From IMG/VR virus record IMGVR_UViG_3300013103_000007: a stretch of 64,000 bases of DNA; one strand, 5' to 3'. Under the pieces are notes generated by a model that ran no database searches, was not told the DNA's origin, and saw only the letters and a program-made list of their open reading frames with translations. A program made the translations under genes and the position numbers. Positions 1-64,000 of this stretch are shown here, one piece after another. The stretch comes from an uncultured virus (IMG/VR IMGVR_UViG_3300013103_000007). Its lineage: Duplodnaviria; Heunggongvirae; Uroviricota; Caudoviricetes. Position 1 is the first letter of the stretch. Every line of letters begins with the position of its first letter.

Positions 1-36
1 CCTATGCTTCTGTAAAATTTTGAGAACAAATAATAA

Positions 37-960
37 ATGGGTTATTTGTTCTCAAAATTATTTCCGGCGGTTAAAAATATGGATATTGTTAATACTTTTC
101 TAAATGAATATTATAAAGAGGATATAGATTTTGAATATTTATTAAATGAAAGTGGTGTTTTAACAATTTTAATGGAAGGGTCGTTTTTCAATTTGAAAAT
201 TGCTGATATGGCTTCCAAAGTTAAAAATAAAATTAAAACCCCTATTAATAGTTTAAAAACAAAATCTGAACAATTCCAAAAATATATAGGCGATATAGAA
301 AAAAAGATAGAGAAAAAATATAACATACCGATGAATAAAGTTAAAAGCGACATAAAACATTTTTCAAATAAATTGAAATCGCGCGTTGAAAAAGCCTATG
401 ATAAACAAATACCCCCAGATAAATTTGGTAAAGCATTGACTAAGGATATATCAAATGGCATACAAGAAGTTTTTAAAAAATATATGCCCAAGCGTGATTC
501 AAGTTTATTAACGTCAAATGAAAAAGAAATGTTGATTATTCAATATTTCTTTGGTGTAATGTTTCTTAATACAGTTACTTTAATTTTACTATCAGCTATA
601 GCTGGGCCAGCAATTGGCGGCTTGTTAACGTTATGTGTAATAGCACCAATTGTTGAAGAAGGGGCAAAGGCTTTAGTTTTAGGCGAACACGATTGGGCTG
701 AATTTGGGTTGATGTTTGGTATAGCTGAATTTTTTCTATATATGTTAAAAGGCATACCCCTGGTTGCAATGGGCGTTATTAACCCAATTAATTTTATCAT
801 ATATCGTGTATTATTGGTTGGGTTTCATTATTCAACATCTTTAATGCAACAAAAATTTAGAGACCATAATATGACTTTTACAGGTTATTTTATTGCTGTA
901 ATGATACATGCTGGTGTTAATGCATTTGGGATTGTGTACGGCAAAAGTTTATTAACATAA
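37..960 (+). CDS. Membrane protein with PrsW/CPBP-like glutamic intramembrane protease motifs
   Basis: C-terminal half has several hydrophobic segments with APIVEEGAK, FH and HAGVN motifs; soluble N-terminal half. Confidence 0.55.
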   Translation: MGYLFSKLFPAVKNMDIVNTFLNEYYKEDIDFEYLLNESGVLTILMEGSFFNLKIADMASKVKNKIKTPINSLKTKSEQFQKYIGDIEKKIEKKYNIPMNKVKSDIKHFSNKLKSRVEKAYDKQIPPDKFGKALTKDISNGIQEVFKKYMPKRDSSLLTSNEKEMLIIQYFFGVMFLNTVTLILLSAIAGPAIGGLLTLCVIAPIVEEGAKALVLGEHDWAEFGLMFGIAEFFLYMLKGIPLVAMGVINPINFIIYRVLLVGFHYSTSLMQQKFRDHNMTFTGYFIAVMIHAGVNAFGIVYGKSLLT

Positions 961-975
961 TAATATAGCGGAGGA

Positions 976-1227
976 TTGAAAAAAATGAAAACCACGAAAG
1001 ACTTTCAATCACGGTTGTACGAGGAAGAACAAATTGAGAATCTAGACCGAAAATTTGGAAGTGTTAATCGTTATTATCCATTAATCGTGATTGATAAAGA
1101 TGATGAAGAAGTACCAGCTCTTTTTACAAAAAATGAAATTAAGATAGCGATTGAAAGAGCTGAAACAAATCCAGAAGATGTCACCAAAGAAAAAGGCAAA
1201 TCTTTCTGGGAAATTTTATTTGGTTGA
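976..1227 (+). CDS. Hypothetical protein
   Basis: ORF with GGAGG RBS, co-oriented with neighbours. Confidence 0.6.
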   Translation: MKKMKTTKDFQSRLYEEEQIENLDRKFGSVNRYYPLIVIDKDDEEVPALFTKNEIKIAIERAETNPEDVTKEKGKSFWEILFG

Positions 1228-1236
1228 GGTATAAAA

Positions 1237-1584
1237 ATGAAAAAGTTTCTTTTATTTACGTGTGTGTTGATTTGTGGAGTTTTGATTAGCGGGTCTGTAT
1301 TCGCTCGTCCTACTCTGACTTGTGATATTTCGGACCCGGCTATTTCATTTGTGAAAATAAATGGTTTGGGGGATGCCCCTGTTAAAGTCGATGTGGTTGA
1401 AGTCGAGGGGCAAAAAGTATTTGAATATGATATGAGTGAATTGGAACCTGGTTCATATACGGTATTTTTAACACCTGGTAACGATTGGGAGGATGGTGCT
1501 CCTACTGCCCCTTTATCATTCGTACGTCCTCCACGACTATCACAACAGTCCATTCAAAATCTAAGGTTGAATTTCACGAAATAA
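1237..1584 (+). CDS. Secreted/periplasmic hypothetical protein
   Basis: MKK + hydrophobic stretch + VFA signal-peptide-like N-terminus; GAGG RBS. Confidence 0.65.
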   Translation: MKKFLLFTCVLICGVLISGSVFARPTLTCDISDPAISFVKINGLGDAPVKVDVVEVEGQKVFEYDMSELEPGSYTVFLTPGNDWEDGAPTAPLSFVRPPRLSQQSIQNLRLNFTK

Positions 1585-1612
1585 AAAGTTGGTGGACGTA
1601 CAATAAATAATA

Positions 1613-1655
1613 AAAAATGGGTAGGTCATATTTTTTATGTGACCTACCCATTTTT
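1613..1655. terminator. Bidirectional rho-independent terminator
   Basis: AAAAATGGGTAGGTCA...TGACCTACCCATTTTT inverted repeat with A/T tails. Confidence 0.8.
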
Positions 1656-1669
1656 GTGTAAATGATTAT

Positions 1670-1755
1670 GGAGGAATGGCCGAGTGGCTTAAGGCGGCGG
1701 TCTTGAAAATCGTTGAGCGAAAGTTCCGTGGGTTCAAATCCTACTTCCTCCGCCA
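1670..1755 (+). tRNA. tRNA-Ser (TGA)
   Basis: GGAGGAA/TTCCTCC acceptor stem, CTTGAAA anticodon loop, long variable arm, GGTTCAAATCC T-arm, encoded CCA. Confidence 0.93.
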
Positions 1756-1786
1756 TAAATATAATTAATATAAAGGCTATTAAAAA

Positions 1787-2044
1787 ATGAAGTGTAAAAA
1801 TTGTAAAAAAGAATTTCACTATTGCATAAATTGTGATTACGATTTTTTTGCAGACCATGGTTTTTGCTCAGAGAAATGTTTATTAAAATCACCCCAATAT
1901 AAAATAGCAAAAGATTTAGCCCAACAATTTTTTAATAGCTTGACGATAACTCAAAGATCCACTTTGAAAATGTTGTATAATAATATGTATGATTTAATCG
2001 ATCGTTATTTTGAAGGATGGATTAAAGAAATAGATATTAAATAA
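1787..2044 (+). CDS. Small Cys-rich (zinc-binding) hypothetical protein
   Basis: CxxC, CxxC and FCSEKC motifs. Confidence 0.6.
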   Translation: MKCKNCKKEFHYCINCDYDFFADHGFCSEKCLLKSPQYKIAKDLAQQFFNSLTITQRSTLKMLYNNMYDLIDRYFEGWIKEIDIK

Positions 2045-2047
2045 ATG

Positions 2048-2059
2048 CTATATATATTA
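2048..2059 (+). promoter_or_regulatory. Class-II recurrent motif CTATATATATTA
   Basis: Same 12-mer also at 25104, 25911, 27085, 32665 (minus) and 60929 (plus), each intergenic and pointing into the downstream genes. Confidence 0.6.
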
Positions 2060-2234
2060 CCTTGTGATAAGAAATTTTAATTTTCGCATGGTTGGGGGTA
2101 GGAATGAAAATTTTGTGTTTTATGTTATTTGGGATATTTTTAAGTTTGGTTGTATTATACATAACTAAATATGATAATGATGAAAAAAAGGGGCGCTCAA
2201 AAATAGATCTTAATTTCTGGAGGTATAGAAATTA

Positions 2235-2609
2235 ATGTATCCAGAAAAAATTACACCGGCATATTTAAATTCTAATCCAGGTGTTATTTTTGTATTTGGT
2301 GATAATGGTGGGCGGTGGGGAAAAGCCGGCGCCGCAATTTGTCGAGATTGTGAAAATTCATATGGGTTCATAACGAAAATTCATCCTAGCAACACCAATT
2401 CTTCATTTTATAATCCGGAAACATATAAAGAAATATATGAAAGAGAAATTAAAGCATTAACAGAAAAAATAAAATCAAATCCAGATAAATTATTTTTGAT
2501 TTCTAAATTAGGTGGGGGACTGGCTAATAAATATTTTATATACGAAAAGGTAATCCAACCTAATATAAAAAATGATCTAAAGGAGTTTGGTAATATTGTA
2601 TTCTTATAA
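2235..2609 (+). CDS. Conserved phage protein (VFGDN...GKAGAA motif family)
   Basis: IFVFGDN-x-GxxGxAGAA and LGGGLA motifs recalled from a common phage family. Confidence 0.6.
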   Translation: MYPEKITPAYLNSNPGVIFVFGDNGGRWGKAGAAICRDCENSYGFITKIHPSNTNSSFYNPETYKEIYEREIKALTEKIKSNPDKLFLISKLGGGLANKYFIYEKVIQPNIKNDLKEFGNIVFL

Positions 2610-2940
2610 TTCTCAAAATATGCGTAATTATATGGATGGGAGTAATAAAGATACATTTAGGAAATTGAATGTAAAAATATTCTATGGTGACCACCCAACT
2701 GTAGAATCTGAAATAAAGATTTGGTTGAAAGAACAACCAGTTGAGATTGAGGGCATTTTACAATCTCAAAATTTTAATGATGTTGTTATTACAATTTTTT
2801 ATTATGAATTAAAACCTTCACAATTCATCGATGAAGGAATAACAATGTCTGAATTTAGAAAGATTTTTTTAAAGCATATTGAGGATTTTTATGGAATTAA
2901 TCCCCATGATTTAATTGAATCAATTTTAGATAAACAATAA
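2587..2940 (+). CDS. Hypothetical protein (true start may be a downstream ATG)
   Basis: ORF track; ends immediately before tRNA-Gln. Confidence 0.5.
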   Translation: MVILYSYNSQNMRNYMDGSNKDTFRKLNVKIFYGDHPTVESEIKIWLKEQPVEIEGILQSQNFNDVVITIFYYELKPSQFIDEGITMSEFRKIFLKHIEDFYGINPHDLIESILDKQ

Positions 2941-3014
2941 TGGGGTATCGTCCAACGGCAGGACACGAGCTTTTGGAGTTCGCTATCGGGGTTCGAATCC
3001 CTGTACCCCATCCA
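2941..3014 (+). tRNA. tRNA-Gln (TTG)
   Basis: TGGGGTA/TACCCCA acceptor, TTTTGGA anticodon loop, GGTTCGAATCC, CCA end. Confidence 0.92.
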
Positions 3015-3023
3015 AAATTTAAC

Positions 3024-3100
3024 GCCGGTGGCCTTTAGGGACTAGAGAGAATTCAATTTAAGTAGGTTGGATGAGTGGAGATGCTTCTTCCCCACCGGTA
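3024..3100 (+). other. tRNA-sized structured element / degenerate tRNA
   Basis: GCCGGTGG...CCACCGGT closing stem, 77 nt, between two tRNAs; lacks TTC loop and CCA. Confidence 0.35.
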
Positions 3101-3107
3101 TAAATAT

Positions 3108-3183
3108 TGCGGAGTGATGCAGAGGTCAGCAGTTTGGGTTCATAACCCAAAAGTCGTCGGTTCGAATCCGGCCTCCGCTACCA
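3108..3183 (+). tRNA. tRNA-Met (CAT), initiator-like
   Basis: TTCATAA loop, GGG/CCC anticodon stem, unpaired 1:72 position, GGTTCGAATCC, CCA. Confidence 0.92.
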
Positions 3184-3220
3184 TTTTTAAAAATCATATA
3201 CGAATAGGGGTTATAATATT

Positions 3221-4021
3221 GTGAAGCTCAAAACGATAAAGAAAGAAATAGTAAATCATTTCGATAAATTTTGTGAATCCATCACAGATAAAAAAGTCCA
3301 AGCAATGGTTCAACGTAATACGATTCTTGCAGGTGGGAGTATTGCATCGATGTTTCAGCAAGAGTCAGTTAGAGATTTCGACTTTTATTTTCGTAATAAA
3401 GAAACTGTATTAGCGGTATTGGAATATTATTTATATAAGGCTGGTATAAATAATAATATAATTATTAAAAAAACAGATGACCGTATTAAATTGCATATAT
3501 CATCAGCTGGATTAATTAAATTAAAACCTAGAAAAGACGCAAAATTTGCACCAATCGTATTTTCTGATAATGCGATTACACTTACTGATAAAACTCAATT
3601 GATTCTGAGATTTTTTGGTGAACCAGAACAAATTTTGGAAAATTATGATTTTGCCCATGTTACAAATTATTGGACATCATGGGATCAACAAATTGTTACA
3701 AATGAATTAGCACTAACATGTCTTTTAACAAAAGAACTTGTTTATCAAGGTTCTTTATATCCTCTCGCAAGTCTTTTCAGAATACGTAAATTTATCAATC
3801 GTGGTTGGTCTATTACAGCCGGGCATGTTTTGAAAATTGCCCTCCAGATATCAAAATTGGATTTAACAGATTTTGAAGTCTTTCAGGATCAATTAATTGG
3901 TGTTGATGTATCTTATTTTGCATCTATGGTTGAAATCTTAAAGCAAAAATATGATAAAGATGGCTGTATGGATCTTGAATATATAATCGAGCTGGTTGAT
4001 AAATTCCTACACGAAGATTAA
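3221..4021 (+). CDS. Nucleotidyltransferase-like phage protein
   Basis: LAGGSIAS...DFDFYF (GG/S + DxD) pol-beta-superfamily-like motif. Confidence 0.6.
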   Translation: MKLKTIKKEIVNHFDKFCESITDKKVQAMVQRNTILAGGSIASMFQQESVRDFDFYFRNKETVLAVLEYYLYKAGINNNIIIKKTDDRIKLHISSAGLIKLKPRKDAKFAPIVFSDNAITLTDKTQLILRFFGEPEQILENYDFAHVTNYWTSWDQQIVTNELALTCLLTKELVYQGSLYPLASLFRIRKFINRGWSITAGHVLKIALQISKLDLTDFEVFQDQLIGVDVSYFASMVEILKQKYDKDGCMDLEYIIELVDKFLHED

Positions 4022-4095
4022 AACAAACACCCAAAATGTTATAAATTAATTTTTAATGGGTGTAAAACGGTTAAATACATAGAGAGGTAATAGTA

Positions 4096-4374
4096 ATGAC
4101 ACAGCAATTAAAAGACTCTAGAAAAAATGCAGATGTGGGGCGCTATAAAAAGGTAGAGTATGAAGCGGTATTACCCAACGGTTTGACATTTCCATTGGAG
4201 ATGACAATACGTGGTAATACAAGAGGTGGGACAATAAGAAGTGGGGCAACTTCAACTAAATGCGTTCATTGTGGCGATGAAATAAAAGTTGCTGAGCAAT
4301 ACTTTTCTTTGGGGGATGGGCATAATTATTGTCTTGGGTGTGTTAAGTATGAATTGTTGGAGGTACAAGAATGA
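4096..4374 (+). CDS. Zinc-ribbon hypothetical protein
   Basis: CVHC...CLGC; GAGG RBS. Confidence 0.6.
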   Translation: MTQQLKDSRKNADVGRYKKVEYEAVLPNGLTFPLEMTIRGNTRGGTIRSGATSTKCVHCGDEIKVAEQYFSLGDGHNYCLGCVKYELLEVQE

Positions 4375-4883
4375 TTTATTTTACATCTGATTGGCATTTG
4401 GGGGATCAGAGTTTTATCGATCGAGAGATTAGACCATTCAAAGACGTAGATGTAATGGAACAAACAATTCTCGATGGTATAAATATTGAAGTAAAAAAAG
4501 ATGATGTATTATATGTACTTGGTGATGTATCAATTGGTGATGATAATAAACGATTGAAGAATTTTTTATCCCAATTGAATGTTAAACGTAAAAGTTTAAT
4601 AATAGGTAATCATGACACTTTATCTTTAAGTGAATATATTGACGCTGGGTTTGAATCTATTCATTCATCTTTAATATTAGAAAAATATTGCAGGTTTGAA
4701 TTAACTCTGATTCATGATCCTGCTGTAGCTGGGTGTTTTTTAGAGCATAGATTTATTTGTGGACATGTTCATAGGTTATTTCAAAGTATTGGTAATACAA
4801 TAAATGTATCATGTTGTGTGTGGAATTATGCACCAATTTCTATAACCAAGGTAAATGATATATTTACGCAAAATGAAATTTAA
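4371..4883 (+). CDS. Calcineurin-like metallophosphoesterase
   Basis: SDWHLG, LGD, GNHD and GHVH motifs. Confidence 0.9.
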   Translation: MIYFTSDWHLGDQSFIDREIRPFKDVDVMEQTILDGINIEVKKDDVLYVLGDVSIGDDNKRLKNFLSQLNVKRKSLIIGNHDTLSLSEYIDAGFESIHSSLILEKYCRFELTLIHDPAVAGCFLEHRFICGHVHRLFQSIGNTINVSCCVWNYAPISITKVNDIFTQNEI

Positions 4884-5022
4884 ATTCTGGGGAAAAATCC
4901 GGGTGTCCGCCGGATTTTTTTACCAAGATGCCTACTTAAAAGTTTGGAATATATATAAAATAAAGATAGTTTGTTTTTAAGATCACTTCTGATAAACCTT
5001 CATTTTTTGGTGTAAAATGGGG

Positions 5023-5029
5023 GAACATA
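5023..5029 (+). promoter_or_regulatory. Class-I recurrent motif GAACATA (+A/T tract)
   Basis: Also at 8084, 10767, 15386, 25967, 32711, 33431, 44295, 52664, 53657 (+) and 19193 (-), all intergenic. Confidence 0.6.
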
Positions 5030-5063
5030 ATATTGAGATATCCCGCACAAATTAGGAGTAGCA

Positions 5064-6455
5064 ATGAACCAAATTCAATCAGGTTTTTTATGCGCTGGTT
5101 ACGAGACCCTTTCATCTATAATGGATAGTTTTGTAAATGGTTTATACAATCGATATGATAATCATTTCCAAAGAGAAGATATATCTAAATTCAATAACGC
5201 AACTGTTAGCGGATTTTTGCATTCGTTTGGGCAAAATTTCGTTGGTCGAAAAAAGTTTAATAAATTTGTTGAAAAAGAAGCCGAGGTATTCACATCAACT
5301 AGAGCTACTGGGTTTTATGACAATTCAAATTTTTATATTGATTCTGGTGGGTTTCAAGCATCGATTGGAAAAATTAATGAGCATGAGACCGATATTTTAG
5401 TTGAGCTGTATCATCAATTTTTAAATGAACATCACGATTTAATTGATCGTGCGTTTGTTCTCGATTTGCCACCCGGCCCGCTTTGTAAATTATTCAAAAC
5501 CTGGGATGATGTATACAACCAAAACATGAGAACGTATACAATAGCATCCAACCTACCAGACGAAATTCGAGACAAAATGATTTATATTCATCATTTTCGC
5601 ACCCCTATGCAATGGAAAATATTCAATCGTATTTTGCGGGAAGGTGAATTTTTCGACAAGTTTAAACATCATGCAACCGGTGGTATTGTAGCTAACCTAT
5701 CTGGTGATATGCAAACGCCGTGTGTATTATATTGCTTGCCATTAGTTCCGCTTTTGAATGAATGTAAAAAAGCGGGTCGTGATTATTTAAATTTTCATAT
5801 ATTGGGTGGAGCCAATTTTAGAGATATTTTATTTTATGAATTGTTTATGATTCATGTAAAAAAAATACATGGGATTACAATTAATTTCACATATGACAGT
5901 AGTGGATTATTTAAAGGCTTGATGGTTGGGCGTAACATCCATGTTACAGCTGGAAAAAATGTAAAGAAATTGAATCTCAGAACTCACAAATTACAAAACA
6001 GATTTCTTGATCAATATACGAACGAGCAATACTTTTTTAAAATTATGGATGATTTATCAGACAAATATGGATTTAAAAAATTAGAAACTCGGAATATATA
6101 TAGCGAAGAGACTGGAACATTTTTCAACGAGGTTCGGGTATATGCAATGTTGCATATGTTCGATTTTTACTCCCAAATGCAAACGCGATGCCGGGAATTT
6201 GCCAGACAAGCATATGAATTTTATAAAAATGATGATCTTGAAGAATTTAATAATATAATTATTGATATTATTTTAAGTTTCAACGGAGGTAAAAAAACCA
6301 AAAAACAAATAACAAAATCGGTTGTTGTTTGCAATTCGCTTAAAATACTAACAAATTTAGATGAAGACTATTGCGAATATTTAGTTAAATCATTTTTGGC
6401 AAAAGATGAATTCACAAACCTCTCACGGAGGGGCACTGGGGTATTACAGTTTTAA
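5064..6455 (+). CDS. tRNA-guanine transglycosylase (TGT)/DpdA-like protein
   Basis: IDSGGFQ, VLDLP, FHILGG and YDSSG motifs in TGT-fold order. Confidence 0.65.
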   Translation: MNQIQSGFLCAGYETLSSIMDSFVNGLYNRYDNHFQREDISKFNNATVSGFLHSFGQNFVGRKKFNKFVEKEAEVFTSTRATGFYDNSNFYIDSGGFQASIGKINEHETDILVELYHQFLNEHHDLIDRAFVLDLPPGPLCKLFKTWDDVYNQNMRTYTIASNLPDEIRDKMIYIHHFRTPMQWKIFNRILREGEFFDKFKHHATGGIVANLSGDMQTPCVLYCLPLVPLLNECKKAGRDYLNFHILGGANFRDILFYELFMIHVKKIHGITINFTYDSSGLFKGLMVGRNIHVTAGKNVKKLNLRTHKLQNRFLDQYTNEQYFFKIMDDLSDKYGFKKLETRNIYSEETGTFFNEVRVYAMLHMFDFYSQMQTRCREFARQAYEFYKNDDLEEFNNIIIDIILSFNGGKKTKKQITKSVVVCNSLKILTNLDEDYCEYLVKSFLAKDEFTNLSRRGTGVLQF

Positions 6456-6478
6456 AAAGATAACGAGGTTTTTATATT

Positions 6479-8059
6479 ATGCTAAATGTTGTTTTCGTTA
6501 ACACCTGTTTTACACTCCTTTTAAATGAAGGTAATAATATTAAAAGAAGCTCGGGATTATACCGGGATTTAAGAGATATTGTAGATTTTTACAAAACGAA
6601 TTATGATATACCCGTTTCATTATCCAATAATATTGATTGTGTTTTAGAGCTGTGTCGTCTTAGAATGAATAACAAATCTGCTGCTGGCTGTGTAGATAGT
6701 ATAATCCAAAGCAAAAAATACAAGGAAATTGAAAGTTTATTATTGGAGAATTTGAATACCCGTTTGACCGATGAAGAAACTTGTGATTTGGTAACACAAG
6801 TTCGCAATAAAAGAAAATATTCAAAAGCGTTAACAAGTTATAAAACAATTACTGGATTTTTTGAACAACTTGATAGTGGTGCAATGAATTCCATGGATGA
6901 GGCCATTGATAAATATGACTCATTAGTGAAGTTGATGTATACCGATTTGATGGATAGTAATCGGGTAATTGAAATTGAATCTGCAGCAAGTATTGATCCA
7001 TTAAAAGACACGAATACCGGAATAGCTCAAAAAATAAAAACAAAATATTCAAGAAAAAATAGAGTACCCAGTGGTTATTCTCAATATGATGATATTATAT
7101 TGGAGGGTGGTTTTTCAAAATCTAGGGTGTATATTTATGGTGGTTCATCTGGGGCTGGTAAATCAACCCTTATGCTGAATATATGCTATAAATCAGCTTG
7201 TTTGAAATTTAGGCCTGAGTGTTTGAATGAAGAACAATATAAAGTATTTTTATTTATAACACTTGAAGATCAAATTGATGAAAGTTATTTAAAACTTTAT
7301 CAAATGATGTTTAAAAAGACCAAAGATGAAGCATTAACTGAAATTGATGAAGGGCTTGACATCGAAACGATGGTCACCGAAAAATTCAAAGAAAGCAAAT
7401 CAACAATTATTTTTAAATACTTCCCAAATAAATCAATTACACCAATGGATTTAAATTCTGTAATTGATGAAGTCGAAGGAATATATGGAAAAAATGCATT
7501 ACAATTAATGGTTGTTGATTATTTGGATTTATTAAATGCGGATGTTCAAAGAGATGCATTACGATTGGAATTGGGTGATATTGTATTGTCATTAAAGACA
7601 ATATCAATCAATCATTCCATCCCAATATTGGTTCCAACTCAGTTGAATAAAGAAGCATATAATGATAAATTACAAGGACAGCAATTGAATGCTGGGATGA
7701 TTGGTGAATCAATGCAGAAGGTTCATAATGCAGATTATATTTCCCTACAAATTCCGGATGGCAATGATAGCGATCATTTGGTGCATTTTAAAGTTGAGAA
7801 AAATAGAGCTGGTAAAAATCATGTGACGTTTTCATTTAGGGTTGATTTTGCAAGATGTCTTTTTATAAGAGCAACGTTAGCAGATAAACCAGCACAAACA
7901 GTCGAAATGCCCCAATATATGCAGATACCAGCGGTTTCAAATAATGTGAATATACCAGTCATTGGCAAAGCTTCAATGCGAACATTACCCAATCAAACCG
8001 GTTCATTGCCCAAATCAAGTATTACGTTTGATGAAATGGATACTTTGTTTGATAATTGA
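6479..8059 (+). CDS. DnaB-like (T4 gp41-like) replicative helicase
   Basis: Walker A GGSSGAGKST, FITLE, VVDYLDLL, PTQLN, IGES...ADY, KNR. Confidence 0.9.
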   Translation: MLNVVFVNTCFTLLLNEGNNIKRSSGLYRDLRDIVDFYKTNYDIPVSLSNNIDCVLELCRLRMNNKSAAGCVDSIIQSKKYKEIESLLLENLNTRLTDEETCDLVTQVRNKRKYSKALTSYKTITGFFEQLDSGAMNSMDEAIDKYDSLVKLMYTDLMDSNRVIEIESAASIDPLKDTNTGIAQKIKTKYSRKNRVPSGYSQYDDIILEGGFSKSRVYIYGGSSGAGKSTLMLNICYKSACLKFRPECLNEEQYKVFLFITLEDQIDESYLKLYQMMFKKTKDEALTEIDEGLDIETMVTEKFKESKSTIIFKYFPNKSITPMDLNSVIDEVEGIYGKNALQLMVVDYLDLLNADVQRDALRLELGDIVLSLKTISINHSIPILVPTQLNKEAYNDKLQGQQLNAGMIGESMQKVHNADYISLQIPDGNDSDHLVHFKVEKNRAGKNHVTFSFRVDFARCLFIRATLADKPAQTVEMPQYMQIPAVSNNVNIPVIGKASMRTLPNQTGSLPKSSITFDEMDTLFDN

Positions 8060-8282
8060 TAAAAAGATTTGAATAAATAGATAGAACATAAGGTAAAGTT
8101 ATATATCAATTGGATTTTTTATGGTTGATATTCACCGAGGGTTGTTTATATAAATTGAATCAAAGGTTCATAAATAATTTATAAAAAGTTTATTTAAACT
8201 TCAATCCTTATATAATTGTTAATTTTTAAATATCAAACGAAATTGTTATTACAATTTTGCCTTATGTATGGAGGAATGGTAA

Positions 8283-9444
8283 AATGAAAAAAGTAAAATA
8301 TACGGATCTTTTGAAGCAAAGTTTGCAAGAAAGTGCTGATACTTCACAAACATCAGATGTTATTGGCCCGATGCTTGAGCCGATTTTGGGTTTTAATGGT
8401 GATGGTGAATTGAATACCTTTAAATCAGCAAGTAATGTTTTACAGAAATATTACTTTGAGCAAGATGCTGAAAAACCGATTTTGACAAATACCTCAAAAG
8501 ATGATAATGAAAATCAGAAAGAGGCGGATCAGGTTAAGAAGCAGATTGAAAAAGTTATGAAAAGCGATGGTGAATCTGACGACAAAGATATAAATGCTCA
8601 TTTGAAAGAAGATTCTGATTCCATTGAGGAAAATATTCTTAACTTGGAAAATATTCTTCTCGGCGAACAGGAAGATGATAAAACTGCTGATAAAGATAAA
8701 GATGCTGACAAAGATGCTGACAAAGATGCTGACAAAGATGCTGACAAAGATGCTGACAAAGATGCTGACAAAGATAAAGATGCTGGCAAAGATAAAGATG
8801 CTGACAAAGATGCTGAAGATCTCGATGTTGATAAAGCTAAAATTTCTGAAAATGAAAAAATTTCAGCTTTGTTGAAAAGTAGTGATGACCAAGCTTTGTT
8901 TGAATCCCTGAGCAAATTGCTGGGTGAAGATGATGTTCAAGAAATTACTGAGGGTGACAGAATTCGTGATTTGCTAAAAACATCTGCTAAACAAGGTATT
9001 AAGCAAATTTTGGAGTCGGACTCTGATTCAGCTACACAGGATGGCGAAGTCGAATTGGCTGAAAATTCTGTAATGGAATGGCTGATTATGGAAATGGAAG
9101 ATATGGATGATAATTCTGATCTTCTTGGCGAAGGCGCCCCTGTTGGTGGCCCATTGGCAACTGCGGAAGATGATGAAAAAGATGATCTGTCGGAAGGTGC
9201 TGCTGACCTTGATATGGATAGTTTGTCAAAATTGCTTGAGCAAGATGACGATGCCACAGAAAAAGTGGATGCAGAAGTTGATGCTGCTGATGCTGATGAT
9301 GATGCCGGCGAAGATTCTGGTGATGATTTAACCGAAAGTATTGACCTCGAATCATTGTTGGAAGAAGATGATAATTCTGAAGAAAATATCCTAGGCAAAT
9401 TGGATAAAATCAAAAGTATTAGCTCAGACGATCTTCGCGTATAA
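8283..9444 (+). CDS. Highly acidic protein, probable prohead core/scaffold
   Basis: D/E-rich, many L/I-x-E motifs, upstream of portal; ATG 8283 follows GGAGG (ORF track start 8257). Confidence 0.55.
8686..8817 (+). repeat. 12-bp coding tandem repeat GATGCTGACAAA (DADK)n
   Basis: Directly visible tandem copies with GATAAA insertions. Confidence 0.9.
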
Positions 9445-9472
9445 TTTATTTCAATATTTAAAAAAGATCTTT

Positions 9473-9514
9473 AAAAAAAGCCACCTGGACAATTATGTTC
9501 GGGTGGCTTTTTTT
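9473..9514 (+). terminator. Rho-independent terminator
   Basis: AAAAAAAGCCACC...GGTGGCTTTTTTT. Confidence 0.8.
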
Positions 9515-9540
9515 GTTTATATTACGAATTAGGTGAAAAT

Positions 9541-9837
9541 ATGAAATGGGTAAATGTTAAAGCACCTGGGTTGCATTTGTTATTTAACAACAAGATGTTT
9601 AAAACGCCAGCTATTGTACCAATATTTGAAGGCCAATTTGATAAATTTATTTCCATGTTAAAGAAAATGTCTATTACAAATTATACAGTTTCTGACAAAA
9701 ACGACTTCTCTCCGCACGTAAGCACATCCAAAAAAAATATTATAAAACACCCGATACAAACCCCCGAAGATAACATCCAGAATATCGATTTTGAAAAAGC
9801 AGATAATTTAGATGATCTTTTAAATATCATGGAGTAA
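9541..9837 (+). CDS. Hypothetical protein
   Basis: ORF with AGGTG RBS. Confidence 0.6.
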   Translation: MKWVNVKAPGLHLLFNNKMFKTPAIVPIFEGQFDKFISMLKKMSITNYTVSDKNDFSPHVSTSKKNIIKHPIQTPEDNIQNIDFEKADNLDDLLNIME

Positions 9838-9839
9838 TT

Positions 9840-10277
9840 ATGAATAAATATCGAATTCTTATATATCGTGAAGGGTGTGAAAACCCAATAGTTTTAAGTG
9901 AAACAACCGAAGAATCCAAAATAAATCTATCAAACAAATTGGAAAAATTATTTCAAAGTCCGAGAATATGTCAGCTTAATTGTACATCTTCTACATATAT
10001 AGGCAGGCCATCAAAAATAGATGGAATTGAAATATTTCAAGAAGGCGAAGATTATTTAGATTCTGATATTAAAATGGATGGCGATGCAACGGATGCGTCA
10101 GATGTAATTGTTGACGAAGATGTTATGGATGGTACTATTATTAATACAGGTGAAGTTATTTTGGATGAAGATTGCATTGATAATTCGTTGACTATCAGCA
10201 CCGAAGAAATTTTTGGAGAAATGAAAGATGAAACAATTAATATTACAATAAATGCACCTGATAAAGATGGTGTTTAA
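9840..10277 (+). CDS. Hypothetical protein, acidic C-terminus
   Basis: ORF with GGAG RBS, operon spacing. Confidence 0.6.
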   Translation: MNKYRILIYREGCENPIVLSETTEESKINLSNKLEKLFQSPRICQLNCTSSTYIGRPSKIDGIEIFQEGEDYLDSDIKMDGDATDASDVIVDEDVMDGTIINTGEVILDEDCIDNSLTISTEEIFGEMKDETINITINAPDKDGV

Positions 10278-10280
10278 TAA

Positions 10281-10748
10281 ATGGATATTATAAATCAAAA
10301 TCCGGATTTGGCTATAATATATATAATTATAGCATTAGTTATTGTTGGTTTTTTTGTGAATAAAAGTGTTGATAAAAAATTAAATAGATTTTTCAATATG
10401 CCGACATTTAATATGAAAGACTTTCCAGATATGCAAGTTATATTAGAATGGCATTTGGAAAGAGCATATAAAATAATTTACAAAGATGAAATACTTGTAT
10501 TTTCAGCCGAAGGTATGACAGTTAGAGAAGAAGATTATACAAAAATTCAAAAACATTTCTTAAATTTATCTATTGATTTGATGGGCGATACTCTTTTAAA
10601 TCATTTGACTTGGTTTTATGGAAATGAAATGGTCTTGTATAGGAATATGTGTTTGTATTTTGATGAATCATATGAATCTGATACTTTGCGAGATGAAAGT
10701 ATAAAAGCACAAATGGGTGAAGAACTTACTTCAACACCATTGGCGTAA
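10281..10748 (+). CDS. Hypothetical protein with N-terminal TM helix
   Basis: LAIIYIIIALVIVGFFV segment. Confidence 0.6.
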   Translation: MDIINQNPDLAIIYIIIALVIVGFFVNKSVDKKLNRFFNMPTFNMKDFPDMQVILEWHLERAYKIIYKDEILVFSAEGMTVREEDYTKIQKHFLNLSIDLMGDTLLNHLTWFYGNEMVLYRNMCLYFDESYESDTLRDESIKAQMGEELTSTPLA

Positions 10749-10817
10749 TAATTTATCTTATTTATGGAACATATATAAGAGATAATTGTTTTTGTTTATT
10801 ATAAAAAAGGTAATCGA

Positions 10818-12782
10818 ATGGCTGATAAAAAGAACTCAACCCAAAGCACTTTTGACAATTTGAAGAAGATGGTTGTTGGGGTCAAAACTACAACTACTGA
10901 TACAAAATTGGATAATGCAATTGGAGATATTTTAACCCACCGTGCGAATTCTGGGCGGGTGCGATATATTGAATATTTACAATCATTAATATCAAAAGGT
11001 GCATCGAGTGGTGTTGATATAAAAAATCTCACCGAAGTTGGCGCGGGGAATATGTATGGTGCTGGGATGCAATCTGCAAGGATGTCTCGGTATGGATTTT
11101 ATGAATCAATTACAGGTTTTATTAATTATTGTGTCAGAGCTTTAAATGTATTAACTGATAATATTTTATCTCCTGATGATATTACAAAAGTATCGTTGAA
11201 TGTTCAAATTGGTGAATCAACAGGAAGTGATACGGATACAGATACAAAAGAAAGAGAAATAAAAAATTTATTACACAGCTTGAATTTAGAAAAGAACCTA
11301 AATATGATTTGTAAAACAACTCTTCATAAAGGTGATTTCTTTTGTGAAATAAGTACCGCAAGTGAAGTGTTGACCGCTAGAACTTTATTAACTGAGCAAC
11401 AACTAATAGATCAAACAAAAGTTGGGCATGAATGTTTGTCAGAACAAGAAATACATGAAGGGATGGAGCCAAATGAAATACTTCCAACTATTGATCTAAT
11501 TGAAGAGCGAATAACTCTTCCACCAAAAGGCAACGAAAGAAAGGGTGAAGAAATAGATTTCAAAATGTATATTGATTATAATATGTATAATGAAAATGAT
11601 AGTTCCGAGGAAGAGGAAAAAGATAAATATTCAAAATCAAAAATAAGATTGATTTATCACAACCCTGCCCAGGTTATCAGACTGCAAAGTGAAATGTATC
11701 CAATTTGTTTTGGTTTTTTGGTGTTCCCCAGATATTACTCAACGCAAGTTGTTCCAATCGAAGAACAATTTATCAATAATGTTTGTCAGAAAATATTACA
11801 AAGTGTTGTAAGACAGAATATCAATTTAGATGGATTAGATGAAAAAGTTCAAACCGATTTGAAAGATATACTTTCCAAATTTTTGAATCGTTCAAAAAAT
11901 CATACATATGCACATGTTCGATATGTTCCAGCTGATAAAATGCAACACTTTAAAGTGCCTAGCTCAAAGCATTATCCATATGGTGAATCCATTTTTGAAG
12001 GTGGGCAGTTTACAGCTAAAGTTTTAATTGCCTTGGAAACAGCTTTAGCAATCCAGCGATTAAGCAGATCGACCGAAAAACGTAAAATATTGGTTGATAT
12101 TGGGTTAGGAAGAGATGCCGCTAATATGGTAGAGAAGATGAAAGAATCCTTTAAAAAGAGAAAAGTAAGTCTGGATTCATTCGGTTCAATTGATACCATT
12201 CCAAGTATGGTCACCACATTTGAGGATATATTTATACCCCAAAAAGATGGTAAACAATTTGTTGATATTCAAAGTTACAATGAAGGAAATGTTGATATTA
12301 GAAGTAAGGTTGATGAATTAAAATTTCTACGCGACCAGCTTTTAAGTTCATTGGGTATTCCTTCCCAATTTTTAAATATTGAAGAAAATTCAAGTCTGCG
12401 TTCAACTTTAACTGAAGAAAATGTATTATTTGCAAGAACAATTATTAGTCATCAAAAATATTTAAATGAACAATTGACGGAATTGATTAATAAGGTATAT
12501 CAATTAATTGATCCCGAAAATTGTGATGAGATAATGAATTCCGTAACTGTACATTTTCCACCGCCTCAAAGTTTGCAATTTGAAAGGCAGAGCAAATATA
12601 TCTCGGATTTATCCAATATGATTCGAAGTCTTGAAGAAATCGGTGTTCCGAAAGAATATGCTAGGAAGAAATTTCTAACACAAATAGATTGGCTTGAAAT
12701 TGAAAAATATGAAATAGATAGCAAAATTGATAAAACTGTTGAAGGTGGGGAAGATGACCAGGGCGGAATGGGGAGTTATTAA
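10818..12782 (+). CDS. Portal vertex protein (T4 gp20-like)
   Basis: PYGESIFE...LETALAIQRLSRSTEKRKILVDIG, EDIFIP, DELKFLRDQLLSSLGIP resemble gp20 motifs; position before protease and capsid. Confidence 0.85.
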   Translation: MADKKNSTQSTFDNLKKMVVGVKTTTTDTKLDNAIGDILTHRANSGRVRYIEYLQSLISKGASSGVDIKNLTEVGAGNMYGAGMQSARMSRYGFYESITGFINYCVRALNVLTDNILSPDDITKVSLNVQIGESTGSDTDTDTKEREIKNLLHSLNLEKNLNMICKTTLHKGDFFCEISTASEVLTARTLLTEQQLIDQTKVGHECLSEQEIHEGMEPNEILPTIDLIEERITLPPKGNERKGEEIDFKMYIDYNMYNENDSSEEEEKDKYSKSKIRLIYHNPAQVIRLQSEMYPICFGFLVFPRYYSTQVVPIEEQFINNVCQKILQSVVRQNINLDGLDEKVQTDLKDILSKFLNRSKNHTYAHVRYVPADKMQHFKVPSSKHYPYGESIFEGGQFTAKVLIALETALAIQRLSRSTEKRKILVDIGLGRDAANMVEKMKESFKKRKVSLDSFGSIDTIPSMVTTFEDIFIPQKDGKQFVDIQSYNEGNVDIRSKVDELKFLRDQLLSSLGIPSQFLNIEENSSLRSTLTEENVLFARTIISHQKYLNEQLTELINKVYQLIDPENCDEIMNSVTVHFPPPQSLQFERQSKYISDLSNMIRSLEEIGVPKEYARKKFLTQIDWLEIEKYEIDSKIDKTVEGGEDDQGGMGSY

Positions 12783-12784
12783 AA

Positions 12785-13333
12785 ATGAACGTTATAAGAA
12801 AAAATAAATTAACAATTGGCGATACTGAGAATATGTTATTATCGTTATACGAACAAGCTCAGGATCCCAATGACCCCAGTGCCAAAGAGCCAAAACCCCC
12901 AGCACAAGACCAACCGAAAGAACCCGAAGTTGAGCCTCCGACGGACGACCCAGCTGCTGATGAAGGCGACCCAGCCGGTGGCGACCCAGCTGCTGAAATG
13001 GGTGATCCAGCTGCTGATGATGGTGGCATGGGTGGTGGTGAAATGGGTGGTGAAGTAGAAGAAGCTACCGCTGAAAAAGTGGGGCGAATGTATGAATTAA
13101 AAAGGATTCATTATCGCCTGGTTACAATTCAAAATCATCTGGATACATATACGGATGAAAAATTAGTTAGAATAAAAGATTATGTTGGAAGATCTTTAGA
13201 ATTATTTAAAATTGTTATTGATAATTATGACAAATACGAACAACAAATTGACGATATCATATTACAATATTATGATTTTATTGCAAATGTATATGATAAT
13301 GTCAAATCTACCATTAAGTCTATTAAAGACTAA
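12785..13333 (+). CDS. Head-module hypothetical protein (acidic Pro/Gly-rich linker)
   Basis: ORF between portal and protease. Confidence 0.6.
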   Translation: MNVIRKNKLTIGDTENMLLSLYEQAQDPNDPSAKEPKPPAQDQPKEPEVEPPTDDPAADEGDPAGGDPAAEMGDPAADDGGMGGGEMGGEVEEATAEKVGRMYELKRIHYRLVTIQNHLDTYTDEKLVRIKDYVGRSLELFKIVIDNYDKYEQQIDDIILQYYDFIANVYDNVKSTIKSIKD

Positions 13334-13344
13334 AGGCGGCAACT

Positions 13345-14007
13345 ATGTCTAAATTAATATGCGAACAGGCTATATATCAAGAAGCAGAGCTTATAAAATC
13401 AACCGGTGACAAGGCAATATTTCGGTCAGTTATTCAAAGCGCAGATGATGAAAATAGAAACAAACGCGTATACCCAATGAATGTATTAAATCAGGGTATG
13501 AATGATTGTCGAGAGCGTATGTCACGACGAGCTTTTGTAAATGAATTGGATCATCCTATCCCATCTGGCAATAAACAATTTGATGCCATGCGTCAGACAA
13601 CTGTGCTTCTAGACCAGGTCAGTCATATTATTCGTGATTATCAATTTGAAGGGACAATTCTCAAAGCTGAAATGGAAACCACGTCAACCCCAAAAGGTAA
13701 TATTTTGGCTGGCTTGATGAAAGATAGAAGTGGTATTGGTTTTTCAATGCGTGGGCTTGGGTCGGTTGACCATATGGGTGGACGAAATGTTGTTCAAGGT
13801 CCTTTGACGATTATTTCATATGATGCTGTTTCTCGCCCTTCACATCAAGGTGCGGTTGTTGATTTTCGTGAAATGAAATTTGAATCAGAAAATCTTTTAC
13901 AAGAAGGCGAAGATTTAATTGATTTTAATGGACATGTTTATCTTCCAAATTATTTTGACAAATTAGTTGAACAACATCTCATTCAATTTATGAATCGTTG
14001 GGTATAA
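13345..14007 (+). CDS. Prohead core protease (T4 gp21-like)
   Basis: NRNKRVYP, ELDHP, VSH, GFSMRGLGS, YDAVSRPS motifs. Confidence 0.9.
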   Translation: MSKLICEQAIYQEAELIKSTGDKAIFRSVIQSADDENRNKRVYPMNVLNQGMNDCRERMSRRAFVNELDHPIPSGNKQFDAMRQTTVLLDQVSHIIRDYQFEGTILKAEMETTSTPKGNILAGLMKDRSGIGFSMRGLGSVDHMGGRNVVQGPLTIISYDAVSRPSHQGAVVDFREMKFESENLLQEGEDLIDFNGHVYLPNYFDKLVEQHLIQFMNRWV

Positions 14008-14013
14008 AATGCT

Positions 14014-14376
14014 ATGAAACCCCATAATTATAAAAAATTACTAATAGAAGGTATTTTTAATAAGTCCAAACTTTCATGCGATTTATATATAAAGAAATTT
14101 ATATATGATAAATTTGATAAAGCAGAAAAGAAGCATACCGAAGAATTAAAAAGAATTGATTATCATGTCTCAAAAGAAGAAAAGAGAAAGTATCAGTTAA
14201 GTGCAGCAATGTATTTGTATGATGCAAAAATCGAAGCTGTTAATTCAGCTTATAGGGATGTTAATAGTAGTATGAATCCAGAATCATGTAAAAAACGAAT
14301 AGTGGAAATAGGCGAAGCATTATTCAAAAAGGCAAAGAAAACCCAAAAAGAATACAATTCTATTAAATCGAAATAA
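14014..14376 (+). CDS. Hypothetical protein
   Basis: ORF track. Confidence 0.55.
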   Translation: MKPHNYKKLLIEGIFNKSKLSCDLYIKKFIYDKFDKAEKKHTEELKRIDYHVSKEEKRKYQLSAAMYLYDAKIEAVNSAYRDVNSSMNPESCKKRIVEIGEALFKKAKKTQKEYNSIKSK

Positions 14377-14587
14377 ATTTTTTTGGTAAAAATATGAAAA
14401 AAATATAACTATTGATTACCAATTGTTATATAGAGTTCGTGAAAATGTTGAAAAAAGTAGACATGAAATTGGCGAGACTCTTATTAAAAAAATAGCTGAT
14501 GGTTTCAGAATTAGATAGTAAGGCACGAACATTACAGAAAAAATGGAAAAGTTTTAATATGGATAAATAATCTCTTGGAGTAATATT

Positions 14588-14893
14588 ATGTCACTTGATA
14601 TGAAGATAGACCCACAATATGATGAATTTTTGAAATCAAGTAAAGACCAGGACAGATTAATTGAATTGTTGTTAGACATTCAATTAATCTGTTTGAATGA
14701 TGGTAATTTTGAAGGCCACAAAAATATCGATGAATTGAAAAATCTAAATATAATTTTGACAGATAAAATAAACTCCAAAAAAATTATATTAGATAAAGCA
14801 ATCGAAGCCTCCAAAAGTATTGACGAAAGGTTGGAGAAGATCAGTTTAGTAAATATGAAAGATTGTGCTAAATGCATTTCCGCTTTGGTTTAA
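14588..14893 (+). CDS. Hypothetical protein
   Basis: ORF with GGAG RBS. Confidence 0.55.
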   Translation: MSLDMKIDPQYDEFLKSSKDQDRLIELLLDIQLICLNDGNFEGHKNIDELKNLNIILTDKINSKKIILDKAIEASKSIDERLEKISLVNMKDCAKCISALV

Positions 14894-14920
14894 AAATTAT
14901 ATAGCGAAAAGGATGAAATC

Positions 14921-15331
14921 ATGGAAATAGTCGAAAGTAATATCCCCGATATAAAACCTACAAATCCCCCCGACACAAAAAAAGAAGAACTTGCTAATAA
15001 AGTAATTAATACAGTATCGCCTCTATTGGATGAAACCCAATATCAATTGAAAATTAAGAATGAACAATTGTCAAATAAATTGAAATTGATTGAAGGTAAC
15101 ATTTTTGAATTGAAAGATAAGTTAGATAATAAAATTTCTAAATATGAAAAAGAAAGAGTTATAAGGAATTTATTATCAATTATTCAAAAAGCTATTCAAA
15201 ATGGTTCTATTTATACAGGTACTTTATCAAGCGAAATATCAACCTTCCTAAACGACATGCATTCTCCAACCATGGATTATTTACAAACACTGACTGTAAA
15301 AATGACTGAAACATTAAGGTCTATTAGATAA
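14921..15331 (+). CDS. Hypothetical coiled-coil protein
   Basis: ORF with AAGGA RBS. Confidence 0.55.
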   Translation: MEIVESNIPDIKPTNPPDTKKEELANKVINTVSPLLDETQYQLKIKNEQLSNKLKLIEGNIFELKDKLDNKISKYEKERVIRNLLSIIQKAIQNGSIYTGTLSSEISTFLNDMHSPTMDYLQTLTVKMTETLRSIR

Positions 15332-15514
15332 TAAGATCTGTTCTTATTAAATACTTCCTAGTTCACATATTTGGTTTTAAGATTAGAACATATATATGAT
15401 AAAGATTTTGTTCTAATTTTGAAATTCGCGGAGCTGTTCGAGGATTGGCTTATACATTTATATATAGGTTAAACCCAGTTCCATTTTTGTAGAACTTTTT
15501 TGGAGGTATTTAAA

Positions 15515-16969
15515 ATGTTAATGAAAGAAATGCTTACCGAAGCTTATGCATCTACTGCCAAGATTACTGGCGTGGATCCGTCTAAGCCTGGTAACATCAA
15601 AGGTCTCTTGGTTAATGATGATGCTTTTGGTGTTTATGTTGATGCTCTGTCCGAAGGTCTGGATGCAAGTGATCTTGCTGGTTTCAAGACTCTGTCTGAG
15701 AATACCCGGATCAATTTGCTTGAAAACTCCATGTTTCAGGTTAACCCTTATGAAAGCCTAACGCTTCCGGTTATGCGTGTTTTCTACCCCCGTCTTATTG
15801 CTAAAGAAGCGGTAACCGTTTCTCCGATGGATAAGCCGGAATGTGTTCGCCCTGTACTGAAAGCGTCTTTCGAGAAACATGGTGACCCCAATTCATATCA
15901 GGCTCCTTCTATTAATGAAGATATTTCTGGCGGCCCTGCGATTGGTACTCCGGTTGCTGCTGTCATGGCTGTTCCGTCAACCAATTTTGATGTTCTCAAT
16001 GAAGTTGGAATTACAGCTGCCGAAGCTCATCTGGAACGTGATTTCATGATCACCGCTGTTTCTGCTGATGGTACAACTTTTACAGAAGTTAGCATTGTTC
16101 CGGCTGTTGAAGGTCATTTTTCAGACACTGTTACAGTTGGTGGTTCTGATGATGTTGTTTCAGGAATGGTTGATTATCTGGCTGGCACAGTTTCTCTGTC
16201 GTCTACTGCCGGTGTTGTCAATTTCGTTCGTTATTCGGTCACCTGTTCCCTCGAAGAGAATATGGTTAATCCGAAAGTCAAATTGATTGTTGATAAAATT
16301 CGGTTGTATGCGAAAGATCGTCAGATTTCTGCTAATTGGTCGATTCACATGGAACAGGATATGAAAGCCCTGTTTGATGTTTCCCTCCAAGCTGAAATCG
16401 TAAACGTTCTTGGTCAGCAAATCGCTCTTGATATTGACCGTGAAATCATCAACAACCTTTTGACCGCTAATGCTCGGTTGAATCCTGCCACTCATACCCG
16501 GACCTTCAATGCAAGTACTCCGCCGGCTGGTTACAACTGGGGCATCAAATATTGGCATGAAAATATTATTTCAGATATGAATAAACTGTCGGCTCAGATT
16601 TATACCGATACAAACATGGCTGCTGGTAATACAGTTCTTGCTAATCCGCTTGATGTTTCCGTTTTGGAAGATATCAATACATTCCGGTATAATGGAACTG
16701 CAGAAGACGGTGGTGACCTTGGTTATCGTTCTGCTACTGTTGCTGGTGGTAAATGGAAAGTTTTGACTTCTGCTGTTGTTCCGCAGGGCAAAATGTTGAT
16801 GGTTTATAAACCGGTCGAAGAGATTCGTGCCGTATATGTTTATTCTCCGTACGTTCCAGTTGTCATGAGCCCGTACCCTCTCGGAGCTACACCTAGTCTG
16901 ACCATCCTGAGTCGTTCAGCTCAGGCTATGATCAGATCTCTTGGTGTAGCTGTTCTGAATATTACATAA
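15515..16969 (+). CDS. Major capsid protein (T4 gp23-like)
   Basis: RQISANWSIHMEQDMKALF...QIALDIDREII and YVYSPYVP motifs; strongly biased codon usage; GGAGG RBS before ATG 15515. Confidence 0.9.
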   Translation: MLMKEMLTEAYASTAKITGVDPSKPGNIKGLLVNDDAFGVYVDALSEGLDASDLAGFKTLSENTRINLLENSMFQVNPYESLTLPVMRVFYPRLIAKEAVTVSPMDKPECVRPVLKASFEKHGDPNSYQAPSINEDISGGPAIGTPVAAVMAVPSTNFDVLNEVGITAAEAHLERDFMITAVSADGTTFTEVSIVPAVEGHFSDTVTVGGSDDVVSGMVDYLAGTVSLSSTAGVVNFVRYSVTCSLEENMVNPKVKLIVDKIRLYAKDRQISANWSIHMEQDMKALFDVSLQAEIVNVLGQQIALDIDREIINNLLTANARLNPATHTRTFNASTPPAGYNWGIKYWHENIISDMNKLSAQIYTDTNMAAGNTVLANPLDVSVLEDINTFRYNGTAEDGGDLGYRSATVAGGKWKVLTSAVVPQGKMLMVYKPVEEIRAVYVYSPYVPVVMSPYPLGATPSLTILSRSAQAMIRSLGVAVLNIT

Positions 16970-16989
16970 TAAGTAATATTTAAGTAAGC

Positions 16990-17032
16990 AAAAAAAGGTC
17001 GCCTCAGAATTAATTTTCTGAGGCGACCTTTT
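16990..17032. terminator. Bidirectional terminator between convergent genes
   Basis: AAAAGGTCGCCTCAGAA...TTCTGAGGCGACCTTTT. Confidence 0.88.
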
Positions 17033-17044
17033 ACTACGTGATTT

Positions 17045-19174
17045 TTAATCGAATAATAAAACAGAACCCATTTTATTATTTTTATTGTTTGCTTTAATTG
17101 CATTCTCAGATGCCTTAGGATTTTTCAAACCTTTAGCACTGCATTCTGGACAAATTGAAAATTTATTCATCGCTCGCAAATTTATTTCAAATTCCTTTTT
17201 ACAATAATAACAATTAACCACCTTATCCAATTTTACTTTCACACCCGCATCTTTACAAGTCTGACATAAAACTCTATTTACCCCAACAAATGCAGAATGT
17301 TCAGTTTCAGTACCACAATTTACACATGGATCAATTCTCATACCAGATGGAACTTGAATTGATTCAGTGATTCGAATTTTCTTTTTTTCATCTTCAATAT
17401 CACTTTCGGTTATAAGAGAATCTTTTTTCATTAAAAATCTGGTTTGTCCACAATCATAATATTTACCAGTGTTGGCTTTTATATTTTTCATATGACGTGA
17501 ATAAATATGGCCATTGTAATCCACCAGATAATATTCCGGATCACCATTTCCCACAAAAGTAAAACCTAATTGGATGTAAAGATTATCAGATGACCACGAT
17601 CGATCATCCATGGCATGTATTTTATCCCATGTATATTGTTCTTTAAAATGGGTTAATAAATTTGCATATAATTGAACCGACTCATAAAATCCGAATTTTG
17701 TAGCAACCCGATGTAATTCCCAACGATTCTCATTATATTTTTTGTTTGTTTTTATTGATTCTTTGAATGTCATAATAGCAACCAATTCATTATCAGGCGT
17801 AAATGCTCCTAAAGCAACATTTGAATAATCAACGCCCTCTAAATGATATTGTCGTAGAAAATTATTTTTATCATTTTTAGTTATTACTTTTATCAAACAT
17901 TCAGATTCATTAATAATAACATTATCAAACCCCAGCGTTCGTTTCAAAGTTTCTTTTATAATTGGTTTTATATTTATCCATTGATAATCAGTAATGTGAA
18001 TTAATTTAATACCCATATTTTCACATGCCATTGTTTTTTTAACATGCTTATGTTTATCAAATGATTTATCAACATAATGATAAATACTGCTGTGAGAATA
18101 TATACCATTAAATTCAATTGCAATACCTAATGATGGGATATAAACATCCAATTCTTTTGGCGCAATTTTCTTTCGATCGTTTTGAATCACTTCTATTTCG
18201 GGAAATAATTCTTTTATAAATTCAACAATTTCTAATTCACCCATTGATTTTCCTCCTTGTCTTGGATAACATTTTGGACATCTGTAACCGTGCCCACCGT
18301 TTGATAGTGAATCATTTTGGATTTGAAACCACGATGTATTGAATATTTCACCGCACGTTAAACATTTAAAATTGTGGCGATGATGGGTACCTAAATATTT
18401 ATCATCAACCAATTTGACATTATAGTTTGGCATTTTTTCAAATATATCAATTGTAGCTTTTTTACGTTCTCGAGTTTTTGCTATTTCAATCATTTCATTG
18501 GCTCTTTTTTCGCCTATTCTTGTACTTAATGGCATTCCTTTATATGGATATGGTTTAGCGTTTTCTTTTCTTGAAGAAATTGAATTATTGTGAGATTGTT
18601 GAGTGTTTAGATCTATCCGAGCTTTTGTACGACCTTCATCTGTCTGTCTCCAATTATCAACACCATATTTTTCTTGGGTTGTTTGTTTTGTTTTTTGTTT
18701 TAATAATTGGCTTGCAAAACCAACTCCACCATATCGTTCATTATTGGTTTTTATTTTTGCTTCTTTTACACCAGGAACATGGGCAGCATTTATTACACCT
18801 TCACCATATTTCTTTTGCAATTTTTTTGTTCGTCTTTCATTTGCTTGATTTTTTCTTCGCCCATCAGGATTTTCCAACCCTTTATTTAAACAACTTTGAC
18901 AAGCTTGATTATTAGCTTCATTGTTTCTAACTTCCATATTACAATTACAATAACAACATTGAATTATTTTTATTTTATTCGCAGTGTTACCTCTTTTGTT
19001 TCCGGCTTTTCTTTTATCCATTGTATTTTTACATACTTCAATTGTTTCTGGAAAATCTTTTCTTAAATCAGCTAATGTTTTATTATGCTTTTTTAAATGT
19101 TTATAATTAATAGTTGGGAATTCCTCATTGCAATATGGACATATTACATAATCAATATTTAAAATTCTGGCCAT
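17045..19174 (-). CDS. Multi-zinc-finger homing-endonuclease-like protein (Vsr/PD-(D/E)XK-like nuclease)
   Basis: Several CxxC pairs, KYG/RYG repeats, SMGE...ELDVYIPSLGIAIEFNGIYSH nuclease motif, downstream WELHR...DRSWS...LYIQLGF domain; lone antisense gene beside capsid. Confidence 0.7.
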   Translation of the reverse strand: MARILNIDYVICPYCNEEFPTINYKHLKKHNKTLADLRKDFPETIEVCKNTMDKRKAGNKRGNTANKIKIIQCCYCNCNMEVRNNEANNQACQSCLNKGLENPDGRRKNQANERRTKKLQKKYGEGVINAAHVPGVKEAKIKTNNERYGGVGFASQLLKQKTKQTTQEKYGVDNWRQTDEGRTKARIDLNTQQSHNNSISSRKENAKPYPYKGMPLSTRIGEKRANEMIEIAKTRERKKATIDIFEKMPNYNVKLVDDKYLGTHHRHNFKCLTCGEIFNTSWFQIQNDSLSNGGHGYRCPKCYPRQGGKSMGELEIVEFIKELFPEIEVIQNDRKKIAPKELDVYIPSLGIAIEFNGIYSHSSIYHYVDKSFDKHKHVKKTMACENMGIKLIHITDYQWINIKPIIKETLKRTLGFDNVIINESECLIKVITKNDKNNFLRQYHLEGVDYSNVALGAFTPDNELVAIMTFKESIKTNKKYNENRWELHRVATKFGFYESVQLYANLLTHFKEQYTWDKIHAMDDRSWSSDNLYIQLGFTFVGNGDPEYYLVDYNGHIYSRHMKNIKANTGKYYDCGQTRFLMKKDSLITESDIEDEKKKIRITESIQVPSGMRIDPCVNCGTETEHSAFVGVNRVLCQTCKDAGVKVKLDKVVNCYYCKKEFEINLRAMNKFSICPECSAKGLKNPKASENAIKANNKNNKMGSVLLFD

Positions 19175-19232
19175 AAAATCTCCTTTTTATAATATGTTCA
19201 TCTTTAAAAAAATGCGATCTATTTAAAAATAC

Positions 19233-19267
19233 ACCCCCTTGAAATAAATTAATATTTCAAGGGGGGT
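19233..19267 (-). terminator. Hairpin, probable terminator
   Basis: ACCCCCTTGAAATA...TATTTCAAGGGGG. Confidence 0.55.
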
Positions 19268-19453
19268 TTGATTCGCTGTTGGTTTACTTTAGGCATATTC
19301 TTAGAATATCTTTAGGGTGTTGCTCGAATCATGCACACATACCTTCTATGATGTTATTTCACACGGAGTTAAAAATTTTGAGCTAAATGCGAAATAAACC
19401 GAGGAACCAACTACCCCGAACAATTTTATAGACTCAGCTCAAATTGTAAATTT

Positions 19454-20338
19454 CTACCATTTATCAGTTGGCAATTTTATATGTCTAAAATTTGCCATAT
19501 AAGATGATCTAAAAAACGCCTTTTCAGTTGCATATAGGTGTGGTGCCATTCGGCTTTTATGCCAGGCCTGAATAATCATAGCCATCTTACGGTTGACCGA
19601 ATCTGCTACTTTGGTGTCTTTCCAGTGTACAAATTTATTTCGCACCCATAGTCGAGCATCATCCGCCGCCAGATTTTCACCAGTCATCAACCCAGGAATC
19701 CAATCACAGAAAAATTCTTCATCGATGCGAAACATTCTATAACCAATAAATGTTAATAATGTAGGAGTAATGGCTATTGATTTTCGATACGTCAATAACA
19801 ATTCAGCTAAGTCAACCATTCCACGACCAGTCGGTGAAGCAACTTCTGCAGAAATTAGGTTCAATGAACCATAATAACTTTTGAAATTGTTTGGGCCATA
19901 ATCCCGAAAGAACATATCACGCTTCATTGCATCTCCAACCATTCTTGCGATTTTCAGGTTAAGGCCATCCATAACCAAAACATCACTGGCAGTTCTCGGA
20001 ACACCTGTATCCAGGGTCTTTTTTGACTCAGGACTCACTCCCCTGATTATGATTGTTGGCATAGGAAGCCCGGCGTCTATAATAGCTTCGCATCTGTGTT
20101 GCCCATCATCCAGTTCACCATTCCAATCAAATACAATTGTTGCCCCATTAAAAACCCAATTTCCAATTGTCAGATTTTCTGACATTTTTTGAATATGTTT
20201 GTTTTTCTTTGGTCGATTGCTCGGGTTTAAATTTAAGAAATCTCTAGCCATTGTTGGGGTGACATTAACTACCTCGATCGATAGTTCCGGGTTTGCTAAT
20301 GCAATATCCTCCGGAATCCTAACTGTTAACTCATGCAT
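19454..20338 (-). CDS. ParB/Srx N-terminal-like domain protein
   Basis: VTPTMARDFL...NRP...W...I.FD..GELDDGQHRCEAI...LDTG.PRT. Confidence 0.7.
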   Translation of the reverse strand: MHELTVRIPEDIALANPELSIEVVNVTPTMARDFLNLNPSNRPKKNKHIQKMSENLTIGNWVFNGATIVFDWNGELDDGQHRCEAIIDAGLPMPTIIIRGVSPESKKTLDTGVPRTASDVLVMDGLNLKIARMVGDAMKRDMFFRDYGPNNFKSYYGSLNLISAEVASPTGRGMVDLAELLLTYRKSIAITPTLLTFIGYRMFRIDEEFFCDWIPGLMTGENLAADDARLWVRNKFVHWKDTKVADSVNRKMAMIIQAWHKSRMAPHLYATEKAFFRSSYMANFRHIKLPTDKW

Positions 20339-20367
20339 TGTTATTTTTCCTTTTTATTAAAAGTTAA

Positions 20368-21228
20368 TTATACTTGCCACAAATCTGTATCAAGTTTAAA
20401 ATATGACAAATAACGAATTGGGTGACGAAATATTTCTTTTCTCGTTGCATCTTTGCCACGCCTGAGAGACCACCAAGATAAAGCAACACAGCCAAGTTTC
20501 TGATTGATTTGTAACCGCTTGGTGCAATCCTGTGTAGCTTTACCAAGCCGGTCTCGAATTATTTCACGGGAATCATTATCATCCAGACCTTCCCCAGTTA
20601 AAAAGGGCTCAACCCATGATTGGGCGAAATCCGCATCATGACAATGCATTCTATAATATGCCCATGCTAAAGGCCCCCTTGAAAACTGCAAAGTATTGCC
20701 GGTTGCAAATGTAGCTATGTATTCACATGCTTCCCGCATTAATATATTGCTTTCAATTTCCTCAATGATTTGTTGTTGGCTTGGTCGGATAGTTGACCCT
20801 TGAGGAAGACGTCCGACTTGTCGAAAAACCAAATCATAACGACTACAAATTTCAAATATTCCTGATAGTCTTCCTGTATATCCCATGAATTGAAATGTAT
20901 GCGCCGGTGTTCTTGCTGTTACGTTATCAATTGTGTGGTAACTGCCCTCTGGAACACCACGAATAATGGTCATCTGAACTTTTTTTCCAGCTTTTATTAT
21001 AGCATTTAATCGCCGCTTACCGTTTATGACTTTCCCCATTTCATTGATAATAATGGCTTCTCCATTTATCACAAACTCATCCCTGGTCATTGCAGCAGCC
21101 ATGTTTTCAATGTGGTAATTCTTAAATTTTCGAACTACGATACATTGCTGCAATAATTCTGCAGCTTCGCTGGGTCCAACCCACAACGTTTCGATCTGTA
21201 ATTCTGGTAATTCGTATAAATCATTCAT
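20368..21228 (-). CDS. ParB-like paralog with degenerate motif
   Basis: Same layout as neighbour; INGKRRLNAI in place of DGQHR. Confidence 0.65.
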   Translation of the reverse strand: MNDLYELPELQIETLWVGPSEAAELLQQCIVVRKFKNYHIENMAAAMTRDEFVINGEAIIINEMGKVINGKRRLNAIIKAGKKVQMTIIRGVPEGSYHTIDNVTARTPAHTFQFMGYTGRLSGIFEICSRYDLVFRQVGRLPQGSTIRPSQQQIIEEIESNILMREACEYIATFATGNTLQFSRGPLAWAYYRMHCHDADFAQSWVEPFLTGEGLDDNDSREIIRDRLGKATQDCTKRLQINQKLGCVALSWWSLRRGKDATRKEIFRHPIRYLSYFKLDTDLWQV

Positions 21229-21239
21229 ACTGCCCCTCC

Positions 21240-21575
21240 TTAATTAGGGTTTAGGTGATCCATTGATGAAATATCAACAACGATTAAATCACTCGGATCG
21301 TCTTTGTCTTTCAATATAGCCTTTAATTTATCATTCGATAAAACACAATCATTCCCAACGGACGTAATCTTCCCATCTTCAAATAAAGTTATCCAACCTT
21401 TATTTACATCAAGGTACGCTTCACAACGGTCTCCAGCGCTGTTTATAAAATGACCTTGATAAGACCATTTAAAATCAGATTCTGGATCTAACTTGTTAAA
21501 TGCGTGGCTGTGTATAGGCCACAAATTTTTAATTTGCTCCTTTACATGTATCATAATCATATTATAAACCCCCAC
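21240..21575 (-). CDS. Hypothetical protein
   Basis: ORF in minus-strand operon. Confidence 0.55.
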   Translation of the reverse strand: MGVYNMIMIHVKEQIKNLWPIHSHAFNKLDPESDFKWSYQGHFINSAGDRCEAYLDVNKGWITLFEDGKITSVGNDCVLSNDKLKAILKDKDDPSDLIVVDISSMDHLNPN

Positions 21576-22120
21576 TTCTTTTCTGCATTTTCAAGATGTT
21601 GGATGATTTCAGCATCCAAAGCTATTGCGCCATCTTCAAATATTACATGTTGTTTATATTGCAATAAAGGATGAGACTTAGATGCCATAATACTTGGTTC
21701 CCATCCCGTTACAAATGGCCCAATTGAATCTTTGGTATTTTCACCAATGTGAATCATACCAGGTAATCCCATATCCAAAATAATATCATCAACTGCCAGC
21801 CATGCATGATATTCATATGGGGGGATGTATTCACACCCGTAGTTTGATAACCCATCCGTTGCATAAATGTAAAACGATCCATAACATAATGAACTTGTTA
21901 TATTAAGTTTCTTTAAAATCAAATGGGCGATAATACTTTTTAATGCACAAACTGAATGTAATGGCAAACCAGCATAACTTTTAATTATACTTGTGATTAT
22001 ACCATTTAGAATATCATCAACAATATAATTGCCGGATGTTATTATTTTGTAGTGTTCACCCCCAGTTAAGATTGGGTTCTCAACATCAGAGAATTTACAC
22101 ATCGTTTGTGAAATGCCCAT
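21557..22120 (-). CDS. Hypothetical protein with possible transglutaminase-like C/H/D triad
   Basis: SVC...YHAWL...ILD. Confidence 0.5.
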   Translation of the reverse strand: MGISQTMCKFSDVENPILTGGEHYKIITSGNYIVDDILNGIITSIIKSYAGLPLHSVCALKSIIAHLILKKLNITSSLCYGSFYIYATDGLSNYGCEYIPPYEYHAWLAVDDIILDMGLPGMIHIGENTKDSIGPFVTGWEPSIMASKSHPLLQYKQHVIFEDGAIALDAEIIQHLENAEKKWGFII

Positions 22121-22848
22121 TATTTATCATCCCAAAACGTAATATAATTAGCGGTTATATATTTTTTAAGGCGTGTTGTCATTTTCATTTTTATTAATTC
22201 TTCTGCATATTTTATAGGCATCGGAAATAAATATGGTATGTATTCTTTGATGATGTTTAACGCTACTTGAACTTCATCTTGATTTTGGTGACGATGCCAC
22301 CAAATACCACGTTTTATCCCGTCGCCACCTGAAAATGTATCATACTGTCGAAAGAATGATCGTTGCTTCAATAGTTTTCTTTGTTCATCTTTATTAACCA
22401 TTAATGCTACAAACCAAAATGCCGGAAAATATGAATACAAATATCCAGATTTTGTTATGTTATGTTTTGATAAAACACTTATTGGGTTAGAGGTTGTTGC
22501 CTCTTCGCACATTTCGATTAAAAATTCCATATTTTTAACAAATACTTTAATAGCATTATATAGATCATATGGTATATTGGTATAATGAATATCATTGGAA
22601 AATGGATCATCTATTTCCTTTGCACCTATTTTAATTGGTTCTTCATCAATGCCATTCATAAGCAATGTTAAATCTTTATCACCAATTTCAAATGAGCCAT
22701 CTATGTAATCAAATTCTGCTGGTAGAGCAAGGGCATCGTTATTAATGTATAACCCTTTTAATTTCTCTAAGAATTGTTTTTTATCTGTTGCGGGAATTAA
22801 TACCTCCCCACAAACAGACCAAGTTACTGGAACTTTAAATAATTTCAT
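22120..22848 (-). CDS. Hypothetical protein
   Basis: ORF coupled to neighbours by stop/start overlap. Confidence 0.6.
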   Translation of the reverse strand: MKLFKVPVTWSVCGEVLIPATDKKQFLEKLKGLYINNDALALPAEFDYIDGSFEIGDKDLTLLMNGIDEEPIKIGAKEIDDPFSNDIHYTNIPYDLYNAIKVFVKNMEFLIEMCEEATTSNPISVLSKHNITKSGYLYSYFPAFWFVALMVNKDEQRKLLKQRSFFRQYDTFSGGDGIKRGIWWHRHQNQDEVQVALNIIKEYIPYLFPMPIKYAEELIKMKMTTRLKKYITANYITFWDDK

Positions 22849-25058
22849 TTTTTCTCCTTTATTATTTGCAAAATTGATGTTCTTCTATCATCAACCTCGA
22901 CCGTCATAATAGCCTTATTTAAAGCTTTGTATTCGCCAATTACAAAGGCTGTTTTTTTCGCCCTTGTTACAGCAGTATAAATCAAATTACGATGAAGCAT
23001 TCTCCAATTTTGAGAATGCATTACAATAATAACACAAGGGTATTCGCTACCTTGTGTTTTATGTATTGTTAATACATAAGCCAGTTCAACATTTAATAAT
23101 TTAGCATCACTTCTTTTGAAGAATATCAACTCATCTTCAAATTGGATTTCAACACCATTTTTATTTGATGTTGTTACACGCCCAATTTCACCATTCATTA
23201 TGCTTAATTCATAATCATTAACCATTTGTATTACCCGGTCATGTTTATAAAAATTAGGTCTACCCTTATCGGTTTTAGGGCGTTCTGTATCTACATCGAA
23301 TAACATTTTTTGAACACATTCTTGAACAACTAAATTTAATTCTCGAACACCAGTTTCACCATTTTTCATAGGTGTAATAATTTGAACATCATTTAATGGG
23401 TCAAACGATATTCGTCTTATTTCTCTGATGATATTAAGAATATATTGTTGAAGATCATAGGCTCTTACACCATCCTCAAAAGGAATTGAATACCATTCTT
23501 TTCGACCAAATTTGTCAACCTCTGTTGTTGTAGGTAACAACTGACCATCTAAAATCGAAACTGAATTTTTCTTTAACTCTCCAGCTTGTCTTACAATTTG
23601 GGTTAATTCTGAAACATTATCTAATTTGAATTGTGGATCTTTATTCATATTAATAATATCTCTTAAAACATTTCCCGGACCAACTGGTGGTAATTGATTG
23701 TGATCACCAACGCATATTAAAACTGCTTTATCGCCCATTGCACTCATTAAGTGGTATGCTAAATTAATATCAACCATTGAAAATTCATCAATGATTACGA
23801 CATCAACATCCAATCGTTCATCTTTGTTATATAAAAATGTAATTGAGTTGGAGCCTAATAATCTATGAATTGTAAATGCATCTTCTCCAACAACTTCTTT
23901 AATGCGCTTTGCTGCTCGGCCGGTCGGTGACGCTAATTCAACATTTAAACCAATGCTGGTAAAAATTCGATATAAAGTTTTGATAACGTAAGTTTTACCA
24001 GTTCCTGCTTTACCGGTGATTATTGAAAATTGATTTTCCAATACTTTCTTCACCGTAGCTAATTGGTCGTCATTCAAAAATTCACCATATTTTTCTGGCT
24101 TCATAGCTTTTGAATATTTCATCTTTTTTGTTCCTTTGGATAAAATAAAATCAGCTACAAATTTTTCATGGTGATTGGTGTAGTTTAAACTAACTCTACC
24201 ATAATTTACCACAAAACCATTCTTAGGAGTTTTCAAAAAATCAATTATAATTGTTTTGTTTATTCCTAATAAAGCATATGAATTATGGGCGACATCATCA
24301 ATGCTACTCCAACAATGACCTTGCTGAACATCGATATTTAAAACGTATTCGACTCCGGCCTTGATACGTTTTAAACTATCCAGTGTAAATCCAGACAATT
24401 TTTGAGCAATAGCGTCTACCGTTAAAAATCCCATTCTTTCAATTTTTTCAATTAGTATGTATGGGTTCTTTTCAACTTCAATCACGCTTTTATCACCAAA
24501 CTCTTTGAAGATTTTTACACACTGGTTGAATGTGAAACCCATCTCCGAAAGATGGATGATTACTTTGTTGTACAGCTTGGCATTATCCCAAACTGTTTTT
24601 AGATTTGTAATAACATCCTTGGAGATTCTGGTTTCTCTTATAAGACCATTTTCATCATTATACAAAACATCCTCAAAATTATCACCACAATAGTCAGCGA
24701 TGCGTGTTGCTTTAACTTTTCCAATGCCAACTATATCAGGATGATTTTGTAAAAAATCAATTAAACCATCACGATCCAGTTTGTTTGATTTTGCGGCAGA
24801 TTCGATAATAAACTGGCGCTGGTCATACTTTCTATTGGTTTCCCAATGTCCTGTTATAATAAGTGGCACATCACAATCAACTGGAAAATGTGCAACTGAT
24901 GTAAAATAATTCTTAGCAGAATCTGGATCTGATTCTGCTTTCATAAATTCAAAAATTCCCACATTAAAGTTTTCGGAGGTGAAAAATAATTTTATATATT
25001 TTCCTTCATATTCTTTTCTCTCATTCATTGTTGTTTCTTCGAACAATGGAAGTGTCAT
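22845..25058 (-). CDS. recD2: RecD2-like SF1B DNA helicase
   Basis: HhH GIGKVKA, NPY, GKAGTGKT, ASPTGRAAKR, TIHRLL, IIDEFSMVD, GDHNQLPPVGPG, TIHKTQGSEY, YTAVTRAK. Confidence 0.92.
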   Translation of the reverse strand: MTLPLFEETTMNERKEYEGKYIKLFFTSENFNVGIFEFMKAESDPDSAKNYFTSVAHFPVDCDVPLIITGHWETNRKYDQRQFIIESAAKSNKLDRDGLIDFLQNHPDIVGIGKVKATRIADYCGDNFEDVLYNDENGLIRETRISKDVITNLKTVWDNAKLYNKVIIHLSEMGFTFNQCVKIFKEFGDKSVIEVEKNPYILIEKIERMGFLTVDAIAQKLSGFTLDSLKRIKAGVEYVLNIDVQQGHCWSSIDDVAHNSYALLGINKTIIIDFLKTPKNGFVVNYGRVSLNYTNHHEKFVADFILSKGTKKMKYSKAMKPEKYGEFLNDDQLATVKKVLENQFSIITGKAGTGKTYVIKTLYRIFTSIGLNVELASPTGRAAKRIKEVVGEDAFTIHRLLGSNSITFLYNKDERLDVDVVIIDEFSMVDINLAYHLMSAMGDKAVLICVGDHNQLPPVGPGNVLRDIINMNKDPQFKLDNVSELTQIVRQAGELKKNSVSILDGQLLPTTTEVDKFGRKEWYSIPFEDGVRAYDLQQYILNIIREIRRISFDPLNDVQIITPMKNGETGVRELNLVVQECVQKMLFDVDTERPKTDKGRPNFYKHDRVIQMVNDYELSIMNGEIGRVTTSNKNGVEIQFEDELIFFKRSDAKLLNVELAYVLTIHKTQGSEYPCVIIVMHSQNWRMLHRNLIYTAVTRAKKTAFVIGEYKALNKAIMTVEVDDRRTSILQIIKEKK

Positions 25059-25155
25059 AACATTTACCTTTTATTAAAAATTAAAATTTATTCTTCTGGT
25101 ATTTAATATATATAGTAAAAAAAGATCCTGTGGAAGCAATCTTTTTTCTGATCCA

Positions 25156-25296
25156 TTATTTAAATGAATTGACAAACTTTTTAACATGAGGTGTTGGTTT
25201 CCCTGCCTCACTCTCAATTTTCTTGAGAGTTTTCAGCGCCCGATGGGATACTGAAATTGCGGCAACCCCAAAAATTATTACATAAATAGCAACCAT
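25156..25296 (-). CDS. Small membrane protein (46 aa, not in ORF track)
   Basis: AGGAGG RBS; MVAIYVIIFGVAAISV hydrophobic N-terminus. Confidence 0.5.
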   Translation of the reverse strand: MVAIYVIIFGVAAISVSHRALKTLKKIESEAGKPTPHVKKFVNSFK

Positions 25297-25331
25297 AAAT
25301 ATCGCCTCCTTTGCGGTTTTTAATATTTAAT

Positions 25332-25835
25332 TTAATTTAAATGTCCAGAACCTGTCTTGCTACTATCACCATAATAATGATTTATAGAACTTTCATTCAC
25401 TCCAAATGGATTGTCATTTGCGGCAAGGACTTGGGCCATCCCATTCCCATACGCATTTTTCATAGCTAATTCAATAATATGTTTACACCATGAATTTACT
25501 ATTCTTTTCTCGTATTTTTCTTCTGGGTGCTGGTCAAACGCCACCGCCAATTCTCCAGTTTTAACGAAAATTAAATTAGATATATTTTTCATTATGATGG
25601 TTTTCTCTGAATCTCCTTCTTCAAAAGCATCTTCTAATGCTTTTACAAATTTTCGGGCAACACAATCTGCCCGCTGTGTGCTTCTCATACTCGGGGCTGG
25701 GCCAAATCTAAGTTGACTCATAGTTATTTGGGACGCCCCCATTTCACTGGCAAATGAATCTATTGGGTTATTTGTGATAAAGCAAACACAAAAAAACATT
25801 GCAACCAACATCATTAAATCATTTAACATTTTCAT
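25332..25835 (-). CDS. Hypothetical protein with signal/TM N-terminus
   Basis: AAGGAG RBS; hydrophobic N-terminus. Confidence 0.6.
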   Translation of the reverse strand: MKMLNDLMMLVAMFFCVCFITNNPIDSFASEMGASQITMSQLRFGPAPSMRSTQRADCVARKFVKALEDAFEEGDSEKTIIMKNISNLIFVKTGELAVAFDQHPEEKYEKRIVNSWCKHIIELAMKNAYGNGMAQVLAANDNPFGVNESSINHYYGDSSKTGSGHLN

Positions 25836-25979
25836 AACTTTCTCCTTTTAAATTTTATTGAAAATTTATATCCCATGTATAAAAAGTAAACAATTTCTTT
25901 TATTAATAATTAATATATATAGCTATGATTATTTATTAATATTAAAAAGATTTATGAAAAAAATAAGAACATATATTTG

Positions 25980-26180
25980 AATAGGTGCTGCGAGTGCTTG
26001 TTCCTCCTTGTTTAGGAATCATGAAATGATTTGGCCCACTTCATGATTCCGCTTTATTCACCCACAACGTCATCCTGGAAAAACAATATTGAATTAAAGG
26101 CCCTTCTCTCCTTTAATTCAATAAAGGTTTTGCACGAACCTCTATTTAATTCATAATCAGGATGCCGTTGTGGGTGTCTT
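25980..26180 (+). ncRNA. Candidate structured non-coding RNA
   Basis: Stems 26015-26025/26040-26050, 26059-26077/26158-26176 and 26087-26100/26110-26123, just downstream of a GAACATA motif; no ORF. Confidence 0.5.
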
Positions 26181-26190
26181 ACGTGATTTT

Positions 26191-26400
26191 TTAAATGGCA
26201 CAATCACTCATGGTACCATTATATGACATGAGGTAATACCCATGGCAATAAACATTCTTGCTATGCTTAAGCTTACCACCTTTCGGTAACAATACTTCTG
26301 AATAACCGCAACAACCACATTTCTGCATTTCACCTGTTGTCATTCCAATTTTCTTCAAAATGGCAGTTGCTTTTTGGGGAGAAATATCTACGATCTTCAT
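26191..26400 (-). CDS. Small hypothetical protein
   Basis: ORF overlapping the stop codon of the upstream gene. Confidence 0.5.
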   Translation of the reverse strand: MKIVDISPQKATAILKKIGMTTGEMQKCGCCGYSEVLLPKGGKLKHSKNVYCHGYYLMSYNGTMSDCAI

Positions 26401-27032
26401 TACTTCACCTCACAATACAATAATATATCATTATGAGCTTCCTTAATTTTATTAATATATCTCGGCGAAGCCTTACCAAAATATTTCTTTGCTAAAAATT
26501 TGTAATCTGGGGATAATGGATCAACTCCCCATTTTTTCAATAATTGGATTGCCACCCATATATTAATAGGTGGTGAAAATAAATCTTCCCTTGTGATTTT
26601 GAATTCCTCACAATGTATTGGATTAATTTGCATCAAACCAATACAATCCAATTTTGAAACTGCAGATTTGTCAAATGCAGATTCAATTTCTGCTATTGCT
26701 AAAATCAATGGCCCATCAAAATGCCGACACGCAATTTCAACAATCGCGTCTATTTCTGAGTCGTGTAATGGATTACTCCAATTATTATTTTTGTCAACCC
26801 ATCTCTTCATTAGACTTTTTCTTGTTATCCATTTTTTATCAACCATAACATCATGATTGATTTTTTCCTTCTGATAATTTAATAGCTCAACCAGTTTTTT
26901 ATTCTCTTCTTGTAGCTGATTGATTGTTACAACAAACTTTTTCTGTCTATTATTTCCCCATACCGTTATGCCACAAAACATAAGGGCCCAGAAAATAATC
27001 ATTACAACAAATTTAACCATATGCATTTTCAT
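26400..27032 (-). CDS. Lytic transglycosylase (SLT domain) with N-terminal membrane anchor
   Basis: LAIAEIESAFDKSAVS...GLMQI...NI motifs; N-terminal TM segment. Confidence 0.88.
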   Translation of the reverse strand: MKMHMVKFVVMIIFWALMFCGITVWGNNRQKKFVVTINQLQEENKKLVELLNYQKEKINHDVMVDKKWITRKSLMKRWVDKNNNWSNPLHDSEIDAIVEIACRHFDGPLILAIAEIESAFDKSAVSKLDCIGLMQINPIHCEEFKITREDLFSPPINIWVAIQLLKKWGVDPLSPDYKFLAKKYFGKASPRYINKIKEAHNDILLYCEVK

Positions 27033-27155
27033 TTTTTACATTCTCCGATTGTGTTTAATTGTTTACAATATTATTATCATAGATTAATATATATAGCAAT
27101 TTACAAAAAAAGACACTTTTTAAGGTGTCTTTTTCGATTGAAAATTGGCATATTA

Positions 27156-27764
27156 TCAAATTACAATATGCCAATTTCTATGCTCCGTTTCAACCATATG
27201 CTGCGAATAATTCGGACCAGGAATATCAAGCATCATTTCAACCTCAGTTATGAATTCTTTAGCTTCCCCGAAGCATCTGAACTTTACATCTATGTTATCG
27301 TTTTCAATTTCATAGAAAATGTCGGTATCTACCAACATGCCCTCAATGATATTTTTTTGAGAAATATCATTGCATGTTATTTTTACATAAAAGAATGATG
27401 CCATAACATGATCTTCCGGGGTGATATTTGCATCTTTTTTAATATCCATTCTACATGGGTTAATTGCAGATGTAATCTTTACAATATTTACATTTCTTTT
27501 TGGAATAACAGAAAATTCATTATCCGGAATATTACTTTTTTGATATGTATCGGGTGTGCTTTCTGAAACAATTTTTCGCCCCATGTGTTCCCAACCATCC
27601 TTAATGTGAATATCTGTATCACCGGCTAAAACAATTCTATAAAATGTTTTAGATTCAATCGAATCTATTTTTACATCTTTCTTTAAAACATATCTTTTCA
27701 AGCCATCTTCAATAGCTTGCCCTTCCGCAATTAACAATACGGCTTTTTGATTTGAGTAAATCAT
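27156..27764 (-). CDS. Hypothetical protein directly downstream of the repeat array
   Basis: AAGGAG RBS lies right at the array end. Confidence 0.65.
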   Translation of the reverse strand: MIYSNQKAVLLIAEGQAIEDGLKRYVLKKDVKIDSIESKTFYRIVLAGDTDIHIKDGWEHMGRKIVSESTPDTYQKSNIPDNEFSVIPKRNVNIVKITSAINPCRMDIKKDANITPEDHVMASFFYVKITCNDISQKNIIEGMLVDTDIFYEIENDNIDVKFRCFGEAKEFITEVEMMLDIPGPNYSQHMVETEHRNWHIVI

Positions 27765-27781
27765 TTTTTTCTCCTTTGGTT

Positions 27782-29375
27782 AAGTTCATTAATGTGATGT
27801 GGGTTTCTTATCTGACCTGATTCATTTTTTTCAAATGGGTTTCTAGGTGTGGATGATTCATTTCATAGGTCTGGGTTTCTACAACATCGTGATTCATTTT
27901 CCTCTCCTGGGTTTCTTTGCCCCCTTGATTCATTATTTTTGAGTGGGTTTCTTGTTTTTTATGATTCATTATCTTTGAGTGGGTTTCTTGTTTTTTATGA
28001 TTCATTTTTTTCAAATGGGTTTCTAGGTGTTGATGATTCATTATGGCAACATGGGTTCCTGGTAAACCTTGATTCATTGTTCTTGTCTGGGTTTCTATAT
28101 GTTGATGATTCATTTCCAACTTCTGGGTTTCTCTTTGATTCTGATTTATTTTACCCTGGCGGGTTTCTGAATTTTTCCGATACATTATTGTTTCATGGAT
28201 TTCTTGCCGTTTGTAATACAATAGATATTCATGGGTTTCTTGATTTTCGTGATTCATTTCCCTTCTGTGGGTTTCTGCAACATTTAGATTCATTTCACCA
28301 GTTTGGGTTTCTAAATCGGCATGATTCATTTTTACGTCATGGGCTTCTAATATCTAATGATACATTCAATCTTATTGGGTTTCTAACTTGTCAAGATTCA
28401 CTTCTTCTTTGTGGGTTTCTAGGAGTTGATGATTCATTCTTTCTTATTGGGTTTCTGTCCGGTTATGATACATTGCCGGCCTGTGGGTTTCTTGATGGGT
28501 ATGATACATTGTTTTGCTATGGGTTTCTAGATGTTGCTGATACATTATTTCTTATTGGGTTTCTTTTTTTGTGGTGATTCATTGTATAGAAGAGGGTTTC
28601 TCGCCGGCTATGATACATTGTCCGTACATGGGTTTCTCGAGGATTATGATACATTTTCTCACGTAGGGTTTCTGTTGGGAAGTGACTCATTTATCCTTTG
28701 TGGATTTCTGCAATCTGATAATTCATTTCCAGCTCCTGGGTTTCTCTTGGATTCTGATTCATTTTCTTACATAGGGTTTCTATTCCATCTTGATTCATTA
28801 CAATTGCAAGGGTTTCTTCTATATTGTGATTCATTAAGATATTCTGGGTTTCTTTGACACGCTGATTCATTCTTTCTTATTGGGTTTCTACCCGGTTATG
28901 ATACACTGTTTGGCAATGGGTTTCTTGGTCTTGCTGATTCATTTCCCTTCAATGGGTTTCTTTTTTCTCCTGATTCACTTTTTCATTATGGGTTTCTAGG
29001 GGAAACTGATTCATTACAATGAACAGGGTTTCTTTAAGGTTGTGATTCATTGTCGATATCTGGATTTCTCATAGGTGTTGATTCACTTTTTGATGATGGG
29101 TTTCTATAAGTGGATGGTACATTTTTTCATGCTGGGTTTCTGGTTTATGGTGATTCATTAAAAGGTCTTGGTTTTCTTTTTTATCCTGATTCATTTGATG
29201 TTTCTGGGTTTCTAGGTCTTTGTGATTCACTTTTATATAATGGGTTTCTTATGATGCATGGTTCATTTATGAATCTTGGATTTCTAATTTTCATCGATTC
29301 ATTAAATTCCTGTGGGTTTCTTCAATCTGGAGATTCATTAACATTATGTGGGTTTCTTGTTCATTGTGATTAATT
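27782..29375 (-). repeat. TIGR-like array: 44 units of 36 nt with two alternating 9-nt repeats and two 9-nt spacers (guide-RNA array)
   Basis: Plus strand [TGATTCATT-N9-TGGGTTTCT-N9]n; minus strand AATGAATCA-N9-AGAAACCCA-N9. First TGGGTTTCT at 27800, last at 29349 (43x36+1). Confidence 0.92.
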
Positions 29376-29409
29376 GGGTGCGTTAAAATAAATTCTTTTA
29401 ACGCACCCA
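29375..29409. other. 14-bp perfect hairpin between the Tas-like gene and the array
   Basis: TGGGTGCGTTAAAA-7 nt-TTTTAACGCACCCA. Confidence 0.75.
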
Positions 29410-29421
29410 CCCAAAATCAAA

Positions 29422-30495
29422 TTAATGCTTTAAACCAAGCTTTGCCTCGTGGTATGGTTTTGTAACAGGAAGCCCTTCCAACGTTCTTTGGGCAATCCAT
29501 AAATCAGCCAGGAACAATTTGGCCGCATAGCGACGAGCCATCGCATGTTTATGCCCAATTTTTTTGTCCTTGTGCTCAGGCATCTTATCATACCGCTCAC
29601 GCATTGCATAATATGCCAGATTGTATTTATCAGGGTTATCCTTTGCCTTCAAGAAACCGCCTGCAAGAACCCCTAACAATTTGCTTTTGACAAATGGGTT
29701 CATGGTAACAGATTTTTTGAAATTTATATTTTCATTTTTGTCCACATATCTTTCAATGATAAGATGGTTATCACGGATGCTGTCGCCTTTTCCGTCGATA
29801 TCAGTTCTGACACCAACCCCACAATATCTCCAATATGCTGAGATATGTTTGGCGACATACGGATCAAGCTTGGCGATAAATACGGCAGCCATGGATGGCC
29901 CACACCCTTTCACATGCTGGAGGAAATGATGAAAGATTGGGTAATCTTTCACGTAAGTTTTGATTTTCTTACCCATTTCAATTTCCGCTTTTCTGTGTTG
30001 GACGTACGTATCAACCATTGTCCATTCATATGCGGTGGCAATAACACCTTCACGTTTAATTTCAAAATGTTTTTGAATCTGCCGGTTTGTGACCAACTCT
30101 TCCGAAAACAAATTGTATTCACCAACGATTTTGTTTATCAACTTGTTATCTTTTTCAGACTGCTTCTGGTTTTCAAAATCACCAACACGAAGCCTGAAAT
30201 TTCCAACAATTCGATTACCCGTCCGAATCCGCATATCTTGTGAATCATAAAACGTAGAAACCAACATCTTCAACTGTCCCTGATTTTGAATGTATTTTTC
30301 ATGCTGCTCAGAGACGTATATCTTCTGCGGAATATCAACTGTATCCCTGATGGGTGTCCTTCCCTCCAAGATTGCTTTTTTCATGGCGTCCGTGATCTTT
30401 GGAGCCAGTTTTCGCTCATTGGGATTCTGAAGTGCACCAACGATACTTTCAAATACATCAGTTCCAGCAGTTTGTGCTTCTTGTGCAATACTCAT
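29422..30495 (-). CDS. Nop/IS110-RNA-binding-domain protein, TIGR-associated (TasA-like), about 357 aa
   Basis: Coiled-coil FYDSQDMRIRTGNR, then FLQHVKGCGPSMAAVFIA...HISAYWRYCGVG...HAMARRYAAKLFLADLW, resembling the IS110 C-terminal/Nop domain; no RuvC or HNH motif seen; AAGGAG RBS before ATG 30495 (ORF track start 30564); adjacent to the array. Confidence 0.85.
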   Translation of the reverse strand: MSIAQEAQTAGTDVFESIVGALQNPNERKLAPKITDAMKKAILEGRTPIRDTVDIPQKIYVSEQHEKYIQNQGQLKMLVSTFYDSQDMRIRTGNRIVGNFRLRVGDFENQKQSEKDNKLINKIVGEYNLFSEELVTNRQIQKHFEIKREGVIATAYEWTMVDTYVQHRKAEIEMGKKIKTYVKDYPIFHHFLQHVKGCGPSMAAVFIAKLDPYVAKHISAYWRYCGVGVRTDIDGKGDSIRDNHLIIERYVDKNENINFKKSVTMNPFVKSKLLGVLAGGFLKAKDNPDKYNLAYYAMRERYDKMPEHKDKKIGHKHAMARRYAAKLFLADLWIAQRTLEGLPVTKPYHEAKLGLKH

Positions 30496-30681
30496 GTTAC
30501 AACTCCTTGAGGATTTTTCCTCAGTTAAATATTCTGATTTATAAAACAATATATTAAAAGCCAACTTGGTGTTGAAATGCTGCTTGCATTTAACTTATTA
30601 ATATTGTCGTCAGAATATCTGGGTTATTTAATAATTGGTGTAGAAGTTTTGTATGCTATGTCCATTTTCACAGCCAACATC

Positions 30682-31113
30682 TCATAATATACCTCGTCTT
30701 GTAAAATCAGACTTGTTAAAAATTAATTTATGGTTTCTTTCCCACCCTTGAACTAATTTCCCATCAACCCCAATTTCACATAAATCAAAATGGATACATG
30801 TGAATAATTCTTGGGAATTTGTAGGTGGACCCAATGGTGGTTTGAAACACCCATGTTTCAATGGGGTATGAATAATTGCCCTAGCTGGATATTTGGGTTC
30901 GTTTAGTATATTAAGAACTCTATCAAAATCCATAGTTGTATTGGTTGAATTCCCATAATGTTTAAGAAGTGTATGGTATCGCTCCTTTAATATTTCAAGA
31001 TCCATAAATAAATATCTTCTGCTTTTATACATCTTATAACAATATACAGATATGGATAAAGATAGGATTACACCCCATATAAGACATATTATGATTATCA
31101 ATTCGATATTCAT
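30682..31113 (-). CDS. Hypothetical protein with N-terminal TM helix
   Basis: Hydrophobic N-terminus. Confidence 0.6.
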   Translation of the reverse strand: MNIELIIIICLIWGVILSLSISVYCYKMYKSRRYLFMDLEILKERYHTLLKHYGNSTNTTMDFDRVLNILNEPKYPARAIIHTPLKHGCFKPPLGPPTNSQELFTCIHFDLCEIGVDGKLVQGWERNHKLIFNKSDFTRRGIL

Positions 31114-32090
31114 TTTTTTGTCTTTTTCTTTTTTGTAGCTTGTATAGGAGCGGTTCGCTGTCGAATATGGTTAAAAGCCAATTCTATGGAATATTTATCA
31201 TCATCCCAATTCAATGTTGAAGTCGACGAAATTGAAAATTGCCCTTCGACTGCATCATAATACATTGTAAATTGACCATCATTACCCATATAAAATTTCT
31301 CCCAATCTTTATTTTCAATTAGGAAATATTTTTTTACATCCAATTGTTCAATGGCCAGGTTGTCAAATGAAATGGTTGGCAATTTTGAAGAATCGCTCCG
31401 ACTTAAAACTTTCCAAAATTTTTTAGAGATTGTTTCAATATCATCATATATATTTGGGTTGTGAACATCGATATAATCTCGACCCCGACCTATATTTTTA
31501 TAACCAAGGAGAAGTATTTTTTTGTAATATTTTGATACGTCCATAATTAAATTAATATCATTTATACCAACAATCATATGAGCAACGACGTTTGATATAT
31601 CATCTAAACCAATTGGAAAGGGTGTAGAATCAATACTAATGCCGACGCCATATATTAACTTGTCATTAATGAGATAATTCAGTTGGTCGCGAAATCTTAA
31701 GGTTGGGTGGAGGTGTCTCATATTCATTGTAATGCTTGGAATAAACTCCAACATTTTGCACGCGTGTAAAAATGACACTAAATCTGGGTGAGACATCGGA
31801 TTACCACCACCAATCGCCAATTCAGTTCCAGCTGGTAATTGTTTCAATACCTGTAATGTCTTTTTCAAATTAGCATATTTGCCATTTTGATTTGAACCTT
31901 CATGGCAATATTTACACCCGAGATCACAATAATTTGTAATCTTTAAATCAATTGACTCAGGGAATTTTGGAGTTAAATCTTTGATGGAAGTCCCATTTTT
32001 TGATGATCTGACTTTGGTACCATTTTTATAAATGGTGATTGTATAATTACCATTTTCATGAGTTGTTAATTCATCATTGATGGTTAGCAT
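31110..32090 (-). CDS. Radical SAM protein
   Basis: CDLGCKYC and GGGNP motifs. Confidence 0.88.
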   Translation of the reverse strand: MLTINDELTTHENGNYTITIYKNGTKVRSSKNGTSIKDLTPKFPESIDLKITNYCDLGCKYCHEGSNQNGKYANLKKTLQVLKQLPAGTELAIGGGNPMSHPDLVSFLHACKMLEFIPSITMNMRHLHPTLRFRDQLNYLINDKLIYGVGISIDSTPFPIGLDDISNVVAHMIVGINDINLIMDVSKYYKKILLLGYKNIGRGRDYIDVHNPNIYDDIETISKKFWKVLSRSDSSKLPTISFDNLAIEQLDVKKYFLIENKDWEKFYMGNDGQFTMYYDAVEGQFSISSTSTLNWDDDKYSIELAFNHIRQRTAPIQATKKKKTKK

Positions 32091-32107
32091 TTTTTGGGTT
32101 TCTCCTT

Positions 32108-32620
32108 TTAATGATTATCATTATCCGTATTTAATCTACTACCCGGATTAAATATAAAATTTACAATAACATCGTCGCCTGCACATAAAATATCATACGC
32201 TTCACCAATTGATTGATGATCAATATAACCGAAAGGATAAAAATCATAATACACCGGAACTACTACCAATTCTGACCCGGTGTGGTCTCTGATTAAGGCA
32301 GAAAGTTTTTCTAAATAATTTCTTTTTATATCTGGGATGAGCTTAATCCATTCTTCAATATCAGCTTTTTCTTTTTTTAATTTATCAGCTTTTTCGCCAG
32401 CATCGATCGAAGAAAAAATGTAAGTTATTAAATAACTTAGTTTTGTTTCTGCATCATTATACGTTACTTCTTCCCAACCAAATTCTCTGCATTCGATTTC
32501 AATAACTCCATTTGATTCAGGCAATCTGCAAGATAAATTAGCATCTTCAGATAGTGATATCGAATGAGACGAACTGGAGTTTGTTTCAAAAATGTTTTTT
32601 CGAATATTTATGATATTCAT
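32108..32620 (-). CDS. Conserved phage protein (FETNSSSSHS motif)
   Basis: IRKNIFETNSSSSHSI and GYIDHQS motifs. Confidence 0.7.
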   Translation of the reverse strand: MNIINIRKNIFETNSSSSHSISLSEDANLSCRLPESNGVIEIECREFGWEEVTYNDAETKLSYLITYIFSSIDAGEKADKLKKEKADIEEWIKLIPDIKRNYLEKLSALIRDHTGSELVVVPVYYDFYPFGYIDHQSIGEAYDILCAGDDVIVNFIFNPGSRLNTDNDNH

Positions 32621-32776
32621 TGATTCTCCTTTAATTTAGTTTATGAATTAAATCTTTCACTATTTAATATATATAGATAAAATTTCAACTTTAATTTTTC
32701 CCATAAGTTAGAACATATTATTAAATACAAAAGCGGAGTTGTTTTGAATTAATTATGAATTTTTAGGAGTTTTAAA

Positions 32777-33421
32777 ATGTCTACGAATGATGAATTGTTA
32801 AAAAAGTATTTTACAGAAGATGGCCGAGTTATTTGTCAGTATTGTCATAAAACATTTAAACGCATTACAGCCCAACATACCCGAAAACATGATATGAATG
32901 TTGATGAATATAAATTTCGGTTTCCGGGTGCTCCGTTGGATCATTTACAAATTTCAGAATTTAGATCAGATTCAGTTGATCTGGAGGCACCCGTGATTGC
33001 AAAACCACCACATGAACCTCAATTATCACCCGAAGATATTATATCTCAAATAAAAAACGATTCAACACCAGTTGAAGAAGCGCCTGCAATTATAAAAGAA
33101 AACACAACATTCGAAGCAGTAAAATTCCAACATAAAGGTGAAGTTTTATCTTTTATTAGAAAATATTTGCCCACTTTAAAAAATAATTATTTTTATAAAA
33201 AAACAACTATTGAAGGTGAAGTTTTATTTACATTTGTCACTGATATGGCAGATCCACAAAACCGCGTTGTCATTGATTTCCCAGATACATTTTGGCATAA
33301 TAGAGATTTTTATTATGAATCACGGAAAAAAGAACTGTTAAATCAATCTAAATGGAAATATATTATAATCAACGGCGAAGCACCAACCAATCAAGAAATT
33401 GTAGATGCTCTCAATAAGTAA
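32777..33421 (+). CDS. Zinc-finger protein with Vsr-like C-terminal domain
   Basis: CQYC...H...H, EYK.RFP; DMADP...VIDFPDTFWH. Confidence 0.55.
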   Translation: MSTNDELLKKYFTEDGRVICQYCHKTFKRITAQHTRKHDMNVDEYKFRFPGAPLDHLQISEFRSDSVDLEAPVIAKPPHEPQLSPEDIISQIKNDSTPVEEAPAIIKENTTFEAVKFQHKGEVLSFIRKYLPTLKNNYFYKKTTIEGEVLFTFVTDMADPQNRVVIDFPDTFWHNRDFYYESRKKELLNQSKWKYIIINGEAPTNQEIVDALNK

Positions 33422-33485
33422 TATTTATTGGAACATAATTATTGAGGAATCTTGATTAAATAGCTTCGACTTAGGAGACATATAG

Positions 33486-35915
33486 ATGAGTTTAGAATAT
33501 CCACAACAGGAACGGGCAATTGATTCATATGCCAGCTATAATTCCAATGTTGTTAATCGCTTAACCCGGATGATTACGCGTGGTAAAAATTGCCTCCATG
33601 GAACCCACGCTATTGACGTATACTTAAATCCCGCTGAACCTTTAACCCAAGTTATTGTTAGCGAGGGGGAGGCATTTAAAGATGATGTTTTAATTGCAAT
33701 TACTCAAGACCACAATGTGGACATGAGTCATTCTGATTATTATGTCAACCATATGAATCCGTGGAATGAAGCAGGATATTATTATGTATGTTTGGAATAT
33801 ACGTATTCCAAATCTAAACCTGCCCCAGTATCAAAAATTCGTATTTTAAAACCATCCCAAGTAAGTTTTTATGATGAAGATGCAAGCGCATTTTTGTTGT
33901 TAAAAATTATTAAAATTGATTTTAATTCATCAACTGGGTTTTTTGAAATTACATCTTTACATGATGTACATCCTGATGATGATAGTATTAAAAGGGTTTA
34001 TGCACAATTATACGCTGGTGTTGAAGATGATCTTCCTGCTTTTGAAACAGCTCGTGATGAAGGCCGGATAATTTATTGCCGAAATCAAGATGAGTTATTC
34101 TTTGGTACATCTGGCGCTTGGGAATCATTTTCAGCAATCCGTGCCAATATTGATACAACTGATTGTGAAGTTGGTCAGATGGCTTATATTGGGCATGATG
34201 GTAAAGTTCATCCTGCAATCGCAACTGGGCCAGAAACATTGGCTGATTGTGGCGTCCTTCAAATTGGTGAAGGATATAATGGTGATGGTAAAGTTCGTCT
34301 ATATGGGATATTACGCGGCGTACCAATTGAAGATGGACGCGCTATTCAATATGGTGAAAATGTTTATCTATCTGCAATTGAAGCAGGAAGTGTTACAGAT
34401 CTCGTCAACCCCAATAATCCTCAATTTGTTGGTTCTTGTATAACACAAGGCGATTCGACAGCAAATTGTGATATATGGTTTCTCCCGACTGGGCATGGTG
34501 GTGGGGGTGGTGGAAGCACCTGGCAAGACATGTATCAAGATTTATTGGATGGTTCAATTTTTAAAGATATTACAGTTGAACCGTTTATTAATTTTGAAAA
34601 AATAAATCAATCATTGACAACAGCTCAAATACAAACATCTGACTTTTCACTTGTTGGTGATATCGGGGCATCGTTTCAATCGTTATCGCTTCAAAATGCT
34701 GATTATACGGGTCCGAGGATAGAAGTTTGTCAAGTATCAATGATGATGGATTCTACCTCAAATGTACAGATTTACGTCAATAATGATGGTGGTGAGGCTA
34801 ATTCCTGGGAGTTGGTTGAATTAGATAAACTTCATTATTTTTCGACCTACAAATTATTAATTACAAATGTAAATGGTCCCGGCTTTTTTAAAATAGGCGA
34901 TAATATTCATAGTATAACATCTAATAAGGTCGCAACTATTGTTGGAATAACTGGTAATTTTATTTTAGTTACCGGAGATACGCGACAAGGTTTTGATTAT
35001 ATTATAGGTGAGCAATTAGAAAATTTGGATGCTTTGGCAACCTGCACAATTGCAACTGTTGAAAATCGCCAGCTTGAAACTGCTTTTTACGATATACAAT
35101 TAAAAATCATTTTTGATGGGCCTGGTAAAATATATGATTATGGCATTTTGTATAATAGAGACGAGGATATTTTTAATGAAGATATAAATATTTTAAATCT
35201 ATTAAGCACTTTATATATGGACATGTATGAATTTCCTACAATGGTAGATGATGGCAGCCCAAGGTTTCCAATATCTGTGCAGGAACAATTCAGAAATGTT
35301 TATGATTATATAGATTCTAGTGATAGTACAGCTGCTCAAGAAATGGAACATATTGATTTGGATGTCACCACGTTATATAATGATATTTATATAACACCGT
35401 CAAGAGACAATGATGGATTTCCAAATTTGATGGTACCAATTGAACAACAAATAGTTTCGATTGAAACTAATATAACAAATTTAACTAATACAACATCAAC
35501 AAATGATTCGGAATTAAATAATGATATTGATACATTGTTTAATGATGTTTATAAAACACCGAGTCGAGATGACGACGGAAACCCAAATTTAACAATGAAT
35601 TTGGAGGAAAGAATTGAAAGGCGCGAAGGTTCATCAATAAGTGTTTCAACTGCGTCCACAACAATTTCAGTTCAAAGTAAAACTACAGTTGTATTTTTAA
35701 CATCATCTGCAAGCTATATCATTGGCAATATTACTGATGGTGTCATTGGACAAGAAGTTGTTTTTGCATTTTTGGCAAGTAATACAATAATGGGCAATAA
35801 TGCAAATATAAGATTATCTGGCGGGCAGCCTTTTAATGGCTCGATTAATGATACAGTTACATTAGTTTATACCGGAGCAGTCTGGATTGAAAAATGTAGA
35901 AGTTTAAATTCGTAA
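33486..35915 (+). CDS. Virion structural/tail-associated protein
   Basis: 809 aa acidic ORF opening the structural operon; internal LYxDxYxxPxxDxDGxP repeats. Confidence 0.6.
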   Translation: MSLEYPQQERAIDSYASYNSNVVNRLTRMITRGKNCLHGTHAIDVYLNPAEPLTQVIVSEGEAFKDDVLIAITQDHNVDMSHSDYYVNHMNPWNEAGYYYVCLEYTYSKSKPAPVSKIRILKPSQVSFYDEDASAFLLLKIIKIDFNSSTGFFEITSLHDVHPDDDSIKRVYAQLYAGVEDDLPAFETARDEGRIIYCRNQDELFFGTSGAWESFSAIRANIDTTDCEVGQMAYIGHDGKVHPAIATGPETLADCGVLQIGEGYNGDGKVRLYGILRGVPIEDGRAIQYGENVYLSAIEAGSVTDLVNPNNPQFVGSCITQGDSTANCDIWFLPTGHGGGGGGSTWQDMYQDLLDGSIFKDITVEPFINFEKINQSLTTAQIQTSDFSLVGDIGASFQSLSLQNADYTGPRIEVCQVSMMMDSTSNVQIYVNNDGGEANSWELVELDKLHYFSTYKLLITNVNGPGFFKIGDNIHSITSNKVATIVGITGNFILVTGDTRQGFDYIIGEQLENLDALATCTIATVENRQLETAFYDIQLKIIFDGPGKIYDYGILYNRDEDIFNEDINILNLLSTLYMDMYEFPTMVDDGSPRFPISVQEQFRNVYDYIDSSDSTAAQEMEHIDLDVTTLYNDIYITPSRDNDGFPNLMVPIEQQIVSIETNITNLTNTTSTNDSELNNDIDTLFNDVYKTPSRDDDGNPNLTMNLEERIERREGSSISVSTASTTISVQSKTTVVFLTSSASYIIGNITDGVIGQEVVFAFLASNTIMGNNANIRLSGGQPFNGSINDTVTLVYTGAVWIEKCRSLNS

Positions 35916-35928
35916 GGAGATTAAATAA

Positions 35929-36780
35929 ATGCCTAGAACAGAAGTTATAACACCGGTTGAATATAAAAAGATTGCTACGGGCGCGGATTTTAGGCGCACA
36001 ACTGGGGTGTTTTTTGATAAGGCGAGATTGGTTACCGCGAATGAAGAAATAAATAAAGTTATAAATATCGGCCACCGATTTTTGGTTGGTCGGCATCAAC
36101 TTGAAGTATTTGTCAATGGTCAATTTAAAAGGGCAATTGAAGAAGTTGATGGAACTTTTCATGGTGATTACAATGAAATAAGTTCTTATACAATTCAATT
36201 TGTGGATGATGTAATTTATGAAGGCGATACAATCAGATTTAGAATTACATGGGGCACATATAACCCAATGGTTCGTCCTCCTAATGATCTCGAAGCCAAT
36301 TTAAAACAAGTTGCTAAAGATATGTTTGGAGATGAATATATCTTTTATGGCACTGGTTTGAGAAGTGATCGAACCATTGGTATTATAACTGATGCAACAG
36401 AAACCCCAGACATAAGTGCTAATCGAACATGGCAAATTACACATCCTGTTGTTATTCGTAATTTGTTAATGGGGAAACCTGATGATATTCGTTATATAAT
36501 TTTTAGGACGGAAGCTGTAATTGATTGCAATTGTGCAATTCGTTTACAAGGCGATATGCCTTTTACTGGATTGGCCGGTGATACAATGGTTCTGTTATTT
36601 GATGGTCTTTCTTGGAGAGAGTTATCAAGAAGCATTAATTCAATGGTTGATACTGGATTTGTAGTTCCTGATGGTTGGACAAATATGCTGGATATATCAA
36701 ATTGGTGTAATGTTGGACCTGGTATATGGAGCCCGACATTTGGAAGATATGAATCTGAAGATGAAACACCTCCGGTTTAA
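35929..36780 (+). CDS. Putative tail-associated protein
   Basis: LEVFVNGQ motif; shares the TPDISA..TW...GKPDDIRY...WxELSRS domain with 37159. Confidence 0.6.
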   Translation: MPRTEVITPVEYKKIATGADFRRTTGVFFDKARLVTANEEINKVINIGHRFLVGRHQLEVFVNGQFKRAIEEVDGTFHGDYNEISSYTIQFVDDVIYEGDTIRFRITWGTYNPMVRPPNDLEANLKQVAKDMFGDEYIFYGTGLRSDRTIGIITDATETPDISANRTWQITHPVVIRNLLMGKPDDIRYIIFRTEAVIDCNCAIRLQGDMPFTGLAGDTMVLLFDGLSWRELSRSINSMVDTGFVVPDGWTNMLDISNWCNVGPGIWSPTFGRYESEDETPPV

Positions 36781-36802
36781 AATAAAAAATTAGGAAATAA
36801 TT

Positions 36803-37147
36803 ATGACTACTGTACGTTATGGGACTGAAATACCATACGGCGCTACACCTGGTGGTTCAACGCCGTATGGGTCAACTGAGCAGAGGGATACGATCATACA
36901 TCTATCTGCTAATCCTGGTTTACACGCTTCAAATATTATGATTGATTTTTCAGGTGGTGATGCTCCTATAAATATTCGTGTTCATTATACAAATGACACA
37001 GAATGTTTTTTCCCCGCAGTTGAGCCTTCTGAAGAAATATCTATACATGGCGAACGTGAAATTGAATGGGTTGAATTTGAATCGCTTTTAGCAACTCGGT
37101 CTTTTTTCTTAAATGGGTTAGCAATGAAATTGGTAACAAATTCCTAG
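36803..37147 (+). CDS. Hypothetical structural-region protein
   Basis: ORF with RBS in operon. Confidence 0.6.
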   Translation: MTTVRYGTEIPYGATPGGSTPYGSTEQRDTIIHLSANPGLHASNIMIDFSGGDAPINIRVHYTNDTECFFPAVEPSEEISIHGEREIEWVEFESLLATRSFFLNGLAMKLVTNS

Positions 37148-37158
37148 GAGACATATAA

Positions 37159-38253
37159 ATGATACTTGAAAACAGCCCAACTCCTGATATTAGCGCAAGC
37201 GAAACTTGGATTATTCAGGATGGACAACAAATTGAAAATCTTTTAGGTGGGAAGCCTGATGATATTCGTTATTTTATTTCAGCTAGCCCAGGTGTTACAA
37301 TATTCAGCAATGATGATTTGATGATAGAAGGCGGAATACATTATAATCCAGCTATTGGGGATACAATAATGATGCTTTTTGATGGGGATTCATGGTACGA
37401 ATTATCTCGTAGTTTAAATCCATTGTATAATGGGATTACGATTACCGATTATCAAATGGATAATGCTTATATTGAGAGACAGATCGAATTACTAAGAGCC
37501 GCAGTTGCATCCAATATGGATTATTATTTACAAAATTTTAATGATTTGCAAAATCAATTGGATGAATTAAATTTTGGCGGATCTGTTAATGCCCCTACTA
37601 CATTAAGTTATGATACAAACACAATTGTAAATATTCAATCTGATATTGATGGATTGGGTAAATATTTAGGGTATGATGTAATAATTGAATTTGATGCTGG
37701 CGTATATAATATTATAAGCCGAATTAATTTTGATGGTTTTTATGGCCCTAAAAAAATATATGTGTTTGGCCCAACAAGTCAACAGATATATACCCCAACA
37801 AAAAATTGTATTTTAGATTGCGTTTCTTCTGGTTTAACAGAAGGAGCTTTTGAATTTGAACAATGCAATTGCGGTATTGTGATGGACGGATTTCAAATTA
37901 ATCATAATAATACTTTGACCAATTTGCATTCTGGCGCAATAAATCTCATTTCATGTGCAGATGTTGATTTGCAAAATTTAGCAGTGAATTCCTCGAATTA
38001 TATTGGTAATGGCGTACATGCCTATAAAAGTGAATTAACGGTTACAAATACATATTTTCAAAAAGGCGAAACAGCTATTTTTGCAAATGAAAGAAGCCGA
38101 GTTATTGTTGATAACTGTGATGATTTTTCTTATGCTCCAAAATACGGACTTTATGCAACTCGTGGATCTTATATTGGGGTTGTTGATAATCAATTCCCAG
38201 ATGGGACAATTGAGGATGTAAGACAGGATCGTGGTGCAATGGTCGTCGTTTAA
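37159..38253 (+). CDS. Tail fibre/spike-like protein with beta-helix-like C-terminus
   Basis: Shared N-terminal domain with 35929; C-terminal G/N/S-rich beta-helix-like pattern. Confidence 0.55.
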   Translation: MILENSPTPDISASETWIIQDGQQIENLLGGKPDDIRYFISASPGVTIFSNDDLMIEGGIHYNPAIGDTIMMLFDGDSWYELSRSLNPLYNGITITDYQMDNAYIERQIELLRAAVASNMDYYLQNFNDLQNQLDELNFGGSVNAPTTLSYDTNTIVNIQSDIDGLGKYLGYDVIIEFDAGVYNIISRINFDGFYGPKKIYVFGPTSQQIYTPTKNCILDCVSSGLTEGAFEFEQCNCGIVMDGFQINHNNTLTNLHSGAINLISCADVDLQNLAVNSSNYIGNGVHAYKSELTVTNTYFQKGETAIFANERSRVIVDNCDDFSYAPKYGLYATRGSYIGVVDNQFPDGTIEDVRQDRGAMVVV

Positions 38254-38273
38254 AATTCTGGAGATATAATTAA

Positions 38274-39644
38274 ATGGTTGTTCAAAAAACTAAATTTCGA
38301 GGAAAGCAAAATATTCTTGAGAAGACCGTATGGAACCCTCAGATTGCTGACGATGCTGGAATCGAATATCACAAATTAGAGAAAACTCCATTAGCTGCAG
38401 ATGGTACGGTATTAGCCACTGCCCATCTCAATCTGGATGGCTTCAGAATTATTTGTGCAAGTGAACCTATTGATGATACTGATCTTACAAATAAATGTTA
38501 TGTTGATAATCTTCCTGCAAATGGTCAGATTCCAGCAGATTATGTTATACATTATATAAAAGATACATCAGGAGCACCGCATGGAACAGCCGATGATGAT
38601 GAATTATGTTTAAACATAAATGATAAATCATTATATAAATATTCTAGCGGAGCATGGAATTTAGAAAGTGACAATTTGCCAGTTGGGATGAGATTTTTGT
38701 TTGCATTGTCTGGAACTGATACAAGCGGGTTGTCAGGAATATATCATGCAACAAATTTTATTTATAAAGTTAAACCGGCTGGGCAAATATCTGACAAACT
38801 TGTAAAAAGTGGCGTATTAATTGTAATAAGAAACCAATCCAAAGATGCTGAAATAAATAGCGGTTGGGTGTATGATGGCATTTACAATTTATGGCGACCT
38901 TTAGCTGGTTCTGGTGGCTCGTCTTCACCTGGGTCTGGGGCAATTTTACCCGGCCGTGGTTTAATACAAGAAGTATCAACATTTCATGTCAATGTTGATA
39001 ATTATACAATATTTGTAAATGGCAATAATGAAATTGTTGTATCTCCTGATTTTATAAAATCATCAATATCAGATTATTTAGTTGCTGGTGAAGGAATTCA
39101 TTTAAATCAAATCGATACTCCAACTCCTAATTCAAATCTTGAAATTGAAGTTTATCAGGTTGATGGCGGAGAATGGACTGGGTCTCCACCCACTTGGTTT
39201 AATATTACACCACAATTCACTCCCGAAATTGGTTATTGGGATGGCACGGTTTGGCATTCCGAAAGTGGGAGTGCGCCTACTGCACAATTTGAAGAAAGTG
39301 GCCCATATGGCATTGGCCCGGCTCAGCATGGTGAATCTGTATTTTTAAATTACACTGGTGCTTTGACTGGAACTGTAATACAAATGCGTGCAGTTGTACA
39401 ACCTCAAGTATTTACGGCTTCTCAAACTGAAATTATGGGTGGCGGCGGCGGCGGCCCGGAACCAACAAGTATAACTTGGAGTTGGCCAAATGTTGAAGGT
39501 ACACCTACAGATTCAATATCACAATACACACCATCACATGAATGGATTACATCATGGCCCTTTTCAGTTGGTATGAGATTTGAATCCATGGCACCTGAAG
39601 ATCATACGCCTTTTACCATAATATCAATTGAAGTTTTAATATAA
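38274..39644 (+). CDS. Tail fibre-like protein
   Basis: DLTNKCYVD and AGEGI fibre motifs; Gly linkers. Confidence 0.6.
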   Translation: MVVQKTKFRGKQNILEKTVWNPQIADDAGIEYHKLEKTPLAADGTVLATAHLNLDGFRIICASEPIDDTDLTNKCYVDNLPANGQIPADYVIHYIKDTSGAPHGTADDDELCLNINDKSLYKYSSGAWNLESDNLPVGMRFLFALSGTDTSGLSGIYHATNFIYKVKPAGQISDKLVKSGVLIVIRNQSKDAEINSGWVYDGIYNLWRPLAGSGGSSSPGSGAILPGRGLIQEVSTFHVNVDNYTIFVNGNNEIVVSPDFIKSSISDYLVAGEGIHLNQIDTPTPNSNLEIEVYQVDGGEWTGSPPTWFNITPQFTPEIGYWDGTVWHSESGSAPTAQFEESGPYGIGPAQHGESVFLNYTGALTGTVIQMRAVVQPQVFTASQTEIMGGGGGGPEPTSITWSWPNVEGTPTDSISQYTPSHEWITSWPFSVGMRFESMAPEDHTPFTIISIEVLI

Positions 39645-39874
39645 TGGAAGATATACATGGATTGATACGGCTTAATTCTGAACAATTTACATTAGGAACG
39701 CAAATTAAATTGTTTGATAGAATTAGCGGGGATTTAATAAGTCAAACGATTTCAGATGTAACTGGGAGATTTACATTTTTTCAAGTTTCGTCAGGTAAAT
39801 ACATGATAGCGGCATATCCGCCTTTAAATAATAACAATGCGCAAGTTAAAAAATATAATGTAGAAGTAATTTAG
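39644..39874 (+). CDS. Small carboxypeptidase-regulatory-like (beta-sandwich) protein
   Basis: TISDVTGRFTF...GKYMI pattern. Confidence 0.5.
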   Translation: MEDIHGLIRLNSEQFTLGTQIKLFDRISGDLISQTISDVTGRFTFFQVSSGKYMIAAYPPLNNNNAQVKKYNVEVI

Positions 39875-39884
39875 GAGAATCAGG

Positions 39885-40988
39885 ATGGCAATTTTATTCG
39901 TAGACGGGTTTGACCATTATCAAACATCTGATATAAAATATAAATGGGATAATATGGATAGCATGGACCCATTGGATACTTATTTTTGGGTTGATAATAC
40001 TTCTCCGAGAACTGGTGGTCAGCAATATATGAGATTATCAAACCGTTCAAATGGTGGTTCAACAACATTTGTTGGGTCAGAAATTAAAAAATTATTACCG
40101 GTTGAATCCCAAACACTAGTTACAGGATTTGCATTTAATATTGTTGAATTTAATGGGAATTTATTTGAGCTGGTTTTGAAAAATGCTAATGCTCAGGTAA
40201 TTGTAAAATACAGGTTTATTAAAAATGCAAATTTTGATAAATTTGGTGTGCAAGTTGTTGACCATACAGACACTGTGATTGGAGTTACCTCAGATGCAAT
40301 TTTTGATGATAATGTTTGGTATTATATGGAAACAAAAACATCTGTAAATAATACAACTGGTTCATGTCAAGTTCGTATAAATGGAGCAACGCATTTACAG
40401 ATAGATAATATTGATACGGATCCAAGCAACGGAGTACACCCAACAGTTAATTATATTGAAATGGTGACTTGTACAACACCAGCAACCGCAGTAACAACTT
40501 TTATTGATGATCTTTATTTGTTAAATAATATTGGATTGTCAAATAATGATTTCCTTGGAGATGTATATATCCAAGCGATACTCCCAAATGGGGCAGGGGC
40601 ACACTCGGATTGGTCACCTTCATCTGGAGCAAATTATGAATGCGTTGACGATATTGATATTGATAATGATGTTACTTTCGTAAGCACCACCACGGATAAT
40701 GCAATTGATACCTATGAGTTTCAAAATGTAACTGCAATTACCGGGTCTACAATTAAGGCAGTTGTCGCCAATATTGTGGCCAAAAAAGATGGTGCTGCTA
40801 TTCGCCATATTGCCCCCATTGCACGTTTGAATAACCTGGAGTATGAAGGTGATAATATTGATTTGGTTGATTCCTATAAATTGCATCAGCATATATGGGA
40901 GAATAAACCCAGTGACGGTACATCATGGGAAACAACTGATATTGACAATGGGCAGTTCGGGGTTAAATTGACTCCGAATACACCTTAA
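39885..40988 (+). CDS. Virion-associated lectin-like protein, paralog 1
   Basis: MAILFVDGFD...IDDLY...NNDFLGD...NYECV shared by three tandem genes. Confidence 0.6.
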   Translation: MAILFVDGFDHYQTSDIKYKWDNMDSMDPLDTYFWVDNTSPRTGGQQYMRLSNRSNGGSTTFVGSEIKKLLPVESQTLVTGFAFNIVEFNGNLFELVLKNANAQVIVKYRFIKNANFDKFGVQVVDHTDTVIGVTSDAIFDDNVWYYMETKTSVNNTTGSCQVRINGATHLQIDNIDTDPSNGVHPTVNYIEMVTCTTPATAVTTFIDDLYLLNNIGLSNNDFLGDVYIQAILPNGAGAHSDWSPSSGANYECVDDIDIDNDVTFVSTTTDNAIDTYEFQNVTAITGSTIKAVVANIVAKKDGAAIRHIAPIARLNNLEYEGDNIDLVDSYKLHQHIWENKPSDGTSWETTDIDNGQFGVKLTPNTP

Positions 40989-41008
40989 AAATATTAAAGG
41001 GGTGTATA

Positions 41009-42094
41009 ATGGCTTTACTTTTTATTGAAGGGTTTGATGAATTTGAATTGGGTGCTCCAATCTCACAATTGCAGTATAAATGGAATTTTACAAGCAATGG
41101 TTATTTAAGTATTCATGACACGGACGCCCGACCCGAGGCTGGTAAATATATACGTTTTGATTCTGGTCATTATTCAGATAATTATGTTAAAAAATTATTC
41201 AATCCAATTGTAGAAAATTCCAAGTTTATATTTGGGTTTTCTATGAAAATTAATACAAGCAGCGGCGAAGGCGGCATATGGTCCTTAATTAATTCATTTG
41301 AATCATATTTTGTAAAATTAAATTATTCATGGGATTCTTTAACAACACGATGGAGATTAAATGCTTCATTAAGAAATGATAGCAATTCGACGATATCTAC
41401 ATTTTATTCTGATTATTTTTTAAAAGACCATGAGTGGTTTACAATTGAAGGTAAAATTGAATATGTTGAAACCGTGCATGATATTGATTATGGCAATTTT
41501 GAAATATTATGCAATGGTGAATCTATCATAAATGAAACCAATGTTGAAATAGCAACTATGGATTTAAAATGGGTGCATATTACATCCAGAAGTGGTAATT
41601 ACACCCAACAAGTCGATGTTGACGATATATATATTTGTGATGGAGCTGGTACAACTAACAATGATTATCTCGGCGAAATTCATGTTCGCGCATTAAAACC
41701 ATCTTCAGATGGGATGACAAATGATTTTACACCTGTTGGTGAAACTGAAAACTATAATTGTGTTAATGCATTAAATATTGATACTGACGCATATGTAAAA
41801 TCAAATGTTCTTGATAATGTTGAATTATTTAATTTTGATGACTTGCCAATTACAGATACTGAAGTGTTGGGAGTTTTTGCCTCAACTGATTGTATTAAAG
41901 AAGGGTTTGGATATAGGCGTGTTAAAACTGTAATTAATAATGGAACAACGAATATTATTGATACAAATGAACATACTTTGGCAAATGGTATTCGTAGATA
42001 TGAAAATAAATTTGAAATTAATCCTTTCACAGGGAATCCATTTACAATTTCTGAGTTAAATAATATGCAATTTGGAATAACTATTTCATTGTAG
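41009..42094 (+). CDS. Virion-associated lectin-like protein, paralog 2
   Basis: MALLFIEGFD...VDDIY...NNDYLGE...NYNCV. Confidence 0.6.
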   Translation: MALLFIEGFDEFELGAPISQLQYKWNFTSNGYLSIHDTDARPEAGKYIRFDSGHYSDNYVKKLFNPIVENSKFIFGFSMKINTSSGEGGIWSLINSFESYFVKLNYSWDSLTTRWRLNASLRNDSNSTISTFYSDYFLKDHEWFTIEGKIEYVETVHDIDYGNFEILCNGESIINETNVEIATMDLKWVHITSRSGNYTQQVDVDDIYICDGAGTTNNDYLGEIHVRALKPSSDGMTNDFTPVGETENYNCVNALNIDTDAYVKSNVLDNVELFNFDDLPITDTEVLGVFASTDCIKEGFGYRRVKTVINNGTTNIIDTNEHTLANGIRRYENKFEINPFTGNPFTISELNNMQFGITISL

Positions 42095-42103
42095 GAGATA
42101 ATT

Positions 42104-43180
42104 ATGTCGTTGGTTTTTGTAGATGGATTTAATCAGCATGAATTAAGTAATGATAAATCTGATATTGAATATAAATGGTCTTATGCATCTGGGGGATCTG
42201 TTAAAAATGATACACCTAGAAATAATGATCCATTAAATAAATATTTTGAAATGCCGTATCAATATAGCAATACCCACTACTTAAGAAAATCATTCCCAAC
42301 GCCATTTATTGATGGAATTATAATGGGGTGGTGTGCAAAAAATCATGGGTATCAAATTCAGATTGATATTGGAGTTGACAATGATTCTAATCAATTGCTG
42401 ACTTTTAATTTCCCTTATGACAGTAATATAAAATTGCACCGTGTTAGAGCAAAATATTTAAATTCATCTGGCACAATTACAACAATTGAAACAAATGATT
42501 ATATAATTGATAATACAATATGGGAATATTTGGAATTTAAAATTGTATATACCAATACAAATGATGCAAATCTTGTATTTAGGTTAAATGGGCAAGATTT
42601 ATTAAATGTATTACTACATGACATTCAGGATTGTAGAAATAATATAAATAACATACAATTCAAAAATAGAGTCGACGCACGAGATTCAATTGATTATGGA
42701 ATAGATGATTTTTATGTATGCAATTTGCAAGGAACTGATAATAATGATTTCTTGGGTGATATTGCCATACAAAATATAAGACCAAATGCCGCAGGTTTAA
42801 TATCTAATTTTACACCAGTTGGGGAAACCTATAATTATGAATGTGTTAATTCAGATGTAAATGATGAACTGACATACATTGAATCTGATGTTATTAATAA
42901 TACAGAATTATTCAATTTGGATGATATTACAGCCTCGTCACAAGCTAAAATTTTAGGTGTTGTAAATAATTTATATTGTAAGAAAACTGATGCTGGTAAT
43001 AGGATACTTGGGCATGTAATAAGCAATGGTACAAATACACATTATGATGCCGGAGATATTATATTAGATTCTGGCATTAAAATTTATGATAAGCCATGGG
43101 ATATAAACCCATTAACATCACAACCATTTACGATAAGCGATGTTAATTCTTTACAATGCGGACTGACTATTAAATCATAA
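42104..43180 (+). CDS. Virion-associated lectin-like protein, paralog 3
   Basis: MSLVFVDGFN...IDDFY...NNDFLGD...NYECV. Confidence 0.6.
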   Translation: MSLVFVDGFNQHELSNDKSDIEYKWSYASGGSVKNDTPRNNDPLNKYFEMPYQYSNTHYLRKSFPTPFIDGIIMGWCAKNHGYQIQIDIGVDNDSNQLLTFNFPYDSNIKLHRVRAKYLNSSGTITTIETNDYIIDNTIWEYLEFKIVYTNTNDANLVFRLNGQDLLNVLLHDIQDCRNNINNIQFKNRVDARDSIDYGIDDFYVCNLQGTDNNDFLGDIAIQNIRPNAAGLISNFTPVGETYNYECVNSDVNDELTYIESDVINNTELFNLDDITASSQAKILGVVNNLYCKKTDAGNRILGHVISNGTNTHYDAGDIILDSGIKIYDKPWDINPLTSQPFTISDVNSLQCGLTIKS

Positions 43181-43183
43181 ATT

Positions 43184-44275
43184 ATGGCTATTAATATATC
43201 ATCTGAAAATATTGACGTAATTACCTCAAATGCGCGCGTTGCTCTTACGTCTGAAAATATTGACGTAATTACCTCAAATGCAAGGATTTTTTTATCATCT
43301 GAAAATATTGATGTAATTAAAACCGATGATATTAATAATGCTAAATTAATAAATGAAACAGCAGAAGTTGCAACAAACCCAATAGAAGAAGCATATTCTA
43401 ATATTATAAATGAAACAATTGAAATTGCAACAGAACATGGAACCGAAGCATATTCTAATATTATAAATGAAACAATTGAAATTGCAACAGAACATGGAGC
43501 TGAAGCATACAGTGGTATTATAAATGAAACAGTTGAAGTATTAACAAGAATCGGGGTAATTGAAAATCATGTAACGCAATATGCGATTGAATATGTACAA
43601 CCCGGCAATGCTCCGGCTGATTACACCCAATATGCAATCGAAGTTATAAATGTCCATAACCCAACTCCATCAATGACCCAATATGCAAATGAAATTGTTT
43701 CAATGGGAAATGCACCAGCTACAACAACCCAATATGCAAATGAAATTGTTTCAATGGGAAATGCACCAGCTACAACAACCCAGATAATATTGGAAATCAT
43801 TGCATCTAATTCAGTTAGAATATCACAAATTGCATATGAGGTTATCTTTAGCCCATCATCAAATCGTATAACACAAAATGCTATTGAAATTATATTACAA
43901 TTAGGTGTTGCAAGAAATACCACAAATATTCTTGAAGTTGTACAAAGTCTAACCCATCTTCCAATAGTAACAAGTGAAGTTATAGAATTAGTGAAATCGT
44001 ATGAAAAACCACATATTTCACAGCAAACAATTGAGATTGTAAATAGTGTCAAGGCAATAAGCGGATTTACATATGACGCAAATACAGGTGTTCCAGTTAG
44101 AGCATATGTATATATTTATTTTGAAGGCACATCTCAATTATTATCCAAAATTGAATCTGATGAAATAACAGGTCATTTTTATTGTTTGATTGAAGAAGGA
44201 AACAATTATAATGTTATTGGTGTGCCGTTTTTGAATGGTATTACACTGGATATAAAATATGATATAATTGGTTGA
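43184..44275 (+). CDS. Repeat-built fibre/shaft-like protein
   Basis: Successive SENIDVI, IINETxEIAT and TQYAxEI repeats. Confidence 0.6.
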   Translation: MAINISSENIDVITSNARVALTSENIDVITSNARIFLSSENIDVIKTDDINNAKLINETAEVATNPIEEAYSNIINETIEIATEHGTEAYSNIINETIEIATEHGAEAYSGIINETVEVLTRIGVIENHVTQYAIEYVQPGNAPADYTQYAIEVINVHNPTPSMTQYANEIVSMGNAPATTTQYANEIVSMGNAPATTTQIILEIIASNSVRISQIAYEVIFSPSSNRITQNAIEIILQLGVARNTTNILEVVQSLTHLPIVTSEVIELVKSYEKPHISQQTIEIVNSVKAISGFTYDANTGVPVRAYVYIYFEGTSQLLSKIESDEITGHFYCLIEEGNNYNVIGVPFLNGITLDIKYDIIG

Positions 44276-44362
44276 TGGTTTATATTTTTAGATGGAACAT
44301 ATATTTGAAAAGTTGTTTTTCAAAAACCCTATTTTTAATTTTATCATGGGAGGTTAAATACC

Positions 44363-46165
44363 ATGGCCGTAACAATTAAATTTAAAAGGGGTGCATTCGC
44401 ATCTCTTCCCGTCCTCGGTGATGGGGAACCTGGTTTTTGTTCTGATTCCAAGCAGATGTTTATTGGGCAAGGCGGAACAAACTATGAAATCGTAACCTCA
44501 GGTTCAACTGTTCTGGATGCTCGGTATTATACAGAAACTGAGCTGGGCGATAATGCTTCAAATGCAACCGCTGGTGCAAAACTTATTGGTACATTTGATG
44601 AATATGCAAATGCAACCGCAAGTAATGTTCAGGATGTATTGAAAGCATTTGACACTGCTATTTCCAATGCTACATCTTCTGGCGAAAACAATACTGCTTC
44701 AAATCAGGGTGCTGCTGGCGTTGGCGTATTTAAACAGAAAACTGGTATTGATCTTGAATTTAAAAATATCAATACTGCTGATACACATGTTACAGTTACT
44801 GACGATGGCACAAATAACGAAATTGATATTTCGACTGATGCAACTGATGCAAATACAGCAAGCACAATTGTTGCTCGGGATGCTTCTGGTAATTTTTCAG
44901 CAAGTATGGTTACATCAGATGTAACTGGTGATCTTACCGGTAATGCTGATACAGCTACAACTCTTGCTACAAGTCGTTCATTTTCAATTACTGGCGATGG
45001 CACAGCACCTGTTGTTGCATTTAATGGTTCTGGTAATGTTGAACTTTCTTTGACTGTTGATAAAGTTGATGGTAAAGATGTTGATGATAACGAAACTTCT
45101 ACAGATTATCTCTGGACTGCTGGTAAGATTATTGATTATCTTGAAAGCAAAGAAAATAGTCTGGATTGGCAGGATAGTGTTGTTGACAAAGATGCTGTTA
45201 CGCCTCCGGGATCTCCAGCAACTGGTTCACGTTATATTGTTGGTGGTAATGAAGCAGCAGTTACATCGGTTACAGCTGGCTCCAAAACAATTGTAACTAC
45301 CGCTGATATTTCTTCCTCGATCGCAACCGGTGATACAATTAAATATCGCGATGGTCTTGGTTATACTGTGCAGCTTACAGTTGCTTCAGTTTCAGGTACC
45401 AGTATTGTTGTTAATGAAGTTGTTCTTACAAAAACTGGTGGTACCCTTTATCATTCAGATGCTGCCTGGTCACCTCTTGGTCCGGATGAAATTGCTCAGT
45501 GGGATGGTTCTTCATGGACAAATATTTCCGCTGGTTCTGGCGCTCCGAATGAAGGTTGGGCTGTATGGGTTGAAGATGAAGACAAGAACTATGTATTCAA
45601 TGGCGACCAATGGGTAACTTTTGGTTCAACTTCAACACATGGTGGTCTTTCAGGTTTGCAGGGTGGCACAACTGATGAATATTATCATCTGACAAACACC
45701 CAACATGTAACACTTACTGGCTGGGTTGGAACTCAGGGTGCTGCTACAGTTTTGGCTGCTCCGACTGGCGGTGCTGGTTCAGCTTCCTTCCGTAATCTGG
45801 TTGCTGGCGATTTGCCGACTGCTACTTCCTCAGCTCTTGGTGTTGCCTCATTTAGCGATGAGAACTTCACAGTTTCAGCCGGTGCAGTTACGATCCTTGC
45901 AGACGGTATTGATAATACCCATATTGATTTTGGCACTGGCGCAGGTCAGGTTAATACTGATGTATTGACCGAAGGTTCCACCAATCTGTATTATACAGAT
46001 GCTCGGGCTCAGTCTGCAATTTCGGTTGCTAATTCTGATTCTGTAAGCCTGACTTATTCAGGCGGCCAGATTTCTGCTGATGTAAATGTTGACAATACAA
46101 CTATCAAAATTGATGCAAGTAATGATTATATTTATGTTGATGCTGTTGATGGTGGTTCTTGGTAA
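44363..46165 (+). CDS. Major tail fibre-like protein
   Basis: N-terminal IKFKRG...LGDGEPGFCSD (Mtd-N-like), TIVARDASGNFSA, LTGNADTATTL, EGSTNLYYT motifs; high-expression codon bias. Confidence 0.75.
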   Translation: MAVTIKFKRGAFASLPVLGDGEPGFCSDSKQMFIGQGGTNYEIVTSGSTVLDARYYTETELGDNASNATAGAKLIGTFDEYANATASNVQDVLKAFDTAISNATSSGENNTASNQGAAGVGVFKQKTGIDLEFKNINTADTHVTVTDDGTNNEIDISTDATDANTASTIVARDASGNFSASMVTSDVTGDLTGNADTATTLATSRSFSITGDGTAPVVAFNGSGNVELSLTVDKVDGKDVDDNETSTDYLWTAGKIIDYLESKENSLDWQDSVVDKDAVTPPGSPATGSRYIVGGNEAAVTSVTAGSKTIVTTADISSSIATGDTIKYRDGLGYTVQLTVASVSGTSIVVNEVVLTKTGGTLYHSDAAWSPLGPDEIAQWDGSSWTNISAGSGAPNEGWAVWVEDEDKNYVFNGDQWVTFGSTSTHGGLSGLQGGTTDEYYHLTNTQHVTLTGWVGTQGAATVLAAPTGGAGSASFRNLVAGDLPTATSSALGVASFSDENFTVSAGAVTILADGIDNTHIDFGTGAGQVNTDVLTEGSTNLYYTDARAQSAISVANSDSVSLTYSGGQISADVNVDNTTIKIDASNDYIYVDAVDGGSW

Positions 46166-46187
46166 GAATTAAAAAATAGGGTTTTAT

Positions 46188-46221
46188 AGCCCCGACTAAT
46201 TTATTTCAGTCGGGGCTTTTT
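46188..46221 (+). terminator. Rho-independent terminator
   Basis: AGCCCCGACT...AGTCGGGGCTTTTT. Confidence 0.85.
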
Positions 46222-46252
46222 CTTTTATTTTGATATTGAGGTAAACAGCGCT

Positions 46253-46774
46253 ATGGCACTTATTCAAATACGAAGAGGTACCCAAGCGAACATGCCTTCC
46301 TTAGGGGCAGGTGAACCCGGTTTTTGTACAGATACCCATAAGTTATATATTGGGTACAATGGTACGAATTATGAAATCGGGAAATCTGAAACTGTCCAGA
46401 AGGAAATATACCAAGTTTCACATGGTTTTGATAAAGATTTTATTTATCATAATGGTACAAATTGGGTTAAAGCTTTATGTGATGGTCCAGAACATTCGGC
46501 TACCCATTTTGGTGTTTCGGTTGATACAAATAATTTTATTTCAGTTACTATTGGCGATGTCGATGTAACAGGAATGGTTGATGATGCTTCACAGGCTTTA
46601 ACTGCTGGTGAATATTATTTTCTTTCACAAAATACTGCTGGTAAGGTGATGTCTACCGTGCCTACATCTGGTATTTCACAAAGTGTATTGAAAGTAAATG
46701 CCACAAATGAAGCGACAATTATCATATCAGAACCTGTTGAATCCAGCGATGTAGTCGATGGTGGTACCTGGTAA
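46253..46774 (+). CDS. Short fibre protein with Mtd-N-like N-terminus
   Basis: IQIRRG...LGAGEPGFCTD...LYIG; ends DGGTW. Confidence 0.7.
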   Translation: MALIQIRRGTQANMPSLGAGEPGFCTDTHKLYIGYNGTNYEIGKSETVQKEIYQVSHGFDKDFIYHNGTNWVKALCDGPEHSATHFGVSVDTNNFISVTIGDVDVTGMVDDASQALTAGEYYFLSQNTAGKVMSTVPTSGISQSVLKVNATNEATIIISEPVESSDVVDGGTW

Positions 46775-46785
46775 AGGAGAGGATT

Positions 46786-47367
46786 ATGGCAACAAGTCGT
46801 AGAGTTAGTGCCTTAGTCAGCTCAAGTGATCACAATCACGACAAAAGGTACTTGACCAAAAATAAAATGACACAAACCGAAATCAAACCTTCTGATGTTT
46901 ATTTTGATGATGTAAATGTTAATGTAGACACCGGGTCCGCTTTTGGTATATTATCATGTGTTGATTTTTCACCAGGTGATAATGGTAGCGTTTGGTTGCA
47001 TTTCGATCTTGACGATAGTTTTTTAACAGAAAGGGATATCAATTTTGATTTAGTTTACACCCTTAATGGTGATGATAACGGGAAAAATGTTGCTTTAGAA
47101 GCACAAATTTGGATCGTTGGTAATGGTGAAACACCAGCCGAAGGTTCCCCTCAAGCCACCCTTGTTGAAAATATAGTTTCATCAATAACTAACACCAATA
47201 AAAAAGTACGCGTTGAACTTTCAACGATTATGTTAACAAATAGTTTTATTGGATCTGTCAATAGCACGCTGAGTGTAAAACTCACGCGGAAATCTACCAG
47301 TACGTATGGTGGTACCTTTAAAATGATTTCGTTTCTCGCGAAGCAGCTTTGGACTGAGATCCTTTAG
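46786..47367 (+). CDS. Putative virion protein
   Basis: HNHDKRY fibre motif; RBS. Confidence 0.55.
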   Translation: MATSRRVSALVSSSDHNHDKRYLTKNKMTQTEIKPSDVYFDDVNVNVDTGSAFGILSCVDFSPGDNGSVWLHFDLDDSFLTERDINFDLVYTLNGDDNGKNVALEAQIWIVGNGETPAEGSPQATLVENIVSSITNTNKKVRVELSTIMLTNSFIGSVNSTLSVKLTRKSTSTYGGTFKMISFLAKQLWTEIL

Positions 47368-47381
47368 GAGGGTATTGAATT

Positions 47382-48053
47382 ATGCGTATATATGGATCAG
47401 CCGGATCAATTCGTCGAGGTTTAACAGGCCGCGAATTTTTATCCCAATATTTATATGAATATTACCCGGCTATTTCTTGGGAGGTTGTAATTTCAGATGG
47501 TGTAAAAGAATTTGGGTTTTTGGAAGGCGATAGCAATGAACTTGCGAAAGCTATTGTTGTATTTGAACATCAATTTGCATTTGTTCGTTTAACAGAACTT
47601 GAATTGGCTGGCGCGATTGAATTTATTTACAATCCGCAAACTGGGTCAATGCCTGATGGCGGAGATCCACCTAGCACCATTGATCTTTTAAATTTAAATA
47701 CGATTACTGTTCCTGGTGATCTTTTGGATGCTGTTAAAGCATACAAAGTTATATCATTAAAACAAATATTGCGAAAAAAATTCTGTGATGATAATGATGC
47801 AATTGCTGATATGGCAAAAATCAATGCTATTACAGGTTTATATGAAGATAATGAATTAACATCAGAGCAAATTGCCCGTAGGGATGCTTTGAAAGCAAAC
47901 CTTAAAGCTATTTATACAATTGATATGTGTTTAGATGGCGGCGATAATATGGTTGCTTTATTAAGTAATAATGTTGTTGGATATTATATTGCAAAAGCGC
48001 AAGCTCTAGCAGGAAACAACAAATTTGAAGTTATGGATGTAGAATACAATTAA
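47382..48053 (+). CDS. Hypothetical protein
   Basis: ORF with AGGAGG RBS. Confidence 0.6.
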   Translation: MRIYGSAGSIRRGLTGREFLSQYLYEYYPAISWEVVISDGVKEFGFLEGDSNELAKAIVVFEHQFAFVRLTELELAGAIEFIYNPQTGSMPDGGDPPSTIDLLNLNTITVPGDLLDAVKAYKVISLKQILRKKFCDDNDAIADMAKINAITGLYEDNELTSEQIARRDALKANLKAIYTIDMCLDGGDNMVALLSNNVVGYYIAKAQALAGNNKFEVMDVEYN

Positions 48054-48056
48054 TCA

Positions 48057-48099
48057 AAAATGAAACCTGGGTTCTGTCTGAGCTCAGGTTTCATTTTTT
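48057..48099 (+). terminator. Rho-independent terminator
   Basis: AAAATGAAACCTGGG...CTCAGGTTTCATTTTTT. Confidence 0.75.
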
Positions 48100-48233
48100 A
48101 TTTTCTTTTTGATTTTCCTTATTATACCCGCCTCAAGATCATACCTTTTATAAAAATTCAAATATGCAGGTTTATAAGTAATCAATTCAAAATTCCTAAA
48201 TAAAAAATAAACATTCCAAGCGGAGTTTTTAAA

Positions 48234-49415
48234 ATGGTCGATAAAAATATTGTTAAATATATTCAAGAAAATGCGCCGACATTTAATAATGGAACTCCGG
48301 CAGAAGATATGATATATGACGGAGATTTAAATTATAGTAATGGTCTTCAATATTCTGGACAATCCGGTGATGGCGATGATACGATATTGGATGGAGATTT
48401 GTGGTATAATACTTTAAATGATAATCTCTATCAATATAATAAAAGTACATCAATTTGGGATGTCTTAATTGAATCTGATCCTGTGCCTGCACCATTAGGT
48501 GTTGATTATGCATATTTGGCATCAGGAACTATTGATGGTGAATATTATGCTACGTCTATTGATCGAATTACATTCCCATTTGATTCAGGAACAGGAATAT
48601 TGGTAGGAAATTTAAATAATAATATTCGTAGACCTGCGGCTTTTAATTCATCTAATTTTGGATTTACATCTGGCGGTGATTTAAAAGGCGGCACTACAGT
48701 TTCAAATGTTGAACGATGTGAATTTGCATTTGATTCTGGCACTGCAGTAATGACAAGCACAACTTCTCCAAGCGCATACGGAGCAGGTTCCAATTCTTCA
48801 ATACATGGCTTTGTATTAGGTGGGCATGTTGAAGATTTAACTGCGGCCAGAAGTAATATTGTAAGAATTACATTTCCTTTTGATTCTGGATATGCAGATC
48901 ATACTGGATTTTTAGCCCATGAAAAATCTCTTGGCACTGGATTAACATCTCAATGGCACGCATATTCAATTGGTGGTTGGGATAATGCTGGATATAAATC
49001 TTATATTGATAGGATTGAATACCCATTTGATTCTGGAAACGCCTTATTAGCTGGTCGTTTAGGACATGGTGAAAGAGGTTGTGGCTCAGGGTGCAATTCT
49101 TCTTCAACCGGATATTATACAGGTGGTGTATTAGCTACAAGCCAAGTTGAAAAGATAAGTTTTCCTTTTGGTGATGGTTTATCATCTTCAGCAGGAATGT
49201 TGACAAAAAAATCGTATAGTCAAGGTGGCGCAAATTCAACAAATTATGGATATGCTATTTCCGGAGCAATTGATGGAGGAACTCATATTTCTTCAGTTGA
49301 CAGATTAGCATTTCCATTTGATTCCGGCTCCTCAATTGAAACTGGGAGTATATCATGCACACGGTATGAAGGTGCTTCATTTGATGGAACTGATTTTGTA
49401 GCTTTATTTGTATAA
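48234..49415 (+). CDS. Kelch-like beta-propeller protein (FPFDSG repeats), paralog 1
   Basis: Six repeats GY..GG...IDRIxFPFDSG...NSS. Confidence 0.7.
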   Translation: MVDKNIVKYIQENAPTFNNGTPAEDMIYDGDLNYSNGLQYSGQSGDGDDTILDGDLWYNTLNDNLYQYNKSTSIWDVLIESDPVPAPLGVDYAYLASGTIDGEYYATSIDRITFPFDSGTGILVGNLNNNIRRPAAFNSSNFGFTSGGDLKGGTTVSNVERCEFAFDSGTAVMTSTTSPSAYGAGSNSSIHGFVLGGHVEDLTAARSNIVRITFPFDSGYADHTGFLAHEKSLGTGLTSQWHAYSIGGWDNAGYKSYIDRIEYPFDSGNALLAGRLGHGERGCGSGCNSSSTGYYTGGVLATSQVEKISFPFGDGLSSSAGMLTKKSYSQGGANSTNYGYAISGAIDGGTHISSVDRLAFPFDSGSSIETGSISCTRYEGASFDGTDFVALFV

Positions 49416-49429
49416 AAGGAAAATATAAA

Positions 49430-50527
49430 ATGGCTATTGTAGTTAATAATTTAAGATCAGGAGCTAAATTTACTCAATCTGTTCCTCCATTAAATCCAAA
49501 ACAGAATGATGTTTGGTATAATATAGTATTTCAAACATATTTTATTTATAATATTGATATTTGGGAAACATTATTTACAGATTCAGCCCCGATGCCTGGG
49601 CCTGGTAGTGAATATAGTTATACATGCGGGGGCTATTCAACACCAACTTCTACAATAAGTAATATACAACGTATGCATTTTCCGTTTAATTCTGGGGTTT
49701 TTGAAACCAAAGGCAATTTAGTAATAGACACTTGTGAAGCAGTTGGGTGTAATTCATCCCAAACTGGCTATATTATGAACGGGCATGAGTCAACTGTAAC
49801 TTCATCAAATATTGAAAAAATATCATTCCCATTTGATTCTGGGGATTCTGTTATATCCGGGAATACCACAATTAGTTCTTACCTTCGAGCCGGGTTTAAT
49901 TCATCCCGCTATGGTTATTCGAGTGGTGGTTTTCAAAGTGGATATAAATCATTAATTGAAAGATTTGCATTCCCATTTGATTCTGGAACGGCTGTAAATG
50001 TTGGTAATTTATCATCAAGTAAATATATAGGGTGTGGGTATAATTCTTCTCAACATGGGTTTGCACCGGGTGGTATGATGTATGATGGTAATCACTATTA
50101 TTATTCATCTATTGATCGTATTGAATTTCCGTTTGATTCAGGAACTGCTACAAAGCAGGGAAATTTAAATTCTGTAAAATATCTAGCGTCATGTTGTAAT
50201 TCTTCAACTGATGGGTTTTTATTCAGCGGTAGAGATAGTTCAGCGTATAGACAAGCGGATATAGAAAAAACTACTTTTCCGTTTGATTCTGGAAATACTG
50301 CTGTAGTATCTTACCACAGAAGCACCGTACAATCAGCAGCGTCTAATTCTACAATACACGGATTTATAGCAGGAGGTTATGACCAAGCTGATTATGAGGT
50401 TTCAATAGTTCAAAGAATTACATTTCCATTTGACTCCGGTGTGGTAGAAGAAACAGGAACTTTAGTTTCAAATATGAATCAAGTTACAGGCATTGATGGA
50501 ACTGATTTTTCAACATTGTTTGTATAA
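49430..50527 (+). CDS. Kelch-like beta-propeller protein, paralog 2
   Basis: Six FPFDSG repeats. Confidence 0.7.
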   Translation: MAIVVNNLRSGAKFTQSVPPLNPKQNDVWYNIVFQTYFIYNIDIWETLFTDSAPMPGPGSEYSYTCGGYSTPTSTISNIQRMHFPFNSGVFETKGNLVIDTCEAVGCNSSQTGYIMNGHESTVTSSNIEKISFPFDSGDSVISGNTTISSYLRAGFNSSRYGYSSGGFQSGYKSLIERFAFPFDSGTAVNVGNLSSSKYIGCGYNSSQHGFAPGGMMYDGNHYYYSSIDRIEFPFDSGTATKQGNLNSVKYLASCCNSSTDGFLFSGRDSSAYRQADIEKTTFPFDSGNTAVVSYHRSTVQSAASNSTIHGFIAGGYDQADYEVSIVQRITFPFDSGVVEETGTLVSNMNQVTGIDGTDFSTLFV

Positions 50528-50547
50528 AAGAAAAAGGAAAATATAAA

Positions 50548-51645
50548 ATGGCTATTGTAGTTAATAATTTAAGATCAGGAGCAAAATTCACCCAAGCTAT
50601 TCCTCCATTAAATCCAAAACAGAATGATGTTTGGTATGATATATCTGCAAAATTATATAAAGTATATAACTCCGGTGAATGGGAATTAATATTTAATAAA
50701 ACAGCTTCTGGATCACCTGGTGGTAATTATGGGTATATTTTAGGGGGTTATTCTGGAGATCATATATCAACAATTGACAGAATGCAATTTCCATTTGATT
50801 CTGGCACCACCATACAAGTTGGATATATTTCATCGAACCGAAATGCTTTTTATTGCTGTAATTCAACAAATTATGCATATACGGTTGGCGGCGATGTTGG
50901 AACTACTGGAGTGTACGTATCAATTATTGATCGAATTGAATTTCCGTTTGATTCAGGAACTGCAACCAATGTTGGAACAATTAGCCATAATGCTAGCCGA
51001 GCAACTGCGTGTAATTCTTCAAATATTGGTTATGCAATGGGTGGGCGAATTGCCTTAACAAGTGACATATCCGGAATTGATGAATTAATATTTCCGTTTG
51101 ATTCTGGAAATGCAACAGCAACATCAAATTTAGGGCGAAGTACAAGCGGAGCTTCTGGGTGTAATTCATCAACATTTGGATATGCAATGGGTGGGCATCA
51201 TCATATTGATGTCAATTCTAGTATATATTTATCTGCGATTAGTAGACTTTCATTTCCATTTGATTCAGCAGTTGCTTCTAATGATACCCGTTTATCTTCA
51301 AAACGATTTTGTTCTGCTTCTTGTAATTCATCTACATTTGGTTATGCAATGGGCGGGCGTGAAGATTCCAATTTTTTAAGCACGATTGACAAAATTGAAT
51401 TCCCATTTGATTCAGGAACTGCAACAAGCGTTGGTAATTTAACTGCATTGTACGGCAATGGTTATGAAAATGGCTGTAATTCAACAATACATGGTTATTC
51501 TCTGGGATTAAATAGTAGTTCTTCAATTGATAGGATTGAATTTCCATTTGATTCAGGCACAGCAGTAAATGTTGGGTGTTTGTCCGGGTTAAAAAGATAT
51601 GGTGGTGGAACTGATGGAACTGATTTTTCTTCAATGTTTGTATAA
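50548..51645 (+). CDS. Kelch-like beta-propeller protein, paralog 3
   Basis: Six FPFDSG repeats; 5' end nearly identical to paralog 2. Confidence 0.7.
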   Translation: MAIVVNNLRSGAKFTQAIPPLNPKQNDVWYDISAKLYKVYNSGEWELIFNKTASGSPGGNYGYILGGYSGDHISTIDRMQFPFDSGTTIQVGYISSNRNAFYCCNSTNYAYTVGGDVGTTGVYVSIIDRIEFPFDSGTATNVGTISHNASRATACNSSNIGYAMGGRIALTSDISGIDELIFPFDSGNATATSNLGRSTSGASGCNSSTFGYAMGGHHHIDVNSSIYLSAISRLSFPFDSAVASNDTRLSSKRFCSASCNSSTFGYAMGGREDSNFLSTIDKIEFPFDSGTATSVGNLTALYGNGYENGCNSTIHGYSLGLNSSSSIDRIEFPFDSGTAVNVGCLSGLKRYGGGTDGTDFSSMFV

Positions 51646-51660
51646 AAAGGAATTTATAAT

Positions 51661-52596
51661 ATGTTTAATAAATTAAGAACATTTACGTTCACCCAACCTG
51701 GTCCAACTGAACCATCAAATCCGGATACAGGTGATACTTGGTTAAATACAAATACCCGAGATTTTAAAATTTTCAATGGGGTAAAATGGATTCCTGAGGT
51801 AGAAGAATCAACGCCTTCAACAAATATTGAAAACATATCTTGGGCTAATGAAACATTTAATGTTTCATCACAACAGGGGTCATCGGCAGATATTGCATTT
51901 AACCCAAATGGTGATAAATTATATGTCAGCGGGTATGGCGTGAATAAAATATCAATGTATAATCTTTCGACCCCGTGGGATGTTTCAACAGCCACTTTTT
52001 CAAATGTCGAAATGTCAATATCAACAACATATACAATGGGATTGACCTTTTCCTCAGATGGTATGTATATTTATATTGTAGATTATTCAAATAAATCAAT
52101 AGCTAGGTATTCCTTAACAACAGCTTGGGATATTTCAACTAGTACTGGGCAGGATCAATCTGTATTATTATCTGCATATTATAATTATATGTTTGGTGTA
52201 CAATGGAATGATGATGGGACCATATTATATGTGGCTGGAAATGATACAAAAAAATTAACACAATATACAGTATCAGTTGCATGGGATCTTACTGCAAATC
52301 TTTCATTCACAGGAGAATATACCCCAACGTTACCGGATACTACATTGTTTTATGATATATTATTTATGAATTCTGGTAATAAATTAATTGCTTTAGATTA
52401 TCAACAATCGAGGTTATATCAATATTCGTTAGGTACAGCTTGGGATATTACATCTGCTGTTTATGATAATTTTTATCAACAATTTGATATATTAGAAGAA
52501 GATGACGAAAATAATACTCATGGAATATTTACAAATAATATAAAACTGTGGATGATTGGTCCAGCGAAAGATACTGTATTTACATACAATTTATAA
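51661..52596 (+). CDS. Beta-propeller protein (AWDIST repeats)
   Basis: FxxDGxKLY...YxLxxxWDIST repeats; N-terminal GDTWLNT adaptor. Confidence 0.7.
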   Translation: MFNKLRTFTFTQPGPTEPSNPDTGDTWLNTNTRDFKIFNGVKWIPEVEESTPSTNIENISWANETFNVSSQQGSSADIAFNPNGDKLYVSGYGVNKISMYNLSTPWDVSTATFSNVEMSISTTYTMGLTFSSDGMYIYIVDYSNKSIARYSLTTAWDISTSTGQDQSVLLSAYYNYMFGVQWNDDGTILYVAGNDTKKLTQYTVSVAWDLTANLSFTGEYTPTLPDTTLFYDILFMNSGNKLIALDYQQSRLYQYSLGTAWDITSAVYDNFYQQFDILEEDDENNTHGIFTNNIKLWMIGPAKDTVFTYNL

Positions 52597-52754
52597 AAAA
52601 GTTAATTCAATAAATATTTTTGCGTGCAATTTTTAATTTAAAATTAATTATCTTCTAAATTCAGAACATATAATTAAGCTATTGCATTTGTAATAGTAAA
52701 ACCCAACCGACTTTAAACAATAAGGGCGTTAGTCGGTAGTCCGTATTAAGGAGA

Positions 52755-53537
52755 ATGAAAATGATGTACTGTGAAAAGCTAGTTGCATGTGTCAAGGTTG
52801 GTGATAAAATAATTCGTGAACAAGGCGAAAATGTTTATTTGCCATTCGGTTCAGATTATTCAATTTATTTGAAAAATCTTCATACATCAATATGTGCTGT
52901 TAGCATTACAATTGATGGTGAAGATGTTTTAAGCAACCACAATATTTTAATTGACCCAAAAACAAGCATGGAATTGGAAGGGTTTTTAAATGATAATGGG
53001 CGTGCTAAAAATAAATTTAGATTTATTGAAAAGACTGAGCAGATTTCTGAATATCGTGGTGACAATATTGAAGATGGATTGATTGTAATAACTTATAAAT
53101 TTGTCGAACCTCGTTTGACGTTTTCAGGCTTGATGGATGTTCGTGGCAGTGATAGTAATTTTGGTGGAAATAATGATCCACTTTCACCATATTACCATGC
53201 CCCGCAATGGACTTGTTCGGCTGGAGATCCGACATATGGGCAAGTTACAACAACATGTTCAACTCAATATATGGTTAATTGTACGCCTGTAAATGATTTA
53301 GGTATAACAGTCAAAGGGCAAAGAACAAATCAAAATTTTAGGGAATCTAAGATTCATCATAATTATGGTGAAGAAAAAACTATGGTTTTACATTTAAAAG
53401 GTGTAACAATCAAAAATGAAAAAATAGCCACAGTTAAATCAACCCGACAAAAAATTAAATGCCCAACTTGTGGATTGTTAAATAAATCATATTCGAAATA
53501 TTGCAATAGATGTGGTACAAGTATTTACCCATTTTAA
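52755..53537 (+). CDS. Conserved phage protein with C-terminal zinc ribbon
   Basis: CPTCG...CNRCG. Confidence 0.65.
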   Translation: MKMMYCEKLVACVKVGDKIIREQGENVYLPFGSDYSIYLKNLHTSICAVSITIDGEDVLSNHNILIDPKTSMELEGFLNDNGRAKNKFRFIEKTEQISEYRGDNIEDGLIVITYKFVEPRLTFSGLMDVRGSDSNFGGNNDPLSPYYHAPQWTCSAGDPTYGQVTTTCSTQYMVNCTPVNDLGITVKGQRTNQNFRESKIHHNYGEEKTMVLHLKGVTIKNEKIATVKSTRQKIKCPTCGLLNKSYSKYCNRCGTSIYPF

Positions 53538-53553
53538 TTTTTATTGAATAATT

Positions 53554-53596
53554 AAAAAAGAACCAATGGAATACATAAATCCATTGGTTCTTTTTT
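53554..53596. terminator. Rho-independent terminator
   Basis: AAAAAAGAACCAATGGA...TCCATTGGTTCTTTTTT. Confidence 0.85.
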
Positions 53597-53709
53597 ACGC
53601 AGAATTTTTATTACAATCATATACGCTAATCAAATTGAATTTAACTTAAAAATATAGAACATATATATGAGTTATATTTGCTATTGAAATGTTGGTAGGA
53701 GAAAAATAA

Positions 53710-53997
53710 ATGGAATCAATTGAAGTTTTAAATTCATCTGATGCAATTGTATTAAGCATTAATGACGTAAGACTGATTGCCGGCAATTATATTTGGGGTG
53801 GTGGTAATGATTATTTATTAATTCATAGTTATCATGCCCTGGATGCGACGGCTATTAATAATGAAATAGGCAATGAAATAAAAATAAAAATAGACGGAGT
53901 TGTTAAATTCCAAGGTAATTTAGCATCAATAGAATTAATTTCTTCATGGAAATACCCACCGGAAAACTCTGGTATAAAAATCGGAATTCCAATTTAA
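53710..53997 (+). CDS. Hypothetical protein
   Basis: ORF with AGGAG RBS. Confidence 0.6.
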   Translation: MESIEVLNSSDAIVLSINDVRLIAGNYIWGGGNDYLLIHSYHALDATAINNEIGNEIKIKIDGVVKFQGNLASIELISSWKYPPENSGIKIGIPI

Positions 53998-54009
53998 AGG
54001 TATAATAAA

Positions 54010-54288
54010 ATGGCATCAATTCAAATAGTTGATAGAGAATCGCAAAATGTTTTCTTCAATTTAACTAATGTTATAATTACTTTAAAATCTATTGATAAAA
54101 ATAACACCAATTTAAAAAAAATTATTGTGCATAGCGAAACTCACACGCCTTTAAATGATTTCATTGAAAAATTAACAATTGCTGTCGATGTGAATATTGA
54201 TGATTCTACTATCACCGGAGATTTGCGGTATGTGTTAAAACAGCAAATTGATGAAAATCATTTTTTCTATGTGTTTACAATTGTATAA
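54010..54288 (+). CDS. Hypothetical protein
   Basis: ORF with RBS. Confidence 0.6.
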   Translation: MASIQIVDRESQNVFFNLTNVIITLKSIDKNNTNLKKIIVHSETHTPLNDFIEKLTIAVDVNIDDSTITGDLRYVLKQQIDENHFFYVFTIV

Positions 54289-54302
54289 TTAGGAGAATCA
54301 AA

Positions 54303-55163
54303 ATGAGTTGGACAGATGTCCCATTAACTAATCAAATATTGGTTAAAAAAGTACATATTGAAGAATTAAGAAATGATATTGATGATTTGAATAATATTGC
54401 ATGCCCAACTGATAAAGCTGTAGTTTACAATGCTAATTATACAACAGACAATGCAAATTATAATACATCAGTTTTGTCATCTCAGAAAGTTAATGATAAT
54501 GCAATGAATAATGCGTCAGTTCAAAGTTCGCATAATTCAATTGATAATAATACACAGAATAATGGGCAAGATACAAATTATCATAATAATGATCATGCAA
54601 CTGTTCATTCGACATATGATTCTTCTAATTTGGGGGGGCATGATGTTGTTGATAGATCTTCGCATAATGATGGTGTAAAAACAGCTCATTATAATTCTGA
54701 TAATGGATCTGCTGATACAACACAAAAAGCAACTGACAATGGAACAGTTCTTTCCTCAAATGATAATTCTGCGCATGGTGGCTTAAATTCAAGTGTTTTA
54801 AATGGGGATGACGGATCTTATTTAAGTGGTTATAATAACGGATATGATAGTGGTGATGATTATGGTTATCACAGCACACATTATTCAGGTCGAGATAGCA
54901 CCAATTATTCTGGACATGATAATGGTGATAATGGAACAGTTTTAAGCACACATAATGAATCATATCATACTTCTCAAGATGTTGGGGTCGATGCATCCGC
55001 GCAGACTGGGTATGAATATACGGATCAAACTACATATAATACAAATTTATGCTCATCCCATAATAACGCTGTTTATTCCGGTTATGATAATGGGTTAAAT
55101 ACATCACATGATGGAACTAATGATACGACCGTCAAAGCTACTTTTGATGGTGGTTATGCATAA
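54303..55163 (+). CDS. Asn/Asp/Ser/His-rich repeat protein A
   Basis: N-terminal WTD...HIEELR..ID...AC, then quasi-8-residue DNxxVxSx repeats. Confidence 0.7.
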   Translation: MSWTDVPLTNQILVKKVHIEELRNDIDDLNNIACPTDKAVVYNANYTTDNANYNTSVLSSQKVNDNAMNNASVQSSHNSIDNNTQNNGQDTNYHNNDHATVHSTYDSSNLGGHDVVDRSSHNDGVKTAHYNSDNGSADTTQKATDNGTVLSSNDNSAHGGLNSSVLNGDDGSYLSGYNNGYDSGDDYGYHSTHYSGRDSTNYSGHDNGDNGTVLSTHNESYHTSQDVGVDASAQTGYEYTDQTTYNTNLCSSHNNAVYSGYDNGLNTSHDGTNDTTVKATFDGGYA

Positions 55164-55194
55164 ATTTTAAAATAATATAAATGGGGTTCTTATT

Positions 55195-56169
55195 ATGTCA
55201 TATGTTTGGACTGATGATCCGTTAACCATAAACACTCAAGTGTTTATGCAACATATAGTTGAATTGCGGGAAAAAATTAATATTGAAAGGCAGAATCGTT
55301 CTTTATCTAATAGCCTATGGACAGATAATAATTTAAACAATCAAAATATTAAACCTGTGCATGTCGAAGAATTAAGAACTTCAATAGATGAAGCAAAAAC
55401 AATTTCAGCTTGTACTTCTCATAATGCAAATTATGATGGAACTGAAAATAGTTCATTTGATAATTCTGATGATAATGTTGTATATAATAACCATGATACA
55501 GATTTTGATGGATCATTTGCAACAAATTGTACGGCTGTTGATACAACACATGATTCAATAGCCAATGGCAATCATAATATATCTGATGATGCATCTGAAA
55601 ATTTAACTGTGCATTCTGGGTATAATGGAACTGATGATTCATCACAATACATATCAGTTCTAACAACACATAACTCCAACCAAGATACTACACACGATTC
55701 TTCAAATTATGGAACAAATGATGGATCCAGAAATGTATCATATGAATCAAGTGATGATTCTGGTGCAAATAATTCTGTTTATTCATCGAATGATTCAGGA
55801 GTTGACTCATATGATAATTATTCTGTCGATTCCGGAGATAATTATGCATATGATTCTTATGATGATGGAACAGTTCAATCAAATTATGATGGAACAGTTC
55901 AATCAAGTAATTTGGTAGGGGCTGATGCTTCTGATGATACAACAGTTAATGCAACATATAATACAACAGTTCATGCAGCAGCGGACGGGACAAAATATTC
56001 AGGTCATTTGCAAGGTGTTTATTCAACATATAATAGCACTGTACAATCATCACATAATAATAGTGAATTAAATGATAATCATTCTGGGTATAATAATGAT
56101 TTAAATACATCAATTCATGGAAGCTATAATGGATCCGATTGTCAGTCAGTCGGCAATGGTGGAGAATAA
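55195..56169 (+). CDS. Asn/Asp/Ser/His-rich repeat protein B
   Basis: Two copies of the WTD...HxxELR motif, then the same repeat type. Confidence 0.7.
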   Translation: MSYVWTDDPLTINTQVFMQHIVELREKINIERQNRSLSNSLWTDNNLNNQNIKPVHVEELRTSIDEAKTISACTSHNANYDGTENSSFDNSDDNVVYNNHDTDFDGSFATNCTAVDTTHDSIANGNHNISDDASENLTVHSGYNGTDDSSQYISVLTTHNSNQDTTHDSSNYGTNDGSRNVSYESSDDSGANNSVYSSNDSGVDSYDNYSVDSGDNYAYDSYDDGTVQSNYDGTVQSSNLVGADASDDTTVNATYNTTVHAAADGTKYSGHLQGVYSTYNSTVQSSHNNSELNDNHSGYNNDLNTSIHGSYNGSDCQSVGNGGE

Positions 56170-56198
56170 ATTTTTTAAAAATTTAATATGGAGCAATT

Positions 56199-56531
56199 AT
56201 GAATTTTATTGAAATATTGGAAGAATCACCGAAAGATGCAGCACTGGCTTCTTTAACAGCTATTTTGTTAAAGAATAATTTTGAAGATCAAAGAAATATG
56301 TATGAGCAATTGAGGGAATATTTCAAGGCCAATAAAGATAATTTAGATGCACATATGTCTAAAGTATTTGAAATATTTAAAATCGAAAAAGCAAACAATG
56401 AACTATTGTTAAATGCTTTGATGGTTGGTGAAAAAAATACAACAATATTATTAAAAAACAAATATGAGCAACATGCGCCAAAATCCACGGGTGCAAAAAT
56501 GTCACCTAAAATCAAACAATGGTGGGAATAA
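56199..56531 (+). CDS. Hypothetical helical protein
   Basis: ORF with GGAG RBS. Confidence 0.6.
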   Translation: MNFIEILEESPKDAALASLTAILLKNNFEDQRNMYEQLREYFKANKDNLDAHMSKVFEIFKIEKANNELLLNALMVGEKNTTILLKNKYEQHAPKSTGAKMSPKIKQWWE

Positions 56532-56535
56532 TATA

Positions 56536-56718
56536 ATGGAAATTAATATCGAAAAAGCTATAGCATTACGTGATATATCGAATTTTCGTAGTGAATATGA
56601 ATCCACAATTGCAAATGATAAAACGACTCCTGAAATACAGGAAATAAAAAATGGATACAAAAACACATTATTGTTATCCAATATTACATTAATTCGAAAT
56701 AAATATCTAAATTCTTAA
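56536..56718 (+). CDS. Small hypothetical protein
   Basis: Likely start at MEINIEK within ORF 56464-56718. Confidence 0.45.
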   Translation: MEINIEKAIALRDISNFRSEYESTIANDKTTPEIQEIKNGYKNTLLLSNITLIRNKYLNS

Positions 56719-56735
56719 AGGATGCAGCGAATATT

Positions 56736-57953
56736 ATGAATTGCATAGATGAATACCCAAAGGCCATTGAAGAAAAAATTTTAAATCGAATCTCAGGAAT
56801 TGAATTAGTTGTATCTGAAAAATGTCAAAATAATTGCAAGTATTGTTATCGGGTTAAAAAACATAATGCTTCACCAATAACATATATAACACCAAGTAAA
56901 GCCAGATTGTTATTAAATAATTTTTTAGAAACATTTAAAATCGATGTTGGTTTCTATTCATCCAGATGCGGTGAATTATTTGGTGGTGATGCTGGTGTAA
57001 ATTATCAATATTTAAAAGAAATTATTCATATAATGATTTCTGAGTTCAAATTTAGAAATGTTGTTATACCAACCAATGCCAGACTTTTACAAGAATTAGC
57101 CCAACCTGATTTAATAGATTTATTGGAAGCTGGTGAAAATAGAGTTTCATTTAGCTTGTCTGTTGATGGCAGCCCACAGGATGCACAAAGATCTCTATCC
57201 AAATTTGGTAAAATGTTATCTTATGATGAAAAGATAAATTATCAAAAATTGGTCGCTATGGCTAAAAAATATCATTTTGGGTTTCACCCAATGTTGACTT
57301 TTGAATCTATTTCAACATGGCTTGATACTGTAAAATCATTTTTTGATATGGGTATTGTTCCATATCTTCTGGAGGTTCGGCATCCGTTAATGAAAGATAA
57401 TGCAATTGATGCTGTTAAAACTTTAGGTAAAATACGACAATTTTTAGAACCACGAATTGATAAACAAACGCTTAGGCAATCTAATACTTTGTCTATGTCA
57501 ATTGTACCACGTGGGTTGGGATGTTCGGCATTGACCACAATATCAATTATGCCAAATGGAGATTTACCATTTTGTCATAGAGTTGTTGACCCGCCGTGGG
57601 TAAAAGGAAACGTTCTTGAAAAAACAATTAATTTTTCAAAAATGATTTCTGAAACTTCTATTTATAATCATCGTAACCATCCGTTATGTATGGCCTGTGT
57701 TATTCGTGATTTGTGTGCAGGTCAATGCGCAGGTGCATCATATGAATACTGGGGCGATCCCTGGATTCCAATTGAATCCATTTGTAATTTTCAACGATTG
57801 AAAACTTATATCTTTGCTGAAATTTTTGATGATTGGAAGAATATATATGATAGCCATAATCAACATTCAATTGAAAAAGATACATTAAAAAATACAGTTG
57901 AGAATACATATGGTGCAGATACAATAAACAAATTATTGTCGGAGCTGCAATGA
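56736..57953 (+). CDS. Radical SAM/SPASM-domain protein
   Basis: CQNNCKYC; C-terminal CSAL...PFCH...CMAC.....CAGQC...C. Confidence 0.9.
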   Translation: MNCIDEYPKAIEEKILNRISGIELVVSEKCQNNCKYCYRVKKHNASPITYITPSKARLLLNNFLETFKIDVGFYSSRCGELFGGDAGVNYQYLKEIIHIMISEFKFRNVVIPTNARLLQELAQPDLIDLLEAGENRVSFSLSVDGSPQDAQRSLSKFGKMLSYDEKINYQKLVAMAKKYHFGFHPMLTFESISTWLDTVKSFFDMGIVPYLLEVRHPLMKDNAIDAVKTLGKIRQFLEPRIDKQTLRQSNTLSMSIVPRGLGCSALTTISIMPNGDLPFCHRVVDPPWVKGNVLEKTINFSKMISETSIYNHRNHPLCMACVIRDLCAGQCAGASYEYWGDPWIPIESICNFQRLKTYIFAEIFDDWKNIYDSHNQHSIEKDTLKNTVENTYGADTINKLLSELQ

Positions 57954-58915
57954 AATGTTTATTTATAAATTTAGATAGAGGTGCTGGGGTTTCATTAATT
58001 GGTGAATTGTTTTTAGATATTATAAAAAGATTTGGTGGAATCAATTCGATCGATGTTTATACGACCCAATGTATAAATCAATCTAAAGAATTTATAAATT
58101 ACGAATATGATATTGCAATAATAAATGATTATTCGCCTCATGCAATGACATATAAAAATATATTTGCAAATAATAAATTCAAATATATTTTAAATATATC
58201 GCATGGTACACTATCACAAATTCCTGACTGGATGACTGGGTCAATTGATTTAAATTATGAATATGTAATTAACCCAAATCATAAAGCCCGAAATATAAAT
58301 AAAATTTTTCCATTACATTTTGTACCAGGTAATATATGGGAAAATAAAGATAAACCAAGAATAAATGATAGATTTGTATACGCCGGTAGAATATCAAATG
58401 ATAAATTGCCGTGTGACGTTTTACAAAAGTTGAATTGTAATATTGATGTTTATGGTTTTATCACAGACCAAAAATACTATGAAACAATTAAACATTTGAT
58501 TAATTATTGTGGTGAAGCTGACCATAAGCGATTGGTCGATGTTTATAATTGTTACAGATATAGTATTTTATTCTCCAACACTGAATGTTTATCAATATCA
58601 TTACGTGAACAAATAATGTGTGGCACAACCCCATTAATTATTGATAAGCAAGGTTATTCAAAATCAATAAATCAATATGTCATAAATTATGATGTTGATA
58701 ATTTTGGAAAAAATCGACTGCCAATAAATTTAAATTTGAATACTTATGTATTTGATTTTAATAAAATGATTTTGAATTTTTTATTAATATTGCGTGGCAT
58801 AACATTATGCAATTTAACATTTAAGAAAAATAATATTAAAGAGGTTAACCATCTACACAAACGAAGAACAGGAAATTTAGATTATTCATATGATATCGTA
58901 AATTGGAATTTTTGA
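57950..58915 (+). CDS. Glycosyltransferase (GT-B, family 4-like)
   Basis: FVYAGRISNDK and SNTECLSISLREQIMCGT (E-x7-E) motifs. Confidence 0.8.
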   Translation: MKCLFINLDRGAGVSLIGELFLDIIKRFGGINSIDVYTTQCINQSKEFINYEYDIAIINDYSPHAMTYKNIFANNKFKYILNISHGTLSQIPDWMTGSIDLNYEYVINPNHKARNINKIFPLHFVPGNIWENKDKPRINDRFVYAGRISNDKLPCDVLQKLNCNIDVYGFITDQKYYETIKHLINYCGEADHKRLVDVYNCYRYSILFSNTECLSISLREQIMCGTTPLIIDKQGYSKSINQYVINYDVDNFGKNRLPINLNLNTYVFDFNKMILNFLLILRGITLCNLTFKKNNIKEVNHLHKRRTGNLDYSYDIVNWNF

Positions 58916-58930
58916 AGATAGAGGAATATA

Positions 58931-60511
58931 ATGGTTAAATATGATTTAAATGATATTGGATTTAATTATAAAGGCATTTCAACATCTAAAACAAAATCAG
59001 CTAAAATTGAAGGATCTGATTGGGTGGTTGATGATATCCCAGTTGATGTAGATACTAATGATGCAATTTCTTTTGTAAAGAACTTTATAAAAGGTATTAC
59101 AGCCATTGAAATACCCACGTCTTTGGTTTGTAATCTACGATGTAGATATTGTTATATAGATGATCCTAGAATGAAAAATAAGGTTGTTTCAAGCGATGTG
59201 GTGCACAAGATATTAAAAGAAAGTTCTGAAATGTTTCCATCGTTATCGCCGGATGAAAAAGTTAGAAAATCATTAACAAAAGATGGAAAAGTTTATTTAT
59301 CTCCGTGGGGAGCCGAACCATTTGCAAATATTTCAACTCTTGAAACTATGCAACAATTTGCAAGAGAAACATATGGCAAAGGTAATTATAAATTAAATAC
59401 TTCAACGAATGGAACGTTTTGGAATAAACGGATTGAAAATTTATTTCACAATATGATTGTTGATGAAGCATTTACATCAATTCAAGTATCGTTAGATGGG
59501 CCAAAATCACTACAAGATTTTCAAAGGCCAATATTAGGCGGCGCAGGTTCATATGATAAGATTGAAAATTTTGTTGGAAATCTATCCCATTTATCAAAAG
59601 AACATAATTTAAAGAATAGACCATATACGTTTTGTTCAACTATTCATTTAAAAGACGAAAAATTTGCAGACAATTGGATAGCAGCAGCTGAATTTTTTTC
59701 AACCCCGAATAAATGGTATACATCTTTACCCGTATTGCCGATGCGTATGTCTGGTGAAGATATGGATAATAAAGAATTAGTTAATCGATTCTTGGATGCT
59801 CAACGAAAAATGGTTGAACTTGTAAAACGTAGAACTAAAGAAAATATAACAACTATTGATTTTTATTCATATAAATTATTTGGCAACACGAGCAGTAGAA
59901 GTAAAAATGCATTTCCATATTGCTCAGCATTAAACACCCAAATTGGGGTGGACGTCGATGGATCTCTTTATCCATGCCATGGCCCAATAACAACACCAAT
60001 GCAAAAACCATTTTTATGGTACGGAAATCTTTTTGATAAAGTTATTTCATATAGACAATTATATAGAAATTTCAGTTATCAATATGGAACCTTGTGGACA
60101 AGAGCCAGATGTGTTGATTGCCCGGTATATAACTATTCAAGTGGTAATGTTTGTTGGAGTTGTCCTATTCATAATTTAGGTGTTACAGAAGAGCCATCTA
60201 TGGATAGTCTACATAAATGTTTTGCATATGAACAAGCGTATAAATATTGGATTCAGATAGCAAAAATGACAATTAACAATCCAATACTAAATGATATACC
60301 CAGTGGGTGGTTTAATGACAATAGTGTAAATTTACCCATTGTGAAAAACCCAATTGAAGCAATTGATAAGAATTCTCATTTCAACATGGCGTATGATGGA
60401 ATGATTGATAGGGGCATTCGTAGATTTATTCCTGGTGGGAATTTTGAAAATGTCCAATTTAAAGATAGTTGGTGGAATTTCAATAATTATATTGAAATTA
60501 TAAACAAATAA
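58931..60511 (+). CDS. Radical SAM/SPASM-domain protein
   Basis: CNLRCRYC, WGAEP, STNG, VSLDG; CSAL...YPCH...CVDC...CWSC...C. Confidence 0.9.
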   Translation: MVKYDLNDIGFNYKGISTSKTKSAKIEGSDWVVDDIPVDVDTNDAISFVKNFIKGITAIEIPTSLVCNLRCRYCYIDDPRMKNKVVSSDVVHKILKESSEMFPSLSPDEKVRKSLTKDGKVYLSPWGAEPFANISTLETMQQFARETYGKGNYKLNTSTNGTFWNKRIENLFHNMIVDEAFTSIQVSLDGPKSLQDFQRPILGGAGSYDKIENFVGNLSHLSKEHNLKNRPYTFCSTIHLKDEKFADNWIAAAEFFSTPNKWYTSLPVLPMRMSGEDMDNKELVNRFLDAQRKMVELVKRRTKENITTIDFYSYKLFGNTSSRSKNAFPYCSALNTQIGVDVDGSLYPCHGPITTPMQKPFLWYGNLFDKVISYRQLYRNFSYQYGTLWTRARCVDCPVYNYSSGNVCWSCPIHNLGVTEEPSMDSLHKCFAYEQAYKYWIQIAKMTINNPILNDIPSGWFNDNSVNLPIVKNPIEAIDKNSHFNMAYDGMIDRGIRRFIPGGNFENVQFKDSWWNFNNYIEIINK

Positions 60512-60526
60512 TTTTTGGAGGTTAGC

Positions 60527-60811
60527 ATGACTAATTTTATACTGAAAGATGCATCATCAACCGAAGTTGTAAATGTAAATCTTACAAATTCACAGATTAG
60601 CGGAGACACTACACGGTTAAACATTGGAATAACTTTGCCTGATGGCGTTATTACACTTGGTTCATTTTTCAGTCAATTTGGGCTGGTATGTTCTTTTACT
60701 TTGGATGGGGCACAGGTTTGCTCGGGGACTCTTCGGTCTATTAATATTTCATCCACACAAAATGAAGCCGGAGATGATTTTGATAATTTCCAGTTTGGTG
60801 TTGAGCTTTAA
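60527..60811 (+). CDS. Hypothetical protein
   Basis: GGAGG RBS before ATG 60527 (ORF track start 60515). Confidence 0.6.
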   Translation: MTNFILKDASSTEVVNVNLTNSQISGDTTRLNIGITLPDGVITLGSFFSQFGLVCSFTLDGAQVCSGTLRSINISSTQNEAGDDFDNFQFGVEL

Positions 60812-60823
60812 ATAATATTAACT

Positions 60824-60866
60824 AATTAATATGGCTGGGTGGTATATCATGTCCAGCCATATTAAT
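60824..60866 (+). terminator. Hairpin terminator
   Basis: AATTAATATGGCTGG...CCAGCCATATTAATT followed by GTTTTT. Confidence 0.7.
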
Positions 60867-61021
60867 TGTTTTTACCCCCTCCTTCCGACATCTTTCTGTA
60901 ATACCCCCCATACGTTCAAACAATTTAACTATATATATTATTATCTAATACAATACACCCAATAATTTGAAATTTTATTATGCGGAGATACTCAATGAAA
61001 AAATATTAAATAGGAGATAAA

Positions 61022-61282
61022 ATGTTTGATCCATATAAAAATTTATCAGATAACGAAATTTTATTTCAAATATTTAATTATATTGAACCAAAATTTAAAT
61101 CTAACCGCAGATTTAAATTATTAGCCCCATGTAAAAAAACAGTTCCTAGATATACAATCAGTCAATTGGCTGTTGAATATGAAAGAAGAACTGGGTTACA
61201 ATTATCAGCTAGTGTGTATGTAAATCTTTTTGAGCAGCATAAAAAACGGTGGGAGGAATGGAAAATAAAAAAGAAAAAATAA
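61022..61282 (+). CDS. Hypothetical protein
   Basis: ORF with AGGAG RBS. Confidence 0.6.
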   Translation: MFDPYKNLSDNEILFQIFNYIEPKFKSNRRFKLLAPCKKTVPRYTISQLAVEYERRTGLQLSASVYVNLFEQHKKRWEEWKIKKKK

Positions 61283-61375
61283 ATAGTGATATATTATGTT
61301 GTAATGAGTGTGCCTTATTAAACCCAATGCAACCATGTGAAGCATGTCCGAATAACCCAAACCAAGGAGAAAAAA

Positions 61376-61657
61376 ATGATAGGTTTGTTAGAGATAGAAT
61401 TAATTGTGGAACAATTAAATACGGAGATTTATACGCAGATTGAACATGATGAAGTAATGGTTACAGTTACTTCAACAGGGTTCGGTATTATGATTAATTT
61501 TTTGAATATTGAATTATGGAATTCGGAAGATGATGGACGCAGTTATCTTGATGAAGAAAATGATATAATGGAAGATTTGGAAATGTATTTACGTAGTCGT
61601 ATTGTTGAAGAAATCAATGTTATTTCAACAATTGACTTGGGTATAGATATAGTGTAA
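61376..61657 (+). CDS. Hypothetical acidic protein
   Basis: AAGGAG RBS before MIGLLE within ORF 61337-61657. Confidence 0.55.
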   Translation: MIGLLEIELIVEQLNTEIYTQIEHDEVMVTVTSTGFGIMINFLNIELWNSEDDGRSYLDEENDIMEDLEMYLRSRIVEEINVISTIDLGIDIV

Positions 61658-62178
61658 TGAATAATACAATGAAGGCTGAAATTTACGCTTTTGGTAAACA
61701 TCTTTATCAAAGGCGTAAATATACAAATGAATTATATTTTACACATTTGTATAATGTAGCTGAAATTGTTAGGCAAGTTCCACATATCTCGGATATGATA
61801 GCAGCTGCATTTTTACACGATGTGGTGGAAGATACGGATGCAACCATGGATGATATTAGAAGAATTTTCAATTGGAATATTGCAACTCTTGTTGAAATGC
61901 TAACCGATGTTAGTCGTCCAGCAGATGGTAATAGAAAAAGGCGAAAGCGTATTGATTTATTACATACCAAAATTGCAAACCCAGATGCAAAAACAATAAA
62001 ACTAGCAGATTTAATTGATAACAGCAAATCCATAATAATATTTGACCCAAAATTTGCAAAAGTTTATATGGCAGAGAAGAAACTTTTGCTCGAAGTTTTG
62101 AAAGAAGGTGACAATACATTATGGAAAGAGGCTAAACAAATTGTTGATAATTATTACAAGGAGAATAAAGGAGAATAA
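61657..62178 (+). CDS. HD-domain (p)ppGpp hydrolase-like (Mesh1/SAH-type) protein
   Basis: H..QRRK....YFTH, AAFLHDVVEDT, IKLADLIDN. Confidence 0.85.
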   Translation: MNNTMKAEIYAFGKHLYQRRKYTNELYFTHLYNVAEIVRQVPHISDMIAAAFLHDVVEDTDATMDDIRRIFNWNIATLVEMLTDVSRPADGNRKRRKRIDLLHTKIANPDAKTIKLADLIDNSKSIIIFDPKFAKVYMAEKKLLLEVLKEGDNTLWKEAKQIVDNYYKENKGE

Positions 62179-62724
62179 ATGTTATTAGAGAATGAAAATA
62201 ATATCATGGTTGATATAGAAACAATGGATCTTTCAACAAATGCAGCTATTGTTTCTATAGGTGCGGTTAGATTTTCAAAAGATGGAATTGTTGATACATT
62301 TCATCTTCCTGTATCATTAAAAAGTTCCATGAAAGTTGGGCTTAAAATTTCATCAGAAACTATTATGTGGTGGCTAAAACAAGATCAAAATACATCTGCA
62401 TTTTTTGTTGACGCAAAGGACACCTTGCATGGAGTATTGAGGGAATTTAATTATTTTGTTAAAGAAGATTCACAAATATGGGGTAATGGATCTGATTTTG
62501 ATAATGCCATTTTAACCAATGCGTATAAGAAATGTGGTATTGAACCGAAATGGGAATATTATGATAATATGTGTTATCGAACAATTTCAAATTTGTTTAA
62601 ACATTTAGGTGAGGATTATGTACACCCAACGATTCCTCATAATGCATTGGAAGATGCAAGAAGCCAAGCTTTGTATTTAATTAAATTATGTAATCATATT
62701 AATGCGGGTATGCATAGTTTATAG
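62179..62724 (+). CDS. DEDDh 3'-5' exonuclease (ExoVIII/Rv2179c-like)
   Basis: MVDIET, WGNGSDFD, HNALEDA. Confidence 0.88.
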   Translation: MLLENENNIMVDIETMDLSTNAAIVSIGAVRFSKDGIVDTFHLPVSLKSSMKVGLKISSETIMWWLKQDQNTSAFFVDAKDTLHGVLREFNYFVKEDSQIWGNGSDFDNAILTNAYKKCGIEPKWEYYDNMCYRTISNLFKHLGEDYVHPTIPHNALEDARSQALYLIKLCNHINAGMHSL

Positions 62725-62735
62725 GAGTCAGCAAT

Positions 62736-62963
62736 ATGGTGACTAATTATATAAAGAAAAATGAAGATGTTTATGTGTTTGATCTCGATGTTCATGGTAA
62801 TAAAGTTCCACAAAAAGAAATATTTCGCGGGAGTATTTGTAGATATCCTGGGTGTAAAATACCGGTAGCAACTGGACATTATGTTTGTAAAATACATAAG
62901 CCGTGGTTTAAGACTATACGAAAACATGATACACATGAATTAGAATATACAGTAAGACGTTAG
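62736..62963 (+). CDS. Small Cys/His-containing hypothetical protein
   Basis: CRYPGC...CKIH; AGGAG RBS. Confidence 0.55.
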   Translation: MVTNYIKKNEDVYVFDLDVHGNKVPQKEIFRGSICRYPGCKIPVATGHYVCKIHKPWFKTIRKHDTHELEYTVRR

Positions 62964-63003
62964 GCCAAAATTCTTTTAACAATTAAAAACAAGGAGTTGG
63001 TGA

Positions 63004-64000
63004 ATGAATACATCATTATCAGCAGATGGTAAATTTGTAAACGATGAAAAATTATATCAAAATTTCTTAGTTATATTCCAAAATAATTTTGTTTGGCAAA
63101 CACAACAATGTAAAAATCTGTTTAAAACAAAAAGCCAAAATCTATTTGATATTTTTCTGAATAATTTACCTGTCGAAAGTGAAGAAGAAAAACAACATTT
63201 TAATTGTAATGCTTGTCGTTCATTTGTAAATAAATATTGTGGACTGGTTACAGTTGATGATAACGGCATTATAAATCCAGTTTTTTTAAATAGCTCTGGT
63301 ATGTCTGAATATTATAAAACTGCTATTGATGAAATGTATAATTATGTTAGAAAAAGTATTGTCAGCGGAGTTTTTTATACAAATAAAAAGGAATGGGGTC
63401 ACCATATAACTGATGAATGGTCTCATATGGCAATTACACCAGAGAGAAAATTTGTCTATAGAAGTTTGGTTAAAACACCTGGCCAATATTCAGCTGAAAA
63501 ATTGCAAGATTATTTAATGTTAATTGCAGCAATTAAAAAATATCCGGAAGATTCAATTGTTGAAGTAATAAAAGTTTTAACAACAAATCAGCTTATGCGT
63601 AGCGAAAAATTTATGACAAGCGCAAGTTGGTTTCTGGGTATTCATAAGGTTATTGGTGACATGGGAAAACGTGAAACCAGTAATTATTTATGGAAAGTTG
63701 TAGCTGAAGCACCTGTTGGGTTTTGTCATATCAGTTCATCTATGCTAGGGACATTATTGGATGGTATTAAAGAAGGTTTGTCATTTAGTCGAATTAAAGA
63801 ATCATTCAATGAAAAAATGGATCCGACCCAATATCAACGGCCACAAACCCCCCCGTCAGTAGGTAATATTGACCAGGCTGAAAAAATTGTAGCTGATTTG
63901 GGGATTGAAAAATCTTTATTGCGTAAATATGCAAAAGCTGATGAAGTTATTGGTGCGTCATTTTGGGTGTCAACACGGTGCCCTGATTGTAATGAAAAGG
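63004..64000 (+). CDS. Phage hypothetical protein, truncated by window end (not in ORF track)
   Basis: AAGGAG RBS; MNTSLSADGK...QHFNCNACRSFV... appears open to the window edge. Confidence 0.7.
   Translation, partial: MNTSLSADGKFVNDEKLYQNFLVIFQNNFVWQTQQCKNLFKTKSQNLFDIFLNNLPVESEEEKQHFNCNACRSFVNKYCGLVTVDDNGIINPVFLNSSGMSEYYKTAIDEMYNYVRKSIVSGVFYTNKKEWGHHITDEWSHMAITPERKFVYRSLVKTPGQYSAEKLQDYLMLIAAIKKYPEDSIVEVIKVLTTNQLMRSEKFMTSASWFLGIHKVIGDMGKRETSNYLWKVVAEAPVGFCHISSSMLGTLLDGIKEGLSFSRIKESFNEKMDPTQYQRPQTPPSVGNIDQAEKIVADLGIEKSLLRKYAKADEVIGASFWVSTRCPDCNEK

Follow-up and report, generated by a model that had tools for sequence, protein, structure and literature searches.

TIGR-Tas dual-repeat systems were described in 2025 (Faure et al., Science 2025; PMC12045711), and the available text of that paper presents them as arrays of 9-nt repeats and 9-nt spacers with box C/D ends, most often of 5 to 15 units, found in phages, with a Nop-domain Tas gene adjoining the array on the same strand and no adaptation genes seen. 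The published marks of the two repeats are an extra covarying base pair in the edge repeat and an A-rich, unpaired middle in the loop repeat (PMC12045711; 10.64898/2026.09.09.750476, as far as the available text of both goes). In published systems, Tas-dependent cleavage takes place at the edge repeat (PMC13421893; 10.64898/2026.09.09.750476), and in SpTasH of Salicola phage CGphi29 (PDB 9W03/9W04), Y289 and H296 are the residues that process pre-tigRNA (PMC13421893, available text). The founding paper regards it as an enigma how TIGR arrays emerged and expanded, and the available text of PMC12045711 and 10.64898/2026.09.09.750476 states that their route of spacer gain is unknown.

Here, we describe a TIGR array of this kind at positions 27782-29375 of a 64,000-nt window (the whole stretch of DNA that was analysed, from a 97.7-kb contig of an uncultured T4-like phage). 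As a member of the TIGR-Tas family, the locus is ordinary apart from its unusual length. It is probably a TasA-type system in which near-identical spacer pairs are copies of whole units, mutated since, that provide one source of new guides and account for a minority of units. Coordinates are collected in Table 1.

Table 1. Coordinates of the array, its terminal repeats, the copied units and the neighbouring tas gene (positions in the window)
Feature	Position	Strand	Details
TIGR dual-repeat array	27782..29375	(-)	44 tigRNA units of 36 nt: edge AATGAATCA, spacer A (9), loop AGAAACCCA, spacer B (9)
Last (3') edge repeat, degenerate TGATTCATT-type	27782..27790	(-)	5' part AATGAAC kept, 3' part lost
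Unit copies 1a/1b	27827..27853 (loop 27836) / 28007..28033 (loop 28016)	(-)	1/18 spacer mismatches, 5 units apart
Unit copies 2a/2b	27935..27961 (loop 27944) / 27971..27997 (loop 27980)	(-)	1/18 mismatches, adjacent units
Unit copies 3a/3b	28115..28141 (loop 28124) / 28728..28754 (loop 28737)	(-)	3/18 mismatches, 17 units apart
Unit copies 4a/4b	28439..28465 (loop 28448) / 28872..28898 (loop 28881)	(-)	2/18 mismatches, 12 units apart
10-nt spacer (T-run)	28565..28574	(-)	sole 10-nt spacer; the array's single 1-nt phase break
First (5') edge repeat	29367..29375	(-)	variant AATTAATCA; consensus kept in 3' part only
14-bp-stem hairpin	29378..29410	(-)	between tas stop codon and first edge repeat
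tas gene, TasA-type (Nop domain, no recognisable nuclease domain)	29422..30495	(-)	357 aa from ATG 30495

Array layout and repeat anatomy

On the plus strand, the 36-bp unit reads TGGGTTTCT-N9-TGATTCATT-N9, and 44 TGGGTTTCT-type and 44 TGATTCATT-type repeats run from 27800 to 29375 in steps of 18 nt (one step is 19 nt), for a total of 88 spacers. A preliminary description of this DNA had quoted eight repeat coordinates and four spacer pairs, all of which are present in the sequence as written; its span of 27818..28898 does contain those repeats, but the full array is longer. One repeat, at 28214, is badly decayed (TAATACAAT). The two terminal edges have decayed in the halves predicted for TIGR arrays, the first keeping the consensus in its 3' part and the last in its 5' part, and the TGATTAAT-type variant seen at the first edge also stands at an end of the arrays of two relatives, L005 and L012. 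The ribosome-binding site and start codon (27764) of the next gene directly abut the 3' edge repeat. Whereas the available text of PMC12045711 gives a much smaller usual size, this array holds 44 units; arrays of 49, 38 and 33 units occur in the same repeat family in viral contigs, among the matches listed.

Spacers are A-rich on the RNA (minus) strand, as had been noted (A, 40.4%; U, 22.6%; C, 18.7%; G, 18.3%); the minus strand of the rest of the window has 33.1% A and 33.7% U. Inspection by eye found no hairpins between adjacent spacers, a blastn search with the array found no match in 50,697 phage records, and an Rfam scan returned three tRNAs only, with no CRISPR-DR match at the array.

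Two 9-nt repeats alternate with 9-nt spacers in the 36-nt unit, as in TIGR dual-repeat arrays in general (two distinct repeats of 8-12 nt, spacers of ~9 nt, units of ~36 nt), and, by the published marks, AGAAACCCA is the predicted loop repeat and AATGAATCA the predicted edge repeat, in the roles that the preliminary description had assigned to them. In the repeat family (among the matches listed), edge positions 3 and 6 covary and are paired in 95% of 1650 edges (C-G 1293, U-A 200, C.A 59) vs 9% of 1619 loops, whose middle is A-rich and unpaired; in the window, U3 stands with A6 or G6 in 45/45 edges. The repeats also have box C/D ends, AG..CCA in the loop (G2-C7) and AA..UCA in the edge (A2-U7). 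Across the same family matches, positions 2 and 7 are paired in 94% of the 1650 edges (G-C 861, G.U 412, A-U 276, A.C 57) and in 96% of the 1619 loops. Unlike TaTasR (UG..CCA), the box D/C pair of the window edge is A-U.

CRISPR arrays likewise hold short guides between repeats that are processed into unit RNAs (processing here would follow by homology), and duplicate spacers occur within CRISPR arrays too. CRISPR-Cas loci, however, have one repeat of ~23-47 nt and cas genes that include Cas1/Cas2, whereas this locus has two alternating 9-nt repeats, guides split into 9+9 nt, no cas genes in the window and no match to the Rfam CRISPR-DR models. ToxI of type III toxin-antitoxin systems also consists of tandem 36-nt RNA units, which are cut to monomers by the partner protein, and phages carry mimics of it; here, in contrast, each unit varies over half of its length, and a Nop-domain Tas takes the place of a ToxN-type endoribonuclease as the partner. 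ToxI-like antitoxin repeats, iteron or centromere arrays and an RNA sponge were dropped as candidates after the neighbouring gene had been identified as tas (NF052498, phmmer and Foldseek).

The tas gene and its flanks

The tas open reading frame is open from TTG 30564 (380 aa), and the database copy of the protein has 357 aa. The protein matches NCBIfam NF052498 (TIGR_Tas_endo) with an E value of 2e-27 and 96.6 bits, just under the cut-off of 100, which the relatives L005 and L011 exceed (113 and 117 bits). With phmmer, it matches PDB 9mty (TasR; E, 2.6e-12) and TasH (E, 3.4e-5), and the 10 best Foldseek matches of its AF2 model (pLDDT 80) are all TasH/TasR chains, with the Nop-domain fold of SpTasH (PDB 9W03/9W04) at E 1.5e-8. 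Homologues are mostly solo-Nop proteins of 280-300 aa, the nearest ones included.

The window protein differs from the Tas proteins in the available text of PMC12045711 by an N-terminal extension of ~75 aa, which is common to three relatives. No Pfam nuclease domain was found in the protein, even at E up to 10 with the N-terminal 110 aa, and the N-terminal 60 residues of the AF2 model are helical and of low confidence. Having a Nop domain without HNH or RuvC, unlike SpTasH with its HNH domain, the protein is of the TasA subtype, and a novel nuclease fold may exist in the extension. Four relatives with the same array repeats (L003, L005, L009 and L012) have an HNH-like N-terminus by eye, with no Pfam call. 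A C-terminal Tyr...His motif lies at the place of Y289/H296 of SpTasH (PMC13421893, available text): among 30 homologues, Tyr348 never varies and His357 hardly does, and Tyr348 aligns with the catalytic Tyr289, though the Tyr-His spacing is 9 residues vs 7 in SpTasH.

At 5 of the 7 related loci examined, tas lies directly upstream of the array, on the strand that reads AATGAATCA/AGAAACCCA; a search for related loci in viral contigs with the Tas protein confirmed no relative. The hairpin between tas and the array folds as RNA at -24.3 kcal/mol (z, -5.75; 0/200 shuffles fold as well), has no U-tract on its 3' side and drew no call in the terminator scan. The scan also called no terminator after the 3' end of the array, another difference from the available description of TIGR-Tas systems (PMC12045711), in which a rho-independent terminator comes after a 3'-truncated last edge. 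Because a strong hairpin separates tas from the array and no terminator follows the array, a joint transcription unit of the two is putative.

Duplicated units

Near-identical spacer pairs were counted in the window, by a permutation test that kept each spacer intact, and in 152 related arrays (among the matches listed) that come from viral contigs in metagenome assemblies and were collected by a pattern search based on the repeats of the present array. Of the 903 TGGGTTTCT-joined pairs in the window, 3 differ at <=2/18 positions and 4 at <=3/18, vs permutation means of 0.05 and 0.19, and 0/5000 permutations reach the observed counts. Among the 903 TGATTCATT-joined pairs, 0 are alike at <=3 mismatches (mean, 0.18), 1 at <=4 and 3 at <=5, all within the null; the weaker likenesses include 28412/28520 (4/18) and 28629/28737 (5/18). 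The similarity is thus linked across the first repeat only (4 vs 0 of 903), not equally across both repeat types, in agreement with the earlier proposal of a guide unit made up of spacer-AGAAACCCA-spacer between AATGAATCA repeats. Single spacers resemble others of their own class (s1 or s2) far more often than those of the other class: pairs at <=2 mismatches number 12/946 (s1-s1), 15/946 (s2-s2) and 5/1936 (s1-s2). The copies involve 8/44 units, and a minority edge form (TGATACA..) follows both 4a and 4b.

The related arrays, which the preliminary description had named as a comparison to make, carry the same pattern. Among the matches listed, it is present in 24/152 arrays, and loop-joined pairs at <=3 mismatches number 39/9944 (null, 4.8; sd, 2.1) vs 12/9650 edge-joined pairs (null, 5.2). 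Copy events in these arrays are edge-bounded in 30 cases and loop-bounded in 6; with the window, the listed events come to 34 edge-bounded, 6 loop-bounded and 1 mixed (binomial P 4e-6, or 3.5e-5 without the window). The loop-bounded copies, a perfect one in L002 being an example, had gone unnoticed in the preliminary description.

Together, the window (4) and the related arrays among the matches listed (39) yield 43 copy pairs, and the following counts all refer to that set. The loop 9-mer is identical in 36/43 pairs vs 18.6 expected (0/2000 simulations reach 36), and in 10/17 of those in which a minority loop form is involved; flanking edges are identical in 29/43 pairs each vs 22 expected. 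The copies differ by 36 transitions and 25 transversions, with mismatch positions flat along the spacers and no seed-like pattern; 13/43 pairs are identical, and 39/43 are dispersed (non-adjacent), which is not what would be predicted from simple slippage or unequal crossing-over. Counted as events, 32 are single units pasted 1 to 20 units off and 2 are double units, so that multi-unit blocks are rare.

Divergence separates the two kinds of pair. Among the matches listed, loop-joined pairs at d = 0, 1, 2, 3 and 4 number 13, 11, 7, 12 and 18 (nulls, 0.5, 0.5, 0.9, 3.2 and 10.3), whereas edge-joined pairs number 5, 4, 0, 3 and 12 (nulls, 0.4, 0.6, 1.0, 3.4 and 11.0), so that graded divergence is confined to whole-unit copies. 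Repeat decay and copies show no polarity along 52 arrays from the same matches, unlike the leader-end polarity of CRISPR arrays. In 52 complete arrays among the matches listed, a near-copy is detectable for ~7% of units. DNA runs X1 and X2 gave identical pieces only (151-322 nt), with no variant, indel or joint relative to the window.

Whole-unit duplication followed by point mutation is real. The preliminary description had proposed it as the way in which the array grows: the 4 window and 39 related pairs, with their shared loop variant and excess of transitions (36:25), bear out the process itself, but the ~7% of units in the listed arrays, and the 8/44 in the window, do not show it to be the mode of growth. 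Many spacers, a feature not mentioned before, recur singly with unrelated partners: among the matches listed, 83 near-identical spacers (<=1 mismatch) recur with unrelated neighbours, and the across-loop partner of a near-identical spacer is alike (<=2 mismatches) in only 59/143 cases. Copying of pairs is therefore not the whole story.

Proposed working and array evolution

By homology, the minus strand would be transcribed downstream of tas, a Tas dimer would bind each unit through the box C/D ends of its edge and loop repeats, and the conserved Tyr/His pair of Tas would cut within the edge repeat. In each resulting 36-nt tigRNA, spacers A and B would act together on an 18-bp DNA site, binding both of its strands. 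Since no nuclease domain can be recognised in this Tas, the likely outcome is that the site is bound or repressed and not cut.

By our own estimate, public collections of hundreds of gigabases would contain any given 18-mer many times over by chance. Targets were sought in the 64-kb window itself, with both spacer geometries and gaps of 0-2. No match had <2 mismatches; at <=2 mismatches, 5 and 2 matches were found in the two geometries vs shuffled-partner means of 2.85 and 2.1, and at <=3 mismatches, 30 and 35 vs 26.3 and 28.35, no excess over the controls in either geometry. The suggestion that copies track escape variants of targets thus gained nothing from this self-search, which found no target in the window.

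The near-identical pairs are probably copies, at the DNA level, of entire tigRNA units (spacer B, loop and spacer A, reaching into both flanking edges) that came to lie at other positions of the array and have since accumulated point mutations; copies with loop-repeat junctions also arise. That whole-unit copies alone are seen to last and diverge suggests that the intact spacer pair is under selection. Duplication with divergence is thereby shown to be one source of new guides, accounting for a minority of units. This offers a concrete, testable partial answer to the question of how these arrays evolve: units are duplicated with their loop variant, without polarity, and whole units alone persist and diverge. 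It is also evidence, from sequence alone, that guides function naturally as the spacer pair between one edge and the next. We found no statement of the unit-duplication pattern in the available text of the TIGR literature.

A wider reading, which we regard as conceivable but doubtful, is that TIGR systems have no acquisition machinery at all and build their repertoire from within, with units copied to anywhere in the array (with edge junctions, where Tas cuts RNA), mutated and reassorted in halves at the loop, and the intact pair selected. If true, TIGR would be a library of guides made by mutation and selection instead of an archive of captured DNA, and the 44 units described here would show that process at one moment.

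Alternative explanations

The bias towards whole units could instead be mechanistic and owe nothing to selection, with units cut at the edge and moved by edge-specific recombination or reinserted as a 36-nt unit through a nucleic-acid intermediate. We hold this to be unlikely, although the youngest copies (<=1 mismatch, among the matches listed) are already skewed, with 24 loop-joined vs 9 edge-joined pairs (P 0.007), single units predominate over double ones and are pasted at a distance, and the edge is where Tas cuts in the available published accounts. No reverse transcriptase or recombinase, however, is found beside the array among the window ORFs, the 6 loop-bounded events among the listed matches do exist, and part of the 9 young edge-joined pairs stem from multi-unit blocks. 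Variants in the flanking edges are shared without a clean stop at mid-edge, and per-position sharing is too sparse to place a breakpoint.

A less probable alternative to whole-unit copying, and one to which we give little credence, is that the near-identical pairs were acquired separately, by a putative adaptation route, from the same target site or its variants. Such acquisition would likewise produce units that are alike from edge to edge and lie dispersed, the 13 identical pairs among the 43 listed are in keeping with it, and the available TIGR sources leave the route of spacer gain unknown, as cited above. It does not account for the private mutations that copy pairs share in loop and edge, for the loop variant common to most listed copies, the minority form included, or for the tendency of flanking edge variants to be shared; nor is there polarity of decay or copies along the 52 listed arrays. 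The preliminary description had set duplication against Cas1/2-style acquisition; the one observation behind that contrast, that no Cas1, Cas2, other Cas family, reverse transcriptase or integrase is found among the 61 ORFs of the 64-kb window, argues against separate acquisition but does not carry so firm an exclusion.

A protein-coding origin is very improbable. A decayed or recoded gene for a 12-residue-repeat protein (GFLxxxDSFxxx on the plus strand or MNHxxxETHxxx on the minus strand) would fit the 36-bp period (12 codons), the ORFs of 242 aa (+) and 173 aa (-) that cross parts of the array, and a best plus frame with only 6 stops in 527 codons. All six frames, however, carry stops of mixed kinds (+ 51, 6 and 25; - 25, 13 and 66; 527-528 codons each), and no single recoding opens a frame because the stops mix TAA, TGA and TAG; the coding reading was rejected on this ground. 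By our own estimate from spacer composition, T-rich spacers would leave about as few stops in the plus frame as are seen. Conservation covers entire 9-mers and shows no third-position wobble, the flanking genes lie on the strand opposite to the plus frame, and the same repeats adjoin Tas genes in many contigs.

Chance likeness between low-complexity, T-rich spacers has a negligible probability, since, for all the compositional bias of the spacers and the several look-alikes that are T-runs, it is refuted by the permutation test in the window and by the counts at <=1 mismatch among the matches listed, where 160/23645 same-class spacer pairs are alike vs 19/25101 cross-class pairs.

Methods

Spacers of the window array were compared all against all, using a permutation null (5,000 permutations) for linkage across each repeat type. 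Two IMG/VR pattern scans gave at least 156 loci, and a symmetric parser for both repeat types yielded 152 non-redundant arrays (3 to 49 loops each) besides that of the window; all are from metagenome assemblies, belong to one repeat family, and were selected by the window array's own motifs.

Results and Discussion

The 36-bp unit reads, on the plus strand, TGGGTTTCT, nine variable bases (s1), TGATTCATT, and nine further variable bases (s2), with 44 copies of each repeat, one additional degenerate TGATTCATT copy, and 88 spacers. The repeat-to-repeat step is 18 nt everywhere except at a single 10-nt spacer, and both array ends are degenerate edge repeats. All flanking genes lie on the minus strand. 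A coding reading of the array was rejected: stops occur in all six frames (plus, 51, 6, and 25; minus, 25, 13, and 66; 527 to 528 codons each), and they include different stop codons, which leaves no frame that recoding would open; the listed ORFs crossing the array are by-products of the repeats.

Features of the window (positions in nucleotides)
Feature	Position	Strand	Remarks
tRNA genes (three)	1670-1752, 2941-3011, 3108-3180		
12-bp repeat	8698-8816		Perfect; 6.5 copies plus 1.9 more, in ORF 8257-9444
709-aa protein	17045-19174	-	PHROG homing/HNH endonuclease families; ~8.6 kb off the array's low-coordinate end
Array	27782-29375		Single, very regular; unit read on plus strand
Degenerate edge repeat	27782-27790		
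Ten units closest to array 3' end (RNA sense)	27800-28141		One variant repeat (28052)
AGGTGTTGA-like s1	27836-29105		Six units; loops at 27836, 28016, 28088, 28412, 28520, 29097
Edge form TGATACATT and close variants	28178-28907, 29115-29123		TGATACATT as read on plus strand
Badly decayed repeat	28214		
CTTTCTTAT-like s2	28367-28375, 28439-28447, 28547-28555, 28872-28880		Four units
Weak edge-joined resemblances (two)	28412/28520, 28629/28737		
10-nt spacer	28565-28574		
tas	29422-30495	-	Directly upstream of array
Radical-SAM proteins (three)	31110-32090, 56736-57953, 58931-60511	-, +, +	
Runs of paralogous ~360-aa ORFs	39885-44275, 48234-51645	+	
Tandem repeats of 48, 57, and 51 bp	43197-43782		In one ~360-aa paralogue
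Mtd_N proteins (two)	44363-46165, 46253-46774		

The protein encoded by tas just missed the cutoff of NCBIfam NF052498, "TIGR-Tas system RNA-guided endonuclease" (E value, 2e-27; 96.6 bits; cutoff, 100), matched solved structures of TasR (9mty; E value, 2.6e-12) and TasH by sequence, and gave an AlphaFold model (30 homologues; pLDDT, 80) whose top ten Foldseek matches were TasH/TasR chains, followed by IS621 recombinase and archaeal Nop5. Its PHROGs label is transposase, and Pfam returned no family match. The NCBIfam, structure-sequence, and Foldseek matches identify the region as a TIGR array accompanied by its Tas protein, a system already published (Faure et al. 2025, PMC12045711). Most homologues are solo-Nop proteins of 280 to 300 aa; the window protein and three relatives carry an N-terminal extension of ~75 aa. 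Since this extension has no family match and is modelled as helices at low confidence, the protein is provisionally filed as TasA-type (nuclease-less); TasA proteins are reported to repress transcription under RNA guidance (September 2026 preprint, 10.64898/2026.09.09.750476). The Tyr/His pair processing pre-tigRNA in SpTasH (Y289/H296; PMC13421893) has counterparts in Tyr348 (invariant among the 30 homologues) and the C-terminal His357 (nearly invariant), a putative processing pair.

In five of seven related viral loci examined, a Tas-sized gene directly adjoins the array and shares the strand that gives AATGAATCA and AGAAACCCA as repeats (NCBIfam confirms Tas for two of the five); none was recognised next to the array in loci L002 and L007. 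Read on the tas strand, the two repeats terminate in CCA and UCA, the CA ending expected of box C. Published marks are an extra covarying base pair for edges and an A-rich unpaired middle for loops. Positions 3/6 are paired in 95% of edge repeats (n = 1,650; C-G 1,293, U-A 200, U.G 75, C.A 59) versus 9% of loop repeats (n = 1,619; mostly A.C and A.A); both types retain the box C/D pair at positions 2/7 (in the window, A-U in edges and G-C in loops). By these marks AATGAATCA is the edge repeat and AGAAACCCA the loop repeat, which bears out the inference made in the preliminary description. Because tas is separated from the array by a strong hairpin, and a terminator scan called none after the array, we infer the transcription unit only tentatively.

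The minority edge form TGATACATT, with its close variants, makes up 10 of 45 edges, nearly all mid-array, and usually follows an s1 with a TA end; its A-to-U change falls in the unpaired edge middle and retains both base pairs. Spacers are 59% purine on the RNA strand in the window and 60% in the 152 other arrays listed, so a target site would read 9 nt purine-rich and then 9 nt pyrimidine-rich. A tasH-like gene in each of loci L005 and L009 is flanked on both sides by arrays of these repeats, ~1 kb apart.

Among window spacer pairs joined across TGGGTTTCT, 4 of 903 comparisons had three or fewer mismatches in 18 positions (permutation mean, 0.19; reached in 0 of 5,000 permutations), versus 0 of 903 across TGATTCATT (mean, 0.18). 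Edge-joined pairs numbered one at four or fewer mismatches and three at five or fewer, both within the null, so the linkage is real and one-sided. Spacer pairs duplicated around one repeat had been proposed from the sequence, with four pairs and eight repeat coordinates that proved exact, and similarity is indeed linked across TGGGTTTCT only, not equally across both repeats.

The same bias recurs in related viral arrays. At three or fewer mismatches, the 152 arrays listed held 39 loop-joined pairs out of 9,944, from 24 arrays (null, 4.8; SD, 2.1), and 12 edge-joined pairs out of 9,650, from 7 arrays (null, 5.2; SD, 2.2). With the window included, 34 copy events were edge bounded (32 single units and 2 double) versus 6 loop bounded (binomial P = 4e-6; 3.5e-5 minus the window's four events), and one was mixed. 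A perfect tandem copy at 3821-3892 of L002/L010 (window orientation) has its junctions in the loop repeat and yields a chimeric spacer pair, a counter-example to whole-unit copying.

Unit pairs by number of mismatches (d), observed and expected under the null, in the listed arrays and the window
d	Loop-joined	Null	Edge-joined	Null
0	13	0.5	5	0.4
1	11	0.5	4	0.6
2	7	0.9	0	1.0
3	12	3.2	3	3.4
4	18	10.3	12	11.0

The near-identical units are segmental DNA copies covering the loop and extending into the edge on each side, not chance resemblances. Of 43 copy pairs, 36 share an identical loop 9-mer versus 18.6 expected (reached in 0 of 2,000 simulations), each flanking edge is common to both copies in 29 versus 22 expected, and rare loop forms move together with their spacers. 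Differences within pairs (36 transitions and 25 transversions) are even across spacer positions. The spread over d indicates that loop-junction copies are visible only while fresh, and that whole-unit copies persist and diverge. Tandem-spacer targeting works through the intact spacer pair, and we infer that selection on this pair filters the surviving copies. A mechanistic preference for edge junctions, rather than selection, may lie behind the whole-unit bias, which is present even in the youngest copies (24 loop-joined versus 9 edge-joined; P = 0.007). Single units are also pasted away from their source: only 4 of the 43 pairs are adjacent, the others lying at distances of 2 to 20 units. Such distant pasting is not what simple slippage predicts, and separate captures of one target are an unlikely source of the copy pairs.

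Unit duplication plus point mutation, as first proposed, holds for part of the array: diverged whole-unit copies are present, but near-copies account for only 8 of 44 window units and ~7% of units overall. A scan of 61 ORFs from the window, which spans roughly two-thirds of the 97.7-kb contig, found no family of Cas1, Cas2, reverse transcriptase, or integrase. No target was found, as spacer matches within the window did not exceed shuffled-partner controls; that the copies track target escape variants is conjecture. Along 52 complete arrays there was no polarity in repeat decay or in the share of copied units (6 to 8% per fifth). In the window, the ten units closest to the array 3' end have near-perfect repeats and include two of the four copy pairs, and the remaining array is more decayed, a polarity not seen in the 52 other arrays.

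Half-unit sharing is also real, given the excess of same-class spacer pairs with one or no mismatch (160 of 23,645) over cross-class pairs (19 of 25,101) in the listed arrays, where 83 lone spacers recur at that cutoff across the repeat family. Partners of the recurring AGGTGTTGA-like and CTTTCTTAT-like spacers are mostly unrelated. Halves may have been reassorted at the loops, one half may decay faster than the other, or different targets may have a half-site in common.

The window array exceeds the "most often 5 to 15" units given for TIGR arrays in PMC12045711; its length is not unique, since other listed arrays of its repeat family have 49, 38, and 33 loops. Array expansion is left as an open question in PMC12045711 and a 2026 preprint. 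In the TIGR papers searched, preprint supplements and TIGRSafari aside, we found no statement of within-array, whole-unit, non-polar duplication with hitch-hiking loop variants.

The phage encodes a T4-like portal, a prohead protease, and a Gp23-type capsid protein that shares only ~25% identity with its counterparts in cultured phages. Two proteins carry Mtd_N (Pfam; the N-terminal domain of Mtd, the major tropism determinant), and no reverse transcriptase was found among the window ORFs scanned. The paralogous ~360-aa ORFs resemble tail-fibre or receptor-binding genes that have diversified.
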